Virus record (IMG/VR): IMGVR_UViG_3300042561_000572 | Coordinates: 30,156 to 94,155 of that record | DNA length: 64,000 nt | Reading direction: 5' to 3' (one strand) | From: a virus | Part shown: positions 1-64,000 of the stretch, one piece after another | Numbering within the stretch: the first letter of the stretch is position 1 | Layout of the letters: each line of letters opens with the position of its first letter | The notes under the pieces: model-generated | What the model saw: only the letters and a program-made list of their open reading frames with translations | Databases searched by the model: none | Told to the model about the DNA's origin: nothing | Position numbers and translations under genes: made by a program

Positions 1-4
1 TACT

Positions 5-310
5 GTGGAAAAGAATCTAACACCAGAACAAATACAAATATTAAAGGAACATATAATAGTCTATCAACTAACAACAGTAGAAGCACCGCCTTTGATAGTT
101 ATCTCAGAAGCTCACTTACTATCTAAACATAGACAGTGGAGCTATTTAAACTTGCCACAAAACATTGAATTATTTGAGGTAAGAGTAACAGTTTACACAC
201 TAGAAGGGGAACATATACAAATGATATCTGAGATATGTAATAAACAAACAGTAAAGAATAGATTAAACTATATACCACTTAAACTAAAGGCTCAACTAAT
301 AGATTTATAG
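5..310 (+). CDS. hypothetical protein (may be truncated at window edge)
   Basis: 101-aa ORF ending inside a convergent terminator hairpin; no motif recognised. Confidence 0.5.
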   Translation: MEKNLTPEQIQILKEHIIVYQLTTVEAPPLIVISEAHLLSKHRQWSYLNLPQNIELFEVRVTVYTLEGEHIQMISEICNKQTVKNRLNYIPLKLKAQLIDL

Positions 311-326
311 TTGAGCCTTTAGTTTA
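280..326. terminator. bidirectional intrinsic terminator
   Basis: Perfect inverted repeat taaactaaaggctcaacta / tagttgagcctttagttta between convergent genes. Confidence 0.75.
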
Positions 327-334
327 TTATTTAA

Positions 335-562
335 CTAACCAATTATAATACAACCGTTATCAGGATCATTAAATACATTTAAGTTACCAACATTTAACTC
401 ATAATCTTCAATCCAATAATCATTCTTTCTACTAAATCTAACCTCTGATTTTTTCCAATTAAGAACTACATCATTAGCAATATCTTCTGTTAAACATATC
501 TCTATAATTCTATGTTCATCTACTTTACCTTCTTTGTCAGACATTACAACATATACATTCAT
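335..562 (-). CDS. small hypothetical phage protein
   Basis: 75 aa, MNVYVVM...ICLTEDIAN...YWIEDYEL; paralogous to 564..734. Confidence 0.7.
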   Translation of the reverse strand: MNVYVVMSDKEGKVDEHRIIEICLTEDIANDVVLNWKKSEVRFSRKNDYWIEDYELNVGNLNVFNDPDNGCIIIG

Positions 563-563
563 A

Positions 564-734
564 TTATTCTTCTACCACATCATATTCTCTAATATCATAC
601 TCAACGCCAAATCTTTGGTCATCTTGTATGTATTCTTTTAACTTTCTGTTAGCTATTTGTTCAGTTAAACATACTTTTAGTAATCTACAGTCCGTCATCT
701 CATAATTATAAAACATAATTATATATACTTTCAC
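564..734 (-). CDS. small hypothetical protein, not in ORF track
   Basis: Manually translated 56 aa (GTG start, AGGAG upstream): MKVYIIMFYNYEMTDCRLLKVCLTEQIANRKLKEYIQDDQRFGVEYDIREYDVVEE; shares VY, CLTExIAN and YxIxxY with 335..562. Confidence 0.7.
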   Translation of the reverse strand: MKVYIIMFYNYEMTDCRLLKVCLTEQIANRKLKEYIQDDQRFGVEYDIREYDVVEE

Positions 735-883
735 TTAGTTTCATTCTCCTGTTTAAATCTATACAATCTACCCAATTCAGAACTCTTTAACCATTCTAAT
801 CTTTCTTTGTAGCTCATGATTCTGTGAGTGCCAACTCTAATTTGTTCTGGTCTTAAAGCTTTATTATCTGTTTGTTTACTCAT
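731..883 (-). CDS. small hypothetical protein, not in ORF track
   Basis: Manually translated 50 aa MSKQTDNKALRPEQIRVGTHR...; overlaps both neighbours as expected for coupled genes. Confidence 0.55.
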   Translation of the reverse strand: MSKQTDNKALRPEQIRVGTHRIMSYKERLEWLKSSELGRLYRFKQENETK

Positions 884-1088
884 ATACAACTTTACCTAAT
901 TCATAGTCAAATACTCTCCATCTAAGACTTCTTTTAAATTTAAAAGTATGAAGTCTATTATCATGAGCCATTTCTATAATACTTATGAAGTAATCTAAAT
1001 CATTAGTTATTTTAAAAGTACCTTTATCAATAACCCAATGATTATCTTGTAATGTTTGTATTCTATATCTAATTTTAAACATAAGCAC
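876..1088 (-). CDS. small hypothetical protein
   Basis: 70-aa ORF overlapping the stop of the giant gene. Confidence 0.6.
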   Translation of the reverse strand: MLMFKIRYRIQTLQDNHWVIDKGTFKITNDLDYFISIIEMAHDNRLHTFKFKRSLRWRVFDYELGKVVYE

Positions 1089-4000
1089 TATCTCCTGAAA
1101 CTAAATAAGTTTCACTTCTACTATCACTACTTAAGTTTTCAAACTCAACATCTGTTGCCCAAACACCAACTACAACTGGTGGTACATCTAACTTATCAGG
1201 CACATCTATAAAGTCACTGGACATTGGATCTATTTCAGCTTCACCTCTAGCAGCTATAGCATCAGATAAGTTATCTTGCATTTGAGCCAACTTATTATTT
1301 AAATTATTATCTCCTTGGTTGAAGTTGCTTTTTAATAAACCAGCACTTTGTTGAATACTACTATCAAGCATATTCATAGCTAAAGCACCAACAAATGATC
1401 CAATAATAGCACTAACACCACTCTCTGCTATTGGCACATTATGTCTAAACAAAGGAGCAACAACATTTCTATTAAACAAGTCTGTTAACTTAGGAGTAAC
1501 ATAAGTACCAACTAGACTAAGTGAAGCTTCAGTTGATGCAGCTTTAGCTAAGTTAGTGGCCCAATCTTCATCAGGATTTCTATAAGCTTTACTTCTAAAG
1601 AGAGCACCAGCAGCATTAGCAGCACCTTTACCATGTGGCATGTTATAACCCATTAAACTTAAAGTACCACCAATAACACCTGCTGCATCCATACCAGCTT
1701 GATCATTAGAAGTACCATATATAGCACCACCAATCATACTAAGTAAAGCAGGACCAACTATATTAAATATACCATCAGCAGCTTTAACTTTTAACTCTTG
1801 TCTAGTAGTACCATCATTACCTCTAGCAACATGTTCAGGTTTAAAGTAATCTTTACCCTCCTTACTTAAAGTACCTAACAATAAGCCATTTTCAGCTAAC
1901 AATTCATCTGCTAATGCTTTAGCCTCTGCTTCATTTTTATTTATATTTTTATGCTGACCTACAATCTGAGCATGTATCTTATTATAAGTAACATCACTTA
2001 TTTCACCAGCTTGATTCATAGCAGCAGCAACTTCACTAATAGCTTGTAATTTAAAGCCTTGTGATGTTTTCTTACTTTGTCTATTAATCAAATCACTAAC
2101 TAATTCATTCTTTCTTTCAACCTTACCATCAATGGTTACTTCATGTTGTATTTCAACATGTTTAAGATGCTTATACATTTCTGCCATTTCTTTAGCATTC
2201 TCCTCATCACCACTAAAGTTAGACATCATTTGTCCCATAGCATCAGCATTAGTCAATTTAGGATCATTAACAGCTTTAAACAGTCTGCCCATAACAGAAG
2301 CACCTTCCATGCTAAGTTTACCTTGAGCCATTAACCTATAAGCAGCATTAAACAAATCACCACCTAATAAGCTAGTACCAACCTCTCTAACACTAGAACT
2401 TGTAATGTTTCTTTGCATGTCCTTACTAGCTTTATTTAGATGAACAAATCTATCTAAACCACTACCATAATCACCCATAAATGTCTTAGTTTGAGTGATA
2501 CTAGCATGATGACTAAGTACTAATAGAGAAGCAGTTGATAAGCCACCACTACTTTGTCTAACCTCATTAAGTTTAGCCATATTATCATCAGTCATAGCCA
2601 TTCCCATATGTTCATAAAGCATAGTACCAAAAGCACCATTAGAGTTAGTAATCATCTCTGCTGAGAACCTGTTAACTTGTTCTACTACAGCCTTATCTCT
2701 ATGTTGTTCTGATACATAACCAACACTATAACCACTGGCTCTTGTAGAAAATCCAACTCCTCTACTATTAATACCATCTATAGCATTATATAAACCTTCA
2801 ACTGCTTTAACAGCATCTGCTTTATTCCCCATTGCTAGCTCAGCAAGAGTTAAACTAACACCTTTACTATCACTACCCTTACCTAAAAAGCCATGTAATC
2901 CTTCACTAATAGTCTTTTCCAAAGCTCTATTACTACTAGCTTTATCATCAATCTTTAACTTACCATCCTTACCAATTTCTAATGAACCAAAGTTCTTTTC
3001 AAAGTTAAACATAGTAGTAATACTTCTAAGACTACTACTAACTTTAAACTTAATTAAAGAATCTTCATTTACATCAGACCCCATTAAAGCCATTCCAATA
3101 TCTCTTTGATCTCCAGTTATGTTATAGTCTCCAATGCTGCCATATCTACCTTCTCCATCTTTCCTTTCACCAGTAGAACCAGCAGCATGAATCATCTTAT
3201 TTAAATCCATTAGACCCTTCATACCAGCACCAGGACCAATTTTAGAAGCCATATCATTAACTAAACTTTGTCTTTTACTCTCATCAGCAGTAGTATATTC
3301 TTCTGACATCTTAATAAGTTCAGCCATAACAGAACTAGAATCACCCTTTAGTTTTATACTATCTCTAAGCATCTGTTGAACTGCTTTATTCCAACCTTGC
3401 AATTGTTGTGCTTTATCATATGAAGCTTGTAAGTTAGCCATAAATCTAGTGCCTTCATCTGATGGCATAACAACAGAGTTACTAGCATTATTAACTGGCC
3501 CATGTTGTCCAGTCATTCTGTTCATCTTCTCAGCAATCTGTGGACTATCACCTTCTAATATGTGATACAAACTAACAATAGGAGAATCAGCAACAAAAGT
3601 GCCAAGTAAAGTGTTATAAGTCTTACCTAACACATCACTACCAGCCTCACCTAATGTTTTAGTTAATACATCATATGTTGATTCACCCATACCAATACCT
3701 AAGCCAGCATTAATCTTACTGTATAAAACATTACTAGCTTTACTAGTTGCATCTAACTTACTAAATAGAGTTGTAAAATAAGCCTCTTTATTAACCTCAC
3801 CTTCAAAGTTATGTAAAGTATTACTGCTTTGTTTTAACTCATCCCAAGTAAGTCTCATACTGTTTGTTAAAGCTTCTTGTAACTCTTGTTGCATATCAGT
3901 ATCTTGCAGTTGAGTTGAGTTTAAAGTCATACCAATAGCAGTAAAGAACTGATTCTTATCAGAACCTGTTTCTATGCTTTTTATCATATCATCTAAAGTA

Positions 4001-7000
4001 TTCTTATCAAAGGTTAAACCAACAGAATGTTTACTGCCCAAAGAAGCATTTAACAAGTCCTCAACTCTAGTATTCATTTCACTATTAACACCTTGCATAC
4101 CACCATATAAGCCTTTACCTTGATCTAACATAGCAGCCATAGAACTAACATTAATAGTACCCTGACTTCTAAAACCACCTTCATTACTACCTCTAAAGAA
4201 TCTACTATCAATACCCATATAAGAGGCCACATCTTTTGCCATCTTACTTTGTTTATCAGGAGCATTCATATCCTTTTGCAATGACTTTAAAGCCATAGCA
4301 TCTTCAAATAATTTAGCTTCTTCATTGGCTAATGTCTTCTCTAATTTACTAAGAGCTTCTGTGTCTGATATAGGACCAACAAAAGCTTTCATTGAACTAA
4401 TTTCTTTCTTTTTATGTTCAATTACAAATCTTCTATCATCAATTGTATTAATCTTTTCAGTAACCTTATGTAGCAACGTCATATAGTTATCACCATCAAA
4501 GTCACCTAAGTTACTAGTTAAGAATGACAAACCACTAAAGATTGAAATACTCTTACTTCTATCAACATCAAACCTAACAATATTGTCATCTATTGCTAAG
4601 TTATCAATCATTTTATTGAATTGATCAACACCTCTAATAGCCATTAAAGTAGCAAGATGAGATTCAGTTGAACCATATGGTGCTGATCTCCAGCTTTGAT
4701 TTTGCATGTTATCAAGTTCACTCATACTATTATGAATGTAGCCTAATTCTTGTAATGAATAGTGTAAGAACTTAGTACTTAAAGTGCCTCCTTGATCCTT
4801 ATAAGCAGCCACTTGTTCTTTAATGTTAGTCATATCATTAATCATATAACCAACACTCTTTCTATTAGCAGCTACTATAAAGTGTTCTTGTTCTGACTTA
4901 GCATTCTTAGTAGAAGTAGGAGCAAAGCCCTCCATAAAGTTCTCTAAGTTCTTTATTCTATTGTCAATGTATTCAAGTGTAATCTGTCTAGCAGCTTCAA
5001 AGTTACCACCTGTTTTTGGATCAGCAGTGTCATTAATTAGATCTGTAATACTTTGATGAGTTTGCTTATACACAGTATGTTTACCTCTCATAGCACCCTC
5101 TAATTCCTTGCTATAATGATTAACAAGATCAAGGCCCATGCTATATCTATTCTTCATAGTACTATTATGAATAAAGTCTCTAATCTCATGATTCTTACCA
5201 AGATATATAGCATCTTGGTAACCTCTTTCAGACATCCAATCATTAACAGTACCTATTAAACCTTTATATTCTTCTCTCTTCTTAGGATTAAGACTGTTTT
5301 CAGCTAACTTTGTATCAGCTTTCAACTTAGCAAATTGCAGATTAGCTAATACATAACTAGCAACATATGCCTTATCATAAGCACCAGTTACATCTAAGTT
5401 TTTCTTAACAGTATTAAATGAATTTTGAGCCTTTTCAACAGCAGCATCTAAATCATTTATATCAGTAGTCTTACCAGTTTGTACTTGATTAAGTAAATTA
5501 TGAGCACCACCAATAACTTCAACACCATTCTGCAATTTTAATGCTGCCATAGTTGAAATACCTCTAACAAGCATTTGCTTTTGATAATCTAATACAGTAC
5601 CTAATGACTGATTAAAATCTTGTAGTTGTTTATTACTTTGATAATTCTTAAACTTAGTAGACATCTCACTACCAAGTGTTGTATATGTTAAATGTGCAGC
5701 AGCAGTAACCTCAAATAGTTTCTTTCTAAGACTAGCAATACCTTCAGGTGCTCCATACTTCTCATTAACAAATTGGGGCATAACATTCATGTTAGCAGCT
5801 AAACTTAAGTTAGGAATACCAGTACTAACATAACCTTCAAACTCAGTACCATGACCTGCAACTGCTTTTTGCATTAAAGTATCAGAACTAGCTTCTGATA
5901 TAGCTTGTAATAACTCATCACCAAGATAACCTAATCTAGCAATCATATCAGTCTCTTCAGGGCTTAAATTAACATTGAAGGTGGCACTATTCTTTTGTGC
6001 TGCTCTAGCTTTAGCAACTTTAATCATTACATCATTTTCAGCAGTACCTGGTACAAAATAACTTTGCATATTTAATGTTTTACCAACAATATCACTAACA
6101 AAGTCACCAAAAGATGAACCAACTTGATTTAACAAATCAGCACCAGGCATAAATATATATGTGTTTTGAGTATTACTAAATACAGTATTAACATCTCCAG
6201 TCATTTGATCTACAAGTGGTCCACCAACTACTTTTGGCATTAATATGTTATAAGTCCTATTACCAGTATCTTGTAACATTTGTAGCTTAGGTTGAGTTAT
6301 ATCTGTACCCATACCTTTACTTTGTTCTAAGTTATAAGTTATGGCAGACTTTCTTAAAGCTTCAATTATATGTTGACCAACACGCCTTAATTGACCAGCA
6401 TAATCAGTAAGCTTAGCAGTAGGATCACTATTATGTTTATCCCTATTTAACCCATCAACATATGTTGCTTCAGCAAGAGTTAAATCACCGTTATTATAGT
6501 AATCTTCTACTTTACTAACATCAAAGTTCTTTTTAATAGATGGTTTATAAATAGTTCTATATTCTTTTATTAACTCACTACTATTCTCATTAGCATTATA
6601 ATAAACTCCTAAGAAGTCCCTACCAAAGAAGCCACTCATAGTTACTGGATCTAATGCTTGAATTGCTTGTATACTCTTTAAATACTCTGCACTATCAGCC
6701 ATACCAACACTAATAAGTCCAATCTCTTGAGCAGCAACAACAGTACCTAACACATACGCTAAGTTACCCTTATTACCAGTTCTAGTAAACTGTTTAGATT
6801 GAGCTTCTAATGGTGCTAACAAGTGTTGCATTTCAGTCTTAGCTCTTAAGTTCTTACCAAGAGGATCTTTACTAGCAGAAGGTGATATAGACAATGATAA
6901 TTGCACTGCATAGTTTTGTTGCAAGTATATACCCATTTGATTAGCAAGTTGTTCTTTCTCCTCATTAGTCATATTAAAAGCATTATCACTACCACCTAAA

Positions 7001-10000
7001 GCTGCTGCAATTTCCAACAATGGATCATTTAAAACTACACCACTGTATGCATCATAATTGCCTGTAACTGCATTAGGTGTAGCAGCTCTTGTTAAAGCTC
7101 CTATTTCTGATAGTGGACTTGTCTTTAAAGGACCAATAAAAGAATCATCATTAAACTTACCAGTAGTACCATCATTTTGTCTTACCTTCATTTTAAGCAT
7201 CCAATCAGTAACCATACTAATGTCACCTCTTTGATTCTTAAGCTGACCAAACATATCAATAGCAGTTAACATAGCAGAGACACCTCTAGTATATAAGTCA
7301 CTACTATTAATTACATAACCATCACCACTTCTACTACCAACAGTGTTAACATAACCTTGTAATAAGCCTGTTAAATCTCCACTATCAGTTAATATGGCAT
7401 CTCTAATAGATCCTACAAGTTCCTTATTATTCATAATGAATTGTGGAATACTACCAAAGATATTATCCTTTGATCTAGTAGCTTTACCAGTAAGTACATT
7501 CTGCATTTCAGCCATTCTAATAAAGGTGCCAAACTCACCTTTAATAGCAGCCTTCTTATAAGCTTTAACATATTGATCATTCAACATTAAAGCATCACCT
7601 GGTTTATTCCTTTCATATGAACCATCAGCTATAATGTCTAAACCAAACTGACTAATCAAAGCTGCTGCTAACATTCTATTAGTCTGTTTAACAAGAGTAT
7701 TAGCAAGTTTAGTTCTAACTCCATCAGGACCAGTTACATCTTTAGTAAACAACATAGAAGCATGATCCATAAAGAAGCCACTCTTTAAGTTGTTAGGATT
7801 AATCAAGCCATAAACATCAGATACTTGATTCTTTAAAATACTAGCACTACTTATACCTGCTTCAACTGTTTTAATAGCCCCCATATCATCTTTAAAAGTA
7901 GATTCATAGCCTAATGATTTCATAAAACTACTAAATACACCCTCAAATTGACTACCTTTTAAAGCAGCACCAACACCTTTAAATAAAAGACCAGCAGCAG
8001 TACCTTCATGTCTTCTACCAGAACCAGGTTGTAATATTGGCAAAGCACTTACTTGGTATTTTATTTCATTAGTGCCTGGACTACCACCTTCAACTCTACC
8101 AGCAGTAAGAATAAGATGAACTGAATCTTCACCAGGTCTATTACTAATTGACTTTTGTTTAACAGATGCTACAGGTTTACCAAATAAACTGAAGTTTTCA
8201 ATCTGTCCAATTAAATAATCAGCACTACCAGTACCTCCAACATAAGTTACATTATCTCCACCATCTGCTCTAATTTGAACAACCTTATTAACACTTCTAT
8301 CATATACAAAAGTATCACCTTCATTAATAACAAGGCCATTCTTTTGCAACATATCACCACTAAAAGTTACTTCACCAACATGTGTTCTAGCATCTAACAT
8401 AGAAGCCTTAATACCAGTATTAGTAACAGTTGGCATACCAGCATAATGTTGTGTTCTAAATTTAGGATTAGTATAGAAGTGATCACTATAACCACCATTA
8501 AGTTGTAATAATACAAACTGTTGTTTATCTCTTCTACCTCCAACAACTGAACCAACACTATTAGCAACACTACTATAACTAATCATCTTCATTCTAAACA
8601 TGTTGTTAAGTATTTGATTAGTATCTTCTCTCTCTGTCTCACTTAAGTTTAAATCTTTAAACTTATCAAATAATTCTTTTCTCTGCGCTAATACAAAGTT
8701 ATAAGCACTTTCATTTAGCACTGTTCTAACATCAGTATCAAACATAGAACCTAAGTTTACTTCTTCTGCTGTTAGATAATTATGTATAAACTTCTTAGCT
8801 TTATCATCAGTTAATAAAGATGTTAATTGAGCTATATTATCTGCAATGCCCTTTCTTTGACCTGCATTATATTCTTTTAAACTACCCTTTTCTAATATAG
8901 TCTTAGAAGCCTCTTCAGATACTTCATACATTAATCTACTACCAAGAGCATTCTTAATTCTTTGGTTAATTTGTGCTGGTTTACTAGGATCAAGATTAAA
9001 TAACATACCTCTTTGATTACCTTTAACATTTAACAATGTCATAATCTCATCAACTTCACTGTCTTTAAAGTCACCACTATTAACAAGTTTATCCTTACTA
9101 ATAAGAACACCAATACCAGTTCCTTCAAGGATATCAATACTATTCCTATCAGTTGGAAACTTATTTCTAACACCAAATGATTCTAGTTGATAACCTTTCT
9201 TATTCTGAGTAGAAACACCTTCAGCAACACCACCTAAATAAAACCTTTCATTACCTTCATAATCAGTACCAAAACCACTATAAACACTAACATCTCTAGC
9301 AAATGTTCTAGCATATTGTAATGTTTGTAGAAGAGGGTTCTTACTAACATCAGCAATGTTTAGTAAACTCATAGCTCTTTCATTACCAGCATCTAAACCA
9401 TAATTAATATACTTACTAGCAGGAACACCTGCCGCATAACTAATAGCCTGGTGAGCTTGTAAATAAGGATCAAATATAGTTTTAGATAACTCTGTCATCT
9501 GACTATTTAAATCTCTTTCAGCATTATATTTACTATTAACTCTAAGAACATCTAAGGTTAAATCTTGATAACCTTCTTGACCTAATAGTTGACCAATAGC
9601 ATGTATAGCTGTAAAAACATCATCACCACTTTTAGCATTTCTAATATTTTGTATTTGATCTGTTAACTTAATGCCAAACTTTGTACCTTCAACATTAACA
9701 TTAACATTTAACCTGTTATAAACATCTACACCAGCTAACTGTCTAGTAGTATCTAAATAACTAATACCTTCAGCATTAAATCTACTTTCCAATGCATTAG
9801 CAAGGTCTTTATATCCACCCCTATCAAACAAGTTATTAGATCTACCCCTATCAAACAAGTTATTAGAATAAGCTAATCCATCTGTATTTATGCCAACCTT
9901 ATTATCAGCTAACATGTATCTAGTATCACCCATCAAAGAAATAGCAAAGTCTAATGCTAAACCTCTTTTAGTATCAGCATCAACACCTATTAACTTACTA

Positions 10001-13000
10001 GCAGGATTACTAATAGCTTGTTTATAAGCCATCTCACCAATCATAGTAGCAAAGATACTAGTAGTATTATCAATACTAGACATCTCAGCAGATTGACCAT
10101 GTTCTAAAACACCAGGTCTATCCCCAAACTTCCAACTAATCTTTCCACCAGTATTATTAGTAAAGTTACTGTTATATATTAACTTACCTTCCTTTTGAAA
10201 GAACACAGGACCAGGTTGATTAGCAGTACCTTGTAACATACCAAGAGTATAAGTAAGCCTACTAGTATTAGTGTTTAAACCTAATAACTTACCAGGCATA
10301 ATAGCAACTTCTAACATAAGAGGAGTGCCAAATCTATCATACTTTCTAGTAATAGACATAGCATCCCCTAACCCTTTACTCATCTCCCTTAAAGTACTTT
10401 CTAACTTTAAAAGATCACCAGTATTAGATTGTCTAGCCCAGTATGGTAAACCTTCAATGGAGGGTAACAAACCATTATCTAACCTATTACCATAGTTAAG
10501 TTGAGCATAAGACATAGTTACAGCCTTATTATTATCTTTTAACTCATACATTTCTTCTTCTGCTAATAAAGAATATTCATTACTAAAGCCTAAGTTTAAA
10601 GCCTCAATGTTATCTCTAAAGTCTTGGTCATAGCCAGTATTACTTTCCTTAGCAGCATCAATGAATAACTTTCTATTAACATAAACAGCACCCATTTCAT
10701 CACTAACATATGGATCATTACCTCCAACACCAAGATACTTATTATCAGGTCTAATATCAACACCTAATGAGTTCATACTAAAGTTAGAAGAGTTAGCAGC
10801 AGTACCAGCTATTTGCTGAGTATATTTAACATATGTACTACCATCTTTTCTTGTTGCTGATTCATATCTATAAGCACTAAAAGACTTACTATGTTGTCTA
10901 GGAACATCAGCACCAGCCATATTACCACTAGCAATAGCAAGCATTTGTAATGCAGTTAAGTTCTTACCATCAGTAATATCTAATTGAGCATTAATAAGTT
11001 CAACCTTTCTATTTAGTGATTGATTACTCTCTGTTACAGCATTAACAAAGCCACTAATAGAGCCACTAAATTCATTATGAAACCTAGCACCAAACCTATC
11101 ATTTAAATAATTCCAAGTAGGTTCTATGACCTGTTTAGTAAAGTTATTAGTATCAACTACAACCTTACTAATACCCATTGCTATCAAACTAAAGTTCTTT
11201 CTTTGTATGTCTCTATACAATTCATATCTAACATCTTGTCTTGATCTAAACTGACCACTTCCAAGAGTATTGGAACTAAATTTACCCATTTCACCAATCT
11301 CTTGACTGGTAGCATCATTAAATCTATTAGCTCTATTATTAGGATCACTACCATTAACATCTAAATGATTAACATGTAATAAGTATGCTTGATCAAGCAC
11401 CATAGTCATACCTAAATCACCAGTATATTTACCCTTTAATTCGTCTAAACTACTATTCATTTCTCTACCACTTTCAGTGTGTAAATAGTCAACAGTAGCC
11501 TTCAATGTATACATAATATCAGTTGCAAACTTAATATTAGATTGACTACTTATAGTTGTTATTTGTTGTTTTTGAGCAGCAACAACTTGTTCATACATAA
11601 GAGCAGATACAGTCTTCTTATATTTATTAACCTTATTATCATTTAACTTTTGAGGATCAAACTTACCTAATAACAAATTAAGTTGTGCTAACCCAGAGAA
11701 GTCTTTAAAAGATGTCCAATTATTTAATAGTTCTGGTAACCTGTTAATATATTCTTGTCTCTTTTTAATTAAATCCTTATTACTATGAAACATGCCTAAC
11801 ATTTCATAGTTGGAGCCAGCTTTAAATATAGAATCACCAACAGGACTAGTTAAGTTAATAGAGCCTAACACAGCAACCTGATCTGTTATATAAACCTTTC
11901 TATGATGAGCAGGGCCAGCAAGCTTAATGTTAAACACACCAGGAACCCCATCTTTACCATTAACAATCTCTTCTGCTTCTTGTCTAGTTTTTTTCTTGCT
12001 ATTAACAAGTTCATTGATAATAGTTTCTTTTAACTTCTCCATCTTTGCAACTTCAAGTATATTAGGCCCAAAGATAGCAGCACTAGTACCTTCATCACCT
12101 GGAATAGGAGAACCAACAATCATATTAACTTTAAAGCCATAGTTCTCATTACCTATGATTTCTCTATAGATCTTACTAACAACAACATCACTAATAGCTC
12201 TATTTTGATATTGGAAAGTATCAATTGTAATGCTTTCTTTAGCAGATTCAAACATAGAAACAAATGGTAATATACCAGGTCTAGTTTGATACTTAACATC
12301 ATCAATCACTTTAGCTGCTTTTTGTTTATAACTATTGTTAATACTAGTATCAATAGCTTTAATGTTTCTTCTATTTATACTAACACCACCCTTAGTTAAC
12401 TCATTAACATAAGACTTACTTCTAACAAAGTCTAAGTCAGTAATAGTCTTACCAGCTTTACTTCTACTACTATTAAAAGTACCTTCATTAATTGCTCTAA
12501 GCTCATCTGCTGAGTTACCATCAACAGGAACAAGACCACTACCAAATAGATCAGCATTAACTAATCTCTCTAATGTCTCTTGTCCTCTAGCTTCCATATC
12601 TCTAATATTAGAACTAGATTGAACACGACTAAAAGCATTAGCATACTGATAGCTTTGATCTAAGTAATAATTATCTTTAGCTTTAGTAGGATCTTCAATG
12701 TATAAACCTTTTTTAGCTAAAACATTACCAAATATATTTTCAAATACCACTTGACTAGCATAAGCTTTAGTCTCAGTAGGATCAATTCTATAAGCTTCAC
12801 CAACTAAGAACTTAAGACTCTTTCTACTATCTAATAAGCTATTAGAAACATTACTATCAAACTCAGTAAACAGTCTAGTAGTAACAGTTTGACTAAGACC
12901 TAATACAAACTTATTAGAGAATGCTTCTCTTTTACCAGTAGTAGTAACATGTTTAGGATCAAACATACCACCTGATATATCACTAGTCATACCAATAGCA

Positions 13001-13182
13001 TTTTGCCAATCACTATTAGTTGAGCCTAACTCATTAGTAAAGACTTCACTGTTATACAAACCATAACCAACAGAAGTTGCAAGAGCACTTCTATTACCTT
13101 GTTCTATAAAACCATGAAGACTACTAACAGATTGTCTTCTATGTTCTAAATGATATTCAGTGTTTGAGAAATAACTTGACAT
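1075..13182 (-). CDS. giant multidomain virion protein: PLD(HKD) domains + single-chain two-barrel RNA polymerase + tape-measure-like C-terminus
   Basis: HRKVYITD...GSINL (aa ~427); beta-like GGYSD, LQPGSGRRH...FKGV and DVYGLINP; beta-prime-like GHGTEFEG...MP, RSAP and NLGDFDGD (aa 2894-2898, nt 4489-4503); hydrophobic Gly/Ala segments near the C-terminus. Confidence 0.8.
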   Translation of the reverse strand: MSSYFSNTEYHLEHRRQSVSSLHGFIEQGNRSALATSVGYGLYNSEVFTNELGSTNSDWQNAIGMTSDISGGMFDPKHVTTTGKREAFSNKFVLGLSQTVTTRLFTEFDSNVSNSLLDSRKSLKFLVGEAYRIDPTETKAYASQVVFENIFGNVLAKKGLYIEDPTKAKDNYYLDQSYQYANAFSRVQSSSNIRDMEARGQETLERLVNADLFGSGLVPVDGNSADELRAINEGTFNSSRSKAGKTITDLDFVRSKSYVNELTKGGVSINRRNIKAIDTSINNSYKQKAAKVIDDVKYQTRPGILPFVSMFESAKESITIDTFQYQNRAISDVVVSKIYREIIGNENYGFKVNMIVGSPIPGDEGTSAAIFGPNILEVAKMEKLKETIINELVNSKKKTRQEAEEIVNGKDGVPGVFNIKLAGPAHHRKVYITDQVAVLGSINLTSPVGDSIFKAGSNYEMLGMFHSNKDLIKKRQEYINRLPELLNNWTSFKDFSGLAQLNLLLGKFDPQKLNDNKVNKYKKTVSALMYEQVVAAQKQQITTISSQSNIKFATDIMYTLKATVDYLHTESGREMNSSLDELKGKYTGDLGMTMVLDQAYLLHVNHLDVNGSDPNNRANRFNDATSQEIGEMGKFSSNTLGSGQFRSRQDVRYELYRDIQRKNFSLIAMGISKVVVDTNNFTKQVIEPTWNYLNDRFGARFHNEFSGSISGFVNAVTESNQSLNRKVELINAQLDITDGKNLTALQMLAIASGNMAGADVPRQHSKSFSAYRYESATRKDGSTYVKYTQQIAGTAANSSNFSMNSLGVDIRPDNKYLGVGGNDPYVSDEMGAVYVNRKLFIDAAKESNTGYDQDFRDNIEALNLGFSNEYSLLAEEEMYELKDNNKAVTMSYAQLNYGNRLDNGLLPSIEGLPYWARQSNTGDLLKLESTLREMSKGLGDAMSITRKYDRFGTPLMLEVAIMPGKLLGLNTNTSRLTYTLGMLQGTANQPGPVFFQKEGKLIYNSNFTNNTGGKISWKFGDRPGVLEHGQSAEMSSIDNTTSIFATMIGEMAYKQAISNPASKLIGVDADTKRGLALDFAISLMGDTRYMLADNKVGINTDGLAYSNNLFDRGRSNNLFDRGGYKDLANALESRFNAEGISYLDTTRQLAGVDVYNRLNVNVNVEGTKFGIKLTDQIQNIRNAKSGDDVFTAIHAIGQLLGQEGYQDLTLDVLRVNSKYNAERDLNSQMTELSKTIFDPYLQAHQAISYAAGVPASKYINYGLDAGNERAMSLLNIADVSKNPLLQTLQYARTFARDVSVYSGFGTDYEGNERFYLGGVAEGVSTQNKKGYQLESFGVRNKFPTDRNSIDILEGTGIGVLISKDKLVNSGDFKDSEVDEIMTLLNVKGNQRGMLFNLDPSKPAQINQRIKNALGSRLMYEVSEEASKTILEKGSLKEYNAGQRKGIADNIAQLTSLLTDDKAKKFIHNYLTAEEVNLGSMFDTDVRTVLNESAYNFVLAQRKELFDKFKDLNLSETEREDTNQILNNMFRMKMISYSSVANSVGSVVGGRRDKQQFVLLQLNGGYSDHFYTNPKFRTQHYAGMPTVTNTGIKASMLDARTHVGEVTFSGDMLQKNGLVINEGDTFVYDRSVNKVVQIRADGGDNVTYVGGTGSADYLIGQIENFSLFGKPVASVKQKSISNRPGEDSVHLILTAGRVEGGSPGTNEIKYQVSALPILQPGSGRRHEGTAAGLLFKGVGAALKGSQFEGVFSSFMKSLGYESTFKDDMGAIKTVEAGISSASILKNQVSDVYGLINPNNLKSGFFMDHASMLFTKDVTGPDGVRTKLANTLVKQTNRMLAAALISQFGLDIIADGSYERNKPGDALMLNDQYVKAYKKAAIKGEFGTFIRMAEMQNVLTGKATRSKDNIFGSIPQFIMNNKELVGSIRDAILTDSGDLTGLLQGYVNTVGSRSGDGYVINSSDLYTRGVSAMLTAIDMFGQLKNQRGDISMVTDWMLKMKVRQNDGTTGKFNDDSFIGPLKTSPLSEIGALTRAATPNAVTGNYDAYSGVVLNDPLLEIAAALGGSDNAFNMTNEEKEQLANQMGIYLQQNYAVQLSLSISPSASKDPLGKNLRAKTEMQHLLAPLEAQSKQFTRTGNKGNLAYVLGTVVAAQEIGLISVGMADSAEYLKSIQAIQALDPVTMSGFFGRDFLGVYYNANENSSELIKEYRTIYKPSIKKNFDVSKVEDYYNNGDLTLAEATYVDGLNRDKHNSDPTAKLTDYAGQLRRVGQHIIEALRKSAITYNLEQSKGMGTDITQPKLQMLQDTGNRTYNILMPKVVGGPLVDQMTGDVNTVFSNTQNTYIFMPGADLLNQVGSSFGDFVSDIVGKTLNMQSYFVPGTAENDVMIKVAKARAAQKNSATFNVNLSPEETDMIARLGYLGDELLQAISEASSDTLMQKAVAGHGTEFEGYVSTGIPNLSLAANMNVMPQFVNEKYGAPEGIASLRKKLFEVTAAAHLTYTTLGSEMSTKFKNYQSNKQLQDFNQSLGTVLDYQKQMLVRGISTMAALKLQNGVEVIGGAHNLLNQVQTGKTTDINDLDAAVEKAQNSFNTVKKNLDVTGAYDKAYVASYVLANLQFAKLKADTKLAENSLNPKKREEYKGLIGTVNDWMSERGYQDAIYLGKNHEIRDFIHNSTMKNRYSMGLDLVNHYSKELEGAMRGKHTVYKQTHQSITDLINDTADPKTGGNFEAARQITLEYIDNRIKNLENFMEGFAPTSTKNAKSEQEHFIVAANRKSVGYMINDMTNIKEQVAAYKDQGGTLSTKFLHYSLQELGYIHNSMSELDNMQNQSWRSAPYGSTESHLATLMAIRGVDQFNKMIDNLAIDDNIVRFDVDRSKSISIFSGLSFLTSNLGDFDGDNYMTLLHKVTEKINTIDDRRFVIEHKKKEISSMKAFVGPISDTEALSKLEKTLANEEAKLFEDAMALKSLQKDMNAPDKQSKMAKDVASYMGIDSRFFRGSNEGGFRSQGTINVSSMAAMLDQGKGLYGGMQGVNSEMNTRVEDLLNASLGSKHSVGLTFDKNTLDDMIKSIETGSDKNQFFTAIGMTLNSTQLQDTDMQQELQEALTNSMRLTWDELKQSSNTLHNFEGEVNKEAYFTTLFSKLDATSKASNVLYSKINAGLGIGMGESTYDVLTKTLGEAGSDVLGKTYNTLLGTFVADSPIVSLYHILEGDSPQIAEKMNRMTGQHGPVNNASNSVVMPSDEGTRFMANLQASYDKAQQLQGWNKAVQQMLRDSIKLKGDSSSVMAELIKMSEEYTTADESKRQSLVNDMASKIGPGAGMKGLMDLNKMIHAAGSTGERKDGEGRYGSIGDYNITGDQRDIGMALMGSDVNEDSLIKFKVSSSLRSITTMFNFEKNFGSLEIGKDGKLKIDDKASSNRALEKTISEGLHGFLGKGSDSKGVSLTLAELAMGNKADAVKAVEGLYNAIDGINSRGVGFSTRASGYSVGYVSEQHRDKAVVEQVNRFSAEMITNSNGAFGTMLYEHMGMAMTDDNMAKLNEVRQSSGGLSTASLLVLSHHASITQTKTFMGDYGSGLDRFVHLNKASKDMQRNITSSSVREVGTSLLGGDLFNAAYRLMAQGKLSMEGASVMGRLFKAVNDPKLTNADAMGQMMSNFSGDEENAKEMAEMYKHLKHVEIQHEVTIDGKVERKNELVSDLINRQSKKTSQGFKLQAISEVAAAMNQAGEISDVTYNKIHAQIVGQHKNINKNEAEAKALADELLAENGLLLGTLSKEGKDYFKPEHVARGNDGTTRQELKVKAADGIFNIVGPALLSMIGGAIYGTSNDQAGMDAAGVIGGTLSLMGYNMPHGKGAANAAGALFRSKAYRNPDEDWATNLAKAASTEASLSLVGTYVTPKLTDLFNRNVVAPLFRHNVPIAESGVSAIIGSFVGALAMNMLDSSIQQSAGLLKSNFNQGDNNLNNKLAQMQDNLSDAIAARGEAEIDPMSSDFIDVPDKLDVPPVVVGVWATDVEFENLSSDSRSETYLVSGDSAYV
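9817..9867. repeat. in-frame tandem duplication with 27-nt period (SNNLFDRG x2)
   Basis: acccctatcaaacaagttattaga occurs twice, separated by tct. Confidence 0.9.
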
Positions 13183-13186
13183 TTAA

Positions 13187-13267
13187 TGCTTACTTATAAT
13201 ATATATTTGACTATTATTAATGTATATACTAGTATAATTACAGTTAATAAATAAATATAAGTAAGCA
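13187..13267. promoter_or_regulatory. divergent control region with 12-bp inverted repeat TATAAGTAAGCA
   Basis: tgcttacttata (13187-13198) and tataagtaagca (13256-13267) each point toward one of the divergent genes. Confidence 0.45.
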
Positions 13268-13349
13268 GTTAATATAACAGTGCTTATAAGTTATTTATAA
13301 TAAATAATTACAACAATTAAAACAATAACAAACCTTAATAACAACTAAT

Positions 13350-13751
13350 ATGTCCACAGCATCAACAGTATTTGAAATTCCTCTTCCTTCTGGTAAAGTT
13401 ATCTCTTTTAGACTTCCTACATACAGAGATAGACAAGCAGCAGTTAAGAGATTTAGACAACAACAAAATGAAGTAGGTTGGTCAATTGAAGAGTTTTTAG
13501 CATTTGGTATGCTTGAATTTGTAGATGGACTGCCTTTGCAAGCTGGTCTTGACCCTATTGATCAAGTATCTGAATGGTCATTGAAAGATGTAAATATTTA
13601 TCTAGAAGTATTTATGCCCTTAGTATTTCCTGATGATGTTGCTAAGCAAAGAGCACAAGACATGGTTAAGGCACTTCTTGAGGGAAAGTCAGTAGTGAAA
13701 CAAGTGGCCTCACCTATTACTTCAGCCCCTACTACAGCTATAACCGCATAA
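13350..13751 (+). CDS. tail assembly chaperone (lambda gpG-like)
   Basis: FEIPLPSGKVISFRLPT N-terminus typical of tail/hub assembly chaperones; contains in-frame G GGA AAG slippery site. Confidence 0.75.
   Translation: MSTASTVFEIPLPSGKVISFRLPTYRDRQAAVKRFRQQQNEVGWSIEEFLAFGMLEFVDGLPLQAGLDPIDQVSEWSLKDVNIYLEVFMPLVFPDDVAKQRAQDMVKALLEGKSVVKQVASPITSAPTTAITA
13682..13688 (+). promoter_or_regulatory. programmed -1 ribosomal frameshift site GGGAAAG
   Basis: GAG GGA AAG in frame; the -1 frame is open from here into ORF 13769..14179; same heptamer as lambda G-T. Confidence 0.8.
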
Positions 13752-13768
13752 CAGATGTTGCAATATCG

Positions 13769-14179
13769 TTGGCAGTATTATATAAACTGCCAATGGTAAC
13801 AACTAGAAAGTGTATATATAACTATGACTCTAACTATCCTGAAAAGTATTATAGAGACATACCAATATCAGAAGATTTAATATTATTAAGAGAGTTAACG
13901 TTTGAGGGTTATGCCAATCACTTCATAGAAGCATACAACTTAAATAACTACATACAAATTAGTGGCACTATACAGATACCCTATGGTAATGACTGGCTAG
14001 ACTTAGATGAAGTTGAGAGAAGAGCATTTGAAATTGTAGTTAACAAAGTAAACATTGAAAGACACAAGGCAGCTCAAGCAGAAAAAGAAGAACTAAAGAA
14101 AAACCTTCAATCTTCAACTCAAAATCATTCTAGGTCAATGTTTGATGGTATACCAATGTCTAGTATAAGTATGAGATAA
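13769..14179 (+). CDS. C-terminal part of frameshifted tail chaperone (gpT-like)
   Basis: Weak TTG start; in the -1 frame of the upstream gene; WLDLDEVERRAF resembles gpT/T4 gp51-like motifs. Confidence 0.7.
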   Translation: MAVLYKLPMVTTRKCIYNYDSNYPEKYYRDIPISEDLILLRELTFEGYANHFIEAYNLNNYIQISGTIQIPYGNDWLDLDEVERRAFEIVVNKVNIERHKAAQAEKEELKKNLQSSTQNHSRSMFDGIPMSSISMR

Positions 14180-14188
14180 CAACACTAA

Positions 14189-15658
14189 ATGGCAACAAAT
14201 AATACAAAAGCAACTACATCAACTAAGAAGGAGGAGACTAAACAAAAAGCATCATCTCCTCCTTCTAGTGGAGAAATAAACTTCTCTAAATACAAAACAA
14301 ATCCACCATTACAAGTGTTTGGAGATACTTCTAACAAAGTAAGACCAAACACTTACAAACAATTAGGTAGAGCCACCTCATTTGTAAGTAATGGTGATTC
14401 TTTGTATGTAAATACAGGGCCACATCAATATGCTTTAGCAACATGGGACTATGCTAGAAAGAATGAACCAATAATATCTGATGGTTTAGATAAGATAGTA
14501 TTATCAGTTTTGGCTAAGATAGGTTCCTATAATCATCCTAATCCAGACATAAGAAAGTTTATAAAAGCTAACTTAAAACATAAGATTAGACACTGGATTG
14601 AAAATATAACATATTCTATGTTGTGGTCAGGTAAGTCTGTATCAGAGATAATATGGGAAAAGAAGTGGGATGGTGACACCCCTCAGTTATGGGTAAAAGA
14701 TTTAATAAACTATCATACATCTCAAGTTATATTAAGATTAAATAACTATGGTACTTTAACACATGGAGAACAAGTGTTAAATAGCCAATTTAATACAGGT
14801 GTTTGGGTTCCTAGACCTATTTTAACTGAAGATAAAAAGATGTATAAAGTTGATAGAAACAACACAGGATCACATATAAGACTTGCTAAAGACAAGTTAA
14901 TTATAGCTACATATAAAGATGAAGGTAATAATCCTCATGGCACACCAGCTTTATATGCAGCTATTCAATGGTCTTTATACAAAGCAGCTTTTGTTGATAT
15001 GTATTCTATAGCATTAGACAGATATGGAACACCTTTAATGTATTTTATAGTGCCAGCCACACAAACAACTGAAGACATGGAAGAAGTTGATGGTACTATT
15101 AGAAAAAAGATGTTTAGAGAAGCATTACAAGATGAACTACAAGACTTAAGAAGTGGTTCTGTTTTAATACTTGAAAGACAAGGAAACAAAGATGCACCAG
15201 AACCAAAAGTAGAGTCATTAACAACTGGTAATAACTTTGGAGATTCATTTATAACAGCCATTGATAAGTGTGATCAAAACATGTTACATGCTATGGGAAT
15301 ACCTAACTTACTTATAAAGAATCAAGACTTAGGATTAGGTTCTGGTGGAACAACTGAAAAGCAAGTTGAAATGTTTGAAATGTCTATTGAACAGATAGCT
15401 ATAAAAGTAAGTGAAGTATTAATTGATCAACTTATAAAGACTTTAATAACTTATAACTTTTCACCAAAACTAGTAGATCATGCTGATAACTATGGAGAAT
15501 TTATAATCAAACCAATAAGATATGTTGATTATAAAGTAATGGCAGAAAGTGCAAAGATATTAACAGAAGCAGGAGTTATAGCACCATTAGTAAGTGAAAT
15601 GGATAGAAAATTTATTAGAAATCAACTAGGAATACCTAATGATCATGAGGATGTATAA
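14189..15658 (+). CDS. portal protein (DUF935/Mu gp29-like)
   Basis: 489 aa; GKSVSEIIW, GNNPHGTPAL, LDRYGTPL, FITAIDKCDQNMLHAM and LITYNF follow the DUF935 portal pattern. Confidence 0.8.
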   Translation: MATNNTKATTSTKKEETKQKASSPPSSGEINFSKYKTNPPLQVFGDTSNKVRPNTYKQLGRATSFVSNGDSLYVNTGPHQYALATWDYARKNEPIISDGLDKIVLSVLAKIGSYNHPNPDIRKFIKANLKHKIRHWIENITYSMLWSGKSVSEIIWEKKWDGDTPQLWVKDLINYHTSQVILRLNNYGTLTHGEQVLNSQFNTGVWVPRPILTEDKKMYKVDRNNTGSHIRLAKDKLIIATYKDEGNNPHGTPALYAAIQWSLYKAAFVDMYSIALDRYGTPLMYFIVPATQTTEDMEEVDGTIRKKMFREALQDELQDLRSGSVLILERQGNKDAPEPKVESLTTGNNFGDSFITAIDKCDQNMLHAMGIPNLLIKNQDLGLGSGGTTEKQVEMFEMSIEQIAIKVSEVLIDQLIKTLITYNFSPKLVDHADNYGEFIIKPIRYVDYKVMAESAKILTEAGVIAPLVSEMDRKFIRNQLGIPNDHEDV

Positions 15659-16188
15659 TGAGTATTGCACATAAAGATGTAACAACAATTGATAATCACA
15701 CACCTTACAGATGGGTATTTAACAATGTTACAGAAAGATTAGCCTTAACCTCTATTAACTCATCTGAGTTATATAAAAGAGCCTTACAATTAGATAATGA
15801 GTTAGAATATACATTAATATCAACATCACCTATTAGATGGAAGGAATATGGTACAACTAACTCAATACCTACAACAACGGTAGCAAGACTTAATCCAAGT
15901 CCAATTATAACTGTTGTAGAAGATTTATCTATTAATCCAACATATTCTTGTTTAAACTTAACATCAACTGCTAATGTAACTATAATATCAACTCCTAGTA
16001 TCATAGGAGCAACAAGCAATGCACAAGAACTAACTCTAGTAAATGTTGGTAATTATAATATAGTATTTCAAAATAAAACTGCATTAGTAGGATCACTAAT
16101 AGATACATCATTTACCTTAACTCCAACTGCTAGAATAGTAAAACTAATATACATAAAACAAGGTTTAAACTTATGGTTTAAATACTAA
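15658..16188 (+). CDS. putative virion structural protein
   Basis: Coupled to portal (TAATG); N-terminal ERLAL...ALQLD...W module resembles phage fibre proteins. Confidence 0.5.
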   Translation: MSIAHKDVTTIDNHTPYRWVFNNVTERLALTSINSSELYKRALQLDNELEYTLISTSPIRWKEYGTTNSIPTTTVARLNPSPIITVVEDLSINPTYSCLNLTSTANVTIISTPSIIGATSNAQELTLVNVGNYNIVFQNKTALVGSLIDTSFTLTPTARIVKLIYIKQGLNLWFKY

Positions 16189-16199
16189 ATACAATTTAA

Positions 16200-16259
16200 A
16201 TATAAACAATAAAAAACAACATTAGATATACTTCCAATGTTGTTTTTTATTGTTTATAT
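16200..16259. terminator. bidirectional terminator
   Basis: 24-bp inverted repeat between convergent genes. Confidence 0.7.
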
Positions 16260-16273
16260 ATATATATATATAA

Positions 16274-16690
16274 TTAGTTTTTAGCTTTATGTAACAACTT
16301 AACTTGATTCTTTCTGAAGTTCATATACCATTGTGTAAACAATACATGTTTACACGGACTAAACCTATCAGCACAGTCACAAGAGTTACCTTGTATAAAG
16401 TATGTATCACCCTTATCATTGCTAACAACAAAGGTATCTTCTAATGAATTAATAACACAATAACCTTCCATGATTAACATACCAGCAATAGTGTTATTAA
16501 CAATAGTATGAGGATCAGCTATAGGTGCAATCTTATTAGTACTAGAACTACTTCCTAATGCTACATCATAATAAATATAACCATCATTAGGACCTCCATC
16601 TTTTAACACATTAACATTCTTAAAAGCACCACCAATAATTAATTTAGACATGTAATTATTAATAGCTAAATATAGTAAAGGATTCTTCAT
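16274..16690 (-). CDS. SWIM zinc-finger protein
   Basis: CDCADRFSPCKH = CxC-x-CxH preceded by a TYFI strand. Confidence 0.75.
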   Translation of the reverse strand: MKNPLLYLAINNYMSKLIIGGAFKNVNVLKDGGPNDGYIYYDVALGSSSSTNKIAPIADPHTIVNNTIAGMLIMEGYCVINSLEDTFVVSNDKGDTYFIQGNSCDCADRFSPCKHVLFTQWYMNFRKNQVKLLHKAKN

Positions 16691-16724
16691 TTATTATTTA
16701 ATTGATTCTTTATTTGTATATACA

Positions 16725-17267
16725 TTATATAGGAATGTTATCAGCAAAATCTTGATATAGTATTAACATTTTAGGTAAGAAATCTCCATTCATTTGTGTA
16801 TCTTTAATACTAATACCATGTTCAACATTACCAAATACTTCTATTAATGATCTATCAATTCTGTCTCTTATCTTGATAGAGTTTTCATATGCAGTGGAAA
16901 AATAATAATTATAATCTTTAGGTATTTTAGTTTCTTCATTTAAATAATTTAAAGGATAAATCTTTAACCAAAGATCTTCTAATACCAACACCACATCTTG
17001 TTTATCAAAAGTTGTATAATGTTTAAACATTAAACCTTCATAGAGATTATAAGCTATTAGATTTAATATAAAATTATAAACACCCATTAATGTTATGTTA
17101 TTAAAAAGCCCTCTATTATCTTGATTCCTTAAATCATAACTTATCAACTCATAAAAGATACTTTTACTAGATAGACTATCAACAAACTGCTTAGCATTAA
17201 TAGATAGTAAATAATCTTTTTCTTTATCTAATATTCTAATTTGATCATATAGGGATTGCATTTGCAA
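16725..17267 (-). CDS. hypothetical protein, tandem paralog family copy 4 (probable start ATG 17261)
   Basis: ILDKEKDYLL...DFLPKMLILYQDFADNIPI shared with neighbours. Confidence 0.8.
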   Translation of the reverse strand: MQMQSLYDQIRILDKEKDYLLSINAKQFVDSLSSKSIFYELISYDLRNQDNRGLFNNITLMGVYNFILNLIAYNLYEGLMFKHYTTFDKQDVVLVLEDLWLKIYPLNYLNEETKIPKDYNYYFSTAYENSIKIRDRIDRSLIEVFGNVEHGISIKDTQMNGDFLPKMLILYQDFADNIPI

Positions 17268-17781
17268 AGTCCTGATATAATATTAACATTTTAGGTAGAA
17301 AGTCATCAGGCATATCTTGAGCCCATATAGTTATAGTATGCTCAAATACTTGTAGTTTTAGATTGCCAACAGATATATTATCAAATAATTTGATGGAGTT
17401 CCTAGACCTATAAGGATAAGCAATTAAGTATTCATATTCTAAAGTTGTTTTATCTGGTTGATAATTTACATTATTAATGTGTAAACCAAAACTTCTTAGA
17501 TCAATTTGTTTATCCTGTTTGTTATAAATAAGATGATGTCTAAAAACTAATGCCTCATATAAATTATGACATATTACATTCAAAATACCATTATAAATAC
17601 CTACCAAAGATATATTATTATAACTTAGTCTAACATCTTTTAGATCCCTCTCAATTGCTAATTTATCAAAGCTTAATAACTCATAAAAGATACTAGCACT
17701 ACTTAAACTGTCAACAAACTGCTGAGCATTAACATTTAATAAGTAATCCTTTTCTTTATCTAATATTTTAATTTGGGCCAT
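17245..17781 (-). CDS. hypothetical protein, tandem paralog family copy 3
   Basis: ILDKEKDYLLNVNAQQFVDSLSS...DFLPKMLILYQDFANAIPI. Confidence 0.8.
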   Translation of the reverse strand: MAQIKILDKEKDYLLNVNAQQFVDSLSSASIFYELLSFDKLAIERDLKDVRLSYNNISLVGIYNGILNVICHNLYEALVFRHHLIYNKQDKQIDLRSFGLHINNVNYQPDKTTLEYEYLIAYPYRSRNSIKLFDNISVGNLKLQVFEHTITIWAQDMPDDFLPKMLILYQDFANAIPI

Positions 17782-17785
17782 TTAT

Positions 17786-18337
17786 TTATACTGGAATATT
17801 ATCTACAAAGTCATTATAAAGCACTAACATCTTACTTATAAACTCACCACAATCTTGTATATAAAAGTTAAATTTATTATTAACACTAAGTACATCTTTT
17901 AATACTAAAAAATCCTTTATTACATAGTTAATAGGAGCAGGATGAAAAGGACTTAGAGGCATCATATTTTTAGTTTCTAATACATATTCATAATCTTTTT
18001 GAAAATGTTTATTAGGATTAAACTGCCAACAATCATCTTCTGGTCTAATATAAAAAGTTATAATTAAACCTTTATATAATGTAATTCTAATATCATTATT
18101 AGGATGTCTTAAATTTAAAGCCTCTTGTACGTTGGAGTTAATAATATTTACAATAAAATTATAAAGACCTATTATAGTAACAATACTAAAATTATATTGT
18201 ATTGCATCCTTGTTAGTAAGTAAGCTTTCAGCACCTAACATCTCATAAAATAAGCTTTTACTATATAACTTATCTATAAATGTTTCAGCATTAACATTTA
18301 ACAAGTACTGTTTCTCTTTTTCAGTAATAGTAATCAC
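17786..18337 (-). CDS. hypothetical protein, tandem paralog family copy 2
   Basis: TEKEKQYLLNVNAETFIDKL...EFISKMLVLYNDFVDNIPV. Confidence 0.8.
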   Translation of the reverse strand: MITITEKEKQYLLNVNAETFIDKLYSKSLFYEMLGAESLLTNKDAIQYNFSIVTIIGLYNFIVNIINSNVQEALNLRHPNNDIRITLYKGLIITFYIRPEDDCWQFNPNKHFQKDYEYVLETKNMMPLSPFHPAPINYVIKDFLVLKDVLSVNNKFNFYIQDCGEFISKMLVLYNDFVDNIPV

Positions 18338-18993
18338 AAAAAAGCACCTTCTAAGTCCAATTCCTCTTGTGGCATCAGTTCAATAAACTCATCATATATA
18401 GTACAAACTTTAAATAGAAACTCATTTAAGTTATCTACTCTATAATTAATCTTATTAAACAGAGATGTAGCTTCTTTGTCATAAGATCTAGTATAAGTTA
18501 ATTGTAAAGTAAATATATCAAACTGTAACTTAACTGTTTGTTTATTAGGATTAATTCTATAAGTAATCCAGATACATTCATTGTCTTCATAACTGCTAAG
18601 GCCTAACTTTTTACTTATAAAGTTTGTATTAGCCTTCTTATTTAAAGTTGGAATTATCTTATCAACTTCAAAGATGTATAAATACAAATTAACAAGCTCA
18701 AATATACTACAAAGGAATATAGAATCATCTATTGGAATATTCTTTTCATCAGCTTTAAATATCTCTCTAATAAAAGTATAAGTGGCACTTTCCTTGTCAA
18801 ATATAGATAATGTATTAGACATTAGAAAGTCTAGTTGTTTGTCTGTTAAATAGTTTTGTATTGTAATAGCCATAGGATTAAAGTAGTTAAGTTCTAATAG
18901 AGCATATAATATATCTTCATTGCATTCTTTTATTAGATCTGCAAAGTTATAATCATTTGATTTTGTATGATAAGGAAAATTATAAATTGCCAT
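18334..18993 (-). CDS. hypothetical protein, divergent family copy 1
   Basis: LTDKQLDFLM...EFLFKVCTIYDEFIELMP weakly matches the family termini. Confidence 0.65.
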   Translation of the reverse strand: MAIYNFPYHTKSNDYNFADLIKECNEDILYALLELNYFNPMAITIQNYLTDKQLDFLMSNTLSIFDKESATYTFIREIFKADEKNIPIDDSIFLCSIFELVNLYLYIFEVDKIIPTLNKKANTNFISKKLGLSSYEDNECIWITYRINPNKQTVKLQFDIFTLQLTYTRSYDKEATSLFNKINYRVDNLNEFLFKVCTIYDEFIELMPQEELDLEGAFL

Positions 18994-19054
18994 AAAAATA
19001 GGCTCAACAAGGAGCCTAAATAAGTTAATTATTAAGTTGTAACAGTGTTATGTA

Positions 19055-19564
19055 TTAACTATTAAACAAGTTACTTTGAAGTAAATATATATACTTATCA
19101 ACAGCTAATGAGTGTTCTTGCAACATATTACTAGTAGTCTTATCTATACTATCTAATCTATTAATATACATATATAACAAGCCACTAATAGTTTTTAATG
19201 CATTAACAATAAGAGTAATGTTACTTTGTATATCATTAGATATTTCATTTATATCATCTAATAATGTATTCTCAATACTAAATTTTAGATTAACTCTAGC
19301 CATAGCACCAAATGATCTAATTCTTTCAGCAAGAGGATCAATAAAACCACCAATAGTATCTAGAATCTCTTCAAATAGTTTATGAATAGAAATAAAACTA
19401 CTACCTTCACTATTCCAATGAGCCTCCCAAACTCTACCATGAGCATCATTATAAGTAGCTATTAAACTATAAAGTACTGAACTAACTTCTGCTCTAACTT
19501 CTTCTGCTAAAGCATGTGTTCTAGTAAATTTAATATCTAACAAATTTGTTGTATTATCTTCCAT
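19055..19564 (-). CDS. dps: Dps ferritin-like DNA protection protein
   Basis: AHWNSEGSSFISIHKLFEE and DPLAERIRSFG Dps signatures. Confidence 0.9.
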   Translation of the reverse strand: MEDNTTNLLDIKFTRTHALAEEVRAEVSSVLYSLIATYNDAHGRVWEAHWNSEGSSFISIHKLFEEILDTIGGFIDPLAERIRSFGAMARVNLKFSIENTLLDDINEISNDIQSNITLIVNALKTISGLLYMYINRLDSIDKTTSNMLQEHSLAVDKYIYLLQSNLFNS

Positions 19565-19719
19565 TTTAATTTAAGGTATTATATATTATGTATATTACCT
19601 TATATAACACCTATTTAGTTATAATAAGTAAACATAAATGCCTACAAATATATACAAATAAGATATAATATTAGGTTTATAAAAAGTAAATAGTAATACA
19701 CTAAACAGTAATATAAATA

Positions 19720-20949
19720 ATGCAGTATCCTGTATTAAACACTAAATCTATTGAAGCTAATATATCAGAAACAAAAGCAAAGATACCTCTCTTAATAAAA
19801 GGTAATTGGCATGTTCCTGGATATGGTTTAATGAGAGTTACAGATAGCTATATTGAAAAACTTAAAGATAACTACAAATCAAATGTATTAGGTTTTAAAC
19901 CATATGCAACCCTAGGTCATCCAACTGATTCACCTGATCCAGCAAGCATTGATGGAGAAAGAAAAAGAGGAGACTTAGAAGATATAGTAGTAGAGAATGA
20001 TATAGTATATGGAGTATATGATATTAACTTAGAAACATATAATCTTATTAAAAATGGGGATTATGAATATAGTTCACCTGAGATTCAACAAAACTTTAAA
20101 GATAAAGTAACAGGAGAATCAAAAGGACCTACTTTACTAAGGACAGCATTAACAAATGCACCTTTTATGCCTTTCAATGATAATAAGATAGTAGCTTTAT
20201 CACAAAGTAATAATACTAATAATGAAGAGATTATAAGTCCAATATGTATTAAACTATCAACTACTATTAGTGTTAATACACAAACAATAGAACCAACAAT
20301 AGAAACAAAAACAGAACAAGAATATATAAAAATGTCAACCACTCCAATTGAAGTAACAACTCCTTCTGTATCTACCCCTTCTGAAGTTAAACAATCTGTA
20401 GATATTGAAGCAATTCTAACTAAAGTATTAAGCACTCAAGCAGAAACATTTACTAATACTATTAACAGTCTTACAACTAAGTTTGATGAAAGTGTAAATA
20501 ATGTTATTAGTCAAACATCTGAGACTGTAGCTGCACTAGCAAGTGAAGTTCAAAGCATGAAGAGTCAAGTATCTGATGTACTAACTAAAGCAAATGAATT
20601 TGATAAGACTGCACAATATGTAACTAGTCTATCTAGCAGTGATAAAGCAAGACAACTTAATAGTAAACTAAAGGGTTTGTTTGATTCTGGTGTTACTCCT
20701 GCTGCAATTTCTCTAACTAAGAAGCTAATTGAAAATGAAGGTAATTCTGTAGTTAAGTTATCTATTAATGGTGCAGAAACTGATGTATCATTTGAAGATT
20801 CTTTAATTGAATTAGTTAAACTAAGTTCTACTAGTTTTCAAGATGAGTTTCAAGTAGGTGCTCAATCTACTCCTGTTAAAGCAAACTATATTAATCAAGT
20901 AATTGAAGCTAATAGAGCTAAAGCAGAATCTGGTAAGATTAAGAAATAA
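19720..20949 (+). CDS. prohead protease with C-terminal scaffold (Mu gpI/Z-like)
   Basis: LGHP, YEYSSPE and GPTLLRTALTNAPF; coiled-coil C-terminal half; directly upstream of capsid gene. Confidence 0.8.
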   Translation: MQYPVLNTKSIEANISETKAKIPLLIKGNWHVPGYGLMRVTDSYIEKLKDNYKSNVLGFKPYATLGHPTDSPDPASIDGERKRGDLEDIVVENDIVYGVYDINLETYNLIKNGDYEYSSPEIQQNFKDKVTGESKGPTLLRTALTNAPFMPFNDNKIVALSQSNNTNNEEIISPICIKLSTTISVNTQTIEPTIETKTEQEYIKMSTTPIEVTTPSVSTPSEVKQSVDIEAILTKVLSTQAETFTNTINSLTTKFDESVNNVISQTSETVAALASEVQSMKSQVSDVLTKANEFDKTAQYVTSLSSSDKARQLNSKLKGLFDSGVTPAAISLTKKLIENEGNSVVKLSINGAETDVSFEDSLIELVKLSSTSFQDEFQVGAQSTPVKANYINQVIEANRAKAESGKIKK

Positions 20950-20990
20950 ATATAAACTAATAAATAATAATAATAAATAAGAGAATATAA

Positions 20991-22310
20991 ATGGCATTAC
21001 AACAAATTCCTTCTTTTAATATGGATGCATATGCATCTCCTTGGGAAACAGTAAGTACTAGTGAAAAACCAGGTGTACCTACTTATTTAGAACTAGCTAA
21101 GTCTTTCTTACCTTTAGTTGGTTCAACTCCCCTAAAAGAACTATTTCCTGATCAAACCATCAAACAACCTATTGTTGCAATTGAACAAAGATTTGAAACA
21201 AGTGGTACTTTACTTCCTCCTGTTAAATTTGGTGAACCAGATCAACTATTAGGAGTTTCTCAATACACAACTCAAAGAAGATATATTCAACCTTTATACC
21301 TTAGAGGATCACATTATATTAGTTGGGGTGATGTAAACATTAGAATCAAAGATGGCACCTTAAATGACTTTGAAGATCCACAAGCTTATGTTACAAAGCA
21401 AGTTGAAAAGCTAGTTGAAACACATAACCTAACATGGGATGTTTATAGAGGTCTAACTCTTCTTGGTGGTATTAATTATACTGATCCTAGAAGTGGTCAA
21501 CCAGTTAGTGTTTCTGCTCAGATTCCTGCTCATAACTTCTGGTCTTATAACAATGTAAATGGTTATAGAGGAAGAAATGAAGCTAACTTGTTTAGAGGTT
21601 TGATTGATTATAATACTCCTCAAGCTTCTACTGCTGGTGTACCTTGGACTGAGCCAGATGCTGCTATTGTAAGTTGTATTCAAAAGTTTGTTTATTGGTT
21701 TAAAACCACCAATAAAACTAGAGTAACTGCTATGTATATTCACCCTGACTTGAAGCAAATCATTAGTGAAAACAATGAAATTAAACTTCAAACTGGTGGT
21801 CTTATTCCTAGATTTGGTGCTCAAACTGGTGATAAGCAAGTTATGATTAATAACACTGGTGGTGGCTATCAAGTTGAAGCTAATGAACTAGCTGCTAATG
21901 CATTTGGTTCTATTGGTGTGGGCCCCGAAGGTATTATGTCCATTGCGGGTGTACCTATTAGAACAGTTGAAACTTGGTATAGAGATCCTGTAGATGGTGT
22001 AAGGAAGTATCTATGGCCTAGAAATAAGGTTGTATTTGTATCTGAAGTTAATCCTGATGGTACTTATGAAGCTCCTGGTAGAACACAATATTGTGTATCA
22101 GAAGAAAGTGGTGGTGAACCTGGACTTTGGATGAGAGAGCAAAGAGATACTCCTATTCCTGCTGCTCCTGGTATGTACTTGCAACTAGGTAATGCTGGCC
22201 TTCCTTATCTCCTATATCCTCATAGAGTTGCTCATATGACTGTTGGTACAATTCAAGATATTAATACTAGAATTGGTATTTTAGGCGATTTGGGCTATGG
22301 CAGTATCTAA
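20991..22310 (+). CDS. major capsid protein (HK97 fold, gpE-like)
   Basis: 439 aa after protease/scaffold; LKELFP, VRKYLWPRNKVVF, GRTQY and GLPYLLYP patterns. Confidence 0.8.
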   Translation: MALQQIPSFNMDAYASPWETVSTSEKPGVPTYLELAKSFLPLVGSTPLKELFPDQTIKQPIVAIEQRFETSGTLLPPVKFGEPDQLLGVSQYTTQRRYIQPLYLRGSHYISWGDVNIRIKDGTLNDFEDPQAYVTKQVEKLVETHNLTWDVYRGLTLLGGINYTDPRSGQPVSVSAQIPAHNFWSYNNVNGYRGRNEANLFRGLIDYNTPQASTAGVPWTEPDAAIVSCIQKFVYWFKTTNKTRVTAMYIHPDLKQIISENNEIKLQTGGLIPRFGAQTGDKQVMINNTGGGYQVEANELAANAFGSIGVGPEGIMSIAGVPIRTVETWYRDPVDGVRKYLWPRNKVVFVSEVNPDGTYEAPGRTQYCVSEESGGEPGLWMREQRDTPIPAAPGMYLQLGNAGLPYLLYPHRVAHMTVGTIQDINTRIGILGDLGYGSI

Positions 22311-22381
22311 CCTCTAAAAGATACACTTAAGTCTAAACCAAGTATCTTTTAAAAACTGGGTTACGGTCCTTCATAATCTAG

Positions 22382-22443
22382 TTTACAAAAGATACATAAT
22401 AGAATATAATAAAGGGAGTAAACAACTACTCCCTTTATTTTTT
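22382..22443 (+). promoter_or_regulatory. sigma70-like promoter overlapping a terminator hairpin upstream of GIY-YIG gene
   Basis: TTTACA-17-TATAAT (22382-22410); inverted repeat aataaagggagta / tactccctttatt (22408-22439) plus T-tract before ATG. Confidence 0.6.
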
Positions 22444-23301
22444 ATGAGAAACAAATTATCTGGTATATATTCTTTTACAAATAAAACAACTGGTAAAAGA
22501 TATATTGGACAAACAGTATATTTAAATGGTAGAAAAGGAGATCATTTATTAAATCTTAGAAGGAATCAACATGATAATGATTATCTTCAAAAAGCTTTTA
22601 ATAAATATGGTGAAAAAGACTTTATATTTGAAGTGTTAGAAGTGGTGCCAAAGTTAGAAGATGGTACTAATGATAAAGTTAAATTAACTGAAAGAGAGCA
22701 GTACTGGATGGATTTTTATAAGTCTTATGATAGAGATTATGGTTATAATATTAATCCTTCAGCAAGTATGAATCCAATGCAGGGTAAAACACATACCCCA
22801 GAAGCTAGAAAGAAGATTAGTGAAGCAGCTTATAATAGACCTCCTAGAAAAGTAATTTTACCTACATATATTCCTAATCCTGATATTAAAGATAGTATAG
22901 ACAGTAAATTTGAATATACTGTAGAACATATTAATGGTAATACATATATTTTAGATGATAATAGTTTTATAGATTTTTGCAGACAATTACATTTAGATGA
23001 TGCTAGATTATTTAGATGTTTATACTTTAAAGAGTTTTATTATGGATTAAAAGGCTCTATAAAAGTATTAAATAAGTGGGGAGAATATCATATACATCAG
23101 TGTAATACTCAACAGAAAAACGCCGTAGTATATAGATATTATTTAAAAGATGAAACTGGAACAGAACATATAACTGATAATCTAAATAATTTTTGTAGGA
23201 TTAATAGATTAAGCAGAACACATATGGGAAATGTAGTAAATAAAAACAAATACTATAAAGGATGGACTGGTTATAAAGTTTCTCTAAAAGATATAAAATA
23301 A
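22444..23301 (+). mobile_element. free-standing GIY-YIG homing endonuclease with NUMOD3-like motif
   Basis: SGIYSFTNKTTGKRYIGQT, LTEREQYW, GYN and NPMQGKTHTPEARKKISEA. Confidence 0.9.
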
Positions 23302-23350
23302 ATAATAAAAAGAGGTTAGATTTTATTTTCTAACCTCTTTTTATTATTTA
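23299..23350. terminator. bidirectional terminator
   Basis: 22-bp perfect inverted repeat between convergent genes. Confidence 0.75.
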
Positions 23351-23384
23351 AACTTAAGTGTATTTAACCTTTATTATTTAAAAT

Positions 23385-23684
23385 CTAACTATCATTTAAA
23401 TGCTCTGATTTCCACATAATACTTAAGCTTGATAGATCTGCATGTATAACAATATATCCTTTTTTAATTAACTCTTTATATATGTATATAGAATATGTTA
23501 AATCTTTAACTTGTAAGTCAAAATAAAACTGTTCTGCCCTTGATCTAATTAGATCTGCAACCTTTTGTAATTCCATTTCCTTAGTGCCAGTATTAGCTAA
23601 TTTATTAGCTTCTTTAGCACTTAATAATGGCAGTATTTCCTTCTCTTTAACACTTGTATTAATACTACTATCTTTAACTATCAT
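23385..23684 (-). CDS. hypothetical protein
   Basis: 99-aa ORF ending before terminator. Confidence 0.65.
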   Translation of the reverse strand: MIVKDSSINTSVKEKEILPLLSAKEANKLANTGTKEMELQKVADLIRSRAEQFYFDLQVKDLTYSIYIYKELIKKGYIVIHADLSSLSIMWKSEHLNDS

Positions 23685-23763
23685 TTATGTGCCTACTTTA
23701 TGTTATAAAAGCCTACAATAATATAGCATTATAATATAAAGTATAACAATATAAAGTAAGTTA

Positions 23764-23819
23764 AAAAAGAATACTTACAATAAATAAATATAAAAAGAAT
23801 ACTTATAATAAATAAATAT
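23764..23819 (+). repeat. 28-bp tandem repeat upstream of structural gene
   Basis: aaaaagaatactta(c/t)aataaataaatat x2. Confidence 0.8.
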
Positions 23820-23832
23820 AAAAGAGAAATAA

Positions 23833-24990
23833 ATGGGTTTATACAACATTAATCAAATCCTTAGAGGTGCTAGAAATGCTGGTGGTGTAAAGACTTACAA
23901 CCAAGCATCAGTAACTACTAAGCCAACAGCAGCTATTGCTGGTACTACTATTACTTTTAGTGGGGGTGCAATTGAAGTAGAGGGTAAAGAATATGGTTTT
24001 TCAACCTTTGATTTTAGTACCTTTTCTGCTCTTTTGAAAGCATCTACAACTTATGTTTTAAGTGCTGTTCCTACTTATTTAGAGCCTGCTGATCAAAGTG
24101 CAGCAGTTTCTGCTGGTGTTAACTATGTTGTAACACAAACTGCTCTTGGTGAATCAGTATTAAATTACTTCATGAATCCATCTGCTATTAGTGGTATTAA
24201 TGCTTTAGGCGGTGAACAAGCAGTAAGAGAAAGAGTACAATTAGGTACTGCAACCGAAGCAGATTATAGAGCTTTTAACTTCTTCTCCAGTGAAAGAGAA
24301 AAGCTAGCTGACCCTAGATATGGTACAGGTCTACAATTGCCTATTACTGGTATTAAATATGTATTAACTGAAGTATCAGCACAAGATAATAGTTCTAAGT
24401 CTAATGTATTAAGTACTTTTACATATAATGATTTTGCTAAATTTAGAGCTACTCAAGGTGACATTCCTGCTGAATTTAAAGTATTAGCAACTGCTGCTGC
24501 TGTAACAGCTTATGAAACGCCATCTAAGACTTTCTTGTGTAAGAGAATCTTTGGTTATACTTCTTTAAACAATGCTAATGCAAACATTGGTGGTGTTGAA
24601 ATTGCAGTTTATAATAAAACAACTGGTGCTCTTTTAGCTACTCCTTTTACCAATCCTACTAACATTTCAACTGAAGCTAGTGTAAGTTCTTTGACTCACT
24701 TTACAGTATATGAATATTATAGTCCTTCTTATATGGAACTAGGTAATGTTGGAACTAAAGATAAAGTACTAAACATCCTATCTAATAAAGAAGCATCTGG
24801 TCTTGGTAGAATCAATCCTATTTACTTAGATAATCCTTTTAGTATTCAAAGATCTTCACTAATGAATACTAAAGCTAGACCCGCTTTAACTCTTTATAAC
24901 AATCCTTGTGATCTAGTTAAAGTAACAGTATCTAGTTTAGGTCCTGTAGTACTTAGCTCACTTGTTCCTGTATATGATACACTACTGTAA
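23833..24990 (+). CDS. putative virion structural protein (head decoration or neck)
   Basis: 385 aa, Ala/Thr/Ser-rich; first gene of the neck-tail run. Confidence 0.5.
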   Translation: MGLYNINQILRGARNAGGVKTYNQASVTTKPTAAIAGTTITFSGGAIEVEGKEYGFSTFDFSTFSALLKASTTYVLSAVPTYLEPADQSAAVSAGVNYVVTQTALGESVLNYFMNPSAISGINALGGEQAVRERVQLGTATEADYRAFNFFSSEREKLADPRYGTGLQLPITGIKYVLTEVSAQDNSSKSNVLSTFTYNDFAKFRATQGDIPAEFKVLATAAAVTAYETPSKTFLCKRIFGYTSLNNANANIGGVEIAVYNKTTGALLATPFTNPTNISTEASVSSLTHFTVYEYYSPSYMELGNVGTKDKVLNILSNKEASGLGRINPIYLDNPFSIQRSSLMNTKARPALTLYNNPCDLVKVTVSSLGPVVLSSLVPVYDTLL

Positions 24991-25026
24991 TAACTACAAA
25001 TTAACAATAAATAGGTACATCTAAAC

Positions 25027-25683
25027 ATGTTTGATCCAAACATTAAAGTTAGAGTAGTAGCTGATTATAAATATAAAGATGGGAGTTACTTAGTTGCTAA
25101 CTCCTATCTTTCCTTTGATATTTATGACAGTACTAAGATAGCAGAACTAATTGATCTATATAATTCAAATTATGAATATAAAGATCATATTGAGTTACCT
25201 TCTATAGATTCTTTACCATTCCATGTAAAACAACAACTACAAGAAACATATAAGTTTAATAAACCACAAGAAGCAGATGGTTATCTACCTCCTAGTGATA
25301 AACCTTTATATGAAACAGTTGATGATACATACTCTCCTTTTGCTCCTTCTCCTTATGAAGATAAAGATAACTTTGAAGTTCTAGCAGATAATACATATGA
25401 ACCTAAAGTTGAAGAACCTAGATTTATAGAATTAACTCCTCCTTCACCTTCAGTAGCAGAAGTAAAAGATGTAGTTAAAGAAGAAGTAAAAGAAGTAACT
25501 AAAGAAGAGCCAGTAGTTGAACAAGTATATAGTGTTTATATCCAACAACTACTTAAACTAACTAAGGAACAATTAGAAGATAAAAGTGCTGCTGATATTA
25601 AAAAGGCAGTATTAGAAGTAGATTCTAAATATGAATATACTAACAAAATAGAAGCTATAAAATATTTATTAACTATTAAATAA
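25027..25683 (+). CDS. hypothetical acidic protein with small C-terminal helical module
   Basis: E/P/V-rich linker; LTKEQL...KIEAIKYLL resembles Rho-N/HeH-like tails seen in head-region genes. Confidence 0.45.
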   Translation: MFDPNIKVRVVADYKYKDGSYLVANSYLSFDIYDSTKIAELIDLYNSNYEYKDHIELPSIDSLPFHVKQQLQETYKFNKPQEADGYLPPSDKPLYETVDDTYSPFAPSPYEDKDNFEVLADNTYEPKVEEPRFIELTPPSPSVAEVKDVVKEEVKEVTKEEPVVEQVYSVYIQQLLKLTKEQLEDKSAADIKKAVLEVDSKYEYTNKIEAIKYLLTIK

Positions 25684-25692
25684 TAAACAATA

Positions 25693-27618
25693 ATGAACTT
25701 TGCACAAGACATACAAAGTAGTCTTGATACAGTCAACTTTATAAAACTAGTAAGGCCTCTATGTGTATTAACACAAGGGGCTTCTTTTATAACTGATGAT
25801 GACATATTGTTTCAAGGCTACAATCAATTTAATAACATAGGGCTTGTATTATCTGCTGCTAAAGATAAAGATAATACACAATTATTTAAAATACCAACAA
25901 CATATCAAGCTGTATTAGGTTTAATGACAAACTCTGAATATAGTTCAGGTTTAGTCAATGTAGCAGCAGAATTAACAGCAGCTAATATTATTAGATCATT
26001 ACCACTCAATGACTCTTTAAAGTTAATTGAAAGAGGAAACACATTAGAAACAAGAGCATATTCTAACTTAGATAGAATTATATTCTTATATACATCTGCA
26101 TCAGCAGTATCAACAAATGTATCAATTAGTACATCTAATGATTTCTTTTTCTTCTCACCTGATATAGATAGAACAACTATTTTAGATAGTCAATTTGATG
26201 TTGGATTAGAAACAGAATCAGTTAAGTTAACAGGTGTTAAAACAGTTAAAACATTATCAGTTGATCCTAATCAAGTCTCCTTTATATACTACAACATATT
26301 AAAGTCTGAACCAGGAACACCACCATTATTAAATGAAGGTATAACTATAGTAAATAATGGACAAGATATAGAGAACTTTATATATCAATTATCATCTGAT
26401 ATAAACACTTTATGTACTAATGTTTATTCAACTGGAACAGCAACTTATCCCTTCTCTAACTTAATAGCAGAACCAACAAGAACTCAAAATATAGACTCAA
26501 ATATATCTATAAAGAAAAGTAACTTTTATACAAACACTGCTACATTTTTAAATAAGACAGCAACATTTACTCTTAGAACATTTAGTGTTTATTTAGAGTT
26601 TGCAGCTAGAAGATTATCTACTACTGTATCAAGAGAAGCTATTACTATTAGACCTTTAACAATCCATAAAGCTGCTTTATTAACACCTTATACATCCTAT
26701 AAAGGAACATATAGTACAACTACTTTATACTCTTTAAATGATGTTGTTATAAGTAATAATATAGGTTATAAAGTAATACTTGCATCACCTCCTGTAAACA
26801 GTATAACTAACACTACTTATTGGCAACAGTTAAATGTATCTAATGTAAGTTATACATCTAATGATTTATTAGTTAGAAAGTCCACTTATATAAAGAATTA
26901 TGTTGATGGTTTATTAATTGGTAAACAAACATCAAACTATTTTAACTATCAATCATTACAGCTAGAAGGGCCTTTATCAGCCATTATTGATGTTAATAAA
27001 GGTACAGTTAGTTCAGCTTCAGCTACAACAACAGGATCAACTTCAATTGATCACAAAGTTGAAATAGATACCTTTTACTTTAGTTATTCAAATCCTTTAA
27101 CACCCTATTGTACTTCTGCTGGAACTCTTCTATTTAGAATATCAACTTTATTTGAAGATGTTCCTTGGATACCAATAAACATAGAACTTGGAGATCAGCC
27201 AGAAGATGTAGCATTTAAGTTATTACAAGGTATATTAGAGTATAGAGTAGAGCAAGATACTAAAGTAGTAGGTGCTCAAATATATAAAGATGCAGTTTAT
27301 ATAAATGCTTATAAGATTACAAATCCAGAAGTAAGAGTAGTAGTTGATATTAAATTTGAAAATGTAGAAGGAATAACAGTTGCATCTTATTATCATTTAG
27401 TTGCACCAGCTATAACAAGTTATGCTACAGCACCTAGATCTGTAGCAGTTACAACTGTGTTAAGAGTAACTAATAATCCCTCAACAGATCAAACAATAAA
27501 TAAAGGAGCATCCGCTATTGATTTTGGAAGTAGAAGTAATAGTACTATGAATAGAGTAAAAGATAAGATAGCTTTATTAAATGATGTTATAGGAAGTCAA
27601 TATGCATGGAGTAGATAA
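25693..27618 (+). CDS. head-tail adaptor/neck-like protein with accessory domains
   Basis: N-terminal helical AAELTAANII...RAYSNLDRI resembles Mu gp36-type adaptors; CBM5/12-like module; position before sheath. Confidence 0.5.
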   Translation: MNFAQDIQSSLDTVNFIKLVRPLCVLTQGASFITDDDILFQGYNQFNNIGLVLSAAKDKDNTQLFKIPTTYQAVLGLMTNSEYSSGLVNVAAELTAANIIRSLPLNDSLKLIERGNTLETRAYSNLDRIIFLYTSASAVSTNVSISTSNDFFFFSPDIDRTTILDSQFDVGLETESVKLTGVKTVKTLSVDPNQVSFIYYNILKSEPGTPPLLNEGITIVNNGQDIENFIYQLSSDINTLCTNVYSTGTATYPFSNLIAEPTRTQNIDSNISIKKSNFYTNTATFLNKTATFTLRTFSVYLEFAARRLSTTVSREAITIRPLTIHKAALLTPYTSYKGTYSTTTLYSLNDVVISNNIGYKVILASPPVNSITNTTYWQQLNVSNVSYTSNDLLVRKSTYIKNYVDGLLIGKQTSNYFNYQSLQLEGPLSAIIDVNKGTVSSASATTTGSTSIDHKVEIDTFYFSYSNPLTPYCTSAGTLLFRISTLFEDVPWIPINIELGDQPEDVAFKLLQGILEYRVEQDTKVVGAQIYKDAVYINAYKITNPEVRVVVDIKFENVEGITVASYYHLVAPAITSYATAPRSVAVTTVLRVTNNPSTDQTINKGASAIDFGSRSNSTMNRVKDKIALLNDVIGSQYAWSR

Positions 27619-28276
27619 AGTATGTATCAGTATTGCTAAAGGTATTGCAAGTCATCCTCTTATACTTGCAAATCTAATAGTTAATCCAATAACAAATGAA
27701 CCTGTACCAATTTCAAGTTATAGATTATATGGTGGATTAGAGACATCATCTAACACTTTAACATGTGCTGTATATCCAGCACCTATATCATCATTAACTG
27801 CAAAATCAGCATCATCACAAACAGCATCTATTGTATATAAACCTTACAACTTAGGTAGTGAAACTGATGAAGTAATGTCAATGATACATATTAGTTTTTA
27901 CTTTAATAGTGTTACCTCTGGCTCTCAATCAACCCCTTTAATTCTAGAAAATATGCCTACACAATTACCTATTAGTAATGATGAAATAGTAATAGAAAAT
28001 AGCACAAATATAGAATTATATACAGATGTAGCTTTACATATATTAAGTCAATGTATTGAGTTATTAAGACTAATAATATATGAAATTAAAATAGATGACT
28101 TAAAGACTAAAGTAGAACTACTAAGATCATCATTTATTGGAGGTGAGTGGGAAAAAGATCCATACTTTAAAGAGGTAATGACAGCTTGTTTAGTTACCAC
28201 TTATCTACCAAAAGCAGCAAAAACAAATCCAATAATACAAGATATAAAATATAACATAAACAATGAGAATTCCTGA
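27602..28276 (+). CDS. putative tail terminator/neck protein
   Basis: Overlaps both neighbours and lies directly before sheath. Confidence 0.45.
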   Translation: MHGVDKVCISIAKGIASHPLILANLIVNPITNEPVPISSYRLYGGLETSSNTLTCAVYPAPISSLTAKSASSQTASIVYKPYNLGSETDEVMSMIHISFYFNSVTSGSQSTPLILENMPTQLPISNDEIVIENSTNIELYTDVALHILSQCIELLRLIIYEIKIDDLKTKVELLRSSFIGGEWEKDPYFKEVMTACLVTTYLPKAAKTNPIIQDIKYNINNENS

Positions 28277-31025
28277 AGTTATTTTTAATGAGACACCCTC
28301 TTTAGGAGCCCCAATAAACACTACTGTTTCTAATAGAGTTGCTATTGTAGGTGAGTTTACAAAAGGACCAACTAATACTATTTTACTATCAGAGTTTAAA
28401 GACTTTGCAAGGATATATGGTTATGATACTGGTACTGCAAACTTATCCTTTCAAGCAGCATATGATCAAGGTGCTAGAGAATTTGGAATTAAAAGAGTAA
28501 TTGGTCAAGCAGTTCCCCCAAAAATTGATTTATTAATTAGTGGTATTGCTACAAAACAAAACAATTTAACAGTTAACTTAAAGTTTGTTGGACAACCAAT
28601 AAGCACAGCAACTAGTTATATTGAAACATTTATTAGTTCTAGTGGTAGTTATACTGGTACAACTGATAAAAGATATTTGTTTAAAGTTACCCAAGGTCCT
28701 ATTACACTTAATGCTACTTATAATCAAGCAACAGCAGCTTCCACTATTACTACATCAATTGCTAATGCAGCTAAAGTAGTAATTGGCTCTAAGATTGCAA
28801 GTGCAGAATCTAATGTATTAACTACCCCAACAACTACCACTATAACAGCAGTTAATCCTCTAACTGGAGTTATTACTTTATCAGCTCCTTTAGTAACAGG
28901 AGTAGCGGGTTATGGTGAGTTTACACTTACTAATAAAGCAACATTAAAGTGGGTTGTATTACCCATTAATCAATACCCATTTGCAACTAATCTACCTACT
29001 GTTAATTGGGGGGATGATAGTGCTGATATTCCTACTTATGTTAATACACTTGGTACAACAGTTACAGGTGCAGTATTAGGAAGTGCTTTAGATCTAACAA
29101 CTGATGCAGGTATTTATAAAGTAATAGCTGAAGGTATATCTATTAGATTTAGTGTAACAGGAGTACCAATTGAAGTATATCCTGGAGAACAATTTACATT
29201 AAGAGTTAACTCTGCTGAGTATTTGATTCCAATTGCAGAAGGAGCAACTTCATCTGATGTTATTAATAACATTCAGGATATTATGGGAGGCATTGCACCT
29301 ATTGGTCTAGTTAAAAGATTAGAAAATGAATTAGGTACATCCTTATTCTTATCAGAAGAAATTGTTAGTCAACCTCTTGAGTTCTTTGACTTAGATGAAC
29401 CTAATAGAGTAACAATTGCAAGTGGTTATAGTTTATGGGTTGATTTAGATGAACCAGATGGACAGGTAGTAGTTACAGGTTCAGCTACAAGTGCATCTAC
29501 ATCACTAACAGTTTCAGATGCAACTAACATTGCAATTGATAGTATTGTATCTGGTACTAGTATTGTTCAAGGCACTACTGTTATTAGTAAAACTGGTAAT
29601 GTATTAACACTATCAGATCCTGTATCAGCAAACATTGTTAGTGGTACTATTACATTCTCTAACTTAAATGGTATTAACTTTAGTAATTATGGATCTCTTA
29701 ATAAGAGTGGATTCTCTGCTACATCTAATAATGCTAGAAATGCATTTGTAACTACTTATTCTTCTGATGGATATCCTTTAGTTAGATTTACTGCTATTAG
29801 TCCTGGTCAATGGGGTAATGGCATCTCATTATCTATCAACAGCATTGGTGCTAGTAGATTTAATGTTGTAATTGAAGATACTAATACTAATACAAATGAT
29901 AAAGAAATTGAATCATTTACAGTTAATCTATTAACGGATGTAGCTGCTGATGGCACAATTAACTCAATTGCATCTTCATATGTTAGAGCTGATTATATTC
30001 CAGTATCAGTTGGTAGTAATCAATTTCCTGCTCAAATAGTAAATAGAACTCCTCAAAGATTAGCACCTGCTAATCCTTTTATAACTACAGTAACAGACAT
30101 TAGACATATTAGTTATGTAGGTAATAACAAGTTATCTAACATCTTCTTAAAGAGAGGTTATGATGGCCCAGTTCCAACTGAAACTGATTACATTAATGCT
30201 GTTAATTCACTCTCACAAGAAAGAGTTAACTTTATTGTAGTAGCTAATGAATTGGGAGCTAGAACAGCAGTAAGACAAGCACAATTATCAGTTGCTGGTA
30301 ATAGTGGTGAACTAGAGGGTAGAAAGATTGCAATCCTAACATCTACTAGAAACTTAACAGCAGCAAGAGCTAGATTAGAAACAGTTGGTATTAACACTGA
30401 AAGAGGTGTTTATGTTGCAGGTTGGGCTACATATAGTGGTGGTATTGGAGCTAGTAGATTCTCTATTCCTTTAAGTGTATTTTATGCTGGTAAGTTAGGT
30501 TATATATCAGAGAACCTTAGTCCTAATGCTAGAACAAGTGCTGGTTCTATTCAAGGAATCATTGAAACTGATCTAGATCAATACAAATCTATTAGTTCTA
30601 AACAACAATTTATAGATACTAAAGTTGACATGATTTCAATTGATCCTGCATTATCTGGTTACTTTGTAGTACAAGGTAGAACACTAACTGATATTACTGG
30701 TAAAGATAGAATTAACTTAGTTAGAATTAATGACAAGATTAGAAGAGATCTATTCTTTAACCTACAAAGTTATAAAGGTGAAACCAATTCTAAAGTAGTT
30801 AGAACACAGATTGCATCTGCTATATCTGCTTATATGAGTACTCTTGCTAGAAGTGGTTATATTACTAGTTATAACCAACCAGTCATTGATGAAACAAATA
30901 ATCCATCTAGTGCATATTACACAGGTACATTAAACATATCTTTAAGTTATAGTCCCATATATCCTATAGATGCAATAGTGATTACTTTAACCAGAGATGT
31001 GTCTGGTAATGTTTCAGTAGCTTAA
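28263..31025 (+). CDS. contractile tail sheath protein
   Basis: VAIVGEFTKGP, FARIYG, FTAISPGQWGN, GYDG, INLVRI, FNLQSYKGETN, IDETNNP and YSPIYPIDAIVITL. Confidence 0.92.
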   Translation: MRIPEVIFNETPSLGAPINTTVSNRVAIVGEFTKGPTNTILLSEFKDFARIYGYDTGTANLSFQAAYDQGAREFGIKRVIGQAVPPKIDLLISGIATKQNNLTVNLKFVGQPISTATSYIETFISSSGSYTGTTDKRYLFKVTQGPITLNATYNQATAASTITTSIANAAKVVIGSKIASAESNVLTTPTTTTITAVNPLTGVITLSAPLVTGVAGYGEFTLTNKATLKWVVLPINQYPFATNLPTVNWGDDSADIPTYVNTLGTTVTGAVLGSALDLTTDAGIYKVIAEGISIRFSVTGVPIEVYPGEQFTLRVNSAEYLIPIAEGATSSDVINNIQDIMGGIAPIGLVKRLENELGTSLFLSEEIVSQPLEFFDLDEPNRVTIASGYSLWVDLDEPDGQVVVTGSATSASTSLTVSDATNIAIDSIVSGTSIVQGTTVISKTGNVLTLSDPVSANIVSGTITFSNLNGINFSNYGSLNKSGFSATSNNARNAFVTTYSSDGYPLVRFTAISPGQWGNGISLSINSIGASRFNVVIEDTNTNTNDKEIESFTVNLLTDVAADGTINSIASSYVRADYIPVSVGSNQFPAQIVNRTPQRLAPANPFITTVTDIRHISYVGNNKLSNIFLKRGYDGPVPTETDYINAVNSLSQERVNFIVVANELGARTAVRQAQLSVAGNSGELEGRKIAILTSTRNLTAARARLETVGINTERGVYVAGWATYSGGIGASRFSIPLSVFYAGKLGYISENLSPNARTSAGSIQGIIETDLDQYKSISSKQQFIDTKVDMISIDPALSGYFVVQGRTLTDITGKDRINLVRINDKIRRDLFFNLQSYKGETNSKVVRTQIASAISAYMSTLARSGYITSYNQPVIDETNNPSSAYYTGTLNISLSYSPIYPIDAIVITLTRDVSGNVSVA

Positions 31026-31056
31026 CAATATATAAATAAGAGAAGATAAACATACA

Positions 31057-31878
31057 ATGTTAGACATTTATAAAGCTCCTGTTAATAATATAGGATTGGA
31101 CCCTATACAAGGTTTTGACATTGCTGCTTGGATGCAAGATTCAGCAAGCGGTCAAATAGCTTTGTTTGGTGACTTTCAATCTATTACATTAACAATTAGA
31201 GATAGTACAGAAACTTATTTACCATTAGGCACCAGATTTCCAGTGTACTTAAATGGTGAAATTCAAATAGCATTTGTTATTGAACAAGGTTTAGTTGATA
31301 TGAACTTCATGCAAAGAACCTTTGGTGTTCAGAACATGGTAAGAGAACAACTTGTTACTAGAGGTCCTAGATTCCAACTTACATTTGATGCTAATGCCTA
31401 TGAACTAAATAAAAATTATGTAGACATTGCTAATGAGAGTGGTAAAGTATCGACTGAAATAAACTATAGAACAGGTGGTACTACTTTTAATCAAATTGTA
31501 GGTGGATCAAATGCTAAATTTGCTAAAAGCAGCTTAGGGGGGTCTGGTAACGAAAAAGTTAATAAAGGTCAAGTTCCTCTTGCACAAGGTAGATATGAAC
31601 TACAAAGATGTAAGATTGACTCTTTATCTGTTGGTATCATGCCTGGTAGAAGAGTTATAGCACAACGTTGGGAAGGAGTAGCAGAAGGTATTAGATTTAT
31701 ACCTGAATCTTTACAAGACTTTAGAAGTAATAATCCTGATAATCCTGGCCCTGCTTTTAGAGGCGGTAATTTAACTAGTGATGGTAGTGGTAATATTAGT
31801 GTTGGGCTTCCAGCTAATACAATTACTAATATTAATAATATTAATACTGGTGGTGGTATTGGTGGTATTTTAGTTTAA
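31057..31878 (+). CDS. tail tube protein
   Basis: Follows sheath; DPIQGF, GDFQSITL, YLPLG...YLNGE, YELQRCKI and WEGVAEGI. Confidence 0.8.
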   Translation: MLDIYKAPVNNIGLDPIQGFDIAAWMQDSASGQIALFGDFQSITLTIRDSTETYLPLGTRFPVYLNGEIQIAFVIEQGLVDMNFMQRTFGVQNMVREQLVTRGPRFQLTFDANAYELNKNYVDIANESGKVSTEINYRTGGTTFNQIVGGSNAKFAKSSLGGSGNEKVNKGQVPLAQGRYELQRCKIDSLSVGIMPGRRVIAQRWEGVAEGIRFIPESLQDFRSNNPDNPGPAFRGGNLTSDGSGNISVGLPANTITNINNINTGGGIGGILV

Positions 31879-31927
31879 TTTTATAACTTATAAAATTAAA
31901 TTAAAAGTTTATATATAAATATATAAA

Positions 31928-31972
31928 TATAATAAAAAGAGTGTTACTATATATTTAGTACACTCTTTTTTA
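31928..31972 (+). terminator. TATAAT plus hairpin and T-tract before tube-paralog cassette
   Basis: aaaaagagtg-t-tacta / tagta-cactcttttt inverted repeat directly preceded by TATAAT and followed by ATG. Confidence 0.6.
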
Positions 31973-32431
31973 ATGAATAATATTAATAATATGTTTGATC
32001 AAATAGCTAAAGAAGTTATCTTATATACAGTTGCACATAACCAACCAGATAAGATCATTGGAACATTTAAAGACATTAGCACTAAAATAAACACTAAATC
32101 AGGAGTGTTATTAGATGGTGAATGTTATATTACATTTCAGCTAAAAGATGGTAATTTAACATTACAAAACTTAAAAGATAAAGTGTTTTACATTACATTT
32201 GATCTTCAAAAGAATGATACAAGATGTGTTTTAAGACTTTGTAAATTAATTGATGATCAATGTAATAATGAAGTATTAGCTGGTAATGCTGATAATATGG
32301 GAAGTATTCCACAATCAATACAAACTTTTAAAGATAACATTGATAAGATAAATAAAGCATTAGAACTAGGAATAGTTAAACTAGATCAATCATTTGAAGA
32401 CTTTAAAACATTAATCAGTAAACAAAAATGA
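31973..32431 (+). CDS. degenerate tail-tube paralog
   Basis: IIGTFKDI, LLDGECYITF, CVLRLCKLID and IPQSIQTF align to the tube protein and to 32428..32874. Confidence 0.6.
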   Translation: MNNINNMFDQIAKEVILYTVAHNQPDKIIGTFKDISTKINTKSGVLLDGECYITFQLKDGNLTLQNLKDKVFYITFDLQKNDTRCVLRLCKLIDDQCNNEVLAGNADNMGSIPQSIQTFKDNIDKINKALELGIVKLDQSFEDFKTLISKQK

Positions 32432-32874
32432 TAGAAACAACAACAAAAGATGTCATTGTTTATACTTTACAAGATGACAACAAGATAAACATTATAGGTG
32501 AGTTTGAAAATATAACTTTATGTGTTAGAACTACTACTAATAATAATATTTACTTAGAAGGTGAAACAAGGGTTGCATTTGTATTATATAAAGGTGTTAT
32601 TAAGTTTAATAATCAAGAACTAAAACCTAATACATTTGTAACAAGAGGCCCAAGATTTAATATTAGTTATGATTCTTATGAAATAAATTTTAATAATAAT
32701 AAAGTTATAGGTGATGTAAAAGGTAGATATGAATTAGGTAGATGTATGATTGATACTACATCTACAGGAGATATAGTTGGTAGAAAAGTTGTAAGTCTTA
32801 GAGTTGAAGGTGTAGCTGAATACATCAAATTCATACCACAAACAGTTGAAGACTTTATTACTAGTAATAAATAA
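32428..32874 (+). CDS. truncated tail-tube paralog
   Basis: GEFENITL, YLEGE, VTRGPRF, GRYELGRC and EGVAEYIKFIP match tube 31057..31878. Confidence 0.85.
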   Translation: MIETTTKDVIVYTLQDDNKINIIGEFENITLCVRTTTNNNIYLEGETRVAFVLYKGVIKFNNQELKPNTFVTRGPRFNISYDSYEINFNNNKVIGDVKGRYELGRCMIDTTSTGDIVGRKVVSLRVEGVAEYIKFIPQTVEDFITSNK

Positions 32875-32893
32875 GCACACAATTACATATCAC

Positions 32894-32929
32894 AAAAGAC
32901 TGTAGTATACTAATACATACAGTCTTTTT
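32894..32929 (+). terminator. intrinsic terminator
   Basis: aaaagactgta / tacagtctttt inverted repeat. Confidence 0.65.
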
Positions 32930-32984
32930 AATGCAAATAAATACACAATATTAATACTTAAATTAATAAATACATAAATAATAT

Positions 32985-35849
32985 ATGTCTAAATTTTACT
33001 CAGATAAAGCGCCAACACCAGTCTTTGCAGTTACATTTGTAAGTAATAGAGATGGTATTATACCTAAAGAAAAAGTACAAACTAGTAGCAAAAGTACTAC
33101 TCCTCAACAAAATGAAGAAGATATTACTAATCCAAACTTTAAATCTAGTGATTATAAAGAGGGAATAGAAGCAGGAGAAAAAGATTTATTAAATAAGATT
33201 GCTTCAATTAAAAAGACTCAAAGGAATAATCCAACACCAGATGAAAAGAAAAGATATGATGAAGCTTTAACTGATTATAGAAAAGCTTTAAGAGAGTTTA
33301 GAGAAAAGAATATGCCAACCTTTTATGGACCTTCTAATTCTTCTACTCCAACTATACCTACCAAAGATAGTGAATACTTAATTTATTCTAATTTACAAAT
33401 ACAAAAAACAGATGATCCAACTGACTTATCACAACAATCTAATTGGTATTTAAGAGAAGCTGAAGTTGAATTAACTAGAGATTGGCCCATTCAAAAGGCC
33501 AAGTTAATTGTAACTTGTAAGCTATTAGATAATGGCTCTATACCACCTTTAGTTGAAGTTGAGAATGGTTTTGTATATGAGAAAAATAATCAGACTCAAG
33601 TGTTTACACCTGTCACTGGAGGGCGCTTCTTATCAGCAGATGATGAAGTGAGAATATATGCTGGTTATAAGAATGATCAATGTATTAGTATGAATGATTT
33701 AGATAAATATCCATTTGATTTTACTAACTTAGAAGCTACAAAACCAATACCACCAATAGTTGAAGCTCAAGTAAAGTTCCTAGAAAAGCAAGTAGTTGCT
33801 ATACAAAATGCTATAGATGCTATAAACAATCCTCTAACAGATCCAACTCTTTATGCAAACATAGGTATTGCTTTACTTCCATTAGGTTTATTACTCTTGC
33901 CAGCAGCAGGACCAGGAGGAGCAGTAGCTACTATTGCTCCAGCTAGTAAAGCTTTAAGTGTTTCAGGTGCTGCTATATCTACAACAGGAACCACAGGAGC
34001 AGCCACAACAGCGTTAGGTTTTCCCATTGGAACAGCAGCAACTTCTACTGCAACAGGAGCTACAAGTACAGCATTAAGTACACAAGTACTTCCTAGAGTA
34101 GCAGCATCTACTATTTCTACGGCTACTAATGCTGCTGCTAGACTACCTACAACAACTGCTGGTTTAGATGCTTTAGCAACTGCTGCTTATAATAAAGCTA
34201 TTGCATCTGGATTAGGTATAACTGCTGCTAGTGTTGTTGCTATTAATACTGTATTAGCAGGATCTGCAAGTGCAGAAGATATAGCTAAACTCTATCCTGA
34301 TAAGATAACTACTAACTATTTAGAAGGTAGAATATATCTAAATGATAATAAAGCTTTAATTGATTCATTAAAAGGAGAAATTACTGCTACTAATAACTTA
34401 ATACAAGTACTACTAAGAAAAGCTGGAGTTGAAACTAAAACATACACAGCAAATCCTAATAAAATAGCACCTATATTCTGGGGCTTTATAGATTCAGTTG
34501 ACTTTATATCTAACTCTAATGCTGGTGTTCAAATTATATACAACTTAAGAGATAGAAGTAGAATATTAGCAGATACTAAACTTGTAACATTACCCTTCCT
34601 AGGAACAGATGCTAATAATAAAAACACATTTGAAGGGTTAAAACATAAGACAGTTGAATCTGTATATAGAGCTACTAATGGTGGTATTTACTTAGATAAT
34701 AGTTATCAAACAGCTTCATCTTTAGCTTGGAGAAGTGGCTTTAATAAAGGGGAAGTTATAAGTTTATATGAAGATATAGATAAGAAGATAATAGATACAA
34801 AGAGTGCATTAGCTAAGGAAAGATTAAAGTATACAGCAGCAATAGAAGATCCTGCTAGATGGGTTATTGCTAATGCATTCTTATCATCTAGTAATATATT
34901 AAATAAGGCAGATTATAATAACCTTGATCCTTTATTTCATATATGGACCTTGCAAGGACCGCTAGTATCAGGTAGTGGTAATAACACTATGCAGATCATA
35001 AACAAGTCACCATTTGAGATATTAAACTATTTAGCAATGACTGAAGTAATGCCTATTGATATATTTACATCACATATCAATGGACACTTTATGTTTGCAC
35101 CAAGAATATTAGATACAACTGGTCTTTATGATGAACAAAGGGGTAATAGATTATACTACTTCTTTGATTGCTTTGATCAATTACCAAATCAAAGAAATTT
35201 AATAAAAGATATAAGAGTACAAACAAGTACAGTTGGTGTTTATAACAGATTTACAGTATTAACAGCAGACTTTGGTAGTTCAACTAATGCTTCATTATCT
35301 GGTCTAACATCTATTGTTGATATAGCATCAGCTAATACTAAAAATAGAAAGGTACCAATTAAACAACATGTAATTGTAGATCCTAAGATAAAAGCTAGTG
35401 AAGGTAACAAAGAAGGAGCAGCACAAGCATTAGCACTTACAACAGCCTCTACAATGGCTAGGGATCACACTATGATTATATTTAAGATTATAGGTGATTC
35501 ATCATTTTATCCAGGAGAAGCTGTAAGAATATTTAATACTGTCCTTCATAGTAAAGGTATATTTACTTTTAATGCTACCTCTACATCATCTGCTGTCTTT
35601 TTAAAGTCCCTATATGATGAAGTTCAAAAGCTATTAAATAGTGCTGTTAAACAAGGAGGTGATAAGAATAAAGTAGTAGATTTAAGTGCTGTAATTGATA
35701 GTATGAGAAGAGTAGCAGGAGCACCTTCAGATGACTTAAATGATGCATTACCCATGTATAAAGTAAGAGGCATAACACATTCATTAAAAGCTAATGGTAA
35801 TGATGCTGGATACACTACAAAGATAGTTGCTGTTGCTGATATTTTATAA
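32985..35849 (+). CDS. baseplate hub protein (T4 gp27/P2 gpD/VgrG-N-like) with large insertion
   Basis: DEVRIYAGY, PIFWGFIDSV, LRDRSRIL, IIGDSSFYPGEAVRI and YKVRGITHSL...GYTTKI. Confidence 0.7.
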   Translation: MSKFYSDKAPTPVFAVTFVSNRDGIIPKEKVQTSSKSTTPQQNEEDITNPNFKSSDYKEGIEAGEKDLLNKIASIKKTQRNNPTPDEKKRYDEALTDYRKALREFREKNMPTFYGPSNSSTPTIPTKDSEYLIYSNLQIQKTDDPTDLSQQSNWYLREAEVELTRDWPIQKAKLIVTCKLLDNGSIPPLVEVENGFVYEKNNQTQVFTPVTGGRFLSADDEVRIYAGYKNDQCISMNDLDKYPFDFTNLEATKPIPPIVEAQVKFLEKQVVAIQNAIDAINNPLTDPTLYANIGIALLPLGLLLLPAAGPGGAVATIAPASKALSVSGAAISTTGTTGAATTALGFPIGTAATSTATGATSTALSTQVLPRVAASTISTATNAAARLPTTTAGLDALATAAYNKAIASGLGITAASVVAINTVLAGSASAEDIAKLYPDKITTNYLEGRIYLNDNKALIDSLKGEITATNNLIQVLLRKAGVETKTYTANPNKIAPIFWGFIDSVDFISNSNAGVQIIYNLRDRSRILADTKLVTLPFLGTDANNKNTFEGLKHKTVESVYRATNGGIYLDNSYQTASSLAWRSGFNKGEVISLYEDIDKKIIDTKSALAKERLKYTAAIEDPARWVIANAFLSSSNILNKADYNNLDPLFHIWTLQGPLVSGSGNNTMQIINKSPFEILNYLAMTEVMPIDIFTSHINGHFMFAPRILDTTGLYDEQRGNRLYYFFDCFDQLPNQRNLIKDIRVQTSTVGVYNRFTVLTADFGSSTNASLSGLTSIVDIASANTKNRKVPIKQHVIVDPKIKASEGNKEGAAQALALTTASTMARDHTMIIFKIIGDSSFYPGEAVRIFNTVLHSKGIFTFNATSTSSAVFLKSLYDEVQKLLNSAVKQGGDKNKVVDLSAVIDSMRRVAGAPSDDLNDALPMYKVRGITHSLKANGNDAGYTTKIVAVADIL

Positions 35850-35970
35850 ATAGATTATATGTAATACAACATAACAATAAACAATATTATTACAATTAAC
35901 ATAATATCTTTTATTCTAATTAGTTGTAATAATATACACTAACAAACATAATTAAAAGAGATTAACATAT

Positions 35971-37158
35971 ATGCTTGAAAACCCTTTATATAACCCTGGT
36001 GGTTATTTTACAAACATAAAAGCATTTGAAGCTATTAATAATAACTGGGTAGCACTTGGAGAGATTGTAAACTTATCAGATGATGGTGAATATCAAAGTA
36101 ATCTTATACAGAGATATGATGTTTTAGTTTATCAAATGAATGACAACATTATAAAAGGTTGTATACCAATCACCCCTAACTTTAGTGGTAATGGTGTTGG
36201 TGAATATGCAACATACAAAGTAGGTGATGCTGTTATACTTACATGTTTATATAATCAGTGGGATTCTGCTGTGATATTAGGTTCAATATCCCTCCCAGGA
36301 GATATGAAAAAACTTATGGGTAAAGATACAGAAAGAACTAAGTTAAGACATTTACAAGACAATAATACATATGCACCACAACCTCTTATAACACCTGATA
36401 GAGCACAAAATCCATCAGCTAATAAGATATCTATATCTTCAACTCAAATGGATAAAGATGCTTATAGAAACCCTGATTTACTATTATCATCTAGTGATAG
36501 AGCAGCACTTATAAAAGAACAATCACTACCAAATGGTATTGAGTTAGATAGTGGTTTAGGTGATAAAGGTTCTTATTATAGGGGTTTAGAATACAAGTAT
36601 ATTAATGGTAGTTATTATCACATTGTTGTTGCTGACAAAGAAGATGAATGTGCTAAAGCAACCAAAGTTGCTAAAGTAACATTAGATAAGATTAACAAGT
36701 TAAAGAAATTAACTAATAGTCCAAGAAATAGTACAAGTTTAATAGATGCAACTTATAGAGCAGAACAACATCAAAAGATATATGAATTAGCCTTAGAAAC
36801 AGCTAAGAAGTGTAATACAAAAGCATTAGTACAGAAACAAGCAACAAGTAATATTAAAGATGCAACAGCTAATACTAGTGGTGCTCAAGTTCAATCTGAC
36901 TACAAACCTAATCAAACTAACTTACCTGTTAATACATCTTCAGCAAGAATCACCCTAACAAGAGATGAAGTAGTTAAGTTTATATCCTATATTCAATGGA
37001 ATAATAAACTACCAGTAGAACAACAAACAGAAGCTATTAGAACTTTATATATATACTACAAATTAAAAGATGATGGCACTGGAACAGTTACACAATCATT
37101 AATAGATAAGATATTAAGTGACCCAGATTATTTAATTTATAAGAATAAAAGCAAATAA
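35971..37158 (+). CDS. central spike N-terminal OB-fold protein (gp5/gpV-like)
   Basis: GNGVGEYATYKVGDAVILTCLYNQWDSAVILGSI. Confidence 0.7.
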   Translation: MLENPLYNPGGYFTNIKAFEAINNNWVALGEIVNLSDDGEYQSNLIQRYDVLVYQMNDNIIKGCIPITPNFSGNGVGEYATYKVGDAVILTCLYNQWDSAVILGSISLPGDMKKLMGKDTERTKLRHLQDNNTYAPQPLITPDRAQNPSANKISISSTQMDKDAYRNPDLLLSSSDRAALIKEQSLPNGIELDSGLGDKGSYYRGLEYKYINGSYYHIVVADKEDECAKATKVAKVTLDKINKLKKLTNSPRNSTSLIDATYRAEQHQKIYELALETAKKCNTKALVQKQATSNIKDATANTSGAQVQSDYKPNQTNLPVNTSSARITLTRDEVVKFISYIQWNNKLPVEQQTEAIRTLYIYYKLKDDGTGTVTQSLIDKILSDPDYLIYKNKSK

Positions 37159-37160
37159 CA

Positions 37161-37574
37161 ATGTTAATAATAATACTACATCAAACAAAATCAACAGCAA
37201 AAGAGTTTTTAAACTTTATACCAACAGCACCCTACAGTTATCATGCTTTTATAGATATTACTGGCAATATTACATACTTAGTAGAACCAGTAAGACAAGC
37301 ATTAGCATGTGCTAATTGTTATATAAAAGACATAGAATCAGTTGATAAAGTAGCATATCAAATATGTTTTGAATCCTTAGATGGCGCTTTAACTGAAATA
37401 CAATACATGTCACTTGGTTACTTATTATCTCAATTAGATGTGACTTTAAATCAAGTATATCTACACTCAGAAGTATCATCATCAACTGACTTAAACTTAT
37501 TTAATAAAGACAAAAGTATAAAAGCTTATAACAAGTTTTTACCTAATAAAACTATATATACAGGACTTGAATAA
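37161..37574 (+). CDS. N-acetylmuramoyl-L-alanine amidase (Amidase_2-like)
   Basis: IILHQT, SYHAFIDITG, QICFE, TEIQY and VYLHSEV. Confidence 0.7.
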   Translation: MLIIILHQTKSTAKEFLNFIPTAPYSYHAFIDITGNITYLVEPVRQALACANCYIKDIESVDKVAYQICFESLDGALTEIQYMSLGYLLSQLDVTLNQVYLHSEVSSSTDLNLFNKDKSIKAYNKFLPNKTIYTGLE

Positions 37575-38735
37575 ATGGCAAGAGATAGAGCCTACTATGA
37601 ACAATTACTAACTAATAGTAACGTTGTTGCTTATTTAAATGCTATTAGCAGCATTGAAGCACAGACTTATTACACATTAAATGGAAATACAATATATGTA
37701 CCAACAGGGCCAGAACATCCAGATGTAATAGTACCCCCTGGAACTTCAGCAGCATTTGGTAGATATCAATTTATGCCTGGAACTTGGAATGAAATACAAG
37801 CTGGACTAGGGCCTCTAGATATAAGAAAACCTAGAGATCAAGATATAGCAGCACTATATAGGATGGACACTTTAAGAGGAACACTTGATAATGTTATAGC
37901 TGGTAATTGTATAGCAACTTTAAATAGTAATGCTGGTGAATGGGCAGCATTACCTAAAGCTGATAGTTCTTTTGCATATCCTAATCAAGGAGGACCTCTT
38001 GATGCAGTAGGATTTTGTAAGTTAGTTGATAGTTTAAAAGGTACAACATTACCAAAGGGACCTCTTGTAAATGATAATGTACCTACTGGAACAAGTCCTT
38101 CTAATAACCCTAATAACAATACATTTACCTTTGGTAATACTAACTTTGCAGACATAACATGTCCTCCTATAAAAGAAGAAGATTTATATAGAGCTAACTA
38201 TCAAATAACTAATCCAGGATGTAAGATATCTAGTCCTGTACAACCAATAACAGGATCAAATACTAATAGTGGAACAGTTAATAATGTTAGAGGCACTAAT
38301 AAAGGTGTTGGTTTTTCTGTTAATACACAAGGTTTTGGACAATGTTCAAGTTTAAGAAGTCCTTGTAATTTAAGTAGTGGTGAAGTAGTATTTACATCCG
38401 GTTATGGTTGGAGATGGGGAAGAATGCATAATGGTATTGATTTAGCAGGTCCTATTGGAACTCCCATATATGCTGCTAGTAATGGTAAAGTTATAGATGC
38501 AGCATACCAAGATGGAGGCTATGGTAATAGAGTTGAAATAGTAAGTCCAGAAGGTATTAGAACAACATATAGTCACTTAAATGCTATTAAATGTTCTGTG
38601 GATCAGCAAGTAACAGTAGGACAACAAATAGGTGATATGGGTAGTACTGGCTTTTCAACTGGACCTCATTTACACTTTGAAGTTGATACTGGTAGTGGTT
38701 ATATAGACCCAGAAGACTGTATAAGATTTAGATAA
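37575..38735 (+). CDS. lambda-type lysozyme/transglycosylase fused to M23 peptidase
   Basis: AISSIE...AFGRYQF...QDIAA...EWAALP; GYGWRWGRMHNGIDLA, YSHL and STGPHLHFEV. Confidence 0.9.
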   Translation: MARDRAYYEQLLTNSNVVAYLNAISSIEAQTYYTLNGNTIYVPTGPEHPDVIVPPGTSAAFGRYQFMPGTWNEIQAGLGPLDIRKPRDQDIAALYRMDTLRGTLDNVIAGNCIATLNSNAGEWAALPKADSSFAYPNQGGPLDAVGFCKLVDSLKGTTLPKGPLVNDNVPTGTSPSNNPNNNTFTFGNTNFADITCPPIKEEDLYRANYQITNPGCKISSPVQPITGSNTNSGTVNNVRGTNKGVGFSVNTQGFGQCSSLRSPCNLSSGEVVFTSGYGWRWGRMHNGIDLAGPIGTPIYAASNGKVIDAAYQDGGYGNRVEIVSPEGIRTTYSHLNAIKCSVDQQVTVGQQIGDMGSTGFSTGPHLHFEVDTGSGYIDPEDCIRFR

Positions 38736-38759
38736 AATCACATAACAATATAAATTACT

Positions 38760-39266
38760 ATGAACTACATAGACACTAACATCTTTAACAATAACTCAAC
38801 AGAGTATGATTTTTATTTAACTAAACTACTTGGCAGTGCTAATATTAATCCTCTACAAAAACAAATAATAGAATACATATTAACGCCAACATATTATATT
38901 GATAATACTGTCTATTTTGATTATAGAGCTTCAATATTAAACTTACTTATAACTACTTCTTTAATCAATTATAAACAAGCTATAAGTACAGTATTACAAA
39001 TGAAAGAAGATGAAGATAATTACAAATTTAAAGACAATGTATTTAACAATCAATACTCTATATATGACATTATTTATCTCATATCCACTAATAATAAATG
39101 GGATATCTGCCCTTCTATTTTATTAAATATAGTGCCCTCCACTTATGATTTAAGCTTATTAATGTTTAATAAACAGGAAGTATTAAAACAATTAGACATA
39201 TATTTAAACACAAACATAGCAGATCAATTGTATGGCCTTTATCAAAGACAATACACATTAAAGTAG
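38760..39266 (+). CDS. hypothetical protein
   Basis: 168-aa ORF in tail operon. Confidence 0.6.
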   Translation: MNYIDTNIFNNNSTEYDFYLTKLLGSANINPLQKQIIEYILTPTYYIDNTVYFDYRASILNLLITTSLINYKQAISTVLQMKEDEDNYKFKDNVFNNQYSIYDIIYLISTNNKWDICPSILLNIVPSTYDLSLLMFNKQEVLKQLDIYLNTNIADQLYGLYQRQYTLK

Positions 39267-39273
39267 AAACAAT

Positions 39274-40305
39274 ATGTATCAAACAGTAAACATAATTCCA
39301 ACAAATATTACAGAATTAAATGAAGATCAAAGAGCAGTTGTATTAGATTTAGCTTTTACAATGAATACATCTTCTAATAACTTATATAGCTTATTAAATA
39401 TATTTAGTTCTTCTAGTACAACATTAGGTATATATAAACTTATATATAAACTAGAAGAAATACTTATAACACTCAATATTATTAATACAATTGATAGTAG
39501 TATTTATAATATTAGAGAACAATCAATAGGTTATAGTGAACTACTATCAATAGAACAACATTCAATTAGAATGTTTAACAATGAAAGAAGTTGGATAACA
39601 TCTTATGGTTCTTTAGGTTACTATCTATCATTTATAACAGCTAAAAATGCATCTTATTTAAGCCCTTCTGAACAAAGTTATTATTCAAACTTATGTCTAA
39701 TTAAGTTATATAAATCTTATAAAGACTTAGAACAATACATACAACAAGAAGATGAACTGTATGACAATATTATATATAACTATATATTAGAAGTAATAAA
39801 CAAAACACCTGAGATTGCTACTATTATTAGACATTTAAAAGTGTTATATAAGTATGATTTAAATATTTATGGAGCGCCTTATTTATTAACTAACTTTAAA
39901 GAATATCAGCATTTAGATATAGTATTTCAAACTTTACCTATTAACTATATGTATATGTTAACTGATGTATATAAAGCAATACAAACTAATGAATTAACAA
40001 TAGATGAAATACCTCTACAGGAGACAACAATAGATCCTATAAAAGCTATATATGATTATAATGAATCATTAATTGGTCCTGGTGGTATACATACTTTAAT
40101 TACATTATTAGCATCAACTTTAATAAGAAGAGCCCATTATTTATGTAATAAAGACTATGTTAATAGTGCAAGTAGAATAGAAGATCTAATAACAAAAGCT
40201 TCTTCTTTACTGCAATTTAGTACATTATCTACATTACAAAATATAGGGCAACAAATAGATCAAATAACAACACAAACTCTACAAACATATGCCAATAAAC
40301 TTTAA
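39274..40305 (+). CDS. hypothetical helical protein
   Basis: 343-aa ORF overlapping next gene. Confidence 0.6.
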   Translation: MYQTVNIIPTNITELNEDQRAVVLDLAFTMNTSSNNLYSLLNIFSSSSTTLGIYKLIYKLEEILITLNIINTIDSSIYNIREQSIGYSELLSIEQHSIRMFNNERSWITSYGSLGYYLSFITAKNASYLSPSEQSYYSNLCLIKLYKSYKDLEQYIQQEDELYDNIIYNYILEVINKTPEIATIIRHLKVLYKYDLNIYGAPYLLTNFKEYQHLDIVFQTLPINYMYMLTDVYKAIQTNELTIDEIPLQETTIDPIKAIYDYNESLIGPGGIHTLITLLASTLIRRAHYLCNKDYVNSASRIEDLITKASSLLQFSTLSTLQNIGQQIDQITTQTLQTYANKL

Positions 40306-43300
40306 TGATCTAGATAAAGTAACCTTTGATGGAACTGTTTACAATGAAGTAACAAAAACATCTGATAATACCTTAGCTATTACACAAGATAATAGTAATG
40401 TAACTTATGATAATTTCTTATTACATTCATCTAAAGAATGGTTATCTACATTAGAAACCAATGCAACTGAGCTTATAAAAAGTGTTAAAGACACCACTGC
40501 TAAGATAAAAGGAGATAATAAAGTACTAGAAGCAGTTAAGAAAGCAGCACCTGATGGACAACCTTATAAAGATATAGAGCAAAAGTTATCAGAAGGAGTT
40601 AATAACTTAACATCTAATGTTGCTGCAATGGTAGACATTACTAAATATGGAGGAGCTATTAACTTTATAAGTAGCACTGCTGTTAATACAGTAACAGGTG
40701 CTATAAATACAACTGCTGATATGGGTTATTCCCTTAGCAGTCCCTCTATAACAACTACAAGTAATGTTAATGTTACAAATGCAGCCACTAATATAAATTA
40801 TAGTGACACTATATTTAATAAGACTGATAGAGATATAACAGTAACAAATCAACAACTAACATCTGCTAGTGATAAACATTCAGTAATTACTAATACTACT
40901 TCTACAACATCAACTGATAACAAAACATCAGCAGTTAACAGCATTGAAAGTATAACAAGTAATCATAATCAATATAGTAAAACATTAATAAATCTAGCAA
41001 GTGAAAGTATAACAATTGCTTCAAAAGGTAGTACAGACATAAACTCTAATACTGTTACTATATCTTCTGGTCAAAGCCCAAAACAAGGGGCATCCCAAGC
41101 ATCAACTGATATAACAGAAGCAGCTTTAGGAACAAGTGGTAGTATAAAGATACTATCAACTGGAAGTGTTGATTTACAAGCTACAGGTATAATAGCAACA
41201 CAAGGAAATACAGTTGCTACTAATGCAAGTAAGATTGGATTTGCATCTACTGACTTTGCTTCTAATTCCTCTACAACTACTATATCTAGTAAAATTCAAT
41301 CATCTGTTATTAGTGAAGGTATTACATATACTGGCAATAGAAACATGGGTATATCTATTAATCCTTTTGGCATGTTAGTTGGTAGCGGTGTAGCTCCTTT
41401 TATACCTCTTTTAACTGAAGTATTACCACCAATTATAGTAGATGTGCCAGAGTTACCAGAATTTCCATTTGGTAGCTTAACTGACTTTCTATCAAAATGT
41501 TTACCTTTTACAAGTGCTATAGATTTAAGTAGTATAACTACAAACCCAACTGGATCAGTTATTAATGATGAAAATAGTCCAACAGAGATAATAGATACTG
41601 ACCCAACAACACCTACTACATCAGGAGTAGATCTACTTCCATTAGATACATCCTTTGACCCTACAGCTCAAAGTAGAGGCAATATAGAACAACCTATTGA
41701 CCTATCTAAACAACCAGAGAATAATGTTAATGAACCCTCTAATATAACAGGAATAGCATCACAACAGACAATAAGAGAAGTAGATAAAACACCAACTCAA
41801 AATACAAGTGGTATAGAAAAACCACCACTTACTCCTAAATCAGCAGTAACAATTGCAGCAGCATTAGGTATAGCACATAATGTATATTTGGATAGACCTG
41901 AAGATAAGTTAAACAATAAAACAACACCTACATTATCTGCATCTAATATAACTTCAATAACACCACAACTAACACTTACAGAATCATTAAAGAGTCTAAC
42001 ATCAATACAAAAACCTGAACTTATTAACTCCTTTACACAAGCTAATAGAGATCTAATATCAACTAACTATACAGAGTTCTTAAAAGCAATTGCAACTATA
42101 GATGTATTTGGTTCTGAAGTATCACCTAACTATTCTAAAGTTATTAATGATTTCTTATCTAATAAACAGTTAGTACAAGAGATAAAAACATTCTTAAACA
42201 CTAAAAGACCTATTGGAGTAGGAGGACAACAACCTCCAAATATACAAAATTATAATACATCTTTAAATGTAGAAAGTCCTAGTATAGGAATAATAAATAC
42301 ACCTCCTGTAATAGGACAAGCTTTAATAGATTTAGTAACTTATAATGCACAACAAAGTCAAACATCACTATCAACATTTAATGCTACAACTAGTAACTGG
42401 TTCAATCCTGAAGACATAATAGAGTTTCAACAATCAGATATAAAGTTTGGAGAAGACCTACTTAACAATTCAAACTTAGGTTCTATATCCAGTCTATTAA
42501 ATAATAAATATATAGATATTGCAAAAGGATTTATACCAGATAGTAAACTACAATCAGCCCTTTCATTAACACAAGATATAGCTGCTGGTAAAATAACATC
42601 ACCTCAACAATATGCTATTAAATTAGCAGAGTTAGTAGGAGGAGATGTTAGTGGTTATATATCATATGCTGAGCAAGCTTTTACCCTATATGAGCAAGTA
42701 CAAGCTGGCAATTATACTTCATTATTAAATATACTTGGAGTTAGTAATGTGTTGGGTTCTAAAGGCACAGCAATAGCATCTAAAGTGTTAGGATTAGTTA
42801 GTAAAAAGAATATAACTGATAAAGATATATATGATGTTGCAGGTTCAATATTTACAGCTTTAACTGGTATAGGAATACCTCTATTAGATGAGTTAGCTAA
42901 ATTACTTGGATGTATTGATTCAATAAAAGAACAACAGCCTTTCTTACAATCAATTAGTAATCCAGACTTACAAGATATAATTGATTATTTACCAAGAATA
43001 ATACAAACAACAGATTCTACAAATAGAAAAGTATTAAACATAACACCAAATAACTGTGGTCAAATATCAGAATTAACAGCAGAAGAAGCAACTATAAATG
43101 TAACTGAAGTTGGCCCTTCTTATATTAAATTTAAACTTGATGATAAAGATTTAATACAGTATAATAATAAACCTTTACCCACTACTGGAACATCAGTGAA
43201 TGTATATACTGAATTCTATACAGATAGAGTAACTAATAAAGTATTAACCCCTTATAAGCAAGGATCTCAATTCACATCTAATGTAATTGAATATAAGATT

Positions 43301-43459
43301 ACAAACAATACAAGTAATATATATACAGCTATTCTTATTAACAATTCAACTATATTAACCTTAGAAGATAATATAAGTGGTTCTTTATATGCTTATACAA
43401 GTGCTGATATTGGTAATAGATTAGCTCCTTATATTCTTGATTCATATATATTATTATAA
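40289..43459 (+). CDS. putative spike/needle protein with beta-helix-like Thr/Ser/Asn repeats
   Basis: Short beta-strand periodicity (INLASESITIASKGSTDINSNTVTISS, IKILSTGSVDLQATG) like the gp5 C-terminus. Confidence 0.5.
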   Translation: MPINFNDLDKVTFDGTVYNEVTKTSDNTLAITQDNSNVTYDNFLLHSSKEWLSTLETNATELIKSVKDTTAKIKGDNKVLEAVKKAAPDGQPYKDIEQKLSEGVNNLTSNVAAMVDITKYGGAINFISSTAVNTVTGAINTTADMGYSLSSPSITTTSNVNVTNAATNINYSDTIFNKTDRDITVTNQQLTSASDKHSVITNTTSTTSTDNKTSAVNSIESITSNHNQYSKTLINLASESITIASKGSTDINSNTVTISSGQSPKQGASQASTDITEAALGTSGSIKILSTGSVDLQATGIIATQGNTVATNASKIGFASTDFASNSSTTTISSKIQSSVISEGITYTGNRNMGISINPFGMLVGSGVAPFIPLLTEVLPPIIVDVPELPEFPFGSLTDFLSKCLPFTSAIDLSSITTNPTGSVINDENSPTEIIDTDPTTPTTSGVDLLPLDTSFDPTAQSRGNIEQPIDLSKQPENNVNEPSNITGIASQQTIREVDKTPTQNTSGIEKPPLTPKSAVTIAAALGIAHNVYLDRPEDKLNNKTTPTLSASNITSITPQLTLTESLKSLTSIQKPELINSFTQANRDLISTNYTEFLKAIATIDVFGSEVSPNYSKVINDFLSNKQLVQEIKTFLNTKRPIGVGGQQPPNIQNYNTSLNVESPSIGIINTPPVIGQALIDLVTYNAQQSQTSLSTFNATTSNWFNPEDIIEFQQSDIKFGEDLLNNSNLGSISSLLNNKYIDIAKGFIPDSKLQSALSLTQDIAAGKITSPQQYAIKLAELVGGDVSGYISYAEQAFTLYEQVQAGNYTSLLNILGVSNVLGSKGTAIASKVLGLVSKKNITDKDIYDVAGSIFTALTGIGIPLLDELAKLLGCIDSIKEQQPFLQSISNPDLQDIIDYLPRIIQTTDSTNRKVLNITPNNCGQISELTAEEATINVTEVGPSYIKFKLDDKDLIQYNNKPLPTTGTSVNVYTEFYTDRVTNKVLTPYKQGSQFTSNVIEYKITNNTSNIYTAILINNSTILTLEDNISGSLYAYTSADIGNRLAPYILDSYILL

Positions 43460-43467
43460 CTACTATC

Positions 43468-43821
43468 ATGTTTATACCAGCAACACAATACATAACTAAT
43501 GGATTTGCAATATATTTAACTAATATAAAAAATGCAGATATAGTAAATATAAAACTATATTATTCATCCATCAACCCTTTATTAGAGTGGATTAAATGTG
43601 CCAATAATAAGCTTTTATACGATGAAGACTTAAAAGTATTTAACTCTGATCCTAGAATAATAACTATAAACACAACCCTTATAAAAGGATATTATCAGCT
43701 AGATATATCCTACAAAAAAGGTTTATATGTTACAGATAATGAATCAATAGTAATAGGCATAACAAAGGGAGAAAAGAGTATACATATTAATTTTCCTCAG
43801 TCAGCTTATAAGTTATTATAA
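43468..43821 (+). CDS. hypothetical protein
   Basis: 117-aa ORF in baseplate cluster. Confidence 0.55.
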   Translation: MFIPATQYITNGFAIYLTNIKNADIVNIKLYYSSINPLLEWIKCANNKLLYDEDLKVFNSDPRIITINTTLIKGYYQLDISYKKGLYVTDNESIVIGITKGEKSIHINFPQSAYKLL

Positions 43822-43833
43822 GGATAAATAATT

Positions 43834-44193
43834 ATGTATGATTTAAAAGGAAGTAATGATTTAATAATAGATTCTACAGGTGATTTAATACTTGAAACTA
43901 CACCTGCATCTTTATTTAAAAAGGCAGTAATAACTCCAAAGGGTTATTTAAATTATGAATATGCTATAGATCAATTTATAGATACTAATTATGGTAATGA
44001 TGTTTATTTTAAGATAGGAGAAAACTTAAATAATTCAATATTAAGTGATTTAACACAAGATGTAAAAGAAGCTGTATCTTATGTAAATATACCCACTACA
44101 GGCATTGAAGCTTCTATAAGTTCTTTATTACAAATTAACTATCTAATAAAATACCAAGAAGATACAACACAGGAGATAATAATAAATGTCTAG
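43834..44193 (+). CDS. baseplate wedge/sheath initiator (gp25/gpW-like)
   Basis: DLIIDSTGDL, TPKG and NYGN; precedes baseplate J. Confidence 0.65.
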   Translation: MYDLKGSNDLIIDSTGDLILETTPASLFKKAVITPKGYLNYEYAIDQFIDTNYGNDVYFKIGENLNNSILSDLTQDVKEAVSYVNIPTTGIEASISSLLQINYLIKYQEDTTQEIIINV

Positions 44194-45247
44194 AACTTTA
44201 GAACAAATAATACAAGACATTCAACTTCAGTTTACAGACACTGTTCTAGAAAATGCTGCTAATAATAAAGGTAATTTATATGCCCTTATAAGAGGATTTG
44301 CTATTACATGTTATAACCAAGAACAAATAGTATTAGATATAGTTAACAATTCACAGTTAAATACTGCAATTGGTACAGCATTAGATTTATATGGAGCCAA
44401 CTATAACTTAATAAGAAGGTTAGGAACAAGTGCATTTGGTAATGCTTTAGTTAAAAGTAATACACCTATAACTATACCTATTAACACACTATTACAAACA
44501 AGAGATGGACTATTAACATTTCAAACCACTAAGTCTATAAATATACCAGCTAATAAAGAAGTAACTGCATCTATCATATCAATATCAAAGACTTTTAATG
44601 CTAATTTAGATAGTGGTACTCAATTAATAAGTTCTTCTTTACCAAATTTATCAATACAAGTAGGAACCTTTAGAGATACTAATAATAAGATTATAGGATC
44701 ATTATCTGGAGGATCTTCAAGTGAATCAGATAACAACTTTAGAACTAGAATATCTACTTATATAAATAACAAAGGATTAGTAACATTAGAAGCTATAAAA
44801 GCAAAAGTTCAAAACTATGTAAGTGATGTTTACTTTGTAGAAGGTAGGCCTGCTGCTGGTTATACTACTATGTATATAAACACATCAGATCAATTAACTG
44901 TTGACTTATTAACTAATGATTTACAAGCTATAAAACCTTTTGGCACTTTATTTATTATAAAATCAATTCAATATCAACAAGTAGATATAAACATAGATGT
45001 AATTATTAATTCTAATGTAATAGATTCAATAACAACTATTAACTCTAATATTAAACAAGGAGTAAATGAATTCTTTTCTAATTTATCAGTTGGTGAAACA
45101 TTAAGTATTAGTGGTTTATCATCATATATAACTTCATATACTGGTTATAGTATTAGTATTACAAAGCCAACAAATGATTTAACTCCACTTATAAGTGAAT
45201 ACTTATTAAGTCCTAATGAGGTAACAATAAATGTTAAATCAAAGTAA
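44186..45247 (+). CDS. baseplate J-like wedge protein
   Basis: TAIGTALDLYG...LIRR, GGSSSESDNNFRTRI and FFSNLSVGETL. Confidence 0.88.
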   Translation: MSRTLEQIIQDIQLQFTDTVLENAANNKGNLYALIRGFAITCYNQEQIVLDIVNNSQLNTAIGTALDLYGANYNLIRRLGTSAFGNALVKSNTPITIPINTLLQTRDGLLTFQTTKSINIPANKEVTASIISISKTFNANLDSGTQLISSSLPNLSIQVGTFRDTNNKIIGSLSGGSSSESDNNFRTRISTYINNKGLVTLEAIKAKVQNYVSDVYFVEGRPAAGYTTMYINTSDQLTVDLLTNDLQAIKPFGTLFIIKSIQYQQVDINIDVIINSNVIDSITTINSNIKQGVNEFFSNLSVGETLSISGLSSYITSYTGYSISITKPTNDLTPLISEYLLSPNEVTINVKSK

Positions 45248-47387
45248 TTATAACTTTAATAAAGTACTAACTTATCTAGATCAAGGAGGTAATAATATAT
45301 GGTGGTCAAGTAATAACACATTTAAAACTATTCCTAGTACTGAGTTAATTATAACTGGACAAGGAATAGATTCAGAATGTATAGAAGAAGATTGTATCCC
45401 TATATGTTCTGAGATAGTTGAATCAGAACAAGGAATAATAGAACAACTAACAAGACCTCAACATTTAATATATCCAACATTTATAATTGAACCTAACATA
45501 TTAACAATAGAACTTAATAACTTACAACTAATTAATCAGCCTAATTCCATTGAAGATAATTGTGTTGATTCTTCTTGTACAGAAGAATATGGTATATGGA
45601 CCAAAGCTATAAAAACTAGAATAAAAACAATCATAGAAGATAAGACTTATTACTTTATTAAAGCTAATATAGATAACTATAAGTTTGGGTATATCTATAC
45701 TATATCTTTAATTCATGAAGCTACTGGTGAAGAAATTGTAATTATAAAAGATAAAGGATTATTAAATTCAACAATAATTGAAAATATAAGTGTTCCAAAT
45801 GAATTTAATGTATGTATATCTATAACAAAATTCAATATAGAAGAAGTTATAACAACTTATAGATTTATTAATAACCCTTTATATCTAAGATCTAATTGGT
45901 TAATTAATACTCCTTGGCAACCAACTTATAACAATGTAGAAGAAGTTTTATTATCAATAATATACTTATTAAATACTAATTTAGAGATAGAAGTAATAAA
46001 TCAATTAGTATTATATAAAGATAATCCTCAACAAATATTAATAGAAACATTATTAAAATCAATAACAAGTATTACATCTGATAATTCAAATCTATATTCT
46101 TATATAAAAAATGTAACAACACCTTCTGAATATAACAAATTAGCAACAACAAATACTTTACTTTCTATTGAAGATATAAGTATTAATCCTGCTATATATT
46201 CAACTACACCTTATATTAAATATGATTCTAATAATATTATTTTATTTTTATTATTAATATGTATAAGTATATCTAACAATACATCTTTACAACAAACTTA
46301 TATTGATTTATGTATTGATTTAGAGACTAATACCTTAAAAGAAGATGTATTAAAGTTAATTAGTTTTATAGAGGCTTATAAACAAACTAAAGACATATAT
46401 CATTTATCAATTGCAACTTCTACTTTAAATCAAATAAATAAAAGGTATAAATTAGAAGATAATTCTTATATAGAGTCTCTTGATAATCCAATAAATACAG
46501 TAGAATCAAAAGTATATGGAGATTTATTAGACTATTATGTTTATAACAATCCCTCTTCTATAGTTGACTATACTATAGAACAAATAACTTATATAACAGA
46601 TATAAATAACAACTTATACTTATTAAACAGCCCTCTTAATATAACAAATGATCCTCTTTATTTACTAATATTAAAACTAATAGGTATAAATTTAAATACA
46701 AATTTACTTTCTAATAACAAACTTATAACTGATGTTTTAAATATACAAAATACTACTTATTTAACTTCTAATGTACTTACAAACATTGATTTAATTAGTG
46801 AGGAAATACTATTAACTTATAAGAATACTATACCTTGTAATTTTGAATGGTTATCAGATACAACTCCAATACAAGATTTAATAATAAGTTGTATTATTAA
46901 ACCATTAATAGATCTACAATTACACATAAACTATCAAAAAGAAGAACCTATTATAAAAGAAGCACTTACTAGAGATTACATATCCTCTTTTATATCTAAT
47001 AAAAAAGAATTATTATTAGACACATTTGAATTAAATAATACTCAAATTAGAAATAGTTTATGGCCTGGTAAATACTCTAATTCAATAGATTTAGAGATTA
47101 ATGGTTATTATACAAATGAAATTTTAAATGAAGTTAATAATATAAAATCACTCGGAATTAAAACTAATTTAATTAGTTCAATTAGTTTACCAACAGAGTC
47201 TAATTTTAATGTATGTATTAATATAATTCCCTTTGAAGATAGCGGTTGTCAAGTTAATAATAAAGATCAATTAGTATTATTACCTGATGGTCAATGTGAT
47301 TTAAGCCTTCCAGATTCTATATTATTACAAGAAGATAGTTATCCAATAACACAAGAATCCTCAACAACAGATTATATATTTATTTAA
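45231..47387 (+). CDS. putative baseplate wedge protein (gpI/gp7 position)
   Basis: Overlaps baseplate J; C-terminal EVNNIKSLGIK resembles wedge-protein ends. Confidence 0.45.
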   Translation: MLNQSNYNFNKVLTYLDQGGNNIWWSSNNTFKTIPSTELIITGQGIDSECIEEDCIPICSEIVESEQGIIEQLTRPQHLIYPTFIIEPNILTIELNNLQLINQPNSIEDNCVDSSCTEEYGIWTKAIKTRIKTIIEDKTYYFIKANIDNYKFGYIYTISLIHEATGEEIVIIKDKGLLNSTIIENISVPNEFNVCISITKFNIEEVITTYRFINNPLYLRSNWLINTPWQPTYNNVEEVLLSIIYLLNTNLEIEVINQLVLYKDNPQQILIETLLKSITSITSDNSNLYSYIKNVTTPSEYNKLATTNTLLSIEDISINPAIYSTTPYIKYDSNNIILFLLLICISISNNTSLQQTYIDLCIDLETNTLKEDVLKLISFIEAYKQTKDIYHLSIATSTLNQINKRYKLEDNSYIESLDNPINTVESKVYGDLLDYYVYNNPSSIVDYTIEQITYITDINNNLYLLNSPLNITNDPLYLLILKLIGINLNTNLLSNNKLITDVLNIQNTTYLTSNVLTNIDLISEEILLTYKNTIPCNFEWLSDTTPIQDLIISCIIKPLIDLQLHINYQKEEPIIKEALTRDYISSFISNKKELLLDTFELNNTQIRNSLWPGKYSNSIDLEINGYYTNEILNEVNNIKSLGIKTNLISSISLPTESNFNVCINIIPFEDSGCQVNNKDQLVLLPDGQCDLSLPDSILLQEDSYPITQESSTTDYIFI

Positions 47388-47396
47388 TAAAAATAC

Positions 47397-49046
47397 ATGA
47401 CACAAATAACAATTCCACAATTACCCTTATCAACTGTTATACCCCTTAACAGTTTAATTCCTTTTGAAAATATACAGAATAATGAAACACAAGCTACAAC
47501 ATTAAGTACTATTTTATCTAATGTTGTACCATCAACTAAACTATATTTAAATAATGTTTTAAGTGGTACTTATCCTGCTTTAAATTTTGTATCAGGTAGT
47601 AATATATCTTTTACTGAATCTTCTACTAATAACTATAAAACAATAACTATTAATAGTACAATTCCTAATCCTTTAACAGTTACTAATGTAGGAGGAGGTA
47701 CAGGTTTATATAAGAATTTTACATCTACTTATAACTTTAAAACATTAGTAGCGGGATCTAATGTAAGTATTTCTCCTAATACAGACACAGTAACTATTAG
47801 TGTTAATAATATTGGAGAGATTAATACTGCTAGTAATAGTGGAGCAGGAATAGGTTTATTTAAAGATAAAACAGGAGCTAATTTAAACTTTAAATCTATA
47901 ATTGCTGGTAATAATATATCTTTTGATACTAGTAATGCAAATCAAATTGTAATTAATAGTACAGGTGGTTCTTCTAATTCAACTGGACAAAATATAGGAG
48001 CAGGAGTAGGAAGGGTATATGTTAGTAATTTAGCTTCAGTTCTTAGATTTAAATCTATAAAAGCTGGGAATAATATACAAATTATAGATGGAGCTTCTGA
48101 GATTATTATTAGTGCTACTCCTCTTACTAATACTGAAGGAGGGGGACTACCAAACAGTGAAAATGGAGGTACTAATCCCCCATTAATAGGTAATAGTAAT
48201 TTAATTAATTTATCAGGGCAGTTAAAATCAATAATAGCAGGTGATGGATTAATATTTGCAGACTCTACAGAAGATTCATTAACACTAGCAACTAATGTTA
48301 CTAATGGGATGGCAAATGTTGGAGCTGGAATAGAATTATATAAAGGATTTAATTCAGAACTTGATAGATATGAATTAAAAACTATAAAGGGTTTAGATGG
48401 GTTAATAATTGAAGATTTAAATGATAATGAAATTGTAATTAGAGGTAATTCTACTGCATCTATAGATTCTACAAATGAAATTAATAGTCTAATATCAAAT
48501 CAAGTAGAATCTTTAACTACTTTAAAAGTAATAAACACATCAGACTCAGATGTAGCAAGTATTACAGATACTACAGACAGTTTAACATTAAATATTTTAA
48601 ATAATAACAATCAATGGAATGCAAACAAGATTAATAATGTTCCTATTACAAATAATGTTATTCCTAATGAAGAATCAACTTTAGTATATAGAAGTGGTTC
48701 TTATGTAACAGGAACTCCAACAAATTTAAATTTAAAGTATTTAACAGAACAAACATTTGGACAACTAATACCTTTAAATAATCAAGTATTAAAAGTATCA
48801 GGAAACAATCAATGGACTTTAGCAGTGCCAGCAGATCATAATACTTATCATGTAAACTTTCTTGGATTTTATTTAAATTCTAGAGTATATACATCTGGCA
48901 GTGTAATTGACGGTCTTACAGGATTAGTAGCAGGAACCTTATACTATTTAAACTCATCTTCTACTTATAGTACAACTTCTAGTGCATTAGCATTAGGTAT
49001 TGCTTTAAACACCACAACATTATGGTTTAAACCTTATGCACATTAA
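47397..49046 (+). CDS. tail fibre-like repeat protein
   Basis: About five repeats of NxGxGxGL/V...FKS/TIxAGxNI/V. Confidence 0.65.
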   Translation: MTQITIPQLPLSTVIPLNSLIPFENIQNNETQATTLSTILSNVVPSTKLYLNNVLSGTYPALNFVSGSNISFTESSTNNYKTITINSTIPNPLTVTNVGGGTGLYKNFTSTYNFKTLVAGSNVSISPNTDTVTISVNNIGEINTASNSGAGIGLFKDKTGANLNFKSIIAGNNISFDTSNANQIVINSTGGSSNSTGQNIGAGVGRVYVSNLASVLRFKSIKAGNNIQIIDGASEIIISATPLTNTEGGGLPNSENGGTNPPLIGNSNLINLSGQLKSIIAGDGLIFADSTEDSLTLATNVTNGMANVGAGIELYKGFNSELDRYELKTIKGLDGLIIEDLNDNEIVIRGNSTASIDSTNEINSLISNQVESLTTLKVINTSDSDVASITDTTDSLTLNILNNNNQWNANKINNVPITNNVIPNEESTLVYRSGSYVTGTPTNLNLKYLTEQTFGQLIPLNNQVLKVSGNNQWTLAVPADHNTYHVNFLGFYLNSRVYTSGSVIDGLTGLVAGTLYYLNSSSTYSTTSSALALGIALNTTTLWFKPYAH

Positions 49047-50094
49047 TACACTTGTAATAATTGGAGGAGGACCAAGAGGATTAGCATGTGCAATACAAAG
49101 TATAGATAAATTTAAACAGATTTATATTATAGACAATGAACCAACATCTTCTTGGAACTCCTTATCTACTGTTTCTAACTTTGAACTTAGATCTCCTATA
49201 TCATTTGATTTAGTTACATATTCTTCTAATTATAGAGATTATTCTTTAAGTAATTATTTATTAGAAAAAGATATTATATTTAACAATCAAAAAGAAATAG
49301 AAGAAGATCCTAGAAGATTAAATAGAGTTGATTTCTTTAATTATTTAACCTTTGTAAAAGATAAATTAGATAAAAATAACAATATAAATTTTATTTATAC
49401 TAAAGCATTAAATGTTTATAATAATTATGTTGAAACATCTAATGGAAAGATATCTTTTGATTATTTAATACTTGCACAAGGAGTAGAAGAAAAACAAATT
49501 CCAGCTAACTTATTAAAATATAAACAAGTTAATAATATAGATATATTAAATAAAGAATATAAATCTATATTAGTTATTGGTAGTGGTCAAGGAGCATATG
49601 ATACAGCGTCCTATTTATATAATAAAGGAGTAAATGTAGGTATATATATAACCAAAGAACCAAAGATAGATCAATATCCAGCACCATCTTACTCTATATG
49701 GAAAGAAAGATCTGCTTTAGGTAGTTATTGTTCTATATTACCTATTAACTCTAAAAAAAGATACATTACTAATGTAAAACAATGGGCCCCTTCTATAACA
49801 CCAAACAATGAATACTTATTAAGTGCAATACCTATTTATATTAGTACTGATAATAATATAGATGATGTAATTAAAAGATATAATAATATATTCATATCTA
49901 AGATTGGTGTTAAACCTTTAAACATATTAAACATAAAACAAGAAGACATAACAAATAACTTTAGAGTATTAAATACTAATATATTTATAACAGGTCCTTT
50001 AACAACTTTATATGATGGACCAAGAGTTAATTCAATAATATCAAGTAGTTCAACTGCAATAAAAATAATAGAGGAAATAGATGCAAGTATTTAA
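49036..50094 (+). CDS. FAD/NAD(P)-dependent monooxygenase (IucD/PvdA/SidA-like)
   Basis: LVIIGGGPRG, ELRSP, LILAQG, ILVIGSGQGAYD and IFITGPL. Confidence 0.8.
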   Translation: MHINTLVIIGGGPRGLACAIQSIDKFKQIYIIDNEPTSSWNSLSTVSNFELRSPISFDLVTYSSNYRDYSLSNYLLEKDIIFNNQKEIEEDPRRLNRVDFFNYLTFVKDKLDKNNNINFIYTKALNVYNNYVETSNGKISFDYLILAQGVEEKQIPANLLKYKQVNNIDILNKEYKSILVIGSGQGAYDTASYLYNKGVNVGIYITKEPKIDQYPAPSYSIWKERSALGSYCSILPINSKKRYITNVKQWAPSITPNNEYLLSAIPIYISTDNNIDDVIKRYNNIFISKIGVKPLNILNIKQEDITNNFRVLNTNIFITGPLTTLYDGPRVNSIISSSSTAIKIIEEIDASI

Positions 50095-50614
50095 TTTTAA
50101 TAGATTAAGCAAAGGAAGAGCTATCTTATTAAAAGATATAGCCAATTATATAAAACAAACAACATTCATAACAATAGGTAAATATTCAGAATGGACTGAT
50201 GAAACAAGCCCTCCACCAGTAACTGAATTTACATCTAAAGAAGAAGTAATTATATATAAAAGACCAAGACTAATAATGTTAGCAAGTCAAACTAATTGTG
50301 GAGGTATTTCTTGTGGTAGTAAAACAATAGATAATAATAACTATTATTTAATTGATCCTAGTAATCCAGAAGTTATAGACTCTAATGCTACTCATATATA
50401 TATTGAAGGAGATATTAGATATACAGACTATTTATCTGCATACTTTAGAACATCTTCTATAGTAGTTGGAGCAATAGCACCAAACAATAATAAGGTATTA
50501 TACAAGCCAGAAGAAATGATAAATAAAGGAGAGCCTTACATATCAACCAATCATACAAGAATAACAAGATTAGACAATCAAAGACACCTAATAAAACACT
50601 TAATAGAGTTATAA
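50081..50614 (+). CDS. baseplate wedge protein (T4 gp8-like)
   Basis: FITIGKYSEWTDETSPPP. Confidence 0.6.
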   Translation: MQVFNFNRLSKGRAILLKDIANYIKQTTFITIGKYSEWTDETSPPPVTEFTSKEEVIIYKRPRLIMLASQTNCGGISCGSKTIDNNNYYLIDPSNPEVIDSNATHIYIEGDIRYTDYLSAYFRTSSIVVGAIAPNNNKVLYKPEEMINKGEPYISTNHTRITRLDNQRHLIKHLIEL

Positions 50615-50615
50615 G

Positions 50616-53600
50616 ATGACACAACTAAACACATATAAGAATGACTTTCCAGATACATACAAAGATGAATGGATTAAACTATTATTTAATAATAATAAAC
50701 CAATTCAAGCTAGAGAGTTATTAGAATTACAAGGTATATTACAATCCAATAGTAAAAAGATATTTGATACTATATATAAAAATGGAAGTGTTATATCAGG
50801 TTTAGATATAACACTTACAACAGTTTATCCATCTGGTATTAGATCCTTTAAATGTTCTAAAGGTACCATATACATTGAAGGTAACTTTATTAATATACCA
50901 GACTCAACCTTTACAGTTGTAAATAACAATGCAACTATAGGAATATTAATAAATGAACAAGTAATAACAGAACAAGATGATCCATCTTTAAATGATCCTG
51001 AAAAGGGTGGTGAACTTTGGGGTGCAGCAGGAGCTTATAGATTAAAGTGGACAGGATCAGTTGCAGTTGATTCTTCTTCTATGTATCCTTTTGCTAAAAT
51101 AGAAGGTAACAAAATTATAAGAGTTAAGCCAATTGATACTAATAAACAACTACTAACTAACTACATATATGATGCTGAAGGTAACTTTATAATTAAGGGC
51201 TTTAATACTACAAGTATTGGTTCTAGTATTGGAGCTTCAAACTCTACTAATTTAAATAATTTATTAACAGAACAACAAACAATTACTAATAATATTAATG
51301 ATATTGAAGGACAAATTCAAGGTTTAATTGATTCAAATAATAGAATAAATTCTTCTTTAACAACTTATAAACAACAAATATTAGTTAGTTATACAGCAGA
51401 ATTAGCAACTCTTATTACTAATTCAGAAGCTTTAATTACTTCTAATACTAATACTATTAATGATTTAACTAACAAATTAACAGTAGTAAAACAAAGTAGT
51501 ACTTCTTTACAAAGTAGTATTGATGTAGAAAAGAATATACAAATTAACTTAGAAACTGTATCTATATCTCCTGGTGTTGGTTATGTTGAAGGTAATAGAA
51601 TTGTTAAGACTAATAACACTATCCTATCAATACAAAAGAATCTACCAACATCACAAATATATAATGCTGTATTTAATTACAGTGGTACATCATCATTTGT
51701 ATCATATCAGTTTAGTAGTTTAAGTTTATCTACTCTTATAAGTAATAGAAGCCTTATTAGAATCTTATTATCTAACATTGTATTTAATGGTATTGAACAT
51801 GTTATACAAGCTGATATAAGTTTGCCAAACACAGTTATATCCATCTCTGATATAGTTTTATTTATAGTTAATGAGTTTAATAGTAGTATAACTTCAACTG
51901 TATTTAGCTGTCCAACATTATCATTAAATAGTAATGATTTATTAGCAGTTATAAAACAAAACTATAATATAATCCTAACTAATGGCACTACTATTACTTT
52001 TAGATTTATAACTCTTAGAAACTCATCTTCTGTGCCAAATATAGATATTAGTCTATTAAAAAGAGATATTAATAATACTATTACTGGAACTGGAACAGGT
52101 TTAACAATAACCAAAACATTAACTAATAATTCATCTTCTACTTTAAATAGTTATAAATTAGGTTTTACTCCTGTATCAGCTATTAATAGACTTAGTGCCA
52201 CTCTTATAACTACTAGTAAACCTATAGTAAGAGGAGCAGTTCCAGGTACAGTTGATAACTTAGGACAAGCAACTATATCTAGAATAGTATCAGTTGGTAA
52301 AGACCTTACAAGTTATATAGAAGGTGTTGATTATAGATTAATTAATCAAAGTCAAATTGATTGGTCTTTACCTTCAACTAATGAACCAACACCAGGAACT
52401 ACATATTTTGTAAGTTATTTATACTCATCAATATTAACTAATAATGTTGATTATAGGTTACAGAATGATTCCATTCTATTTATAAATAGAACTCCTGCAA
52501 TAGGACAAACATTCTCTATTGATTATAGTTATTATCAAACTAGATCTGGAGTAATAACATTAGATAGAGATGGCAATATTGATTATATATTATCAGAACC
52601 TGGTATAAATCCTGCCACACCTTCTATTCCATCTTATTTATTGCCCCTATCAACATTTAACTTACAAGTAAACAATTCAACATTTCAATCTATAGGATTA
52701 AATAAATATACTAATAAAGATTTATATAACTTATCTACTAGACTTACACAAGCTGTATTTGCATTAGAAGATAAGCCAGAACTTGTATCTGATAACTTTT
52801 TAAGTTATTTAACTCAAGACTTATCAAATAGTATATATACTGCTGCTATATGTCCTAATAAACAATCACTTACTACTGGTTATAACTATTCAGAAGTAAG
52901 TATTAGCCCCTTAGAAGCCTCTAGATATTTAAATGATAATTATATTAGTTTACCTCTTTCATTAACCCCTACTAACTATTTAATACAGAATAGAGTAACA
53001 GAATATAAAAGTCTTACATCATCTGTATATAAACCAATATTAAGACTTAGTTCTTATGCTTTATTCTTTAATAACAACAAAACTAAGGCTAATCCTTCTA
53101 ATAGTTTTTACACTTCAGTTGGTAAGATAAACAATAGAATTAATATAAACAATCAAAGTCTATTTGGTCTTCTATCAAACAGTTTAGAAGAAAGTATTAA
53201 AACTAATAATGCATTTAATTCAAACTCATATGATCAAGAGTCTGAGAACTATATATCAAGTAATGTAACAACCTTAAACAACTTATCAATTGATTTATAC
53301 TTATCTGATTTAGATCCTGTATCTACTAACTATAAAGTGTTAATTGATAATGTTCCTGTACAAACAGCATTAGTACTGTTAAATGGTACATTAGCAGGAT
53401 TAGTTACAAACTCTTTTAAATCAAATAATGCAGGTAAAGCAACAGTTAGAGTATTATTTCCAAATAACTTATCAACTGGTACACATACAATAGAAGTTAA
53501 AAATATAAACTATTCAATTAAGAGTAAATTTAGTGTTTATAACAATGTATTAAACCATGTAATATTTGATGCTACAAACAAAGAAGTAAGGGGAGCAGTA

Positions 53601-54647
53601 ACCCCACCATATATATTAGAAGAGCCCTCTACTTATAACTTAGAACAAACATTTATAGCAACTGATTATTACTTTTTAAGTAATATTGTATTAAATACTA
53701 ATGATGTACCAACAGTACCATCTGAGTTAACTGTATTGTTATTAGATAGTGATAGAAATATCATTAGTTATGGTGAGTTAACATTATTTCTAGATAATAA
53801 GATAACAATTAAGTTTTTAGTTCCTGCTCTTATTGAAAGAGATAAAGAATATATAATTGCACTTAAATCGCCACAAACAGGTTTTTCATTCTCTGTTGCT
53901 AAGATTAATGATTTAGATTTAAATACAAACAGTTACTTTGGTAATCAACTTTTTAGTAATGGTTGCTTATACTATTCAAGTGACAGTATAAATACACTAC
54001 AACTTACTGATTATGACTTAACGTACACATTAAATAGAGATACATTTACAAATAATACTAAGACAGTCAATCTAGGAACATATAAAGTAAATCTAATATC
54101 ATCATTTGCTTTAAATACTAGAGATATAATACCTCCTTTAACTTCTATAACTTATGAATATGCAATAGAAGATGGGATTTGGAAAGAATTTATTCCTAAT
54201 AGACATACTCAATTAATAGCAAAAGCTAATGTATTGTCAATTAGAGCCACTTTATTTACTAATAATTTAAATATAAGTCCTTTATTATTAATAAAAGGTT
54301 CTTCTATTAGTTTATATTCAAACAACTCTAGTAGTACTTTAGTATCAAATTACATTTCACATGGTAATAACTATTCAACAGTAACAATTAAAGTTGGATA
54401 TATAAACACAACTAGCTCTAATTTAACAGTATATCACTCACAACAAACAACAAATGAACTCTGGAAAGTATGTGCTTTAACTACAACATCCTTAGTAGAT
54501 GAATCTATTAACTTATATGAAAGTATATATACAGTTAGTTATACAACTGCTGGTATTGGATCTAAATATAGAATAGATATGATATCAAGTGATACAACAC
54601 AACCTTTAACTATTAAATACATATATGTCAATCCCCAATTTATCTAA
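50616..54647 (+). CDS. DUF4815-type large baseplate/tail protein
   Basis: YKNDF...LLF...IQARELLELQGILQ...IYKNGSVISG; ISPGVGYVEG; LEQTF. Confidence 0.75.
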   Translation: MTQLNTYKNDFPDTYKDEWIKLLFNNNKPIQARELLELQGILQSNSKKIFDTIYKNGSVISGLDITLTTVYPSGIRSFKCSKGTIYIEGNFINIPDSTFTVVNNNATIGILINEQVITEQDDPSLNDPEKGGELWGAAGAYRLKWTGSVAVDSSSMYPFAKIEGNKIIRVKPIDTNKQLLTNYIYDAEGNFIIKGFNTTSIGSSIGASNSTNLNNLLTEQQTITNNINDIEGQIQGLIDSNNRINSSLTTYKQQILVSYTAELATLITNSEALITSNTNTINDLTNKLTVVKQSSTSLQSSIDVEKNIQINLETVSISPGVGYVEGNRIVKTNNTILSIQKNLPTSQIYNAVFNYSGTSSFVSYQFSSLSLSTLISNRSLIRILLSNIVFNGIEHVIQADISLPNTVISISDIVLFIVNEFNSSITSTVFSCPTLSLNSNDLLAVIKQNYNIILTNGTTITFRFITLRNSSSVPNIDISLLKRDINNTITGTGTGLTITKTLTNNSSSTLNSYKLGFTPVSAINRLSATLITTSKPIVRGAVPGTVDNLGQATISRIVSVGKDLTSYIEGVDYRLINQSQIDWSLPSTNEPTPGTTYFVSYLYSSILTNNVDYRLQNDSILFINRTPAIGQTFSIDYSYYQTRSGVITLDRDGNIDYILSEPGINPATPSIPSYLLPLSTFNLQVNNSTFQSIGLNKYTNKDLYNLSTRLTQAVFALEDKPELVSDNFLSYLTQDLSNSIYTAAICPNKQSLTTGYNYSEVSISPLEASRYLNDNYISLPLSLTPTNYLIQNRVTEYKSLTSSVYKPILRLSSYALFFNNNKTKANPSNSFYTSVGKINNRININNQSLFGLLSNSLEESIKTNNAFNSNSYDQESENYISSNVTTLNNLSIDLYLSDLDPVSTNYKVLIDNVPVQTALVLLNGTLAGLVTNSFKSNNAGKATVRVLFPNNLSTGTHTIEVKNINYSIKSKFSVYNNVLNHVIFDATNKEVRGAVTPPYILEEPSTYNLEQTFIATDYYFLSNIVLNTNDVPTVPSELTVLLLDSDRNIISYGELTLFLDNKITIKFLVPALIERDKEYIIALKSPQTGFSFSVAKINDLDLNTNSYFGNQLFSNGCLYYSSDSINTLQLTDYDLTYTLNRDTFTNNTKTVNLGTYKVNLISSFALNTRDIIPPLTSITYEYAIEDGIWKEFIPNRHTQLIAKANVLSIRATLFTNNLNISPLLLIKGSSISLYSNNSSSTLVSNYISHGNNYSTVTIKVGYINTTSSNLTVYHSQQTTNELWKVCALTTTSLVDESINLYESIYTVSYTTAGIGSKYRIDMISSDTTQPLTIKYIYVNPQFI

Positions 54648-57102
54648 CTATAAAAGTAATAGATATAATTCTACTTATTTAAAGTTATTACCTGTAGCTA
54701 TAAGAGAAAGACCTCCACAAGCTAAAGAATTTGAAGATATACAAGATATAGTTATTAATCCTATTAATAACTATACTAATAGTAACTTTCATACTTATGA
54801 AGTGTTATCTGGATTAAAAGTTATATCTTTTACACCTTCTACTTCTATTACTTTATCTTCAGCTAGAATACTATTAAATAACTATCCAATCATAATAGAA
54901 ACAGATCAAGTAACAATTACAACTACTAGTTCTTCCTATATTATTTATTTACAAGTAAACATAACAAAACAGGATAATAAATACATATATTCCTATTCTT
55001 TTAATACTAATTCTATAGGATATCCTTTATTACAAGTTAATAATACCTCTATAAATCTTTTAACTAAATCATTATCAAATGATTATGTAAGACAAACAAT
55101 GTATGAGATATATGGCAATTTTATTAGTAGAGGTCTTATATATACTAATAGTTGTATAACTCCAGGTGTTGCTTATATAAAAGGTGAAAGAATAAACTTT
55201 CCTTATCACACTGCAATTAATACTAATTTAACTAACTATAGAGTTATTATTCAAGATAAAGCAATAACAGTCCTACCAATACAAGTGCAATTAGATCCTA
55301 ATAACATGTTAGATATAGGAGTATATAAAGATAACAAATGGCAACCTAATTTATATAATAAACAAATTAAAAATAGTGATATAAATTACTTAGAAAAAGG
55401 ATTAGATGGTATTAGGGATTATTTATTGGAAACAGCTTTATTAAAGCCTATAGACACAACATCTAATCTAATAACTGATAGTTTTAATAATAAAAACAAT
55501 GCTGATACAAGTAGCATATTATTTGATTGTGACATAGAACAAGGCAATCTTATAATTAATAAGTTTAGTAGAATAACAAGAGATGTAAGTATTAACAATG
55601 GAACAACTACTAACACTAAAATAGTTAATAATAGTCCTAACATAATCATTCAAAATTATACTAAAACACCACTTATATCACAACTAACAAGTGATTCATT
55701 TATATCAACTGGTGTATCTACAAGAGGAGTATTAAAGTTAGGGCCAGTAAAGTTAGACACAAGTATATATAAAACAACAAGTGATGTAACAACACTATTA
55801 ACTCAAACAATAATCAATGCTGAGGTATATGGATTAACAGCAAACTCATCTAACTTTACTCTAACAATTGGTAGTAAATTAATATCAACTATCATAACAA
55901 CCGATAATAAGGGCTTTGCTAAGTTCTCCTTTTCATTACCAACTGGATCATCTATTAATGACATAATAACAGTACAAAATAGTACATCATATGCTACTTC
56001 ATCATTACAAGATACCACCTATTCAATTGACAATACTTATGTAGGTCAAACATTTAATATAGACAGTGATAATACAACAATAGTAGAAGGATCATTATAC
56101 ATTAGAAAGGTTACAACTACTAATCCTCTTATTAAAGTGCTTATAACAAAGTATGTAAATAACCAGCCTCAAGAAGTAATTGGACAAGCTATTATAAACA
56201 ATAATAATATAAAGACCTCTAATACAGGCTTAGTATCAACTGATTTTGTATTTGACTTTCCTATTACATTATCTAAAGGTCAATATGCACTTGTTATAAC
56301 ATCTATTAATTCTTCTATTGATTTATTTATATCTAATACTTCAACTTTAACTAATAGTAATTTATTCTCTTATACAAACAATCAAATACAAGAAAGAAGA
56401 GCAACAGGTTTAATCTATCCACCACCAATTGAAGGAAACACTAATTTACCTGAGAGAAGAAAAACAGGTTTAATCTTTCCATTACCAATTGAAGTATGTT
56501 CCTTTTTAAATAAAGATTTAAAGTTTGAACTATATAAACCTATATACACAACAACAAAAGCACCAATAACAATTACAGTTAAAGATAATATAGACAAGTT
56601 TGATAGTATTTACTACCCTGGTAAGTTTAAGATTAATAACATTGAATATACAAATTTAGCTCCTGTAAACTTAACAAATGAAGCAAATATAACATTAGAT
56701 ATTGATAAGTATTCTATTGTTAGTCCTATACTTATTAGTACTAATAAAACAAAATCAACTTATATATCAAAGACAATTAGAACTAACTTTAGTTATAGTA
56801 ATGTGTATTTAGAATTAGATGCAATTATATTTGATTCTACTTTTGTAAAGGTATATATATCTTCTAATGAAGGTTATACTTGGGAAGAACTAACTATACC
56901 TATAAAGTACTTAATTGATGGTAATGATAATACTTATAAATACACATATAACAAAGACTTAACACCCCTTACAAGGATTATTAATAGTATTGGTAATACA
57001 ACACAAGCTACTAGAAACTACCTTACAATTAGAATAGATTTAGCTACACAATCAGATAATAAACCTATAGTAAAAGGATATAAATGTTATGTTAATGGAT
57101 AA
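54625..57102 (+). CDS. second DUF4815-like tail protein (paralog)
   Basis: PPQAKEFEDIQ, GNFISRG, ITPGVAYIKG and VGQTF parallel the upstream protein. Confidence 0.7.
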   Translation: MSIPNLSNYKSNRYNSTYLKLLPVAIRERPPQAKEFEDIQDIVINPINNYTNSNFHTYEVLSGLKVISFTPSTSITLSSARILLNNYPIIIETDQVTITTTSSSYIIYLQVNITKQDNKYIYSYSFNTNSIGYPLLQVNNTSINLLTKSLSNDYVRQTMYEIYGNFISRGLIYTNSCITPGVAYIKGERINFPYHTAINTNLTNYRVIIQDKAITVLPIQVQLDPNNMLDIGVYKDNKWQPNLYNKQIKNSDINYLEKGLDGIRDYLLETALLKPIDTTSNLITDSFNNKNNADTSSILFDCDIEQGNLIINKFSRITRDVSINNGTTTNTKIVNNSPNIIIQNYTKTPLISQLTSDSFISTGVSTRGVLKLGPVKLDTSIYKTTSDVTTLLTQTIINAEVYGLTANSSNFTLTIGSKLISTIITTDNKGFAKFSFSLPTGSSINDIITVQNSTSYATSSLQDTTYSIDNTYVGQTFNIDSDNTTIVEGSLYIRKVTTTNPLIKVLITKYVNNQPQEVIGQAIINNNNIKTSNTGLVSTDFVFDFPITLSKGQYALVITSINSSIDLFISNTSTLTNSNLFSYTNNQIQERRATGLIYPPPIEGNTNLPERRKTGLIFPLPIEVCSFLNKDLKFELYKPIYTTTKAPITITVKDNIDKFDSIYYPGKFKINNIEYTNLAPVNLTNEANITLDIDKYSIVSPILISTNKTKSTYISKTIRTNFSYSNVYLELDAIIFDSTFVKVYISSNEGYTWEELTIPIKYLIDGNDNTYKYTYNKDLTPLTRIINSIGNTTQATRNYLTIRIDLATQSDNKPIVKGYKCYVNG
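56392..56494 (+). repeat. in-frame imperfect duplication with 60-nt period
   Basis: ERRATGLIYPPPIE / ERRKTGLIFPLPIE. Confidence 0.85.
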
Positions 57103-59365
57103 GCCTATAGTAGTAAGTACAAAACCTTTTAATACATCAGGTACTGTTAGAGGGCCTATAGTAGTAACACCACAAGAAGGTGATTCAGGTGATACAACAC
57201 CTAGATTAGGTTACAATCAACCAACATATAAAGTTAAGTTAATAGCTAATGGTAAGACATTTAACATGTTATTACCACCATCAATTGAATCTAAACATCC
57301 CGGTAGATCTAATCCTTTACAACTACCAGGACTACAAATAAAAGCCAATATAAACATATCTAAACTAAAGATACCAGGCTTCTTTCCTATCTATCAAAAC
57401 TTAGGTGTTGAGTCTTTAACAGTATCAATGTCTGGTATGTTTACTGGTTATGATGGTACTAATTTATTATCAGCAGCTAATTGGGAAAACTCTGTTGGTA
57501 TTGGTCAATCTAATGTAGAACAAGGCCAAGATAGTTTTACATCAGCATCAGAGTTATATGACTTTGCTGTTAATAATAAAGCACTTGTACAAGTAACTAT
57601 ATACACCTCTGATGGTAGTTTTATACCAAAACAAAGTACATCAACTGCATTTAGAGATAGTAGTTCAAATATATCCTTCAAAGGATATATAAAGGAGTTT
57701 GAACAGGTATATATAAGACAAGATAGAAACTATTACTTGTTAAGGTTTGAAATTGTAGACTTTGGCAGTAACAACTTTGGCAGTAACAAGTGTAAAACAG
57801 TTGTAAAGAGTGATAAGAAATCTAATACTACAAATACTCAATCACCTTTAACTTCTATTGATTCCACAACAAAACAGTCTTATATAGATACAATAAGTAA
57901 ACTACTTGCAGCAGGAGTAATATCTAAAGCTAAAGCTGACTTTTTAACTGAAATAGTAAATAAAGCAAATAATATTTCTCAGACTTCTGCTGATGAAATA
58001 TCTAATTTATTTAAAGAAGTAAAACCTCCAATCTATTTTCTAGGTGTAGGTGATCTATTAAAAAATAGAATTCTTAATATAAAAATAGATCAAAAAATTG
58101 ATAAGATTTTAGAAGATAAAAATCTTGTTGCAGGTTTAAGTACTACAAACTTAAAATACTTTCAGAATAGCAGTCCCACTTTAAATAATACTGTATCTCA
58201 AAAGATAACAGAGCTTGGTATTTTACAACTACAAGAACAAAATAAGATAACTAAACAAACAGCAGAAAGTTTAATAAATGCAAGTAAAACTCTATCCAAG
58301 CAGGGTTTAGATAAATTAAATTCTTATATAAATCAAAGTAATGCTAATCAAGTTGGCGGCTTTTTAGCTAACTATTCATTAGGTAATTTAGATAGTTATT
58401 TGTTAAAAGAGACTTCTAATATACTAAATAAAGATAATATAAATTATGCTTTAAACACTCTAAATAAATCCATAACAAATGGTGCAATATCTTTAAACAA
58501 TAACTTATCAAGTATAAATTTTAATAGTAATTCTGCAAATATAGAATCAACAAACTTAAATGATTATCTAAATAAAATAGAAGATTACAAAACTATAGGA
58601 ACAAATTATATAAAAAATAACTTTCAGAATTTAAGTAGTTTAGGACAAATAACTAATAATAACTTAGCTAATATACAAAGCTACTTAAGTCAAAAAGTTG
58701 CCAACAATGAGCTATCTCAATCAACCTTTGAAGGAATACTTAATACTACTAAAGCTGCCACATTAACAAATGATGTTATTGCTTTAAATACTATAAATAA
58801 TCTTGTAGATAATATTAAATCTTATTCAGGTTCTACATTAAATCAAGCAATTATAAAAGATAATCTAGATACACAGAGTTTAAATGTAATTAATAATCTC
58901 CTTAAAAAAGAGTCTATTCAAGGAGGATTAATTGCTATAAAAAACAATATAAGTTCTTCTGATTTAATAGGGAGCACTTCTATAAACAATTATTTGAATG
59001 TAAATATATCTTTTGATCCGTCTCCAATAAGAAAACCTAGAATAACTACTCCTACTAATTTACCTGAGTTTAATCCTACAAGTATTACAAATCAGATAAA
59101 AGATGTAAGTGATGCAACTAGATATTCAAAGTTATATTTTGGAGTAATTAGTAAAAATACCTCACCTACTGCTGCTCAAATAAAACCCTATGTAACAAAT
59201 ATAGATAGTGTAAACAATTTAACTGTAGTAAACTATGTTGGAAATACAAGATTAAACATTGATGGTATTAATAAACTGTATGGTACATTTAATATAAATA
59301 ATAAAATATATTATGCTGTTCCTCTAGATGATCCAGCTACCAAATTTGAGTTTAGACCTTTATAA
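57089..59365 (+). CDS. putative tube-initiator/baseplate protein with Asn-rich extension
   Basis: KIPGFFPIYQNLGVESLTVSMSG...FKGYIKEF...YLLRFEI resembles the gpU/distal-tail tube fold. Confidence 0.5.
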   Translation: MLMDKPIVVSTKPFNTSGTVRGPIVVTPQEGDSGDTTPRLGYNQPTYKVKLIANGKTFNMLLPPSIESKHPGRSNPLQLPGLQIKANINISKLKIPGFFPIYQNLGVESLTVSMSGMFTGYDGTNLLSAANWENSVGIGQSNVEQGQDSFTSASELYDFAVNNKALVQVTIYTSDGSFIPKQSTSTAFRDSSSNISFKGYIKEFEQVYIRQDRNYYLLRFEIVDFGSNNFGSNKCKTVVKSDKKSNTTNTQSPLTSIDSTTKQSYIDTISKLLAAGVISKAKADFLTEIVNKANNISQTSADEISNLFKEVKPPIYFLGVGDLLKNRILNIKIDQKIDKILEDKNLVAGLSTTNLKYFQNSSPTLNNTVSQKITELGILQLQEQNKITKQTAESLINASKTLSKQGLDKLNSYINQSNANQVGGFLANYSLGNLDSYLLKETSNILNKDNINYALNTLNKSITNGAISLNNNLSSINFNSNSANIESTNLNDYLNKIEDYKTIGTNYIKNNFQNLSSLGQITNNNLANIQSYLSQKVANNELSQSTFEGILNTTKAATLTNDVIALNTINNLVDNIKSYSGSTLNQAIIKDNLDTQSLNVINNLLKKESIQGGLIAIKNNISSSDLIGSTSINNYLNVNISFDPSPIRKPRITTPTNLPEFNPTSITNQIKDVSDATRYSKLYFGVISKNTSPTAAQIKPYVTNIDSVNNLTVVNYVGNTRLNIDGINKLYGTFNINNKIYYAVPLDDPATKFEFRPL

Positions 59366-59371
59366 AACAAT

Positions 59372-59800
59372 ATGAACTACTATTATTTACCATTAACAGA
59401 TAATGTAACTAACTATTCTAACTACATATCATCTGATTTTACTTTATTTTATTACAACAACAGTGATTGGTTAGCTCTAAGACCGCCAACATTATATAAC
59501 TTATATCCTGTAGAATTACCTATAACACAAGACTCTTGTTACTCAGGATATACATATGAAGATCCTAACTTTGAAGGTACATACTTTGGCACTTCAACTA
59601 CACCAACAGGACAGTTATTATTTGTATATAAACTATTTAATACAGACATATTATTTCAATCTATATATGCACCAACATCCACATTTAAAACACCTACTAA
59701 ATCATCTATTTTAGTAATAGACTCTGATTTTAATAACTTATTTATAGGTATTAAACTAACTAATACAGATGATATAAACTTACTACTAACAACAAGTTAA
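59372..59800 (+). CDS. hypothetical protein
   Basis: 142-aa ORF in operon. Confidence 0.55.
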   Translation: MNYYYLPLTDNVTNYSNYISSDFTLFYYNNSDWLALRPPTLYNLYPVELPITQDSCYSGYTYEDPNFEGTYFGTSTTPTGQLLFVYKLFNTDILFQSIYAPTSTFKTPTKSSILVIDSDFNNLFIGIKLTNTDDINLLLTTS

Positions 59801-59819
59801 TAAAACAATAATAAACACT

Positions 59820-60284
59820 ATGAGATACACATTACAATCAAGAAAGTATTTAGCAGATCAAATAACAACTGATGCAGTTGCAATACTTATCAATGCTCCT
59901 ATATATGGTGGCACTAGCCCCAACTTATCACAACTACAGGCATTAGATGCTATTACAATGACAGACATTGTTAAGTATGAATTACAAGGAACTTATAAAA
60001 GATTTATATTCCCAACATTAACAGTAGAAGAAGAAACAATTGGTAATCAAGTCTTTGCTAAAGTAGTAGCACCTATTACATTTACAACTGCTATTACTAA
60101 TGCTACACATATCTGTTATGTATTTAATGCATTAATATTAGGAGCAACAGATTTAAACTTTAACAATAGAGGTAATGTACAAGGAACACCATTACTTGTT
60201 AAACCAATTAGTAACAGTCCTATTACAATAGTCCCACCAGCTACATTACAATACACCTTCAACATAAGATTAGGCAGTGGATAA
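59820..60284 (+). CDS. putative structural protein
   Basis: 154 aa, beta-rich; coupled to next gene. Confidence 0.5.
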   Translation: MRYTLQSRKYLADQITTDAVAILINAPIYGGTSPNLSQLQALDAITMTDIVKYELQGTYKRFIFPTLTVEEETIGNQVFAKVVAPITFTTAITNATHICYVFNALILGATDLNFNNRGNVQGTPLLVKPISNSPITIVPPATLQYTFNIRLGSG

Positions 60285-60991
60285 TGGCTAGAGAGATTAT
60301 AAAAGATAGTAATAACACATACAATGACATTGATGAAGCTATTACTAGCATAGATAGTACCTGGATTAATTTAAAGAGTTGGGATAGGTTTAAGTTCTTT
60401 AAACATCCTCAAACTACCTATTATGTAAATCCAATATCACCTTCAATTGAAAATATAAAAGGACCATATAAAATATTTGATTTAGGAGGTAATACATTAC
60501 AAGTTGAAAGAACTAATAAAGTATTTAAAGCTGATAACAATCTATTTAAATATGGCCCTATCATTGTTTATTTAAAAACAACTTCTAATTTATACATGTT
60601 ATTTGTATCTAGAAATGCAATAACAACTCCTTATACAGATAGTAAGATTACTCTTAATAAAGAGATTATAAGTACTATTAGTATTAACAATACAACACAA
60701 CAATCTTTATTCTACAACTTAGTATCAAAACCTATTAAACCCATCTCATTTATTGAAATTAAATCAGGATTAATAGAAATAATACAACCAACATCTATTG
60801 TTTATTTATACTTACAAAATAATAATAATGTACCAATAACTATTAACAGTACAAACACTAGAACAAAACTTGTTAATAATAATTTTCTACTATTATGTCC
60901 AACTAATTACAGTAAGATACAAGTAGCTAAATTAACAGGTAATCCTTTATCTACAGTTGATGATCAACTTAATCTAAACATAACAATATAA
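60284..60991 (+). CDS. hypothetical protein
   Basis: 235-aa ORF directly before terminase. Confidence 0.55.
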   Translation: MAREIIKDSNNTYNDIDEAITSIDSTWINLKSWDRFKFFKHPQTTYYVNPISPSIENIKGPYKIFDLGGNTLQVERTNKVFKADNNLFKYGPIIVYLKTTSNLYMLFVSRNAITTPYTDSKITLNKEIISTISINNTTQQSLFYNLVSKPIKPISFIEIKSGLIEIIQPTSIVYLYLQNNNNVPITINSTNTRTKLVNNNFLLLCPTNYSKIQVAKLTGNPLSTVDDQLNLNITI

Positions 60992-60992
60992 A

Positions 60993-63182
60993 ATGGGCAG
61001 ACCACAATTAGAATATACAACTAAAGACTTTTTAAATGATCTATTAACAGATTTAACAGAAGCCTCAATAAACACACCACAAGGTAGCAATATAGACATT
61101 GTTACCTTTGCTAATTCTATACTATTTAATGACAGTACAACTAAGTTATGGCCCACACAAGAAGCTATATTAAAGGCAATATATAATGAGCCATTAGAAC
61201 AAGTACATATAGATATATTAAATATATGGAAAGAGCAAGGTAAAACTAACTGGATGGAAGGTAGAACTTATACTAACTTAATCTTAGAAGCTGGTAGAGG
61301 CTGTCCAGTTGAAACATCAACTATAATTACCTCTGTAGGCACTATTACATATAAAGAATTACATGCAAGAAAAGATGAAGATATATACATCTACACATTA
61401 GATCCAACTACCTATAAAGTATATCCCACTAACAAATTTACAACATGGGACCAAGGATTACAAAAGTCTTATAGTATAACACTTAAATCAGGTAAAACAG
61501 AAGAAGTTACTGATAATCATCCTTATCTTGTAAAGACTGCATTTGGTACTTGTTGGATACAGGTTAAAGACTTAAATAAGAAAGATAAAGTAGGTGTTTT
61601 AAATAACTTAACCTTTGACCAAGCTAATACTAATTACTCTATTGAATGGGAAGAAGTAACCAAAGTTAAAGCTATTGGATATAAAAACATCATTGGGTTT
61701 GAGGTTGATGATACACACATCATTGGTAACTCTATTGTTAGTCACAATAGTAGCAAGTCATCAATGAGTTCAATTATATGTTTATATGAGTTTTACAAAC
61801 TTATATCTTTACCAGATCCAGGCTTACATTATGGCTTAATGTCCTTTACACCTATAGCATTATTTGCCATTGCACAAACAGAAAGTCAAGTATTAGAAAC
61901 AAGTTTTAAAGCTATTAAGTCCTTCTTAGAGAATAGTAACTTCTTTAAATCTTTAATTAAGAAAAAGAAAATAGTAGTATTAGCAGATGAGATTAGATGT
62001 CCTGATAAGTTTGTATCTTTATATGCCAAACATACTAACTCTAAAGCTTTAGTAGGTTACAACCTAAAACTGTTATTCATTGATGAAATGGCACGTTTTG
62101 AAACAACTGCTGATGGTATTAATACAGGACTAAACATTTATGAAAATATTGGGAGAGGATTAAACAGATTTAAAGGTGCTGGTAAAAAGATAGTGGTATC
62201 ATCTGCATGGTCATTTACAGATCCAATGGTAAGTTTAAAGCATAGAGCAGCAGGAGATCCCTATTCACTTATATTAGAACTAACATGTTTTGATGTTAAT
62301 CCTAACATTACTAGGAGTAGTCCAGACATTATATCTGACTATTCATCTGAACCAAAAAGAGCTAGATTAGAGTATGAAAATATAAGAAGTAGCAATGAAA
62401 ACTCCTTTTTAGAAGCAGACTTATTAGATAGTTTATGTACAATACAATCATCAATAGATGCAATTGAATACAACTTAGACATAGATGATAGATACTATAA
62501 AGGTATTAGAATAGCAAGAATATCTAACATTAATACAGCTTGTTTTATACATGTAGATACAAGCCTTAAAAAGGATGCTACAGCAATGTCTATAACAACT
62601 ATTAATAATAAAGGACAAATAGAAGTAATAGGAGTTGCTTGCTGGACACCAGGTATAGATGATAAAGGTAAGTTTAGAGAAGTATCTTATATAAACATTG
62701 AAGAAATACTTATATATATAAGTCAATACATGAACATAATGTCCATCTCTTTTGATGGTTTTAACTCATCATCATTAAATCAAAACTTATATAGTAGAGG
62801 CTTAAACACAAAGATTGTTTCTTTTAGTAGAGAGAAACAACTATCTTATTACAACTTATTAAAACAATTAATACAAAGAAAAGATGTATTATTTCCTAGA
62901 GATAGTCCTTGGACAGCACTTATTAAAACAGATTTACCATCACTTGTTATTAAAGATAATGGTCAAATTGTTCACCCCTATGGAACTAAAGATTTACCTG
63001 ATGCATTAGCAGTATCAATATTTGAAGCTTATACTTATGGTTCTAACTGTAACTTAATTAATAAGATTGAATTAAAAGCACCAAGATTAGTAAATATAAA
63101 TACTCCTAGAAAGATAGTAACAGGAAGCTCTATAAATAGATTAGAACATCATAAACAACAACTTAAATATAGAACATTTTAA
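60993..63182 (+). CDS. terL: terminase large subunit with intein
   Basis: LWPTQ, Walker A AGRG|SSKS split by intein, Walker B LLFIDE, nuclease FIHVD, SFDGFNS and KDLPDALA. Confidence 0.9.
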   Translation: MGRPQLEYTTKDFLNDLLTDLTEASINTPQGSNIDIVTFANSILFNDSTTKLWPTQEAILKAIYNEPLEQVHIDILNIWKEQGKTNWMEGRTYTNLILEAGRGCPVETSTIITSVGTITYKELHARKDEDIYIYTLDPTTYKVYPTNKFTTWDQGLQKSYSITLKSGKTEEVTDNHPYLVKTAFGTCWIQVKDLNKKDKVGVLNNLTFDQANTNYSIEWEEVTKVKAIGYKNIIGFEVDDTHIIGNSIVSHNSSKSSMSSIICLYEFYKLISLPDPGLHYGLMSFTPIALFAIAQTESQVLETSFKAIKSFLENSNFFKSLIKKKKIVVLADEIRCPDKFVSLYAKHTNSKALVGYNLKLLFIDEMARFETTADGINTGLNIYENIGRGLNRFKGAGKKIVVSSAWSFTDPMVSLKHRAAGDPYSLILELTCFDVNPNITRSSPDIISDYSSEPKRARLEYENIRSSNENSFLEADLLDSLCTIQSSIDAIEYNLDIDDRYYKGIRIARISNINTACFIHVDTSLKKDATAMSITTINNKGQIEVIGVACWTPGIDDKGKFREVSYINIEEILIYISQYMNIMSISFDGFNSSSLNQNLYSRGLNTKIVSFSREKQLSYYNLLKQLIQRKDVLFPRDSPWTALIKTDLPSLVIKDNGQIVHPYGTKDLPDALAVSIFEAYTYGSNCNLINKIELKAPRLVNINTPRKIVTGSSINRLEHHKQQLKYRTF
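61302..61748 (+). mobile_element. mini-intein (149 aa, no homing endonuclease)
   Basis: Starts CPVETS, block B TDNHPY, ends IVSHN followed by Ser; removal restores GRGSSKS. Confidence 0.92.
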
Positions 63183-63184
63183 TA

Positions 63185-63979
63185 ATGACTAGTACTATTA
63201 GAACGCCTATTATATTCTCCTTAGAATCATTTATAGAGGATGATATAGATCCAACAATACCTTTACCCAATCCAGTTACACCTGATAATGAATTAAGTTT
63301 AATAACTAAACCAATATACTTAGCTAATAGATATTACTTAGTTATAAAACCGCCAGCAGAAATTAGAAATGATACAGGTTATATACCTAAACCATTTACT
63401 TACTACATACCTTGGGAAGGTATATATAAGAATCAAGTTAGATTAGGTTTAATACCAACTATAGGATGGGGAGAAGGCTCATGTTATACAGTTGAATATT
63501 GGGAATGGACACCCAGAATATTACCAAAGATATATAAGAAAACACCAATAAAACATAAGTTATTAAAGACAGAACATTGGTTAATACCTCATCCAATTGG
63601 TAGATTTCTTATTAACTATAACTATATAGATACAACTAAACTTAAAGCAACAAGTTTATCATTAACATCAACTGGTAATCCTATATCTCTTATTAATTAC
63701 AATGATGTATTAATAACTACAACCATTAATAGTACTTCTACTAATTATTCAATTGCACCAACCATTGAAACTAATACAAGTCTAATACAAAGAGCAGTTA
63801 ATTATAAAAAGACAACAAACTTACTTTTAACCACAACTATACCTTCTGGTTCAGTGTTTACATTAGAATACATTAAACCTTTAACTATAAAACAAATACT
63901 ATTTAAGAATAGTATGCATCCTCAAGGTATATACATTAATAACAGTTCATTTGTACAAAACACTGCTTTATCCTTTTAA
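63185..63979 (+). CDS. hypothetical protein
   Basis: 264-aa ORF directly after terL. Confidence 0.6.
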   Translation: MTSTIRTPIIFSLESFIEDDIDPTIPLPNPVTPDNELSLITKPIYLANRYYLVIKPPAEIRNDTGYIPKPFTYYIPWEGIYKNQVRLGLIPTIGWGEGSCYTVEYWEWTPRILPKIYKKTPIKHKLLKTEHWLIPHPIGRFLINYNYIDTTKLKATSLSLTSTGNPISLINYNDVLITTTINSTSTNYSIAPTIETNTSLIQRAVNYKKTTNLLLTTTIPSGSVFTLEYIKPLTIKQILFKNSMHPQGIYINNSSFVQNTALSF

Positions 63980-64000
63980 ATAAAACATAAATTATTATTA

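Follow-up and report, generated by a model that had tools for sequence, protein, structure and literature searches.

In phage lambda, the G and GT products come from two overlapping ORFs through a -1 shift at the heptamer GGGAAAG, and this tail-assembly-chaperone frameshift is said to be conserved, a point reportedly made by Xu, Hendrix and Duda in 2004. The myovirus T4 is without a G/GT frameshift pair, and its tape measure, gp29, is coded in the hub cluster. Giant virion-type polymerases with large flanking regions, similar in this respect to the protein considered here, are found in the podoviruses N4 (gp50) and phi14:2 (gp66). Neither phage has a tape measure or a G/GT pair, and the N4 protein belongs to the T7-like polymerases and not to the two-barrel type. 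The gp66 of the crAss-like phage phi14:2, according to the preprint on it, is a DFDxD polymerase of the two-barrel type (bioRxiv 10.1101/2020.03.07.982082). In the siphovirus P23-45, the tape measure gp96 (5002 aa) bears at its N-terminus an RNA polymerase of the DFDGD type (Chaban et al. 2024, PMC10770324). Its gene occupies the tape-measure slot; the chain includes a metallopeptidase domain, and its full length (5002 aa) matches a tail of ~800 nm, while a second, smaller two-barrel polymerase-like gene (gp64) lies elsewhere in the genome. The original prediction for the present locus had invoked P23-45 as a precedent for the fusion of an RNA polymerase to a tape measure, and gp96 bears out that precedent.

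The phage analysed here is a relative of the Microcystis phage Ma-LMM01, with a contractile tail and a genome of 94 kb as opposed to 162 kb in Ma-LMM01; a megablast search with 20 kb of the window (the whole stretch of 64,000 nucleotides that was analysed) against phage genomes gave no match. With gp080-gp083 of Ma-LMM01 (Fukuivirus) it shares a homologous giant gene (~25% identity, in several blocks), a frameshift pair (gp081/gp082), a portal gene and a syntenic structural module. The Ma-LMM01 records annotate gp080-gp083 as hypothetical and list gp081 and gp082 as separate genes. The giant gene, the pair and the portal gene occupy the following positions in the window:

1075..13182, minus strand: giant ORF P0001, 4035 aa (phrog_31006, E 2.7e-48)
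11740..12258, minus strand: PLD-like (HKD) domain, residues 309-481 of the giant (Pfam PLDc_2, E 1.8e-5, 25 bits against a cut-off of 27)
4489..4503, minus strand: DFDGD metal-binding motif, residues 2894-2898, within NLGDFDGD, a signature of two-barrel RNA polymerases
3238..4725, minus strand: best-conserved core, residues 2820-3315, common to Ma-LMM01 gp080 and phrog_31006
2443..3285, minus strand: helical domain, residues 3300-3580 (AlphaFold2 pLDDT mostly 60-90)
1078..2439, minus strand: low-confidence C-terminal helical module, residues 3582-4035, the candidate tape-measure or membrane-insertion part
13350..13751, plus strand: G-like ORF, 133 aa, the zero-frame product (phrog_32670, E 9.6e-5; alignment of 5 lineages)
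13682..13688, plus strand: slippery heptamer G_GGA_AAG in the X_XXY_YYZ register, at which the -1 frame opens
13682..14179, plus strand: T-like extension of 165 codons in the -1 frame
14189..15658, plus strand: portal gene (phrog_113, E 2.7e-30)

Judged from their sequence, the two small ORFs next to the giant gene are a real -1 frameshift pair. The second lies in the -1 frame of the first with an overlap of 67-70 nt, the TGA at 13679-13681 directly precedes the opening of the -1 frame at the canonical heptamer, and only ~0.13 in-register heptamers are expected by chance within the overlap; the predicted frameshift product is a GT-like fusion of ~278 aa. In six of seven diverged lineages, including Ma-LMM01 gp081/gp082, either GGGAAAG or AAAAAAG stands at the homologous site in the same layout, even as identity in G falls to ~30% among these lineages, and the slip site is also the point from which the -1 frames of the relatives are homologous at the amino-acid level. 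The product sizes across lineages (~110-145 aa and ~275-290 aa) fit G and GT. The likeness to lambda G/GT extends over the two overlapping ORFs, the -1 shift at GGGAAAG or AAAAAAG, the pairing of a product of ~110-145 aa with one of ~280 aa and the lack of a strong downstream RNA structure: in the window, no stimulatory structure was found 3' of the heptamer (z = +1.1), which is uninformative because lambda G/GT needs none.

Two properties set the pair apart from lambda G/GT. It sits between the giant and portal genes and not between the genes for the tube and the tape measure, and searches of Pfam, PHROGs and, by profile, PDB linked it to no chaperone family: five G members found nothing in Pfam up to E 10, the G-family profile gave only chance-level matches in PDB, and seven T members found nothing in PHROG. 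Its position next to the giant is a property of the whole group, with the pair lying between a giant ORF of >3200 aa and the portal gene in all seven lineages, be the giant divergent or co-directional, so that the giant-pair-portal adjacency survives an inversion of the giant gene. In the present phage, 167 nt separate the start codon of the giant from the ORF at 13350-13751 (plus strand), and the prediction of a G/GT pair lying head-to-head with the giant is upheld by the in-register G_GGA_AAG and by the layout kept in diverged relatives. A predicted complex of G residues 1-114 with giant residues 3580-4035 scored 0.00, which is no verdict for or against binding.

The giant ORF itself is homologous to Ma-LMM01 gp080 (3562 aa) and to the giant ORF of the Microcoleus phage My-WqHQDG (MyW), and its 14 close homologues span 3379-4003 aa. 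An HxK(x)4D...GSxN motif runs from residue 427, with its motif residues invariant in nine homologues; one clear HKD half-site is seen in a domain whose PLDc_2 score lies below the Pfam cut-off, and the HKD regular expression found no match in gp080. The NLGDFDGD sequence is invariant among the homologues and recurs, despite ~25% overall identity, at residue 2537 of gp080 and at residue 1509 of the MyW giant. As a DxDxD metal-binding loop in an NADFDGD-like context, it points to a two-barrel (DPBB) single-chain polymerase; a search of PDB sequences with the giant-family profile returned no match. The PLD and RNA polymerase parts of the prediction find their counterparts in the PLD-like domain and the DFDGD motif, both recognised at the sequence level. 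The giant is most likely a virion-delivered protein with a predicted PLD-type phosphodiesterase at its N-terminus, a predicted single-chain two-barrel RNA polymerase at its center and a predicted helical hydrophobic module of ~450 aa at its C-terminus.

In the AlphaFold2 model the last 736 aa of the giant are almost wholly helical, with pLDDT <50 from residue 3582 onward. Gly-rich hydrophobic segments lie at residues 3804-3822, ~3833-3846 and 3916-3934 (the first and the last by Kyte-Doolittle), and the extreme C-terminus is an acidic/aromatic tail. Thus, of the earlier description of this end of the protein, the helices and the hydrophobic segments stand, while the enrichment in G/A/M is only modest. 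The module is 73-86% conserved, without indels, among the 14 homologues, and both gp080 and the MyW giant end in analogous hydrophobic modules. The C-terminal 736 aa are not BLAST-detectable in gp080, found no tblastn match among phage genomes and, in a HMMER search of 1.84 billion representatives, matched only the giant's own family. The two short HMMER matches (P0038 and P0039) start at internal methionines and look like truncated gene calls rather than modules that stand by themselves. P0001 matches no tape-measure family of Pfam or PHROG; as these families are very diverse, the missing match weakens the giant's membership in them and not its function. Wide VIA-align searches of PDB with the AlphaFold2 models of the giant's C-terminus and of the 1056-aa protein taken up below gave generic helical-bundle or hairpin matches only (Z up to 5.8 and 8.9). 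Tape measures are often helical with hydrophobic segments, and the C-terminus as modelled would be such a chain: long, mainly helical, poorly ordered and with hydrophobic segments.

The genes that bear on the search for a tape measure in the structural module are these:

28263-31025: sheath gene
31057-31878: putative tube gene
32985..35849, plus strand: hub-like protein, 954 aa, a homologue of Ma-LMM01 gp093 with which its ends align
40289..43459, plus strand: rival tape-measure candidate, 1056 aa, in the position of Ma-LMM01 gp098

The absence of a recognisable tape measure after the sheath and tube genes, from which the prediction had set out, is confirmed: between the tube gene and that of the 954-aa hub-like protein lie just two small ORFs, of which one is a tube paralogue. 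In Ma-LMM01, the hub gene lies directly 3' of the tube gene. By its position the 954-aa ORF was itself considered as a tape measure; this was dropped, with its ends aligning with hub-like gp093 and its hydrophobic stretch being a lineage-specific insert. The protein has an N-terminal extension of 145 aa and a hydrophobic A/G/T-rich insert of ~228 aa (residues 259-486), and its sole lead in the ESM Atlas is hub-like (GpP-like). Neither a tape measure at the tube-hub junction nor a second frameshift-chaperone candidate was found. Among the ORFs scanned in the window and the other 30 kb of the genome, none matched a tape-measure family of Pfam or PHROG, the sole exceptions being M23-peptidase-domain matches (a 386-aa lysin) and one weak match (a Dps-like protein). 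The expectation that no other tape measure would be found thus holds at the level of families, and is qualified by two unconventional candidates, the protein at 40289-43459 and the insert of the one at 32985-35849.

Of the readings of the giant, we favour one in which its C-terminus would be all or part of the tape measure, and hold this to be a real possibility that stays somewhat short of an even chance. The giant adjoins a G/GT-type -1 frameshift pair (13350-14179) in every one of the seven lineages, and this conserved neighbourhood supports the tape-measure reading, short of proving it. A fuller version, more tentative still, has a single giant chain in Ma-LMM01-like contractile-tailed phages serve as tape measure and membrane conduit and at the same time as virion RNA polymerase and PLD nuclease, loaded into the tail by a dedicated G/GT-type chaperone that was relocated with the giant to the portal side. 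In the favoured reading the pair would chaperone the C-terminal module as lambda G/GT does gpH, and the C-terminal part of the giant would then lie in the lumen of the tail tube as the tape measure or a part of one. Upon sheath contraction this part would be expelled, and a DNA conduit would be formed or lined by its Gly-rich helices after their insertion in the cytoplasmic membrane. The polymerase would be placed at the entry site, where, as has been proposed for P23-45 gp96, it would transcribe the first genes; another polymerase-like gene, which lies in the early region and codes for a 1546-aa protein with DTDGD (DxDGD type), would take over later.

The same tape-measure reading has to accommodate the position and the dimensions of the giant. 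Its gene has those of the portal and head as neighbours, at a distance of ~15 kb from that of the tube, and does not lie between tube and hub. The ruler-like part is confined to the last 450-740 aa, which at 0.15 nm per residue would span ~70-110 nm, and ~3300 residues outside it would need a place. The tail of the relative MaMV-DH01 is reported at 230-260 nm and that of Ma-LMM01 is reportedly ~170 nm (Yoshida 2006), so that the tail lengths of relatives disagree. The proposed ruler of ~700 aa, or ~100 nm, would be short against the MaMV-DH01 tail. As for the claim that the giant is the tape measure, what speaks for it is the conserved frameshift pair next to it; what detracts from it are the absence of homologues outside its own family, the lack of an informative fold match, the portal-side position and the competing gp098-like protein.

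In relation to P23-45, the parallels are a single chain of giant size, in which a DFDGD polymerase precedes, in the same polarity, a helical region with membrane segments, and the presence elsewhere of a second, smaller two-barrel polymerase-like gene (the 1546-aa DTDGD gene here). The present phage differs in having a contractile tail, a gene beside that of the portal, an added PLD-like domain and ~3300 residues before the ruler-like part. No sequence similarity was detected between the giant and gp96, and Ma-LMM01 and other Microcystis phages are absent from the supplements of PMC10770324.

The strongest competitor to the giant is the gp098-like protein of 1056 aa, which is equally plausible as the tape measure. 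In that alternative, likewise possible without being probable, the gp098-like protein would be the true tape measure, coded inside the hub cluster in the layout for which T4 gp29 provides a myovirus precedent, and the giant would be a separate internal ejection protein, the alternative that the original prediction had itself named. The latter would be stored in the capsid or at its portal side, like the N4 virion RNA polymerase, the T7 core proteins or crAss-like cargo, and leave through the tail once this has contracted; the hydrophobic helices at its C-terminus would serve membrane insertion or encapsidation, and the frameshift pair would either act on gp098 from afar or help to load the giant at the portal. 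This accords with the giant gene and the pair adjoining portal and head genes, and with the virion RNA polymerases of N4, phiKZ and crAss-like phages being capsid cargo. It also accords with the setting of the gp098-like gene in a hub/baseplate block, with a lysin on one side and Baseplate_J genes on the other, and with lengths that differ by lineage (870, 1056, 1109, 1160, 1177 and 1222 aa), Ma-LMM01 gp098 having six tandem 15-aa repeats. At 0.15 nm per residue, the 1177 aa of gp098 would span ~176 nm, near the ~170 nm presumed above for the Ma-LMM01 tail, but the 230-260 nm of MaMV-DH01 do not fit 1160 aa. The AlphaFold2 model of the 1056-aa protein is mostly of low confidence and shows a long helical hairpin at the N-terminus and helices at the C-terminus, and the protein has hydrophobic Gly-rich segments; against this, ~40% of it is predicted to be non-helical, with S/T/N-rich low complexity and a conserved beta domain at the end, a make-up that would also suit a baseplate or fibre-network protein. 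It has no tape-measure family match either, and the ESM Atlas returned nothing for it. We also know of no precedent for a G/GT-type frameshift chaperone that serves a capsid-internal protein or that lies 26 kb from its tape measure, which counts against this alternative.

An improbable alternative is that the giant is a non-virion protein, a membrane-anchored transcription and nuclease factory within the cell, with the pair being unrelated, for instance a head or portal accessory. Such a role would be in keeping with the giant gene standing as a single minus-strand unit flanked by plus-strand blocks, and with the transcriptome of Ma-LMM01, in which sigma70-like promoters were found for all temporal classes and no phage polymerase was proposed (PMC5780444). 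Against it stand the giant-pair-portal adjacency, kept through the inversion of the giant, and the smaller polymerase-like gene in the early region, beside which the giant fits as the partner carried in the virion, in the manner of P23-45. To our knowledge, the giant single-chain polymerases coded beside structural genes have so far all been virion proteins (N4, crAss-like phages, P23-45), which likewise counts against it. Least credible of all is a short tape measure built into the 954-aa hub protein through its insert and N-terminal extension, for although the insert comes directly after the tube genes, is fused to a hub-like domain and holds the two strongest hydrophobic segments of the module, it would span a mere ~35 nm and is missing from Ma-LMM01 gp093 and the MyW homologue, in phages that are likewise without a canonical tape measure.

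In Ma-LMM01 and its relatives, the tape measure, the tail chaperone and a phage polymerase are all unannotated. The frameshift pair (gp081/gp082 in Ma-LMM01) is a new, previously unannotated feature that ties a polymerase-motif protein of 3500-4000 aa to tail-type assembly chaperones. Should the gp098-like protein be the ruler, a frameshift chaperone of the G/GT type would serve a protein that is not a tape measure, which would also be new. If the giant is the tape measure, the P23-45 strategy of delivering a polymerase fused to the tape measure would reach contractile tails and ecologically important cyanophages. Contractile tails would then have their first polymerase of this fused kind, in a model phage that can be cultured and whose host is a bloom-forming cyanobacterium.

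The virus record is a single contig of 94,155 bp (G+C ~30%), of which the window forms the final 64 kb. Pfam and PHROG scans delineate a myovirus structural module on the plus strand from 13.3 kb onward, the gene order of which matches gp083-gp102 of the Microcystis phage Ma-LMM01 (Fukuivirus) and is also syntenic with that of the Microcoleus phage My-WqHQDG (MyW):

Structural module of the window
14189-15658, +, portal (phrog_113)
19720-20949, +, protease/scaffold
20991-22310, +, major head protein
28263-31025, +, sheath
31057-31878, +, putative tube
31973-32874, +, 152-aa ORF, then 148-aa tube paralogue, between tube and hub genes
32985-35849, +, hub-like protein, 954 aa
35971-37158, +, spike-like 'baseplate protein'
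after the spike-like gene, +, weak Amidase_2 ORF
37575-38735, +, lysozyme/M23 lysin
between lysin and Baseplate_J, +, 1056-aa ORF at the position of gp098
44186-45247, +, Baseplate_J
listed after Baseplate_J, +, large distal proteins
60993-63182, +, large terminase

Within the head module, on the opposite strand, lie four paralogous ORFs in tandem (16725-18993, -; 180, 178, 183 and 219 aa), which share an N-terminal '...KEKDYLL.VNA..F.D.L.S...' and a C-terminal '...Y.DF...IP' motif and of which 0/4 have a family match, and a 169-aa ORF (19055-19564, -), Dps/ferritin-like as read from its sequence and labeled a DNA-binding protein in PHROGs (phrog_3636, E 8e-25). A GIY-YIG homing endonuclease gene (22444-23301; phrog_314, E 1.9e-25) separates the major head gene from the next structural gene. 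The two small ORFs at 31973-32874 overlap by 4 nt (ATGA), the second (148 aa) being a truncated tube-protein paralogue (phrog_34837, E 5.5e-14); Ma-LMM01 lacks an ORF here.

Upstream of the portal gene lies a pair of small ORFs that, judged by architecture, is of the G/GT type. ORF1 (13350-13751) and the next ORF, in the -1 frame, overlap by 67-70 nt, and the -1 frame becomes open right behind a TGA, at G_GGA_AAG (13682-13688), which stands in the proper X_XXY_YYZ register. Such in-register heptamers occur in the genes of the window at a background rate of 0.0057 per codon, so that ~0.13 would be expected in the overlap. The same layout recurs with GGGAAAG in two metagenomic lineages (G identity 56-71%) and with AAAAAAG in Ma-LMM01 and MaMV-DH01 (gp081/gp082) and three more IMG/VR lineages (~30-35% identity); in gp081/gp082, the heptamer is in register and the -1 frame stays open for 172 codons, running into gp082. 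Similarity at the amino-acid level in the -1 frame sets in at the slip heptamer itself, ahead of any start codon, and the predicted products are of ~110-145 aa and ~275-290 aa; in the window, no strong RNA structure was found downstream of the slip site. Among the lineages, My-WqHQDG (L004:7975-8864) alone has no canonical heptamer in register where G and T overlap; it carries GGGAAAAG out of register, and slippage may work differently there, or this partial genome may be misassembled. Public records annotate gp081/gp082 (Ma-LMM01 locus L003:1741-2531, -) and the MaMV-DH01 counterpart (L005:18809-19602) separately as hypothetical genes. The chaperone pair of the original prediction has the -1 frameshift layout of G/GT genes; in searches of Pfam, PHROGs and PDB profiles, neither G nor T matched a chaperone family. 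In every lineage examined, the pair sits between the portal gene and a giant ORF (>3200 aa, or cut off by the end of the locus), the latter being divergent or co-directional depending on the lineage.

In the window, this giant ORF (1075-13182, -) encodes 4035 aa. Its sole Pfam match is a weak one to PLDc_2 (residues 309-481, E 1.8e-5, just below the cut-off), with an HxK(x)4D...GSxN motif at residue 427. Among PHROGs, it matches phrog_31006 (E 2.7e-48), the profile of which has 3562 positions, the length of Ma-LMM01 gp080; tblastn and BLASTP recover several collinear blocks (~22-26% identity) with gp080 and the truncated My-WqHQDG giant ORF. Nine homologues carry the stretch NLGDFDGD (residues 2894-2898) without variation, and it is also conserved in gp080 and in its MyW counterpart. 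We read it as the signature of two-barrel RNA polymerases and the giant as a predicted polymerase-motif protein; a giant-family profile had no match among PDB sequences. Outside the window, the early region of the same genome holds a 1546-aa ORF (L014:14200-18840, -; genome C1:14200-18840) belonging to phrog_30979 (unknown function). It carries EGDTDGDG (residues 1169-1173) and is a candidate for a second two-barrel RNA polymerase, one outside the virion; given this motif, the genome may encode two such polymerases, the 1546-aa ORF and the giant paralleling the gp64/gp96 pair of P23-45.

The original prediction placed the missing tape measure in a helical, G/A/M-rich giant C-terminus with hydrophobic segments. 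Those segments are present, and AlphaFold2 (11 aligned sequences) renders residues 3300-4035 almost entirely as helix, with a confident domain at 3300-3580 and low-confidence helices from 3582 to the end; the compositional enrichment is real but modest. Across 14 homologues (48-95% identical in the C-terminal part), the final 500 residues rank with the best-conserved stretches and contain no indels. Analogous modules of Gly-rich hydrophobic helices and an acidic/aromatic tail close gp080 and the MyW giant, and a GGT.S.LGY-like motif is common to the window and MyW C-termini. Sequence searches found no homologue of this orphan region beyond its own family, and a fold search with its model gave no informative match.

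At somewhat less than even odds, we tentatively favor the reading that this C-terminus lies within the tail and serves as the tape measure, alone or as a part of it. In its favor are the tape-measure-like character of the region, the tail-chaperone-type frameshift pair that stays with the giant gene, the empty canonical slot, and the verified precedent of P23-45, with the same N-to-C polarity: polymerase N-terminal, tape measure C-terminal (PMC10770324). Against it, the gene adjoins head genes, homology to tape measures is absent, ~3300 extra residues per chain pose a geometric problem of housing, and a gp098-like alternative exists. The ruler part also seems short of what the tails reported for relatives (160-260 nm, Ma-LMM01 included) would need.

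The absence of another tape measure stands insofar as the rest of the genome yielded no such family match: among the ORFs scanned, the exceptions were the lysin, through its M23 domain, and a Dps-like protein, with a single marginal match, and Fukuivirus records annotate no tape measure. The 1056-aa ORF is the serious rival, and it is a possibility, if a somewhat doubtful one, that the gp098-like protein measures the tail while the giant is stored apart as an ejection protein. Its gene lies within the hub block, like that of T4 gp29, a tape measure encoded in such a block. It, too, could be assigned to no family, and AlphaFold2 models it mostly at low confidence, its N-terminal part forming a long hairpin of helices and its C-terminal part consisting of helices and a conserved beta domain. 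Homologues measure 870, 1056, 1109, 1160, 1177 and 1222 aa across lineages; in Ma-LMM01 gp098 (L001:17829-21362), an acidic repeat of 15 aa (DDEELKQEIIELIEG-like) occurs six times in tandem near the C-terminal third, an array absent from the 1056-aa protein.

That the giant is absent from the virion altogether is improbable. The ORF of 954 aa that directly follows the tube genes is ruled out as a tape measure, because its residues 146-258 and 487-952 can be aligned to gp093, which is hub-like; its ESM Atlas lead is GpP-like. A hydrophobic stretch in it, rich in A, G and T, is an insert specific to this lineage, and that this serves as a short built-in ruler is very improbable. The insert spans ~228 aa (residues 259-486, two strongly hydrophobic segments), follows a 145-aa N-terminal extension by way of the first aligned block, and has no counterpart in Ma-LMM01 gp093 or in the homologue from the Microcoleus phage. 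Other arrangements take the small remainder.

A 70,971-bp IMG/VR relative (L025, IMGVR_UViG_2909739949_000001; 33% G+C), classified there as a provirus, carries the giant ORF, the frameshift pair, the portal gene and a 1222-aa gp098-like ORF; if the call is right, the lineage has temperate members. A tape-measure-fused virion polymerase has been described in one siphovirus (PMC10770324). What is new here is a -1 frameshift pair, conserved across the Ma-LMM01 group and hitherto unannotated, its constant place beside a giant gene with a polymerase motif away from the tail slot, and the addition of a PLD-like domain to that polymerase-motif protein. The tape-measure question is directly testable in cultured Ma-LMM01 or MaMV-DC.

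Follow-up and report, generated by a model that had tools for sequence, protein, structure and literature searches.

A giant protein of a Microcystis-phage-like myovirus combines an RNA polymerase beta-like fold with an invariant DFDGD motif

The Microcystis-phage-like myovirus analyzed here encodes, adjoining its portal gene, a protein of 4,035 aa, and the phage group concerned probably carries its own RNA polymerase (RNAP), because this protein has a module with a predicted RNAP beta-like fold and, after it, a loop of catalytic type whose DFDGD is invariant. The window, being the whole stretch of 64,000 nucleotides that was analyzed, corresponds to positions 30,156 to 94,155 of IMG/VR record IMGVR_UViG_3300042561_000572, and nucleotide coordinates are given with respect to it (Table 1). 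The reading that we favour, and consider likely, is that of a multi-domain protein which would be packaged in the head and ejected, and which would combine a PLD-type domain, a single-chain beta/beta-prime two-barrel RNAP and a membrane-like tail.

The giant ORF matches PHROG 31006 (E 2.7e-48), and significant full-length similarity together with a shared architecture places its product in the family of Ma-LMM01 gp080, a family of giant phage proteins (605-5,372 aa) that falls into no fewer than 34 diverged clusters (these being defined at 50% identity, with 34 cluster representatives retrieved at E <= 1e-10). Use of the ORF in tblastn produced matches in 10 Microcystis, Microcoleus and cyanophage records; megablast of phage records gave no match, and when shorter or stand-alone versions of the protein were sought, nothing but pieces of close relatives turned up, in which Pfam recognised no domain. 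Collinear conserved blocks across the family correspond to aa 250-1850, 2090-2470 and 2820-3340. In an alignment of 37 family sequences (~16-23% identical to the 4,035-aa protein, apart from two nearer relatives with 53% and 60% identity), the columns that are invariant or at least 90% conserved include K1735 and K1800 in the beta-like motifs, G2450, R2832, P2835, G2893, D2894, D2896, G2897 and D2898 in the beta-prime-like motifs, and L3185, G3186, K3187, Y3189, N3190, Q3270, R3273, D3274 and K3277 in two downstream blocks. One further column conserved in at least 90%, K1410, is located outside the motifs listed in a sequence-only reading of the window, which had proposed a single-chain two-barrel RNAP hidden within this protein; all of the motifs listed there are present in the ORF, at positions correct to within a few bases.

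The beta-like half was assessed by means of an AF2 model of aa 1230-2290 (pLDDT 65.5, pTM 0.66, core 70-90). The best 50 Foldseek matches of this model in the PDB are all RNAP second-largest subunits (beta/Rpb2), with 4g7h_C as best match (E 3.5e-4, prob 0.97, 414 columns) and 8xmc_B at prob 1.00, and a Foldseek-independent fold search of 48,161 chains placed RNAP beta/Rpb2 at ranks 1-6. In BFVD the top match is the separately predicted segment of Ma-LMM01 gp080 (E 1.9e-25), below which poxvirus and giant-virus RNAP subunits are found, while the beta flap domain is a weak structural match. The predicted structure confirms an RNAP beta/Rpb2 fold for this module, as had been claimed, and includes the elements of a beta-type module of the two-barrel superfamily (DPBB-B with hybrid-binding, fork and flap elements). 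As modelled, the module resembles a multisubunit-type beta and not an RNAP of the crAss or QDE-1 kind: among the comparisons proposed earlier, the one with RNAP beta gave matches, and the chains of QDE-1, phi14:2 gp66 and P23-45 gp96, to which the module may nonetheless be related, were absent among the matches listed for this model.

The beta-like motifs occur within the module in the expected order. The GGYSD motif has the family consensus QLxGxYSD..NP, and residues R1724, L1733 and K1735 of GRRHEG...FKGV are invariant or nearly so. The PLGK...TEMQH motif was absent from the motif list of the sequence-only reading. Across insertion 1 blastp coverage drops from ~29 to ~13 of 36 relatives, and much of this insertion has low pLDDT.

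Table 1. Features of the giant ORF and its genomic surroundings (window coordinates).
Feature	aa	nt	Strand	Basis or remark
Giant ORF P0001	4,035 aa	1075..13182	(-)	Zero cysteine; ortholog-level relative of Ma-LMM01 gp080 (PHROG 31006)
N-terminal PLD/HKD domain; HxK motifs H427/K429 and H764/K766	about 300-830	10693..12285	(-)	Pfam PLDc_2 and family conservation
RNAP beta-like module	about 1294-2135	6778..9303	(-)	AF2 model, Foldseek PDB, VIA-align, BFVD
QLNGGYSDHF	1560-1569	8476-8505	(-)	
GGYSD core	1563-1567	8482..8496	(-)	Candidate counterpart of beta GYNFED
Beta-flap-like beta-rich insert	1582-1716	8035..8439	(-)	Between two halves of beta-like barrel
LQPGSGRRH	1717-1725	8008-8034	(-)	
GRRHEG...FKGV	1722-1737	7972..8019	(-)	Candidate counterpart of beta GRHGNKGV
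FKGV	1734-1737	7972-7983	(-)	
DVYGLINPNN	1789-1798	7789-7818	(-)	
NPNNLKS	1795-1801	7780..7800	(-)	Candidate counterpart of beta NPLGVPSR; K1800 kept in at least 90%
Insertion 1, variable, mostly helical	about 1850-2090	6913..7635	(-)	blastp coverage and pLDDT
PLGK...TEMQH	2107-2120	6823..6864	(-)	Candidate counterpart of beta PLGGK...GEME; consensus SKxPxGxK..ExQH
Conserved block ending GxKxxxxGxxxT (aa 2443-2454)	2290-2475	5758..6315	(-)	Candidate first beta-prime-like barrel strand; cf. GKRVDYSGRSVI
GHGTEFEGYVSTGIPNLSL	2443-2461	5800-5856	(-)	
Insertion 2, hypervariable, helical	2476-2815	4738..5757	(-)	Alignment coverage and spacing
Beta-prime-like catalytic block, RSxP then GD[FYW]DGD	2822-2915	4438..4719	(-)	Alignment; candidate by sequence
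RSAP	2832-2835	4678-4689	(-)	
DFDGD	2894-2898	4489-4503	(-)	
TLGxAGxxxLGKTYNT	3176-3195	3598..3657	(-)	Invariant; bridge-helix candidate
VLGKTYN, within the above	3184-3190	3613-3633	(-)	
QQxLRDSIKxK	3269-3279	3346..3378	(-)	Invariant; bridge-helix/trigger-loop candidate
QMLRDSIKLKG	3270-3280	3343-3375	(-)	
C-terminal region, two hydrophobic glycine-rich membrane-segment-like stretches	3803-3823, 3916-3943	1354..1776	(-)	Kyte-Doolittle scan
Portal gene, divergent neighbour of giant gene		14189..15658	(+)	PHROG 113, E 2.7e-30
Separate ORF at tape-measure position	954 aa	32985-35849		
M23 peptidase gene		37575-38735		

The model does not confirm the fold of the beta-prime-like half, the argument for which is carried by GD[FYW]DGD, RSxP, the order of the motifs and the two downstream blocks. 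GD[FYW]DGD, a DxDxD-type metal loop, shows no exception among the family members that extend over this region (R, G and DxDGD being invariant in alignment A7), and because of this invariance the objection that DFDGD might not be conserved in homologs, raised with the original proposal, falls away. DFDGD is the sole DxDxD in the 4,035-aa protein, the chance expectation from its composition being 0.0035, and family-wide it is separated from RSxP by a gap of 57-75 residues. Upstream, G2450 of GxKxxxxGxxxT is at least 90% conserved, and its distance to R2832 ranges across the family from 230 to 1,498 aa (median 375), with only ~6 of 36 relatives aligning within insertion 2; the helical insertion described in the sequence-only reading is borne out as a lineage-variable, mostly helical segment. 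Downstream, LGKTYN and QxLRDxIKxK are located 291 and 378 residues past DFDGD, the corresponding distances in E. coli beta-prime being 327 and 473; both blocks are candidates for the bridge helix and trigger loop expected beyond the second barrel (DPBB-A). An AF2 model of aa 2280-3345 reached a mean pLDDT of 53.5 and a pTM of 0.37, with the DFDGD region below 50 and represented by low-confidence helices, and Foldseek and VIA-wide searches with this poor model returned helical look-alikes only. With a model this poor, the two barrels and the splitting of the catalytic barrel by an insertion remain putative; the proposed single-chain two-barrel RNAP thus stands for its beta-like half, by fold, and its beta-prime barrel is not seen. 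The DFDGD loop would be located in this second, beta-prime-type barrel and bind the catalytic Mg2+.

The order and spacing of the motifs parallel those of E. coli beta (809, 1069, 1099, 1258, 1271) and beta-prime (344, 424, 460), and every full-length member of the family has the key residues in that order. At the level of sequence, the putative RNAP-type signature residues all follow the layout of a beta-beta' fusion, and in a family that is both large and old they rank as the best-conserved positions. Counting against an RNAP, no sequence method ties either half to RNAPs. Pfam found nothing in the DFDGD half of 17 family members and PLDc_2 only in the whole 4,035-aa protein; PF00623 had no match in the 94-kb contig, though all 14 control genomes matched; and comparison with the PDB produced nothing for the protein (phmmer) and only coiled-coil noise for the family profile. 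Against 31-sequence proteobacterial beta/beta-prime alignments hhalign aligned only 9 columns, beta-prime 460-468 at DFDGD (E 0.004, prob 8%), and six family sub-profiles reached a prob of at most 0.7% against phi14:2 gp66. A narrow profile of the beta-like block found nothing in the PDB, despite the confirmed fold of this block, and the negative sequence searches are uninformative because the fold-confirmed block fails them too. When the PDB is searched with a 92-position DFDGD-block profile, light chains of antibodies that carry a DFDGD loop score best, so that the pentapeptide alone is not diagnostic. ESM Atlas returned nothing for a fragment of the protein, and in the 94-kb contig neither a second DxDxD-type ORF nor other RNAP subunit-like genes were seen.

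Considering these searches, the protein might be a structural or ejection protein which has kept an RNAP-derived beta-like fold and lost polymerisation, with DFDGD fulfilling another metal role or a structural one. We regard this as unlikely: it would fit a second barrel that is not seen in the model, a polymerase that is recognised by no profile method, and ESM Atlas language-model features that lean weakly tape-measure-like (0.86, below the tool's 0.9 threshold), but an inactive relic would not have preserved GDxDGD and RSxP, the beta-like barrel's basic residues and another two invariant blocks in relatives that share only ~20% identity overall.

The genomic context suggests delivery with the virion, as do the absence of cysteine and the C-terminal hydrophobic segments. 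Adjacency to the portal gene is kept in 15 related loci, down to ~23% identity (tblastn synteny). Cysteines are absent from 49 of 49 family proteins, as compared to a Cys content of 0.76% for the contig's remaining ORFs, the probability of no Cys over 4,035 residues being ~4e-14; for a translocated protein, such an absence, family-wide and at lengths of 3,000-5,000 residues, is an uncommon trait and one that lends itself to testing. Portal linkage, lack of cysteine and membrane-like tail, which fit a delivered virion protein, argue against a two-barrel polymerase with another job, i.e. one that is RNA-dependent, primer-making (like QDE-1) or non-virion and made after infection. Some RNA-dependent polymerases and DNA polymerase D are also two-barrel enzymes (PMC10770324), but by structure the module is matched best by the beta subunits of DNA-dependent multisubunit RNAPs, plus the weak flap-domain match, and we consider such a role quite improbable. 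Very improbable is a tape measure protein fused to a polymerase, for which P23-45 gp96 (a TMP with N-terminal DFDGD RNAP and membrane domains; PMC10770324) offers a precedent and the hydrophobic C-terminal segments an argument: the giant gene was rejected as tape measure since it adjoins the portal gene, outside the tail module, a separate 954-aa ORF occupies the canonical tape-measure position (after sheath, tube-like gene and small ORF), and the M23 peptidase that many tape measures contain is encoded by a different gene.

According to the favoured reading of a head-packaged protein with a single-chain RNAP, the giant protein would be packaged in the head, be ejected with the DNA and enter the cell together with the genome. 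Its N-terminal part would be a nuclease-like domain of phospholipase D type with two HKD motifs: aa 309-481 are matched by Pfam PLDc_2 (E 1.8e-5, 25 bits, slightly below the 27-bit cut-off), both HxK motifs are kept family-wide, and, in the N-terminal domain only, the two HxK(x)4D...GSxN motifs per chain of phospholipase D (HKD) are present. A cellular-type RNAP (beta fused to beta-prime) would extend across ~aa 1300-3340, broken by two lineage-variable helical insertions and holding its Mg2+ by the DFDGD loop, and a tail with membrane-segment-like stretches would form the C-terminal end. The first phage genes would then be transcribed without host RNAP. More tentatively, and as a possibility that we hold with some doubt, the cysteine-free ejected protein may be a self-contained infection starter, in which a membrane-active C-terminus would help to build the entry conduit, the complete beta-beta'-type RNAP with flap would transcribe, and perhaps pull in, the genome, and the PLD nuclease would attack host nucleic acid. 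If so, a widespread aquatic myovirus clade, including Microcystis bloom phages, would be independent of host RNAP at the start of infection, by means of an RNAP of the multisubunit lineage with flap, from which no single-chain virion polymerase has so far been reported.

To our knowledge, experiments have demonstrated phage-carried two-barrel RNAPs in only a handful of widely differing cases (crAss-like phages, P23-45, jumbo phages phiKZ/AR9). If our reading is true, a large contractile-tailed phage clade would be added (at least 34 clusters at 50% identity, including Ma-LMM01 and MaMV, which serve as models of Microcystis phages that control blooms), and RNAP evolution would gain a single chain of the beta-beta' lineage fused to a PLD nuclease. 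Ma-LMM01 gp080 (YP_851094.1; PHROG 31006; UniProt A0A7J4), a member of the same family, is likewise a giant ORF beside head genes with PLD domain and DFDGD (tblastn 22.7% identity over 64% of aa 1400-3300), but measures 3,562 aa versus 4,035 aa, is only ~23% identical and carries no annotation beyond 'hypothetical' or 'PLD phosphodiesterase domain-containing protein'. No paper describing this giant-protein family was found. Papers on the Ma-LMM01 phage group state that RNAP is not encoded (PMC9927357, PMC5780444), Ma-LMM01/MaMV lacking any RNA polymerase and depending on the host enzyme according to the published genome papers. Counting against our reading, a transcriptomic study of Ma-LMM01 reported that the gene classes it looked at are preceded by sigma-70-like sequences, and it reported no motif specific to the phage (PMC5780444). 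Early gene control in gp080-type phages would, if our reading is true, have to be reinterpreted, with Ma-LMM01 as a cultivable test system.

Compared to multisubunit beta/beta-prime (rpoB/rpoC; phiKZ and AR9 non-virion RNAPs, PDB 7OGP, 7S00), the putative enzyme is a single chain that forms part of a 4,035-aa protein, with two large variable insertions, no detectable sequence homology and, because of the lack of cysteines, no zinc sites. The crAss-like phi14:2 gp66 (PDB 6VR4) is similar in being a single-chain two-barrel RNAP of large size (2,180 aa) that is packaged in the virion, has one DxDxD and is encoded within the structural module, but is a podovirus protein without PLD domain. With hhalign no similarity to it was seen, even at the metal loop, a negative that says little because the fold-confirmed beta-like block also goes unrecognised in such comparisons. 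The virion RNAP of coliphage N4 has a T7-like single-subunit fold, unrelated to the two-barrel enzymes. It is a functional analogue, described as giant (~3,500 aa), capsid-packed, ejected and transcribing early genes (PMC13434306, PMC12633501). P23-45 gp96, a tape-measure-fused virion RNAP for which transcription of the pre-early genes has been demonstrated (Chaban et al. 2024, PMC10770324), is alike in being a giant virion-type protein with membrane domains and a cryptic DFDGD two-barrel RNAP missed by sequence searches. That protein is a siphovirus tape measure whose RNAP is N-terminal, ~800 aa, flat, clamp-less and of the single-subunit clade, whereas the protein presented here is portal-linked, belongs to a myovirus, and carries an N-terminal PLD domain and a much larger multisubunit-type beta-like module.

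The source record of the window, an IMG/VR virus of 94,155 bp which CheckV estimates to be 56% complete, has as its largest ORF a minus-strand gene specifying 4,035 residues (the giant protein), for which a sequence-only reading had proposed a hidden single-chain two-barrel RNA polymerase. All peptides quoted in that reading are present in this ORF, their nucleotide coordinates being off by a few bases at most. The giant protein was assigned to PHROG 31006 (E 2.7e-48), a family of unknown function which includes gp080 of Microcystis phage Ma-LMM01 (3,562 aa, annotated as 'hypothetical protein'); UniProt names gp080 a PLD-domain protein, nothing more, and literature searches found no published description of the family as a polymerase. 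Relatives retrieved by tblastn were confined to Microcystis, Microcoleus and cyanophage records (23-25% identity), and aa 2150-3349, searched exhaustively by HMMER, yielded 34 cluster representatives at E <= 1e-10, almost all of 3,000-5,400 aa. Pairwise comparison identified aa ~250-1850, 2090-2470 and 2820-3340 as common to the family, and ~1850-2090 and 2470-2820 as lineage-variable.

Structure prediction, based on shallow family alignments of 17-21 sequences, confirmed a fold-level match between the beta-like half of the giant protein and the second-largest subunit of RNA polymerase. The AlphaFold2 model of aa 1230-2290 (mean pLDDT 65.5, pTM 0.66; most of aa ~1350-1990 at 70-90) was compared to the PDB by means of Foldseek, and the best 50 matches were all second-largest subunits, encompassing bacterial beta, archaeal/eukaryotic Rpb2-type chains and poxvirus subunits, with 4g7h_C as the top match (E 3.5e-4, probability 0.97, 414 columns). 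In the viral structure library BFVD, the first match was an independently predicted segment of Ma-LMM01 gp080 (E 1.9e-25), followed by RNA polymerase subunits of poxvirus and giant viruses.

The proposed polymerase was thereby upheld by fold for its beta-like half, and not for its beta-prime-like half, the model of which (aa 2280-3345) was poor, with a mean pLDDT of 53.5 and a pTM of 0.37; aa 2818-2908, modelled as helices, had pLDDT values below 50. With this model as query, Foldseek and VIA retrieved nothing but helical look-alikes, Pfam gave no match for 17 family members, and PDB profile searches with family sequences produced nothing relevant. When hhalign was applied, just 9 columns aligned to beta-prime, exactly at the catalytic loop (probability 8%), and no match was obtained to gp66, the virion RNA polymerase of crAss-like phage phi14:2. 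A profile covering 92 positions of the DFDGD block had as its best PDB matches antibody light chains which happen to carry DFDGD, so that this pentapeptide alone proves nothing. Since the fold-confirmed beta-like block also fails the hhalign and PDB profile tests, these negative sequence searches carry little weight, in agreement with the published remark that, outside the DxDxD region, two-barrel RNA polymerase families have no significant similarity in sequence (PMC10770324). A second, beta-prime-type barrel is suggested as follows: a module of the beta type requires a partner with DxDxD; the sole DxDxD of the giant protein is invariant and located downstream at the expected place; and it is preceded by RxxP at a constrained distance. 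Based on the protein's own composition, DFDGD would be expected 0.0035 times.

Positions of the features discussed, with polymerase motifs paired to their E. coli counterparts (L015, locus of a distant relative; L002, Ma-LMM01; L108, region of the record preceding the window; other nucleotide positions refer to the window)
Feature	Nucleotides	Giant protein (aa)	E. coli motif and position
Giant ORF (minus strand)	13182 to 1075		
PLD-like domain (Pfam)		309-481	
Two HKD-type motifs	10693-12285	~300-830 (H427/K429, H764/K766)	
GGYSD		1563	beta GYNFED, 809
RRHEG..FKG		1723-1736	beta RHGNKG, 1069
NPNNLKS		1795	beta NPLGVPSR, 1099
PLGK		2107	beta PLGGK, 1258
EMQH		2117	beta GEME, 1271
GHGTEFEGY		2443	beta-prime GKRVDYSGR, 344
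RSAP		2832	beta-prime NRAP, 424
DFDGD	4489-4503	2894-2898	beta-prime DFDGD, 460
133-aa ORF	13350-13751		
GIY-YIG/HNH-type homing endonuclease gene	22444-23301		
954-aa ORF	32985-35849		
386-aa protein	37575-38735		
In-frame TGA, IMGVR_UViG_3300040801_003693	L015:6791-6793		
Ma-LMM01 gp083	L002:6310-7569		
1,546-aa ORF	L108:14200-18840		

The motifs are collinear with those of E. coli beta followed by beta-prime (Table), and a flap-like insert sits between GGYSD and RRHEG, which is the place of the flap in beta. The PLGK...EMQH pair, kept across the family as SKxPxGxK..ExQH, represents an additional beta-type signature absent from the sequence-only reading. The distance from EMQH to GHGTEFEGY is 326 residues, as compared to ~415 for the corresponding span (GEME to GKRVDYSGR) in a head-to-tail beta-beta' fusion, and RSxP precedes DFDGD by a narrow range of 57-75 residues across the family. 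The spacer between G2450 and R2832 varies from 230 to 1,498 residues, which fits a site tolerant of insertions.

In an alignment of 37 sequences with a mean column identity of 16%, G3181, L3185, G3186, K3187, Y3189, N3190, Q3270, R3273, D3274 and K3277 were invariant, and the columns at least 90% conserved included K1410, L1733, K1735, K1800, G2450, R2832, P2835, G2893, D2894, D2896, G2897 and D2898. As these columns, with the sole exception of K1410, fall within the motifs originally singled out, the latter constitute the most constrained positions of the family. The same pattern was repeated in alignments from 14 IMG/VR loci, where GD[FYW]DGD is universal, and the key residues occur in identical order in each full-length member. 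In one distant relative, the giant gene is divided into parts of 1,471 and 2,231 aa by a single in-frame TGA. This codon lies in the flap-like region, after the GxYSD motif and before GRRxEG, and may reflect a genuine split, read-through or an error in sequencing.

Pfam recognized only a PLD-like domain in the giant protein (E 1.8e-5, slightly below the curated cut-off). Its two HKD-type motifs, conserved family-wide and each followed by a GSxN-like turn, would provide a complete PLD-type active site in a single chain, upstream of the polymerase-like region.

Next to the giant gene, in divergent orientation, lies the portal gene (PHROG 113, E 2.7e-30), which is followed by a head protease-like gene and those for the major head protein, sheath, tube-like protein and baseplate; a homing endonuclease gene lies immediately after the major head protein gene. 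Portal adjacency is kept in 15 related loci, including Ma-LMM01, at identities down to ~23%. Ma-LMM01 gp083, annotated as 'tail protein', is 40% identical over 429 residues to the portal protein of the window and is probably a portal. The 133-aa ORF (PHROG 32670) is likewise found between giant and portal genes in 10 related loci, at 30-100% identity. A tape-measure role for the giant protein is unlikely, since the place where a tape-measure gene would canonically be expected, behind the genes for the sheath, a tube-like protein and a 152-aa product, is taken by a separate ORF of 954 aa. The latter matched no Pfam family, and its sole PHROG match was 34291, of unknown function. The 386-aa protein combines an M23-type metallopeptidase domain at its C-terminus with a lysozyme-like match at its N-terminus, and probably serves as a tail-associated hydrolase of the cell wall.

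No cysteine is present in any of the 49 family proteins retrieved (~180,000 residues). Given the 0.76% cysteine in the other ORFs of the contig, the chance of finding none in 4,035 residues is ~4e-14; a 1,552-residue open frame, corresponding to the 1,546-aa ORF, contains 14. The latter ORF, without Pfam match or DxDxD motif, belongs to a putative early/replication region where the majority of ORFs are of unknown function. The family-wide lack of cysteine may represent an adaptation to passage via the tail and cell envelope. Near its C-terminus, the giant protein carries two glycine-rich hydrophobic segments.

Building on what was shown, namely the fold of the beta-like half, the conserved motifs and the genomic setting, we infer a mechanism in which the giant protein would be packaged in the head close to the portal and would be ejected before or together with the DNA, its C-terminal segments would engage the membrane, its two-HKD domain would act on nucleic acid or lipid during entry, and its central beta-beta'-type polymerase would begin to transcribe the incoming genome independently of the host's RNA polymerase. 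Such a host-independent start is in tension with Ma-LMM01 transcriptomics, where sigma-70-like sequences, and no phage-specific motif, were found upstream of the gene classes examined (PMC5780444). According to genome papers on this phage group, RNA polymerase is not among its encoded proteins (PMC9927357). The closest precedents for the giant protein are gp96, the tape-measure-fused RNA polymerase of Thermus phage P23-45, and crAss-like gp66. In the giant protein, the modelled beta-like module resembles the multisubunit lineage and gives a weak match to the flap domain; a PLD domain is fused to it, and its gene is linked to the portal gene of a myovirus.

Follow-up and report, generated by a model that had tools for sequence, protein, structure and literature searches.

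Residues ~294-884 of a 4,035-residue phage protein form a real two-lobed module of the phospholipase D (PLD) superfamily, which is confirmed beyond chance by Pfam PLDc_2 matches, by residues invariant in both lobes and by a two-lobed PLD fold. PLD-fold enzymes are well known; what is unusual here is that a conserved and, to judge from its residues, apparently active one heads proteins of 3,300-6,500 residues encoded in a virion gene cluster, and that it is always accompanied by a polymerase-like DFDGD loop. The overall explanation proposed, to which we assign a probability of about one half, is that the giant protein carries a competent PLD enzyme, is packaged and delivered by the virion, and cuts nucleic acid at the start of infection.

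The sequence analysed, referred to as the window, comprises 64,000 nucleotides (positions 30,156 to 94,155 of the IMG/VR virus record IMGVR_UViG_3300042561_000572). The phage is uncultured and contractile-tailed, with a GC content of ~30%, and a megablast comparison of 25 kb of the window with phage records gave zero matches. The features discussed below are as follows.

1075..13182, minus strand: giant ORF P0001, 4,035 aa in one open frame; full-length homologues have 3,300-6,500 aa
1375..1773, minus strand: close to the C-terminus, a pair of hydrophobic segments rich in Gly/Ala, aa 3804-3822 and 3918-3936 (Kyte-Doolittle scan)
4489..4503, minus strand: DFDGD loop, aa 2894-2898, invariant in the family
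10531..12303, minus strand: two-lobed PLD-superfamily module, aa ~294-884 (family HMM spanning aa 291-884; AlphaFold; VIA-align)
10531..11547, minus strand: lobe 2, aa ~546-884, a degenerate HKD lobe modelled as a second PLD lobe and aligning with the second lobe of F13, PLD3/4 and PSS
10885..10893, minus strand: HxK of half-site 2, H764-S-K766 (family invariance)
11548..12303, minus strand: lobe 1, aa ~294-545, a canonical HKD lobe with helical inserts (Pfam PLDc_2; single-lobe nucleases align)
11854..11904, minus strand: HKD motif 1, H427-x-K429-x4-D434-x6-G440-S-x-N443 (invariance in the family; Pfam PLDc match)
13350..15658, plus strand: the portal gene (phrog_113) with two small ORFs of 133 and 136 aa, all of them conserved neighbours transcribed divergently

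The PLD module

The module lies in roughly the first quarter of the giant protein. The initial annotation had read a full HKD signature at nt 11881-11904, and H427-x-K429-xxxx-D434 is encoded exactly there; the peptides it quoted all occur in the translation. The lobe 1 motif reads H427-R-K429-VYIT-D434-QVAVL-G440-S-I-N443, with G440-S-x-N443 at nt 11854-11865 and the partner E460 at nt 11803-11805. A second, degenerate half-site had been placed at ~10885 and is borne out by H764-S-K766, with S798-S-N800 at nt 10783-10791 and E829 (in DEMG) at nt 10696-10698. This half-site is without an Asp at +7, and its K-to-N insert is variable, being 17 residues shorter in some close homologues. The interval first proposed for the domains, 10780-12260, falls inside the module but cuts off both of its edges.

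Pfam PLDc_2 was matched on aa 309-481 with 25 bits in the whole protein, below the cut-off of 27, and with 29 bits in the excised module and 31.8 bits in a six-frame search, both above it; the same family was matched in 12 of 15 relatives. The Pfam PLDc motif was additionally matched at window positions 11845-11907 (18.2 bits). PLDc_2 covers lobe 1 only, and lobe 2 had zero Pfam matches; neither a search of the module with PLDc_3 (PF13918) nor an NCBIfam search of the module and of the N-terminal 249 aa of the protein gave a match. Both lobes share the motif order VD, HxK, SSN, E, and in an hhalign comparison of lobe 1 with lobe 2 the motifs were aligned in that order, at a non-significant E of 0.16. 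A single-sequence search of the module against the PDB found nothing, and the best hits of the family profile, the poxvirus nicking-joining enzyme (E 0.55) and PLD4 (E 0.92), were non-significant and both fell at the HKD motif.

The region folds as a PLD and its HKD residues are conserved in homologues, the two points on which the initial annotation had staked its assignment of a pseudo-dimeric PLD. The AlphaFold model of aa 250-900 has a pTM of 0.82 and a pLDDT of 77.6, and its top Foldseek matches all belong to the PLD superfamily, with probability 1. In VIA-align, two-lobed PLDs match model residues 45-651 with Z of 15-17, led by F13 (16.9; 3.0 Å over 273 aa), PLD 7e0m (16.2), PSS (15.2), PLD4 (15.1) and PLD3 (14.9). 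The single-lobe nucleases NucT (14.3), Nuc (13.8) and Zucchini cover model residues 45-294 with Z of 12.7-14.3, and all non-PLD folds scored 4.9 or less.

Few blocks of the whole giant protein are as conserved as the PLD region. Among the aligned family members, the lobe 1 residues H427, K429, N443 and E460 never vary (54/54), and the D434 position is D in 41 members, E in 11 and either N or Q in the remaining two. The lobe 2 residues H764, K766 and N800 are equally constant (53/53), as is E829 (51/51), the rest of the 54 being alignment gaps. The H-x-K ... N ... E catalytic set corresponds to the arrangement in Nuc. It is highly improbable that the module is an inactive PLD fold retained for scaffolding or binding in the manner of FAM83 or TrmB: such non-enzymatic PLD folds were matched with Z of 9.4-13.9 and half-site 2 has no motif Asp, but the invariance of all eight H, K, N and E residues holds down to ~25% overall identity and is hard to explain without catalysis. 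From its residues and modelled fold, the module is apparently a catalytically competent phosphodiesterase, in which each lobe would contribute one His-Lys-Asn-Glu set to a single shared active site and the chemistry would proceed through a covalent phospho-histidine intermediate.

Association with the DFDGD loop

The module heads a family of ~50 clusters whose proteins have 3,300-6,500 aa and include gp080 of the Microcystis phage Ma-LMM01; P0001 itself matches phrog_31006, the family of that protein. In the set compared, 46 family proteins reach 3,300 aa or more, and all of these have a D[hydrophobic]D[GAST]D loop in an equivalent position; in every complete member it lies ~2,400 residues downstream of the PLD module. 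A search with the DFDGD region only retrieved eight proteins absent from the PLD searches, seven of which carry a full PLD module while the eighth is annotated as partial. No stand-alone relative of the PLD module (327-1,043 aa) was found, and the short matches P0026, P0047, P0052, P0053 and P0054 appear to be pieces of giant proteins. The PLD module and the DFDGD loop thus co-occur obligately. The literature on PLD or HKD domains with virion, two-barrel or jumbo phage yielded no account of this giant-protein architecture and, in line with the initial annotation, no paper on a PLD-RNA polymerase fusion was found, although UniProt already auto-names gp080 a 'PLD phosphodiesterase domain-containing protein' (GenBank: 'hypothetical protein').

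The fusion partner is somewhat more likely a polymerase than not. It is named an RNA polymerase only because of an invariant signature, R-x-x-P...N-L-G-D2894-F-D-G-D2898-x-Y, whose R, P, G, N and D-x-DGD positions do not vary in alignments A3 and A5; R2832 and P2835 are encoded upstream of the loop at nt 4678-4689. In two-barrel RNA polymerases, whose active site is formed by two double-psi beta-barrel domains, a DxDGD metal-binding loop lies in the beta-prime-like barrel. Such a loop is present in the 'virion RNAP' of the initial annotation, but fold and profile searches add nothing beyond the motif. The AlphaFold model of aa 2095-3294 is poor (pLDDT 59.7, pTM 0.41), with the motif region below 50 and modelled as a helix, and with this poor model Foldseek against the PDB and a wide VIA-align search returned helical bundles only. 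Searches with the Pfam RNA polymerase families PF00623, PF05183 and PF00562 found nothing even with E values of up to 10 allowed, the family profile of the region found no polymerase in the PDB, and the best ESM Atlas score was 0.77, to unnamed viral clusters. In hhalign against P23-45 gp96, 19 columns were aligned, covering the motif only, with a probability of 3.7%. That protein, a proven phage RNA polymerase, is itself without detectable similarity outside the DFDGD loop (PMC10770324), and gp66 of Cellulophaga phage phi14:2 has limited similarity to one barrel (bioRxiv 10.1101/2020.03.07.982082).

Virion link and substrate

The giant gene belongs to the head cluster and not to the tail-tip cluster: it stands head-to-head with the 133-aa ORF, the portal gene, a protease-like ORF and the capsid gene in 18 of the 18 related loci that reach the portal, including those like Ma-LMM01. 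The same phage has a separate 954-aa tape-measure candidate after the tube gene, with two central hydrophobic segments; given this candidate and the place of the giant gene in the head cluster, there is no need to take the giant protein for the tape measure. Its tail lysin, which combines lysozyme and M23 peptidase domains, is likewise encoded separately. In Ma-LMM01, gp080 shows no expression in the first two samples and is on at 3-6 h, which places it with most virion genes in the middle/late class (Table S3, PMC5780444). Gene position and this expression timing make it probable that the giant protein is packaged and ejected with the DNA; no proteomic support for its packaging was found. Most likely, its synthesis would coincide with that of the virion proteins, it would be built into the particle and would enter the cell together with the DNA, and the PLD, next to the putative polymerase centre, would then cut single-stranded DNA or RNA, or a DNA end, just as infection begins.

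Destruction of the host genome is a less favoured role. The degradation of host nucleic acid suggested in the initial annotation fits poorly in its wholesale form, since host transcripts still make up ~67% of the total 6 h into Ma-LMM01 infection (PMC5780444). The early genes of that phage are reported with SigA-like promoters and host transcription persists, which weakens the case both for an injected enzyme that destroys host DNA and for a virion polymerase that transcribes the early genes.

Nucleic acid is tentatively favoured over membrane lipid as the substrate, at a confidence a little short of even, because lobe 1 is nearest to nucleases by identity, the PLD3/PLD4 exonucleases are among the compact two-lobed relatives, and the partner is polymerase-like. 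The structure-based identity of lobe 1 is 20% to NucT, 18% to Nuc and 16-17% to SauUSI, with most lipid enzymes at 8-14% and PLD 7e0m at 15%; the Z-scores of the lipid enzymes F13, PSS and PLD 7e0m tie with those of the nucleases. In the family as a whole, the module carries a net charge between -27 and +2 (neutral to acidic), and K/R301 is its only conserved basic position besides the two catalytic lysines, features unlike those of a non-specific DNA-binding nuclease.

The module could instead be a phospholipase or transphosphatidylase that, by analogy with the PLD effectors Tle5/PldA of the type VI secretion system (T6SS), a related contractile machine, would remodel inner-membrane lipid locally (e.g., to phosphatidic acid) and help the giant protein and the DNA to cross the envelope. 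The top fold matches do include lipid-acting or membrane-associated PLDs (F13, Z 16.9; PLD 7e0m, 16.2; phosphatidylserine synthase, 15.2; and P. aeruginosa PLD 7v53, 12.4, which we take to be the T6SS effector PldA), the tail is contractile, and the same polypeptide has the hydrophobic Gly/Ala-rich C-terminal segments. However, the PLD sits at the opposite end of the protein from these segments, a net acidic module is unexpected for docking on anionic bacterial membranes, and no lipid-PLD-specific sequence feature was found. With the gene in the head cluster and the tail lysin present as well, lipid remodelling appears unlikely.

It is decidedly unlikely that the module acts on another phosphodiester or phosphoanhydride, such as envelope polymers, nucleotide-based immune signals or polyphosphate, or forms a covalent protein-nucleic-acid link without hydrolysis. 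Conserved basic residues are scarce, as would fit a substrate that is small or unusual; the fold matches include the C-domains of polyphosphate kinase (Z 14.9) as well as Tdp1 (Z 9.4); and lobe 2 has a Tdp1-like HxK...N without Asp and with a long variable spacer. Specific support was not found, however; Tdp1 scores far under the compact PLDs, and the HxK that is invariant in the module is, to our knowledge, absent from polyphosphate kinase domains.

One version of the nucleic acid reading, which must be considered a long shot, is an 'enter, cut, transcribe' machine, in which a nuclease of the PLD3/4 or nicking-joining type would nick, resect or covalently hold the leading end of the incoming genome and so expose a single-stranded template for an in-cis two-barrel RNA polymerase. 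Such an arrangement would explain why the PLD and DFDGD centres are never apart and, if true, would mean that a phage group printed as wholly host-polymerase-dependent carries its own polymerase. The family includes Ma-LMM01, a model bloom cyanophage whose early infection programme is unexplained and has been described as host-polymerase-only. Provided that the virion contains the giant protein and that both of its centres have activity, it would represent a new kind of injected multi-enzyme and would give a testable handle on the start of infection, in one culturable phage.

Comparison with known systems

The nearest known protein, Ma-LMM01 gp080 (YP_851094.1, 3,562 aa; UniProt A0A7J4; phrog_31006), has the same family and architecture, with an N-terminal two-lobed PLD and a DFDGD loop ~2,200-2,400 residues later, and its gene likewise adjoins the head genes of a contractile-tailed phage. 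Identity is ~25% across both lobes by tblastn, and the BFVD model of gp080 matches with an E of 1.6e-28 and a TM of 0.64. The window protein is ~470 residues longer than gp080 and comes from a ~30% GC phage, in contrast to 45% GC in the Ma-LMM01 relative MaMV-DH01. No papers discussing gp080 were found.

Among proteins of known structure, the best matches are vaccinia F13 (9FHK) and the human 5' exonucleases PLD3 and PLD4 (8S86, 8V08), with Z of 14.5-16.9 and rmsd of 3.0-3.5 Å over ~275-290 aligned residues. Like the module, they combine two HKD lobes and one site in one chain; for PLD3/4, the nucleic acid that is cut is single-stranded. Another compact two-lobed PLD is the poxvirus nicking-joining enzyme, which is virion-associated by the name of its PDB entry. 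The compact two-lobed PLDs share 8-11% sequence identity with the module (profile E 0.5-0.9), and they differ from it in that its lobe 2 is without the motif Asp and has a variable insert, large helical inserts lie between and within the lobes, and the whole is embedded in 4,035 aa. The single-HKD nucleases Nuc, NucT and Zucchini superpose on lobe 1 (Z 12.7-14.3, 2.5-3.1 Å) with the highest structure-based identities, 15-20%; they are homodimers of one lobe, whereas the module is a fusion of two different lobes.

For the putative polymerase, the parallels are gp96 of Thermus phage P23-45, a fusion with the tape measure protein (PMC10770324), and gp66 of Cellulophaga phage phi14:2 (bioRxiv 10.1101/2020.03.07.982082), both giant virion two-barrel RNA polymerases that are recognised mainly by the DFDGD/DFDID loop and are co-delivered with DNA. 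No PLD domain has been reported in either, and the tape measure that is fused in gp96 has a separate candidate here. P. aeruginosa PldA/Tle5 (7V53) is likewise a two-lobed PLD, and a contractile injection machine delivers it; unlike the window module, which is embedded in a giant protein, it stands alone as a toxin directed at lipids, and its PLD is much larger.

PLD motifs and fold of the giant protein

The giant protein carries a phospholipase D (PLD) module at aa ~294-884, with a canonical HKD motif in lobe 1 (aa ~294-545) and a degenerate one in lobe 2 (aa ~546-884). Residue i of its reading frame begins at nt 13182-3(i-1), and the features, the two motifs as read from the translation, are as follows:

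1075-13182, (-): giant ORF, a single open reading frame of 4,035 residues
11881-11904, (-): lobe 1 motif, H427-R-K429-VYIT-D434, canonical HKD
10885-10893, (-): lobe 2 site, H764-S-K766, followed by S798-S-N800 and D828-E829-M-G

Downstream of the lobe 1 motif, the translation continues with G440-S-I-N443 and then N458-Y-E460. The motif Asp is absent from lobe 2 throughout the family, and the insert between Lys and Asn is variable there, with 17 fewer residues in certain close homologues. The PLD observation of the initial annotation is confirmed, as all the peptides that it quoted were found in the translation, its position for the HKD motif is exact, and its second, degenerate half-site is present as listed.

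For the family assignment, Pfam PLDc_2 (cut-off 27 bits) matched aa 309-481 of the whole protein slightly below the cut-off (E 1.8e-5, 25 bits), scored 29 bits on the excised module and 31.8 bits in a six-frame genome search, and was matched by 12 of 15 relatives. H427, K429, N443, E460, H764, K766 and N800 were invariant in an alignment (n=40) of mostly 25-30% identical sequences. Upon alignment of 54 family proteins to the family HMM, the four lobe 1 residues were conserved in 54/54, H764, K766 and N800 of lobe 2 in 53/53 and E829 in 51/51, and the D434 position was D or E in 52 of 54. Across all 4,035 residues, few stretches are as well conserved as the PLD blocks, which are level with the block of the DFDGD loop (aa 2894-2898). 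The initial annotation had made its reading depend on conservation of the HKD residues in homologs and on PLD folding of the region; the H, K, N and E are invariant in both lobes, and the predicted fold matches the PLD superfamily. An AlphaFold model of aa 250-900, with an input alignment of 21 rows, had a mean pLDDT of 77.6 and a pTM of 0.82, and its top Foldseek entries in the PDB were of the PLD superfamily only (probability 1), including human PLD1/2, Streptomyces PLD, phosphatidylserine synthase, NucT, Zucchini, PLD3 and F13. By VIA-align, a structure comparison independent of Foldseek, model residues 45-651 matched the two-lobed vaccinia F13 (Z 16.9, 3.0 Å, 273 residues), PLD 7e0m (16.2), PLD4 (15.1) and PLD3 (14.9), as well as PSS (15.2) and the PPK1 C-domains (14.9), and residues 45-294 matched the one-lobed nucleases NucT (14.3, 20% identity), Nuc (13.8, 18% identity), Zucchini (12.7), SauUSI (11.9) and BfiI (10.6); all non-PLD folds were below Z 5. 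Given the high pTM and the joint superposition of both lobes on two-lobed enzymes of solved structure, the half-sites almost certainly face one pocket. Comparison of lobe 1 with lobe 2 by hhalign was not significant; nevertheless, VD, HxK, SxN and E align in matching order.

A conserved giant-protein family and its gene neighbourhood

The source of the window is a 94-kb IMG/VR record with an estimated completeness of 56%, and the genes include those for a portal, capsid protein, tail sheath, baseplate wedge subunit and lysozyme/M23 tail lysin. The phage is therefore contractile-tailed, with a size of ~170 kb. In phage databases the only counterparts of the PLD module were in Microcystis phages (Ma-LMM01, MaMV-DC, MaMV-DH01 and others), in a giant 'hypothetical protein' with ~25% identity spanning both lobes; phrog_31006 represents this same family. 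The best BFVD match (E 1.6e-28), UniProt A0A7J4 of Ma-LMM01, is auto-named 'PLD phosphodiesterase domain-containing protein', and a PLD domain call therefore already exists in a database. Full-text literature searches found no paper describing or interpreting this domain, nor any PLD-virion polymerase fusion, of which the initial annotation had likewise known none.

When 1.8 billion representatives were searched exhaustively, 39 clusters with the PLD module emerged; nearly all are 3,500-4,800 aa long and carry it at ~aa 150-900. Stand-alone relatives of the module were looked for at 327-1,043 aa, and none was found. A search seeded with the DFDGD region alone asked whether family members can lack the PLD; it yielded 8 new proteins, seven with the full module and an eighth annotated 'partial'. 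The DxDGD loop is present in every full-length PLD-bearing member, and from these searches in both directions the two centres were never found apart in full-length members. The module is a PLD-fold enzyme within an undescribed, strictly conserved giant-protein architecture, of moderate to high interest to phage biologists. Among the relatives in public metagenomes, P0051 (2,381 aa) begins inside the PLD module (family-HMM positions 197-545), lacks a DFDGD loop and has an M78/IrrE-type peptidase domain at its end; this protein could be either truncated or a genuine variant. Another member, P0061, has 6,490 aa with both module and loop.

Related loci were taken from IMG/VR (n=21). A small conserved ORF, the portal, a protease-like ORF and the capsid gene lie head-to-head with the giant gene in 18/18 portal-reaching loci, Ma-LMM01-like ones included. 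In published RNA-seq, the Ma-LMM01 member gp080 shows no expression in the two earliest samples, is expressed at 3-6 h and is assigned to class B5, shared with most virion genes (PMC5780444, Table S3). Gene position and expression timing are consistent with a packaged giant protein; no virion proteomics bearing on packaging was found in the literature.

Three adjacent ~180-aa ORFs (16725-17267, 17245-17781 and 17786-18337; together 16725-18337, (-)), located between the portal and protease-like gene on the opposite strand, are mutual paralogues; in related loci, all of them match one and the same pair of ORFs. The major capsid gene is immediately followed by a homing-endonuclease-like ORF of the GIY-YIG/NUMOD3 type (22444-23301, (+); 285 aa; PF01541, E 8e-7). 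Ma-LMM01 gp083 (L001, NC_008562, 1361-2701) is annotated 'tail protein', probably wrongly; its counterpart by position in Ma-LMM01-like loci (L020-L024) is the ORF matching the window's portal (E ~1e-85). The tail genes include:

31057-31878: tube-like ORF, matching only an unnamed PHROG family

Downstream of the sheath gene, this ORF and two small ORFs is a 954-aa ORF (32985-35849, (+)) whose central part holds two hydrophobic segments (aa 289-307, aa 406-424); its sole family match is phrog_34291. This ORF plausibly encodes a tape measure protein of its own, in which case the giant protein would not need to play that role. A 386-aa protein (37575-38735, (+)), lysozyme-like at the N-terminus and with an M23-type metallopeptidase at the C-terminus, is probably a tail-associated cell-wall lysin.

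Substrate of the PLD module

Nucleic acid is tentatively suggested as the substrate, at somewhat below even odds: lobe 1 is nearest to nucleases by structure-based identity, PLD3/4 exonucleases are among the compact two-lobed relatives, a putative polymerase is the module's fusion partner, and the poxvirus virion nicking-joining enzyme gave a motif match, albeit a non-significant one. However, the module is neutral to acidic across the family (net charge -27 to +2) with one conserved basic position only, besides the catalytic lysines, and host transcription continues in Ma-LMM01 infection, host RNA still making up ~67% of total RNA at 6 h. A bulk destroyer of host DNA is therefore unlikely, which counts against the degradation of host nucleic acid put forward by the initial annotation. 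A lipid substrate is rather unlikely; F13, PSS and bacterial PLDs equal nucleases in Z-score, and type VI secretion PLD effectors would offer a precedent by analogy, but the module is acidic, the hydrophobic C-terminal segments that could favour lipid are at the other end of the giant protein, and its gene is located in the head cluster. Action on another phosphodiester or by covalent chemistry appears improbable, and an inert scaffold highly improbable.

The DFDGD-bearing partner

In family alignments, invariant R2832 and P2835 are followed ~60 residues further by N-L-G-D2894-F-D-G-D2898-x-Y. The AlphaFold model of aa 2095-3294 is of low confidence (pLDDT 59.7, pTM 0.41; motif region pLDDT below 50), and with it Foldseek found nothing and VIA-align helical bundles only. 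Three Pfam RNA polymerase models had no match at E up to 10, the family profile found no polymerase in the PDB, hits in the ESM Atlas were unnamed viral clusters, and hhalign against P23-45 gp96 aligned 19 columns (probability 3.7%). As a counterpoint to a virion polymerase, SigA-like promoters have been reported for Ma-LMM01 early genes. The initial annotation's interpretation of a PLD-RNAP fusion is, as a whole, partly supported: the PLD fold and residues stand, whereas the searches for RNAP added nothing to the R/P...DFDGD motif. We put the probability that the partner is an RNA polymerase at about 0.6. Its motif resembles the NRAP...NADFDGD signature of beta-prime RNA polymerase and the RNP...DFDGD stretch of gp96, and the negative searches do not refute this assignment because gp96, a proven phage enzyme, is likewise undetectable by sequence beyond its DFDGD loop, and phi14:2 gp66 has just a limited resemblance to one barrel.

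What the first reader, a model, noticed from the sequence alone, without database searches (positions are those of the whole stretch)
31874..32929. Hairpin-bounded cassette of two truncated tail-tube mimics
Seen: 32428..32874 aligns with the true tube (GEFENITL/GDFQSITL, VTRGPRF identical, GRYELGRC/GRYELQRC, EGVAEYIKFIP/EGVAEGIRFIP). It lacks the N-terminal arm, most of the ETYLPLGTRFPV loop, the internal loop and the C-terminal tail. 31973..32431 is a more eroded copy. The pair has its own TATAAT and flanking hairpins. Known: the N-arm and beta-hairpin loop mediate tube ring stacking, and some defence systems (e.g. DSR2) are triggered by tail tube protein. Inference: non-polymerising tube copies acting as immune decoys, as poisons of competitor tail assembly, or as length/assembly regulators.
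Basis: partly seen in the sequence, partly recalled or inferred. Interest (0 to 1): 0.75.

Follow-up and report, generated by a model that had tools for sequence, protein, structure and literature searches.

The report
Variable array of short tail-tube paralogs
A freshwater jumbo phage carries two small, well-conserved extra copies of its tail-tube protein between the tube gene and the next tail gene. Close relatives carry zero, two or three such copies, so they are optional tail-tube-fold proteins whose job (extra tail rings, assembly control or immune decoy) is still open.

Summary
ORF2 (32428-32874, 148 aa) is a clear paralog of the 273-aa tube (BLASTP 30% identity, E 5e-28). ORF1 (31973-32431, 152 aa) is a more distant one. 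Two terminator-like hairpins flank the pair.

The framing needs correction:
- Neither copy is eroded. Both belong to conserved families and give confident tube-fold models.
- At about 150 aa they are the size of ordinary tube proteins. The resident tube is the enlarged one.
- In a family tree they fall outside the clade of all long tubes, so they look old rather than recently truncated.
- The "own TATAAT" is chance-level and lies in the terminator's A-rich arm.

New here: there are three classes of short paralog (A, B, C). Related phages carry B-C, A-B-C, C-A or none. The complete Ma-LMM01 genome has only the tube.

ORF1 combines a tube-like barrel with two C-terminal helices, the layout of known tube initiators. 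My best reading (about 0.4) is minor hexameric tube-fold rings at the tube-baseplate junction, made at attenuated levels. The decoy idea is untested (about 0.17).

This scan has also noted short tube paralogs in other phages.

The parts
28263..31025 (+). Tail sheath gene (920 aa); context.
   Evidence: PF17482 E 1.3e-7 and phrog_30392 'tail sheath' E 4.5e-86.
31057..31878 (+). Main tail tube gene (273 aa). It is an enlarged tube, with an N-arm, a 47-aa insert and a low-complexity C-tail.
31934..31970 (+). Upstream hairpin: an intrinsic-terminator-like A-run, stem and T-run that ends 2 nt before the ORF1 ATG.
   Evidence: Fold -20.5 kcal/mol, z -3.8. Conserved in L007, L017 and L019. The same type occurs after other genes of the window.
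31973..32431 (+). ORF1, a class B short tube paralog (152 aa): tube-like beta core plus two C-terminal helices.
32428..32874 (+). ORF2, a class C short tube paralog (148 aa): a minimal complete tube domain. Its ATG overlaps the ORF1 stop (ATGA).
   Evidence: E 5e-28 against the tube. Its family has 20 clusters at 62-100% identity, plus divergent members at 32-46%. The AF2 model has pLDDT 79.8. Fold hits are almost all tail tube or Hcp proteins.
32894..32928 (+). Downstream hairpin, intrinsic-terminator-like.
   Evidence: Fold -18.2 kcal/mol, z -4.4. Conserved together with the preceding GCACACAAT in L007 and L017.
32985..35849 (+). 954-aa tail protein (hub-like or TMP-like), homolog of Ma-LMM01 gp093; downstream neighbour.
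   Evidence: phrog_34291 E 1.5e-34. Atlas feature hits include GpP-like/NMB1110 hub families at score 0.91, which is a lead only. It has no Pfam or PDB sequence match.

Best explanation
ORF1 and ORF2 are functional minor tail proteins with the tail-tube fold. They most likely form hexameric rings that join the tube at its baseplate end, as tube initiator and spacer rings do in other contractile tails.

Shown:
- Both are expressed-type genes under constraint.
- Both have the tube fold.
- They are translationally coupled (ATGA overlap).
- They lie in the late tail operon between the tube gene and the hub-like gene.
- They follow a terminator placed after the tube gene.

Inferred:
- Read-through of that terminator yields far fewer copies of them than of the tube.
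- Each forms one ring.
- The set of rings is optional and exchangeable between related phages (0, 2 or 3 genes).
For: Homology to the tube. Tube fold for both models, with hits almost exclusively among tail tube, Hcp and CIS tube chains, including baseplate-resident ones such as 6j0n_n and 7kh1_A1.

Conservation: 20 and 15 clusters, dN/dS 0.64 and 0.20, and GC3 equal to that of neighbouring genes.

Same strand, no detectable promoter of their own, and overlapping start/stop codons in all three cassette-bearing loci.

ORF1 is a barrel plus two C-terminal helices. That matches the published architecture of tube initiators: Pam3 gp17 in PMC9942802 and Mu gp43 in PMC11915804.

T4 and phiKZ place two tube-fold rings between hub and tube (PMC13250141), so two or three paralogs is a familiar number.

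The paralogs are ancient relative to the long tubes, as expected for specialised ring proteins.
Against: Relatives with collinear tail modules lack the cassette entirely: L019-L022 (sheath 77% identical), L032-L034 (68%) and the Ma-LMM01 type. An all-class profile finds only the tube in the complete Ma-LMM01 genome. A ring needed for tail assembly should not be optional.

The order and content of the array vary (B-C, A-B-C, C-A), which is unusual for core structural genes.

ORF2 evolves fast (dN/dS 0.64), and about half of its family has lost a 10-residue hairpin.

There are no virion proteomics or structures for this lineage. No structural match was obtained for ORF1's helical part.
Confidence: 0.4

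Rival explanations
1. Immune decoys or sponges. The short tube-fold proteins are not built into virions. They bind host sensors that recognise free tube protein (DSR2- or Avs16-type) without activating them, and so shield the real tube during late expression.
For: Presence is patchy and copy number varies among close relatives, which is typical of accessory and counter-defence genes. ORF2 evolves fast and has an indel polymorphism. The genes are co-expressed with the tube in the same operon. Tube protein is a known immune trigger: Avs16 contacts the tube beta-hairpin (PMC13581612), and DSR2-tube complexes are in the PDB.
Against: No sensor or binding test is available. ORF1 is under strong constraint (dN/dS 0.20) and carries an initiator-like helical domain that a decoy does not need. 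The paralogs are ancient. The top Foldseek hits to DSR2 complexes only reflect that the SPR tube was solved in those entries. I know of no described tube-fold decoy (own knowledge).
Confidence: 0.17
2. Assembly regulators. The short paralogs bind tube monomers or tube ends, as cap-like or chaperone-like factors. They would prevent premature polymerisation or tune tail assembly, and then leave, occupying the slot where tail assembly chaperones usually lie.
For: They sit directly after the tube gene. ORF2 retains the tube's most conserved C-terminal motif, EGVAE-I-FIP, which suggests a shared interface. No canonical chaperone gene lies at this site in any relative.
Against: The fold is a tube fold, not that of known chaperones. 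There is no canonical slippery heptamer at the ORF1/ORF2 junction, only a run of five A in a 7-nt open stretch. A candidate frameshift chaperone pair lies elsewhere, with GGGAAAG at 13681-13687. Relatives assemble tails without the cassette.
Confidence: 0.15
3. Poisons of competitor tails. The paralogs would be incomplete tube subunits that cap or derail tube growth of co-infecting related phages.
For: Only the absence of the tube's conserved N-terminal arm in classes B and C and the patchy distribution.
Against: They would also poison the resident tube, which is their closest relative. There is no evidence of a discrimination mechanism. Translational coupling and strong conservation of ORF1 are not explained.
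Confidence: 0.05
4. Decaying pseudogene copies of the tube gene.
For: They are shorter than the resident tube and have low identity to it.
Against: The frames are intact in 20 and 15 protein clusters. dN/dS is below 1. The folds are confident. Codon usage is native. They branch outside the tube clade.
Confidence: 0.01

Closest known systems
Tube initiator and spacer rings of contractile tails (T4 gp54/gp48, phiKZ gp88/gp182, Pam3 gp17, Mu gp43)
   Same: Small proteins with a tube-like beta-barrel. One to two kinds occur per tail, as old paralogs of the tube. Pam3 gp17 and Mu gp43 add a C-terminal helical domain, as ORF1 does.
   Different: Those proteins are fixed parts of their tails. Here the genes are absent from close relatives, and their number and order vary. 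There is no LysM domain, and location in the virion has not been shown.
Second tube proteins of extracellular contractile injection systems (Afp5/Pvc5-type, beside Afp1/Pvc1)
   Same: Roughly 150-aa tube paralogs encoded in the same operon as the main tube. PVC and AFP tube chains appear among the fold hits.
   Different: In those systems the main tube is equally small and the paralog is a constant component (own knowledge). Here the main tube is 273 aa and the short copies are optional.
Ma-LMM01 gp092 (Fukuivirus tail tube, phrog_34837)
   Same: Same protein family as the window's tube and, more distantly, as ORF2: 27% identity, E 1e-14.
   Different: Ma-LMM01 has only this one family member in its complete genome.
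DSAD1-type inhibitors of tube-sensing defence (DSR2)
   Same: Only the proposed outcome is shared: blocking a sensor that recognises tube protein.
   Different: As far as I know DSAD1 is not a tube homolog (own knowledge). Nothing here tests binding to any sensor.

Membership tests
Tail tube / Hcp fold superfamily | Beta-sandwich/barrel core with a long beta-hairpin, structurally similar to solved tubes | tested here: met
Tail tube / Hcp fold superfamily | Sequence homology to a bona fide tube protein | tested here: met
   ORF2 against the tube, E 5e-28. ORF1 against ORF2, E 5e-8. Profile hits for all classes.
Tail tube / Hcp fold superfamily | Assembly into hexameric rings that stack | not testable with these tools
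It needs multimer modelling or biochemistry.
Tube initiator (Pam3 gp17 / Mu gp43 type) | Tube-like barrel followed by a C-terminal helical (or LysM) domain | tested here: inconclusive
   ORF1 has the barrel plus helices 116-131 and 139-150. No structural match covers the helices. ORF2 has only one short terminal helix.
Tube initiator (Pam3 gp17 / Mu gp43 type) | Constant component, present in all related tails | tested here: not met
   Absent from L019-L022, L032-L034 and the complete Ma-LMM01 genome.
Tube initiator (Pam3 gp17 / Mu gp43 type) | Gene adjacent to the hub gene | tested here: inconclusive
   The cassette lies directly upstream of the 954-aa protein. The hub identity of that protein is only a feature-based lead, with no Pfam or PDB sequence hit.
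Tail assembly chaperone G/GT | Programmed -1 frameshift at a slippery heptamer joining two ORFs | tested here: not met
   ORF2 is in the -1 frame of ORF1, but that frame opens only 6 nt before its ATG. The junction AAACAAAAATGA has no X XXY YYZ site.
Tail assembly chaperone G/GT | Chaperone fold rather than tube fold | tested here: not met
   Both models are tube folds.
Moron (autonomous promoter-gene-terminator insert) | Own promoter and foreign base composition | tested here: not met
   No sigma-70-like site lies on the + strand in 31879-31972. TATAAT is at chance level. GC3 is 0.13 and 0.11, against 0.11-0.15 in neighbouring genes. A downstream terminator is present.

The most novel reading that the evidence does not exclude
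The cassette is an exchangeable array of ancient tube mimics that never enter the virion. Each class keeps a different subset of the tube's surface: class A the N-arm motif and the MPGRRV hairpin, class C the VTRGPRF and EGVAE-I-FIP motifs, class B the bare core. Together they would soak up host sensors that detect free tube protein. This would be the first tube-fold anti-defence decoy family.
Probability: 0.17. Interest if true: 0.8.

Novelty: new variant of a known kind. Interest (0 to 1): 0.4.

Why it matters
Tube-fold minor proteins are a standard part of contractile tails, so the existence of paralogs is not surprising. The unusual point is that a set of three old, conserved classes behaves as an optional and reshuffled array among phages whose tail modules are otherwise collinear.

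If they are tail rings, the tube-baseplate junction can gain or lose whole rings, which bears on how tail architecture evolves. If they are not in the virion, they would be a new class of structural-protein mimics acting in assembly control or counter-defence. That is relevant now that tube proteins are known immune triggers.

The families currently have no Pfam model and no functional annotation.

Tried and rejected
- Tube-ORF2 pair prediction: no verdict (score 0.00 against a mark of 0.32; controls not run). This is not evidence either way.
- Expression from public RNA runs: contigs from three metatranscriptomes cover only conserved sheath and tube parts of relatives, plus the start of the 954-aa gene in one run. 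Contigs cannot rank expression, and a part without cover proves nothing.
The contexts of most database homologs, including 224-kb and 257-kb contigs, could therefore not be read.
- Metagenome and GTDB genome scans found no further loci. A first GTDB attempt with A3 failed for lack of conserved columns.
- Sequence profiles against the PDB gave nothing for the tube family or for the 954-aa protein. Pfam gave nothing for the tube or either ORF.
- hhalign of the tube profile against the 168-aa, 343-aa, 224-aa and 954-aa tail proteins found no hidden tube domain. A conserved initiator elsewhere could be neither found nor excluded.
- The Atlas gave no usable hit for ORF1.
- P0038, a 3594-aa repeat adhesin in the representative search, is a spurious repeat-driven hit.
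- Recent foreign origin is rejected, because GC3 matches the neighbouring genes.
- Recent duplication of the resident tube is rejected by the tree. Long branches make the deep order unsure.

Full report
**Setting**

The window is part of a 94-kb IMG/VR virus record, estimated 56% complete. It has about 30% G+C. Lake-water metagenomes hold it in full, and a third lake sample holds near-identical contigs.

Its structural module is related to that of Microcystis phage Ma-LMM01. The gene order, all on the + strand, is:
- a 224-aa homolog of Ma-LMM01 gp090 (called tail terminator in bioRxiv 10.1101/2024.12.13.628456);
- the 920-aa sheath (PF17482, phrog_30392);
- the 273-aa tube (phrog_34837, the gp092 family);
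- ORF1;
- ORF2;
- a 954-aa protein (phrog_34291, the gp093 family);
- a 395-aa baseplate or spike-like protein;
- an amidase;
- an M23 peptidase;
- further baseplate genes, including a Baseplate_J protein.

**Observation**

ORF1 is more distant: E 5e-8 to ORF2, 0.007 to the tube and 3e-13 to a class-C profile.

Both flanking hairpins fold far better than shuffled sequence. They have the A-run, stem and T-run form of intrinsic terminators. The same form recurs after the capsid gene, after a homing-endonuclease gene and at a convergent gene pair.

The TATAAT at 31928 is not evidence of a promoter:
- The hexamer occurs 166 times in the window, fewer than in shuffles.
- No -35/-10 pair lies on the + strand in the spacer.
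- The hexamer abuts the hairpin as part of its A-rich arm. The same arrangement is seen at 22405 and 23302, and in locus L019.

**The genes are alive**

- ORF2's family has 20 clusters at 62-100% identity and 138-159 aa, plus divergent members at 32-46% identity.
- ORF1's family has 15 clusters at 77-100% identity.
- Against the nearest relative with DNA (L007, sheath 96% identical), dN/dS is 0.20 for ORF1 and 0.64 for ORF2. For comparison it is 0.37 for the tube and 0.16 for the sheath.
- Third-position G+C matches the neighbouring genes.
- Pseudogene decay is therefore excluded.

**They are whole tube domains, not stumps**

The resident 273-aa tube is the enlarged member. It has an N-terminal arm that is conserved among long tubes, a variable 47-aa insert and a low-complexity tail.

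ORF2 keeps a long hairpin, strands 20-35 and 47-60. Some family members have a hairpin loop up to 13 residues longer. So a short loop is not a family trait.

ORF1 adds two C-terminal helices (116-131 and 139-150).

**Three classes and a variable array**

Related loci reveal a third class, A: L007 5101-5562 and L017 6279-6719, which are 45% identical to each other. Class B is ORF1 and class C is ORF2.

| Locus | Sheath identity to window | Array between tube and next gene |
|---|---|---|
| window | - | B-C |
| L007 | 96% | A-B-C |
| L017/L018 | 80% | C-A |
| L019-L022 | 77% | none; two terminator hairpins about 120 nt apart |
| L032-L034 | 68% | none; one terminator |
| Ma-LMM01-like | 34% | none |

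The sheath tree places L032 outside an unresolved trio of L017, L019 and (window, L007). The L019 state therefore reads either as loss of the cassette or as an empty site.

An all-class profile finds a single family member in the complete Ma-LMM01 genome and in the cassette-less contigs.

Adjacent paralogs overlap by 4 or 8 nt in every array, which suggests translational coupling.

**Age**

In a maximum-likelihood tree all long tubes form one clade (support 92/98), and classes A, B and C fall outside it. The short genes are therefore not recent truncated copies of the resident tube. Branches are long and the deep order is unresolved.

**Interpretation**

The literature read here shows that contractile tails place one or two tube-fold rings between hub and tube: T4 and phiKZ (PMC13250141), Pam3 gp17 (PMC9942802) and Mu gp43 (PMC11915804). 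Initiators of the Pam3 and Mu type are a tube-like barrel plus a C-terminal helical domain.

Several features fit minor ring proteins made at lower levels than the tube:
- ORF1 has that same layout.
- The genes are in the late tail operon and are translationally coupled.
- They lie behind a terminator that would attenuate them relative to the tube.
- They are ancient paralogs.

I give this reading about 0.4.

Its main weakness is that close relatives with collinear tail modules do without the cassette, and that its content and order vary. That pattern is what accessory genes look like. Tube proteins are indeed sensed by bacterial immunity: Avs16 contacts the tube hairpin (PMC13581612), and DSR2-tube complexes exist. 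Nothing here tests binding to any sensor.

**Limits**

- The complex prediction gave no verdict.
- RNA contigs are uninformative.
- The identity of the 954-aa neighbour as hub or tape measure is only a lead.

Earlier notes of this scan describe short tube paralogs in other phages. They are unchecked and were not used as evidence.

Noticed in passing
L019:5736-5982 (also L020-L022): At the same site between tube and the next gene, this cassette-less relative has two similar terminator hairpins (AAAAAGCTGTG...CACAGCTTTTTT). They flank about 120 nt of non-coding spacer. This looks like an emptied or never-filled cassette site.
   Followed up: partly
window 32985-35849: The 954-aa protein after the cassette has conserved N- and C-terminal parts and a variable middle. 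Relatives range from 623 to 954 aa. Atlas features point to GpP-like/NMB1110 baseplate-hub families (a lead only). If it is the hub, no tape-measure gene lies between tube and hub in this lineage.
   Followed up: partly
window 13350-14179: A 133-aa ORF upstream of the portal gene contains GGGAAAG at 13681-13687 and is followed by a 136-aa ORF. The only family hit is phrog_32670, of unknown function.
   Followed up: partly
window 22444-23301: A GIY-YIG/HNH-type homing endonuclease ORF (phrog_314, E 1.9e-25) sits just after the major capsid gene (phrog_30785). Strong terminator hairpins lie on both sides of it.
   Followed up: no
window 16189-16273, 22311-22443, 23302-23347, 31934-31970, 32894-32928: There is a recurrent terminator design: an A-rich arm (often ATAATAAAAAG), a 9-12-bp stem, a loop and a T-run. 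It is used after highly expressed structural genes.
   Followed up: partly
ORF2 residues 112-121 (window 32761-32790): A 10-residue hairpin (STGDIVGRKV) is present in about half of the class C family and cleanly absent in the other half, including L007. The matching MPGRRV hairpin is nearly invariant in true tubes and in class A.
   Followed up: partly
window 37161-38735: An amidase_2-like 137-aa protein and an M23 peptidase (386 aa) lie directly after the spike-like gene. This suggests two wall-degrading activities carried by the tail.
   Followed up: no
window 1075-13182 (- strand): A single 4035-aa ORF lies on the opposite strand. Earlier notes propose a PLD-RNA polymerase fusion. It was not examined here.
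   Followed up: no
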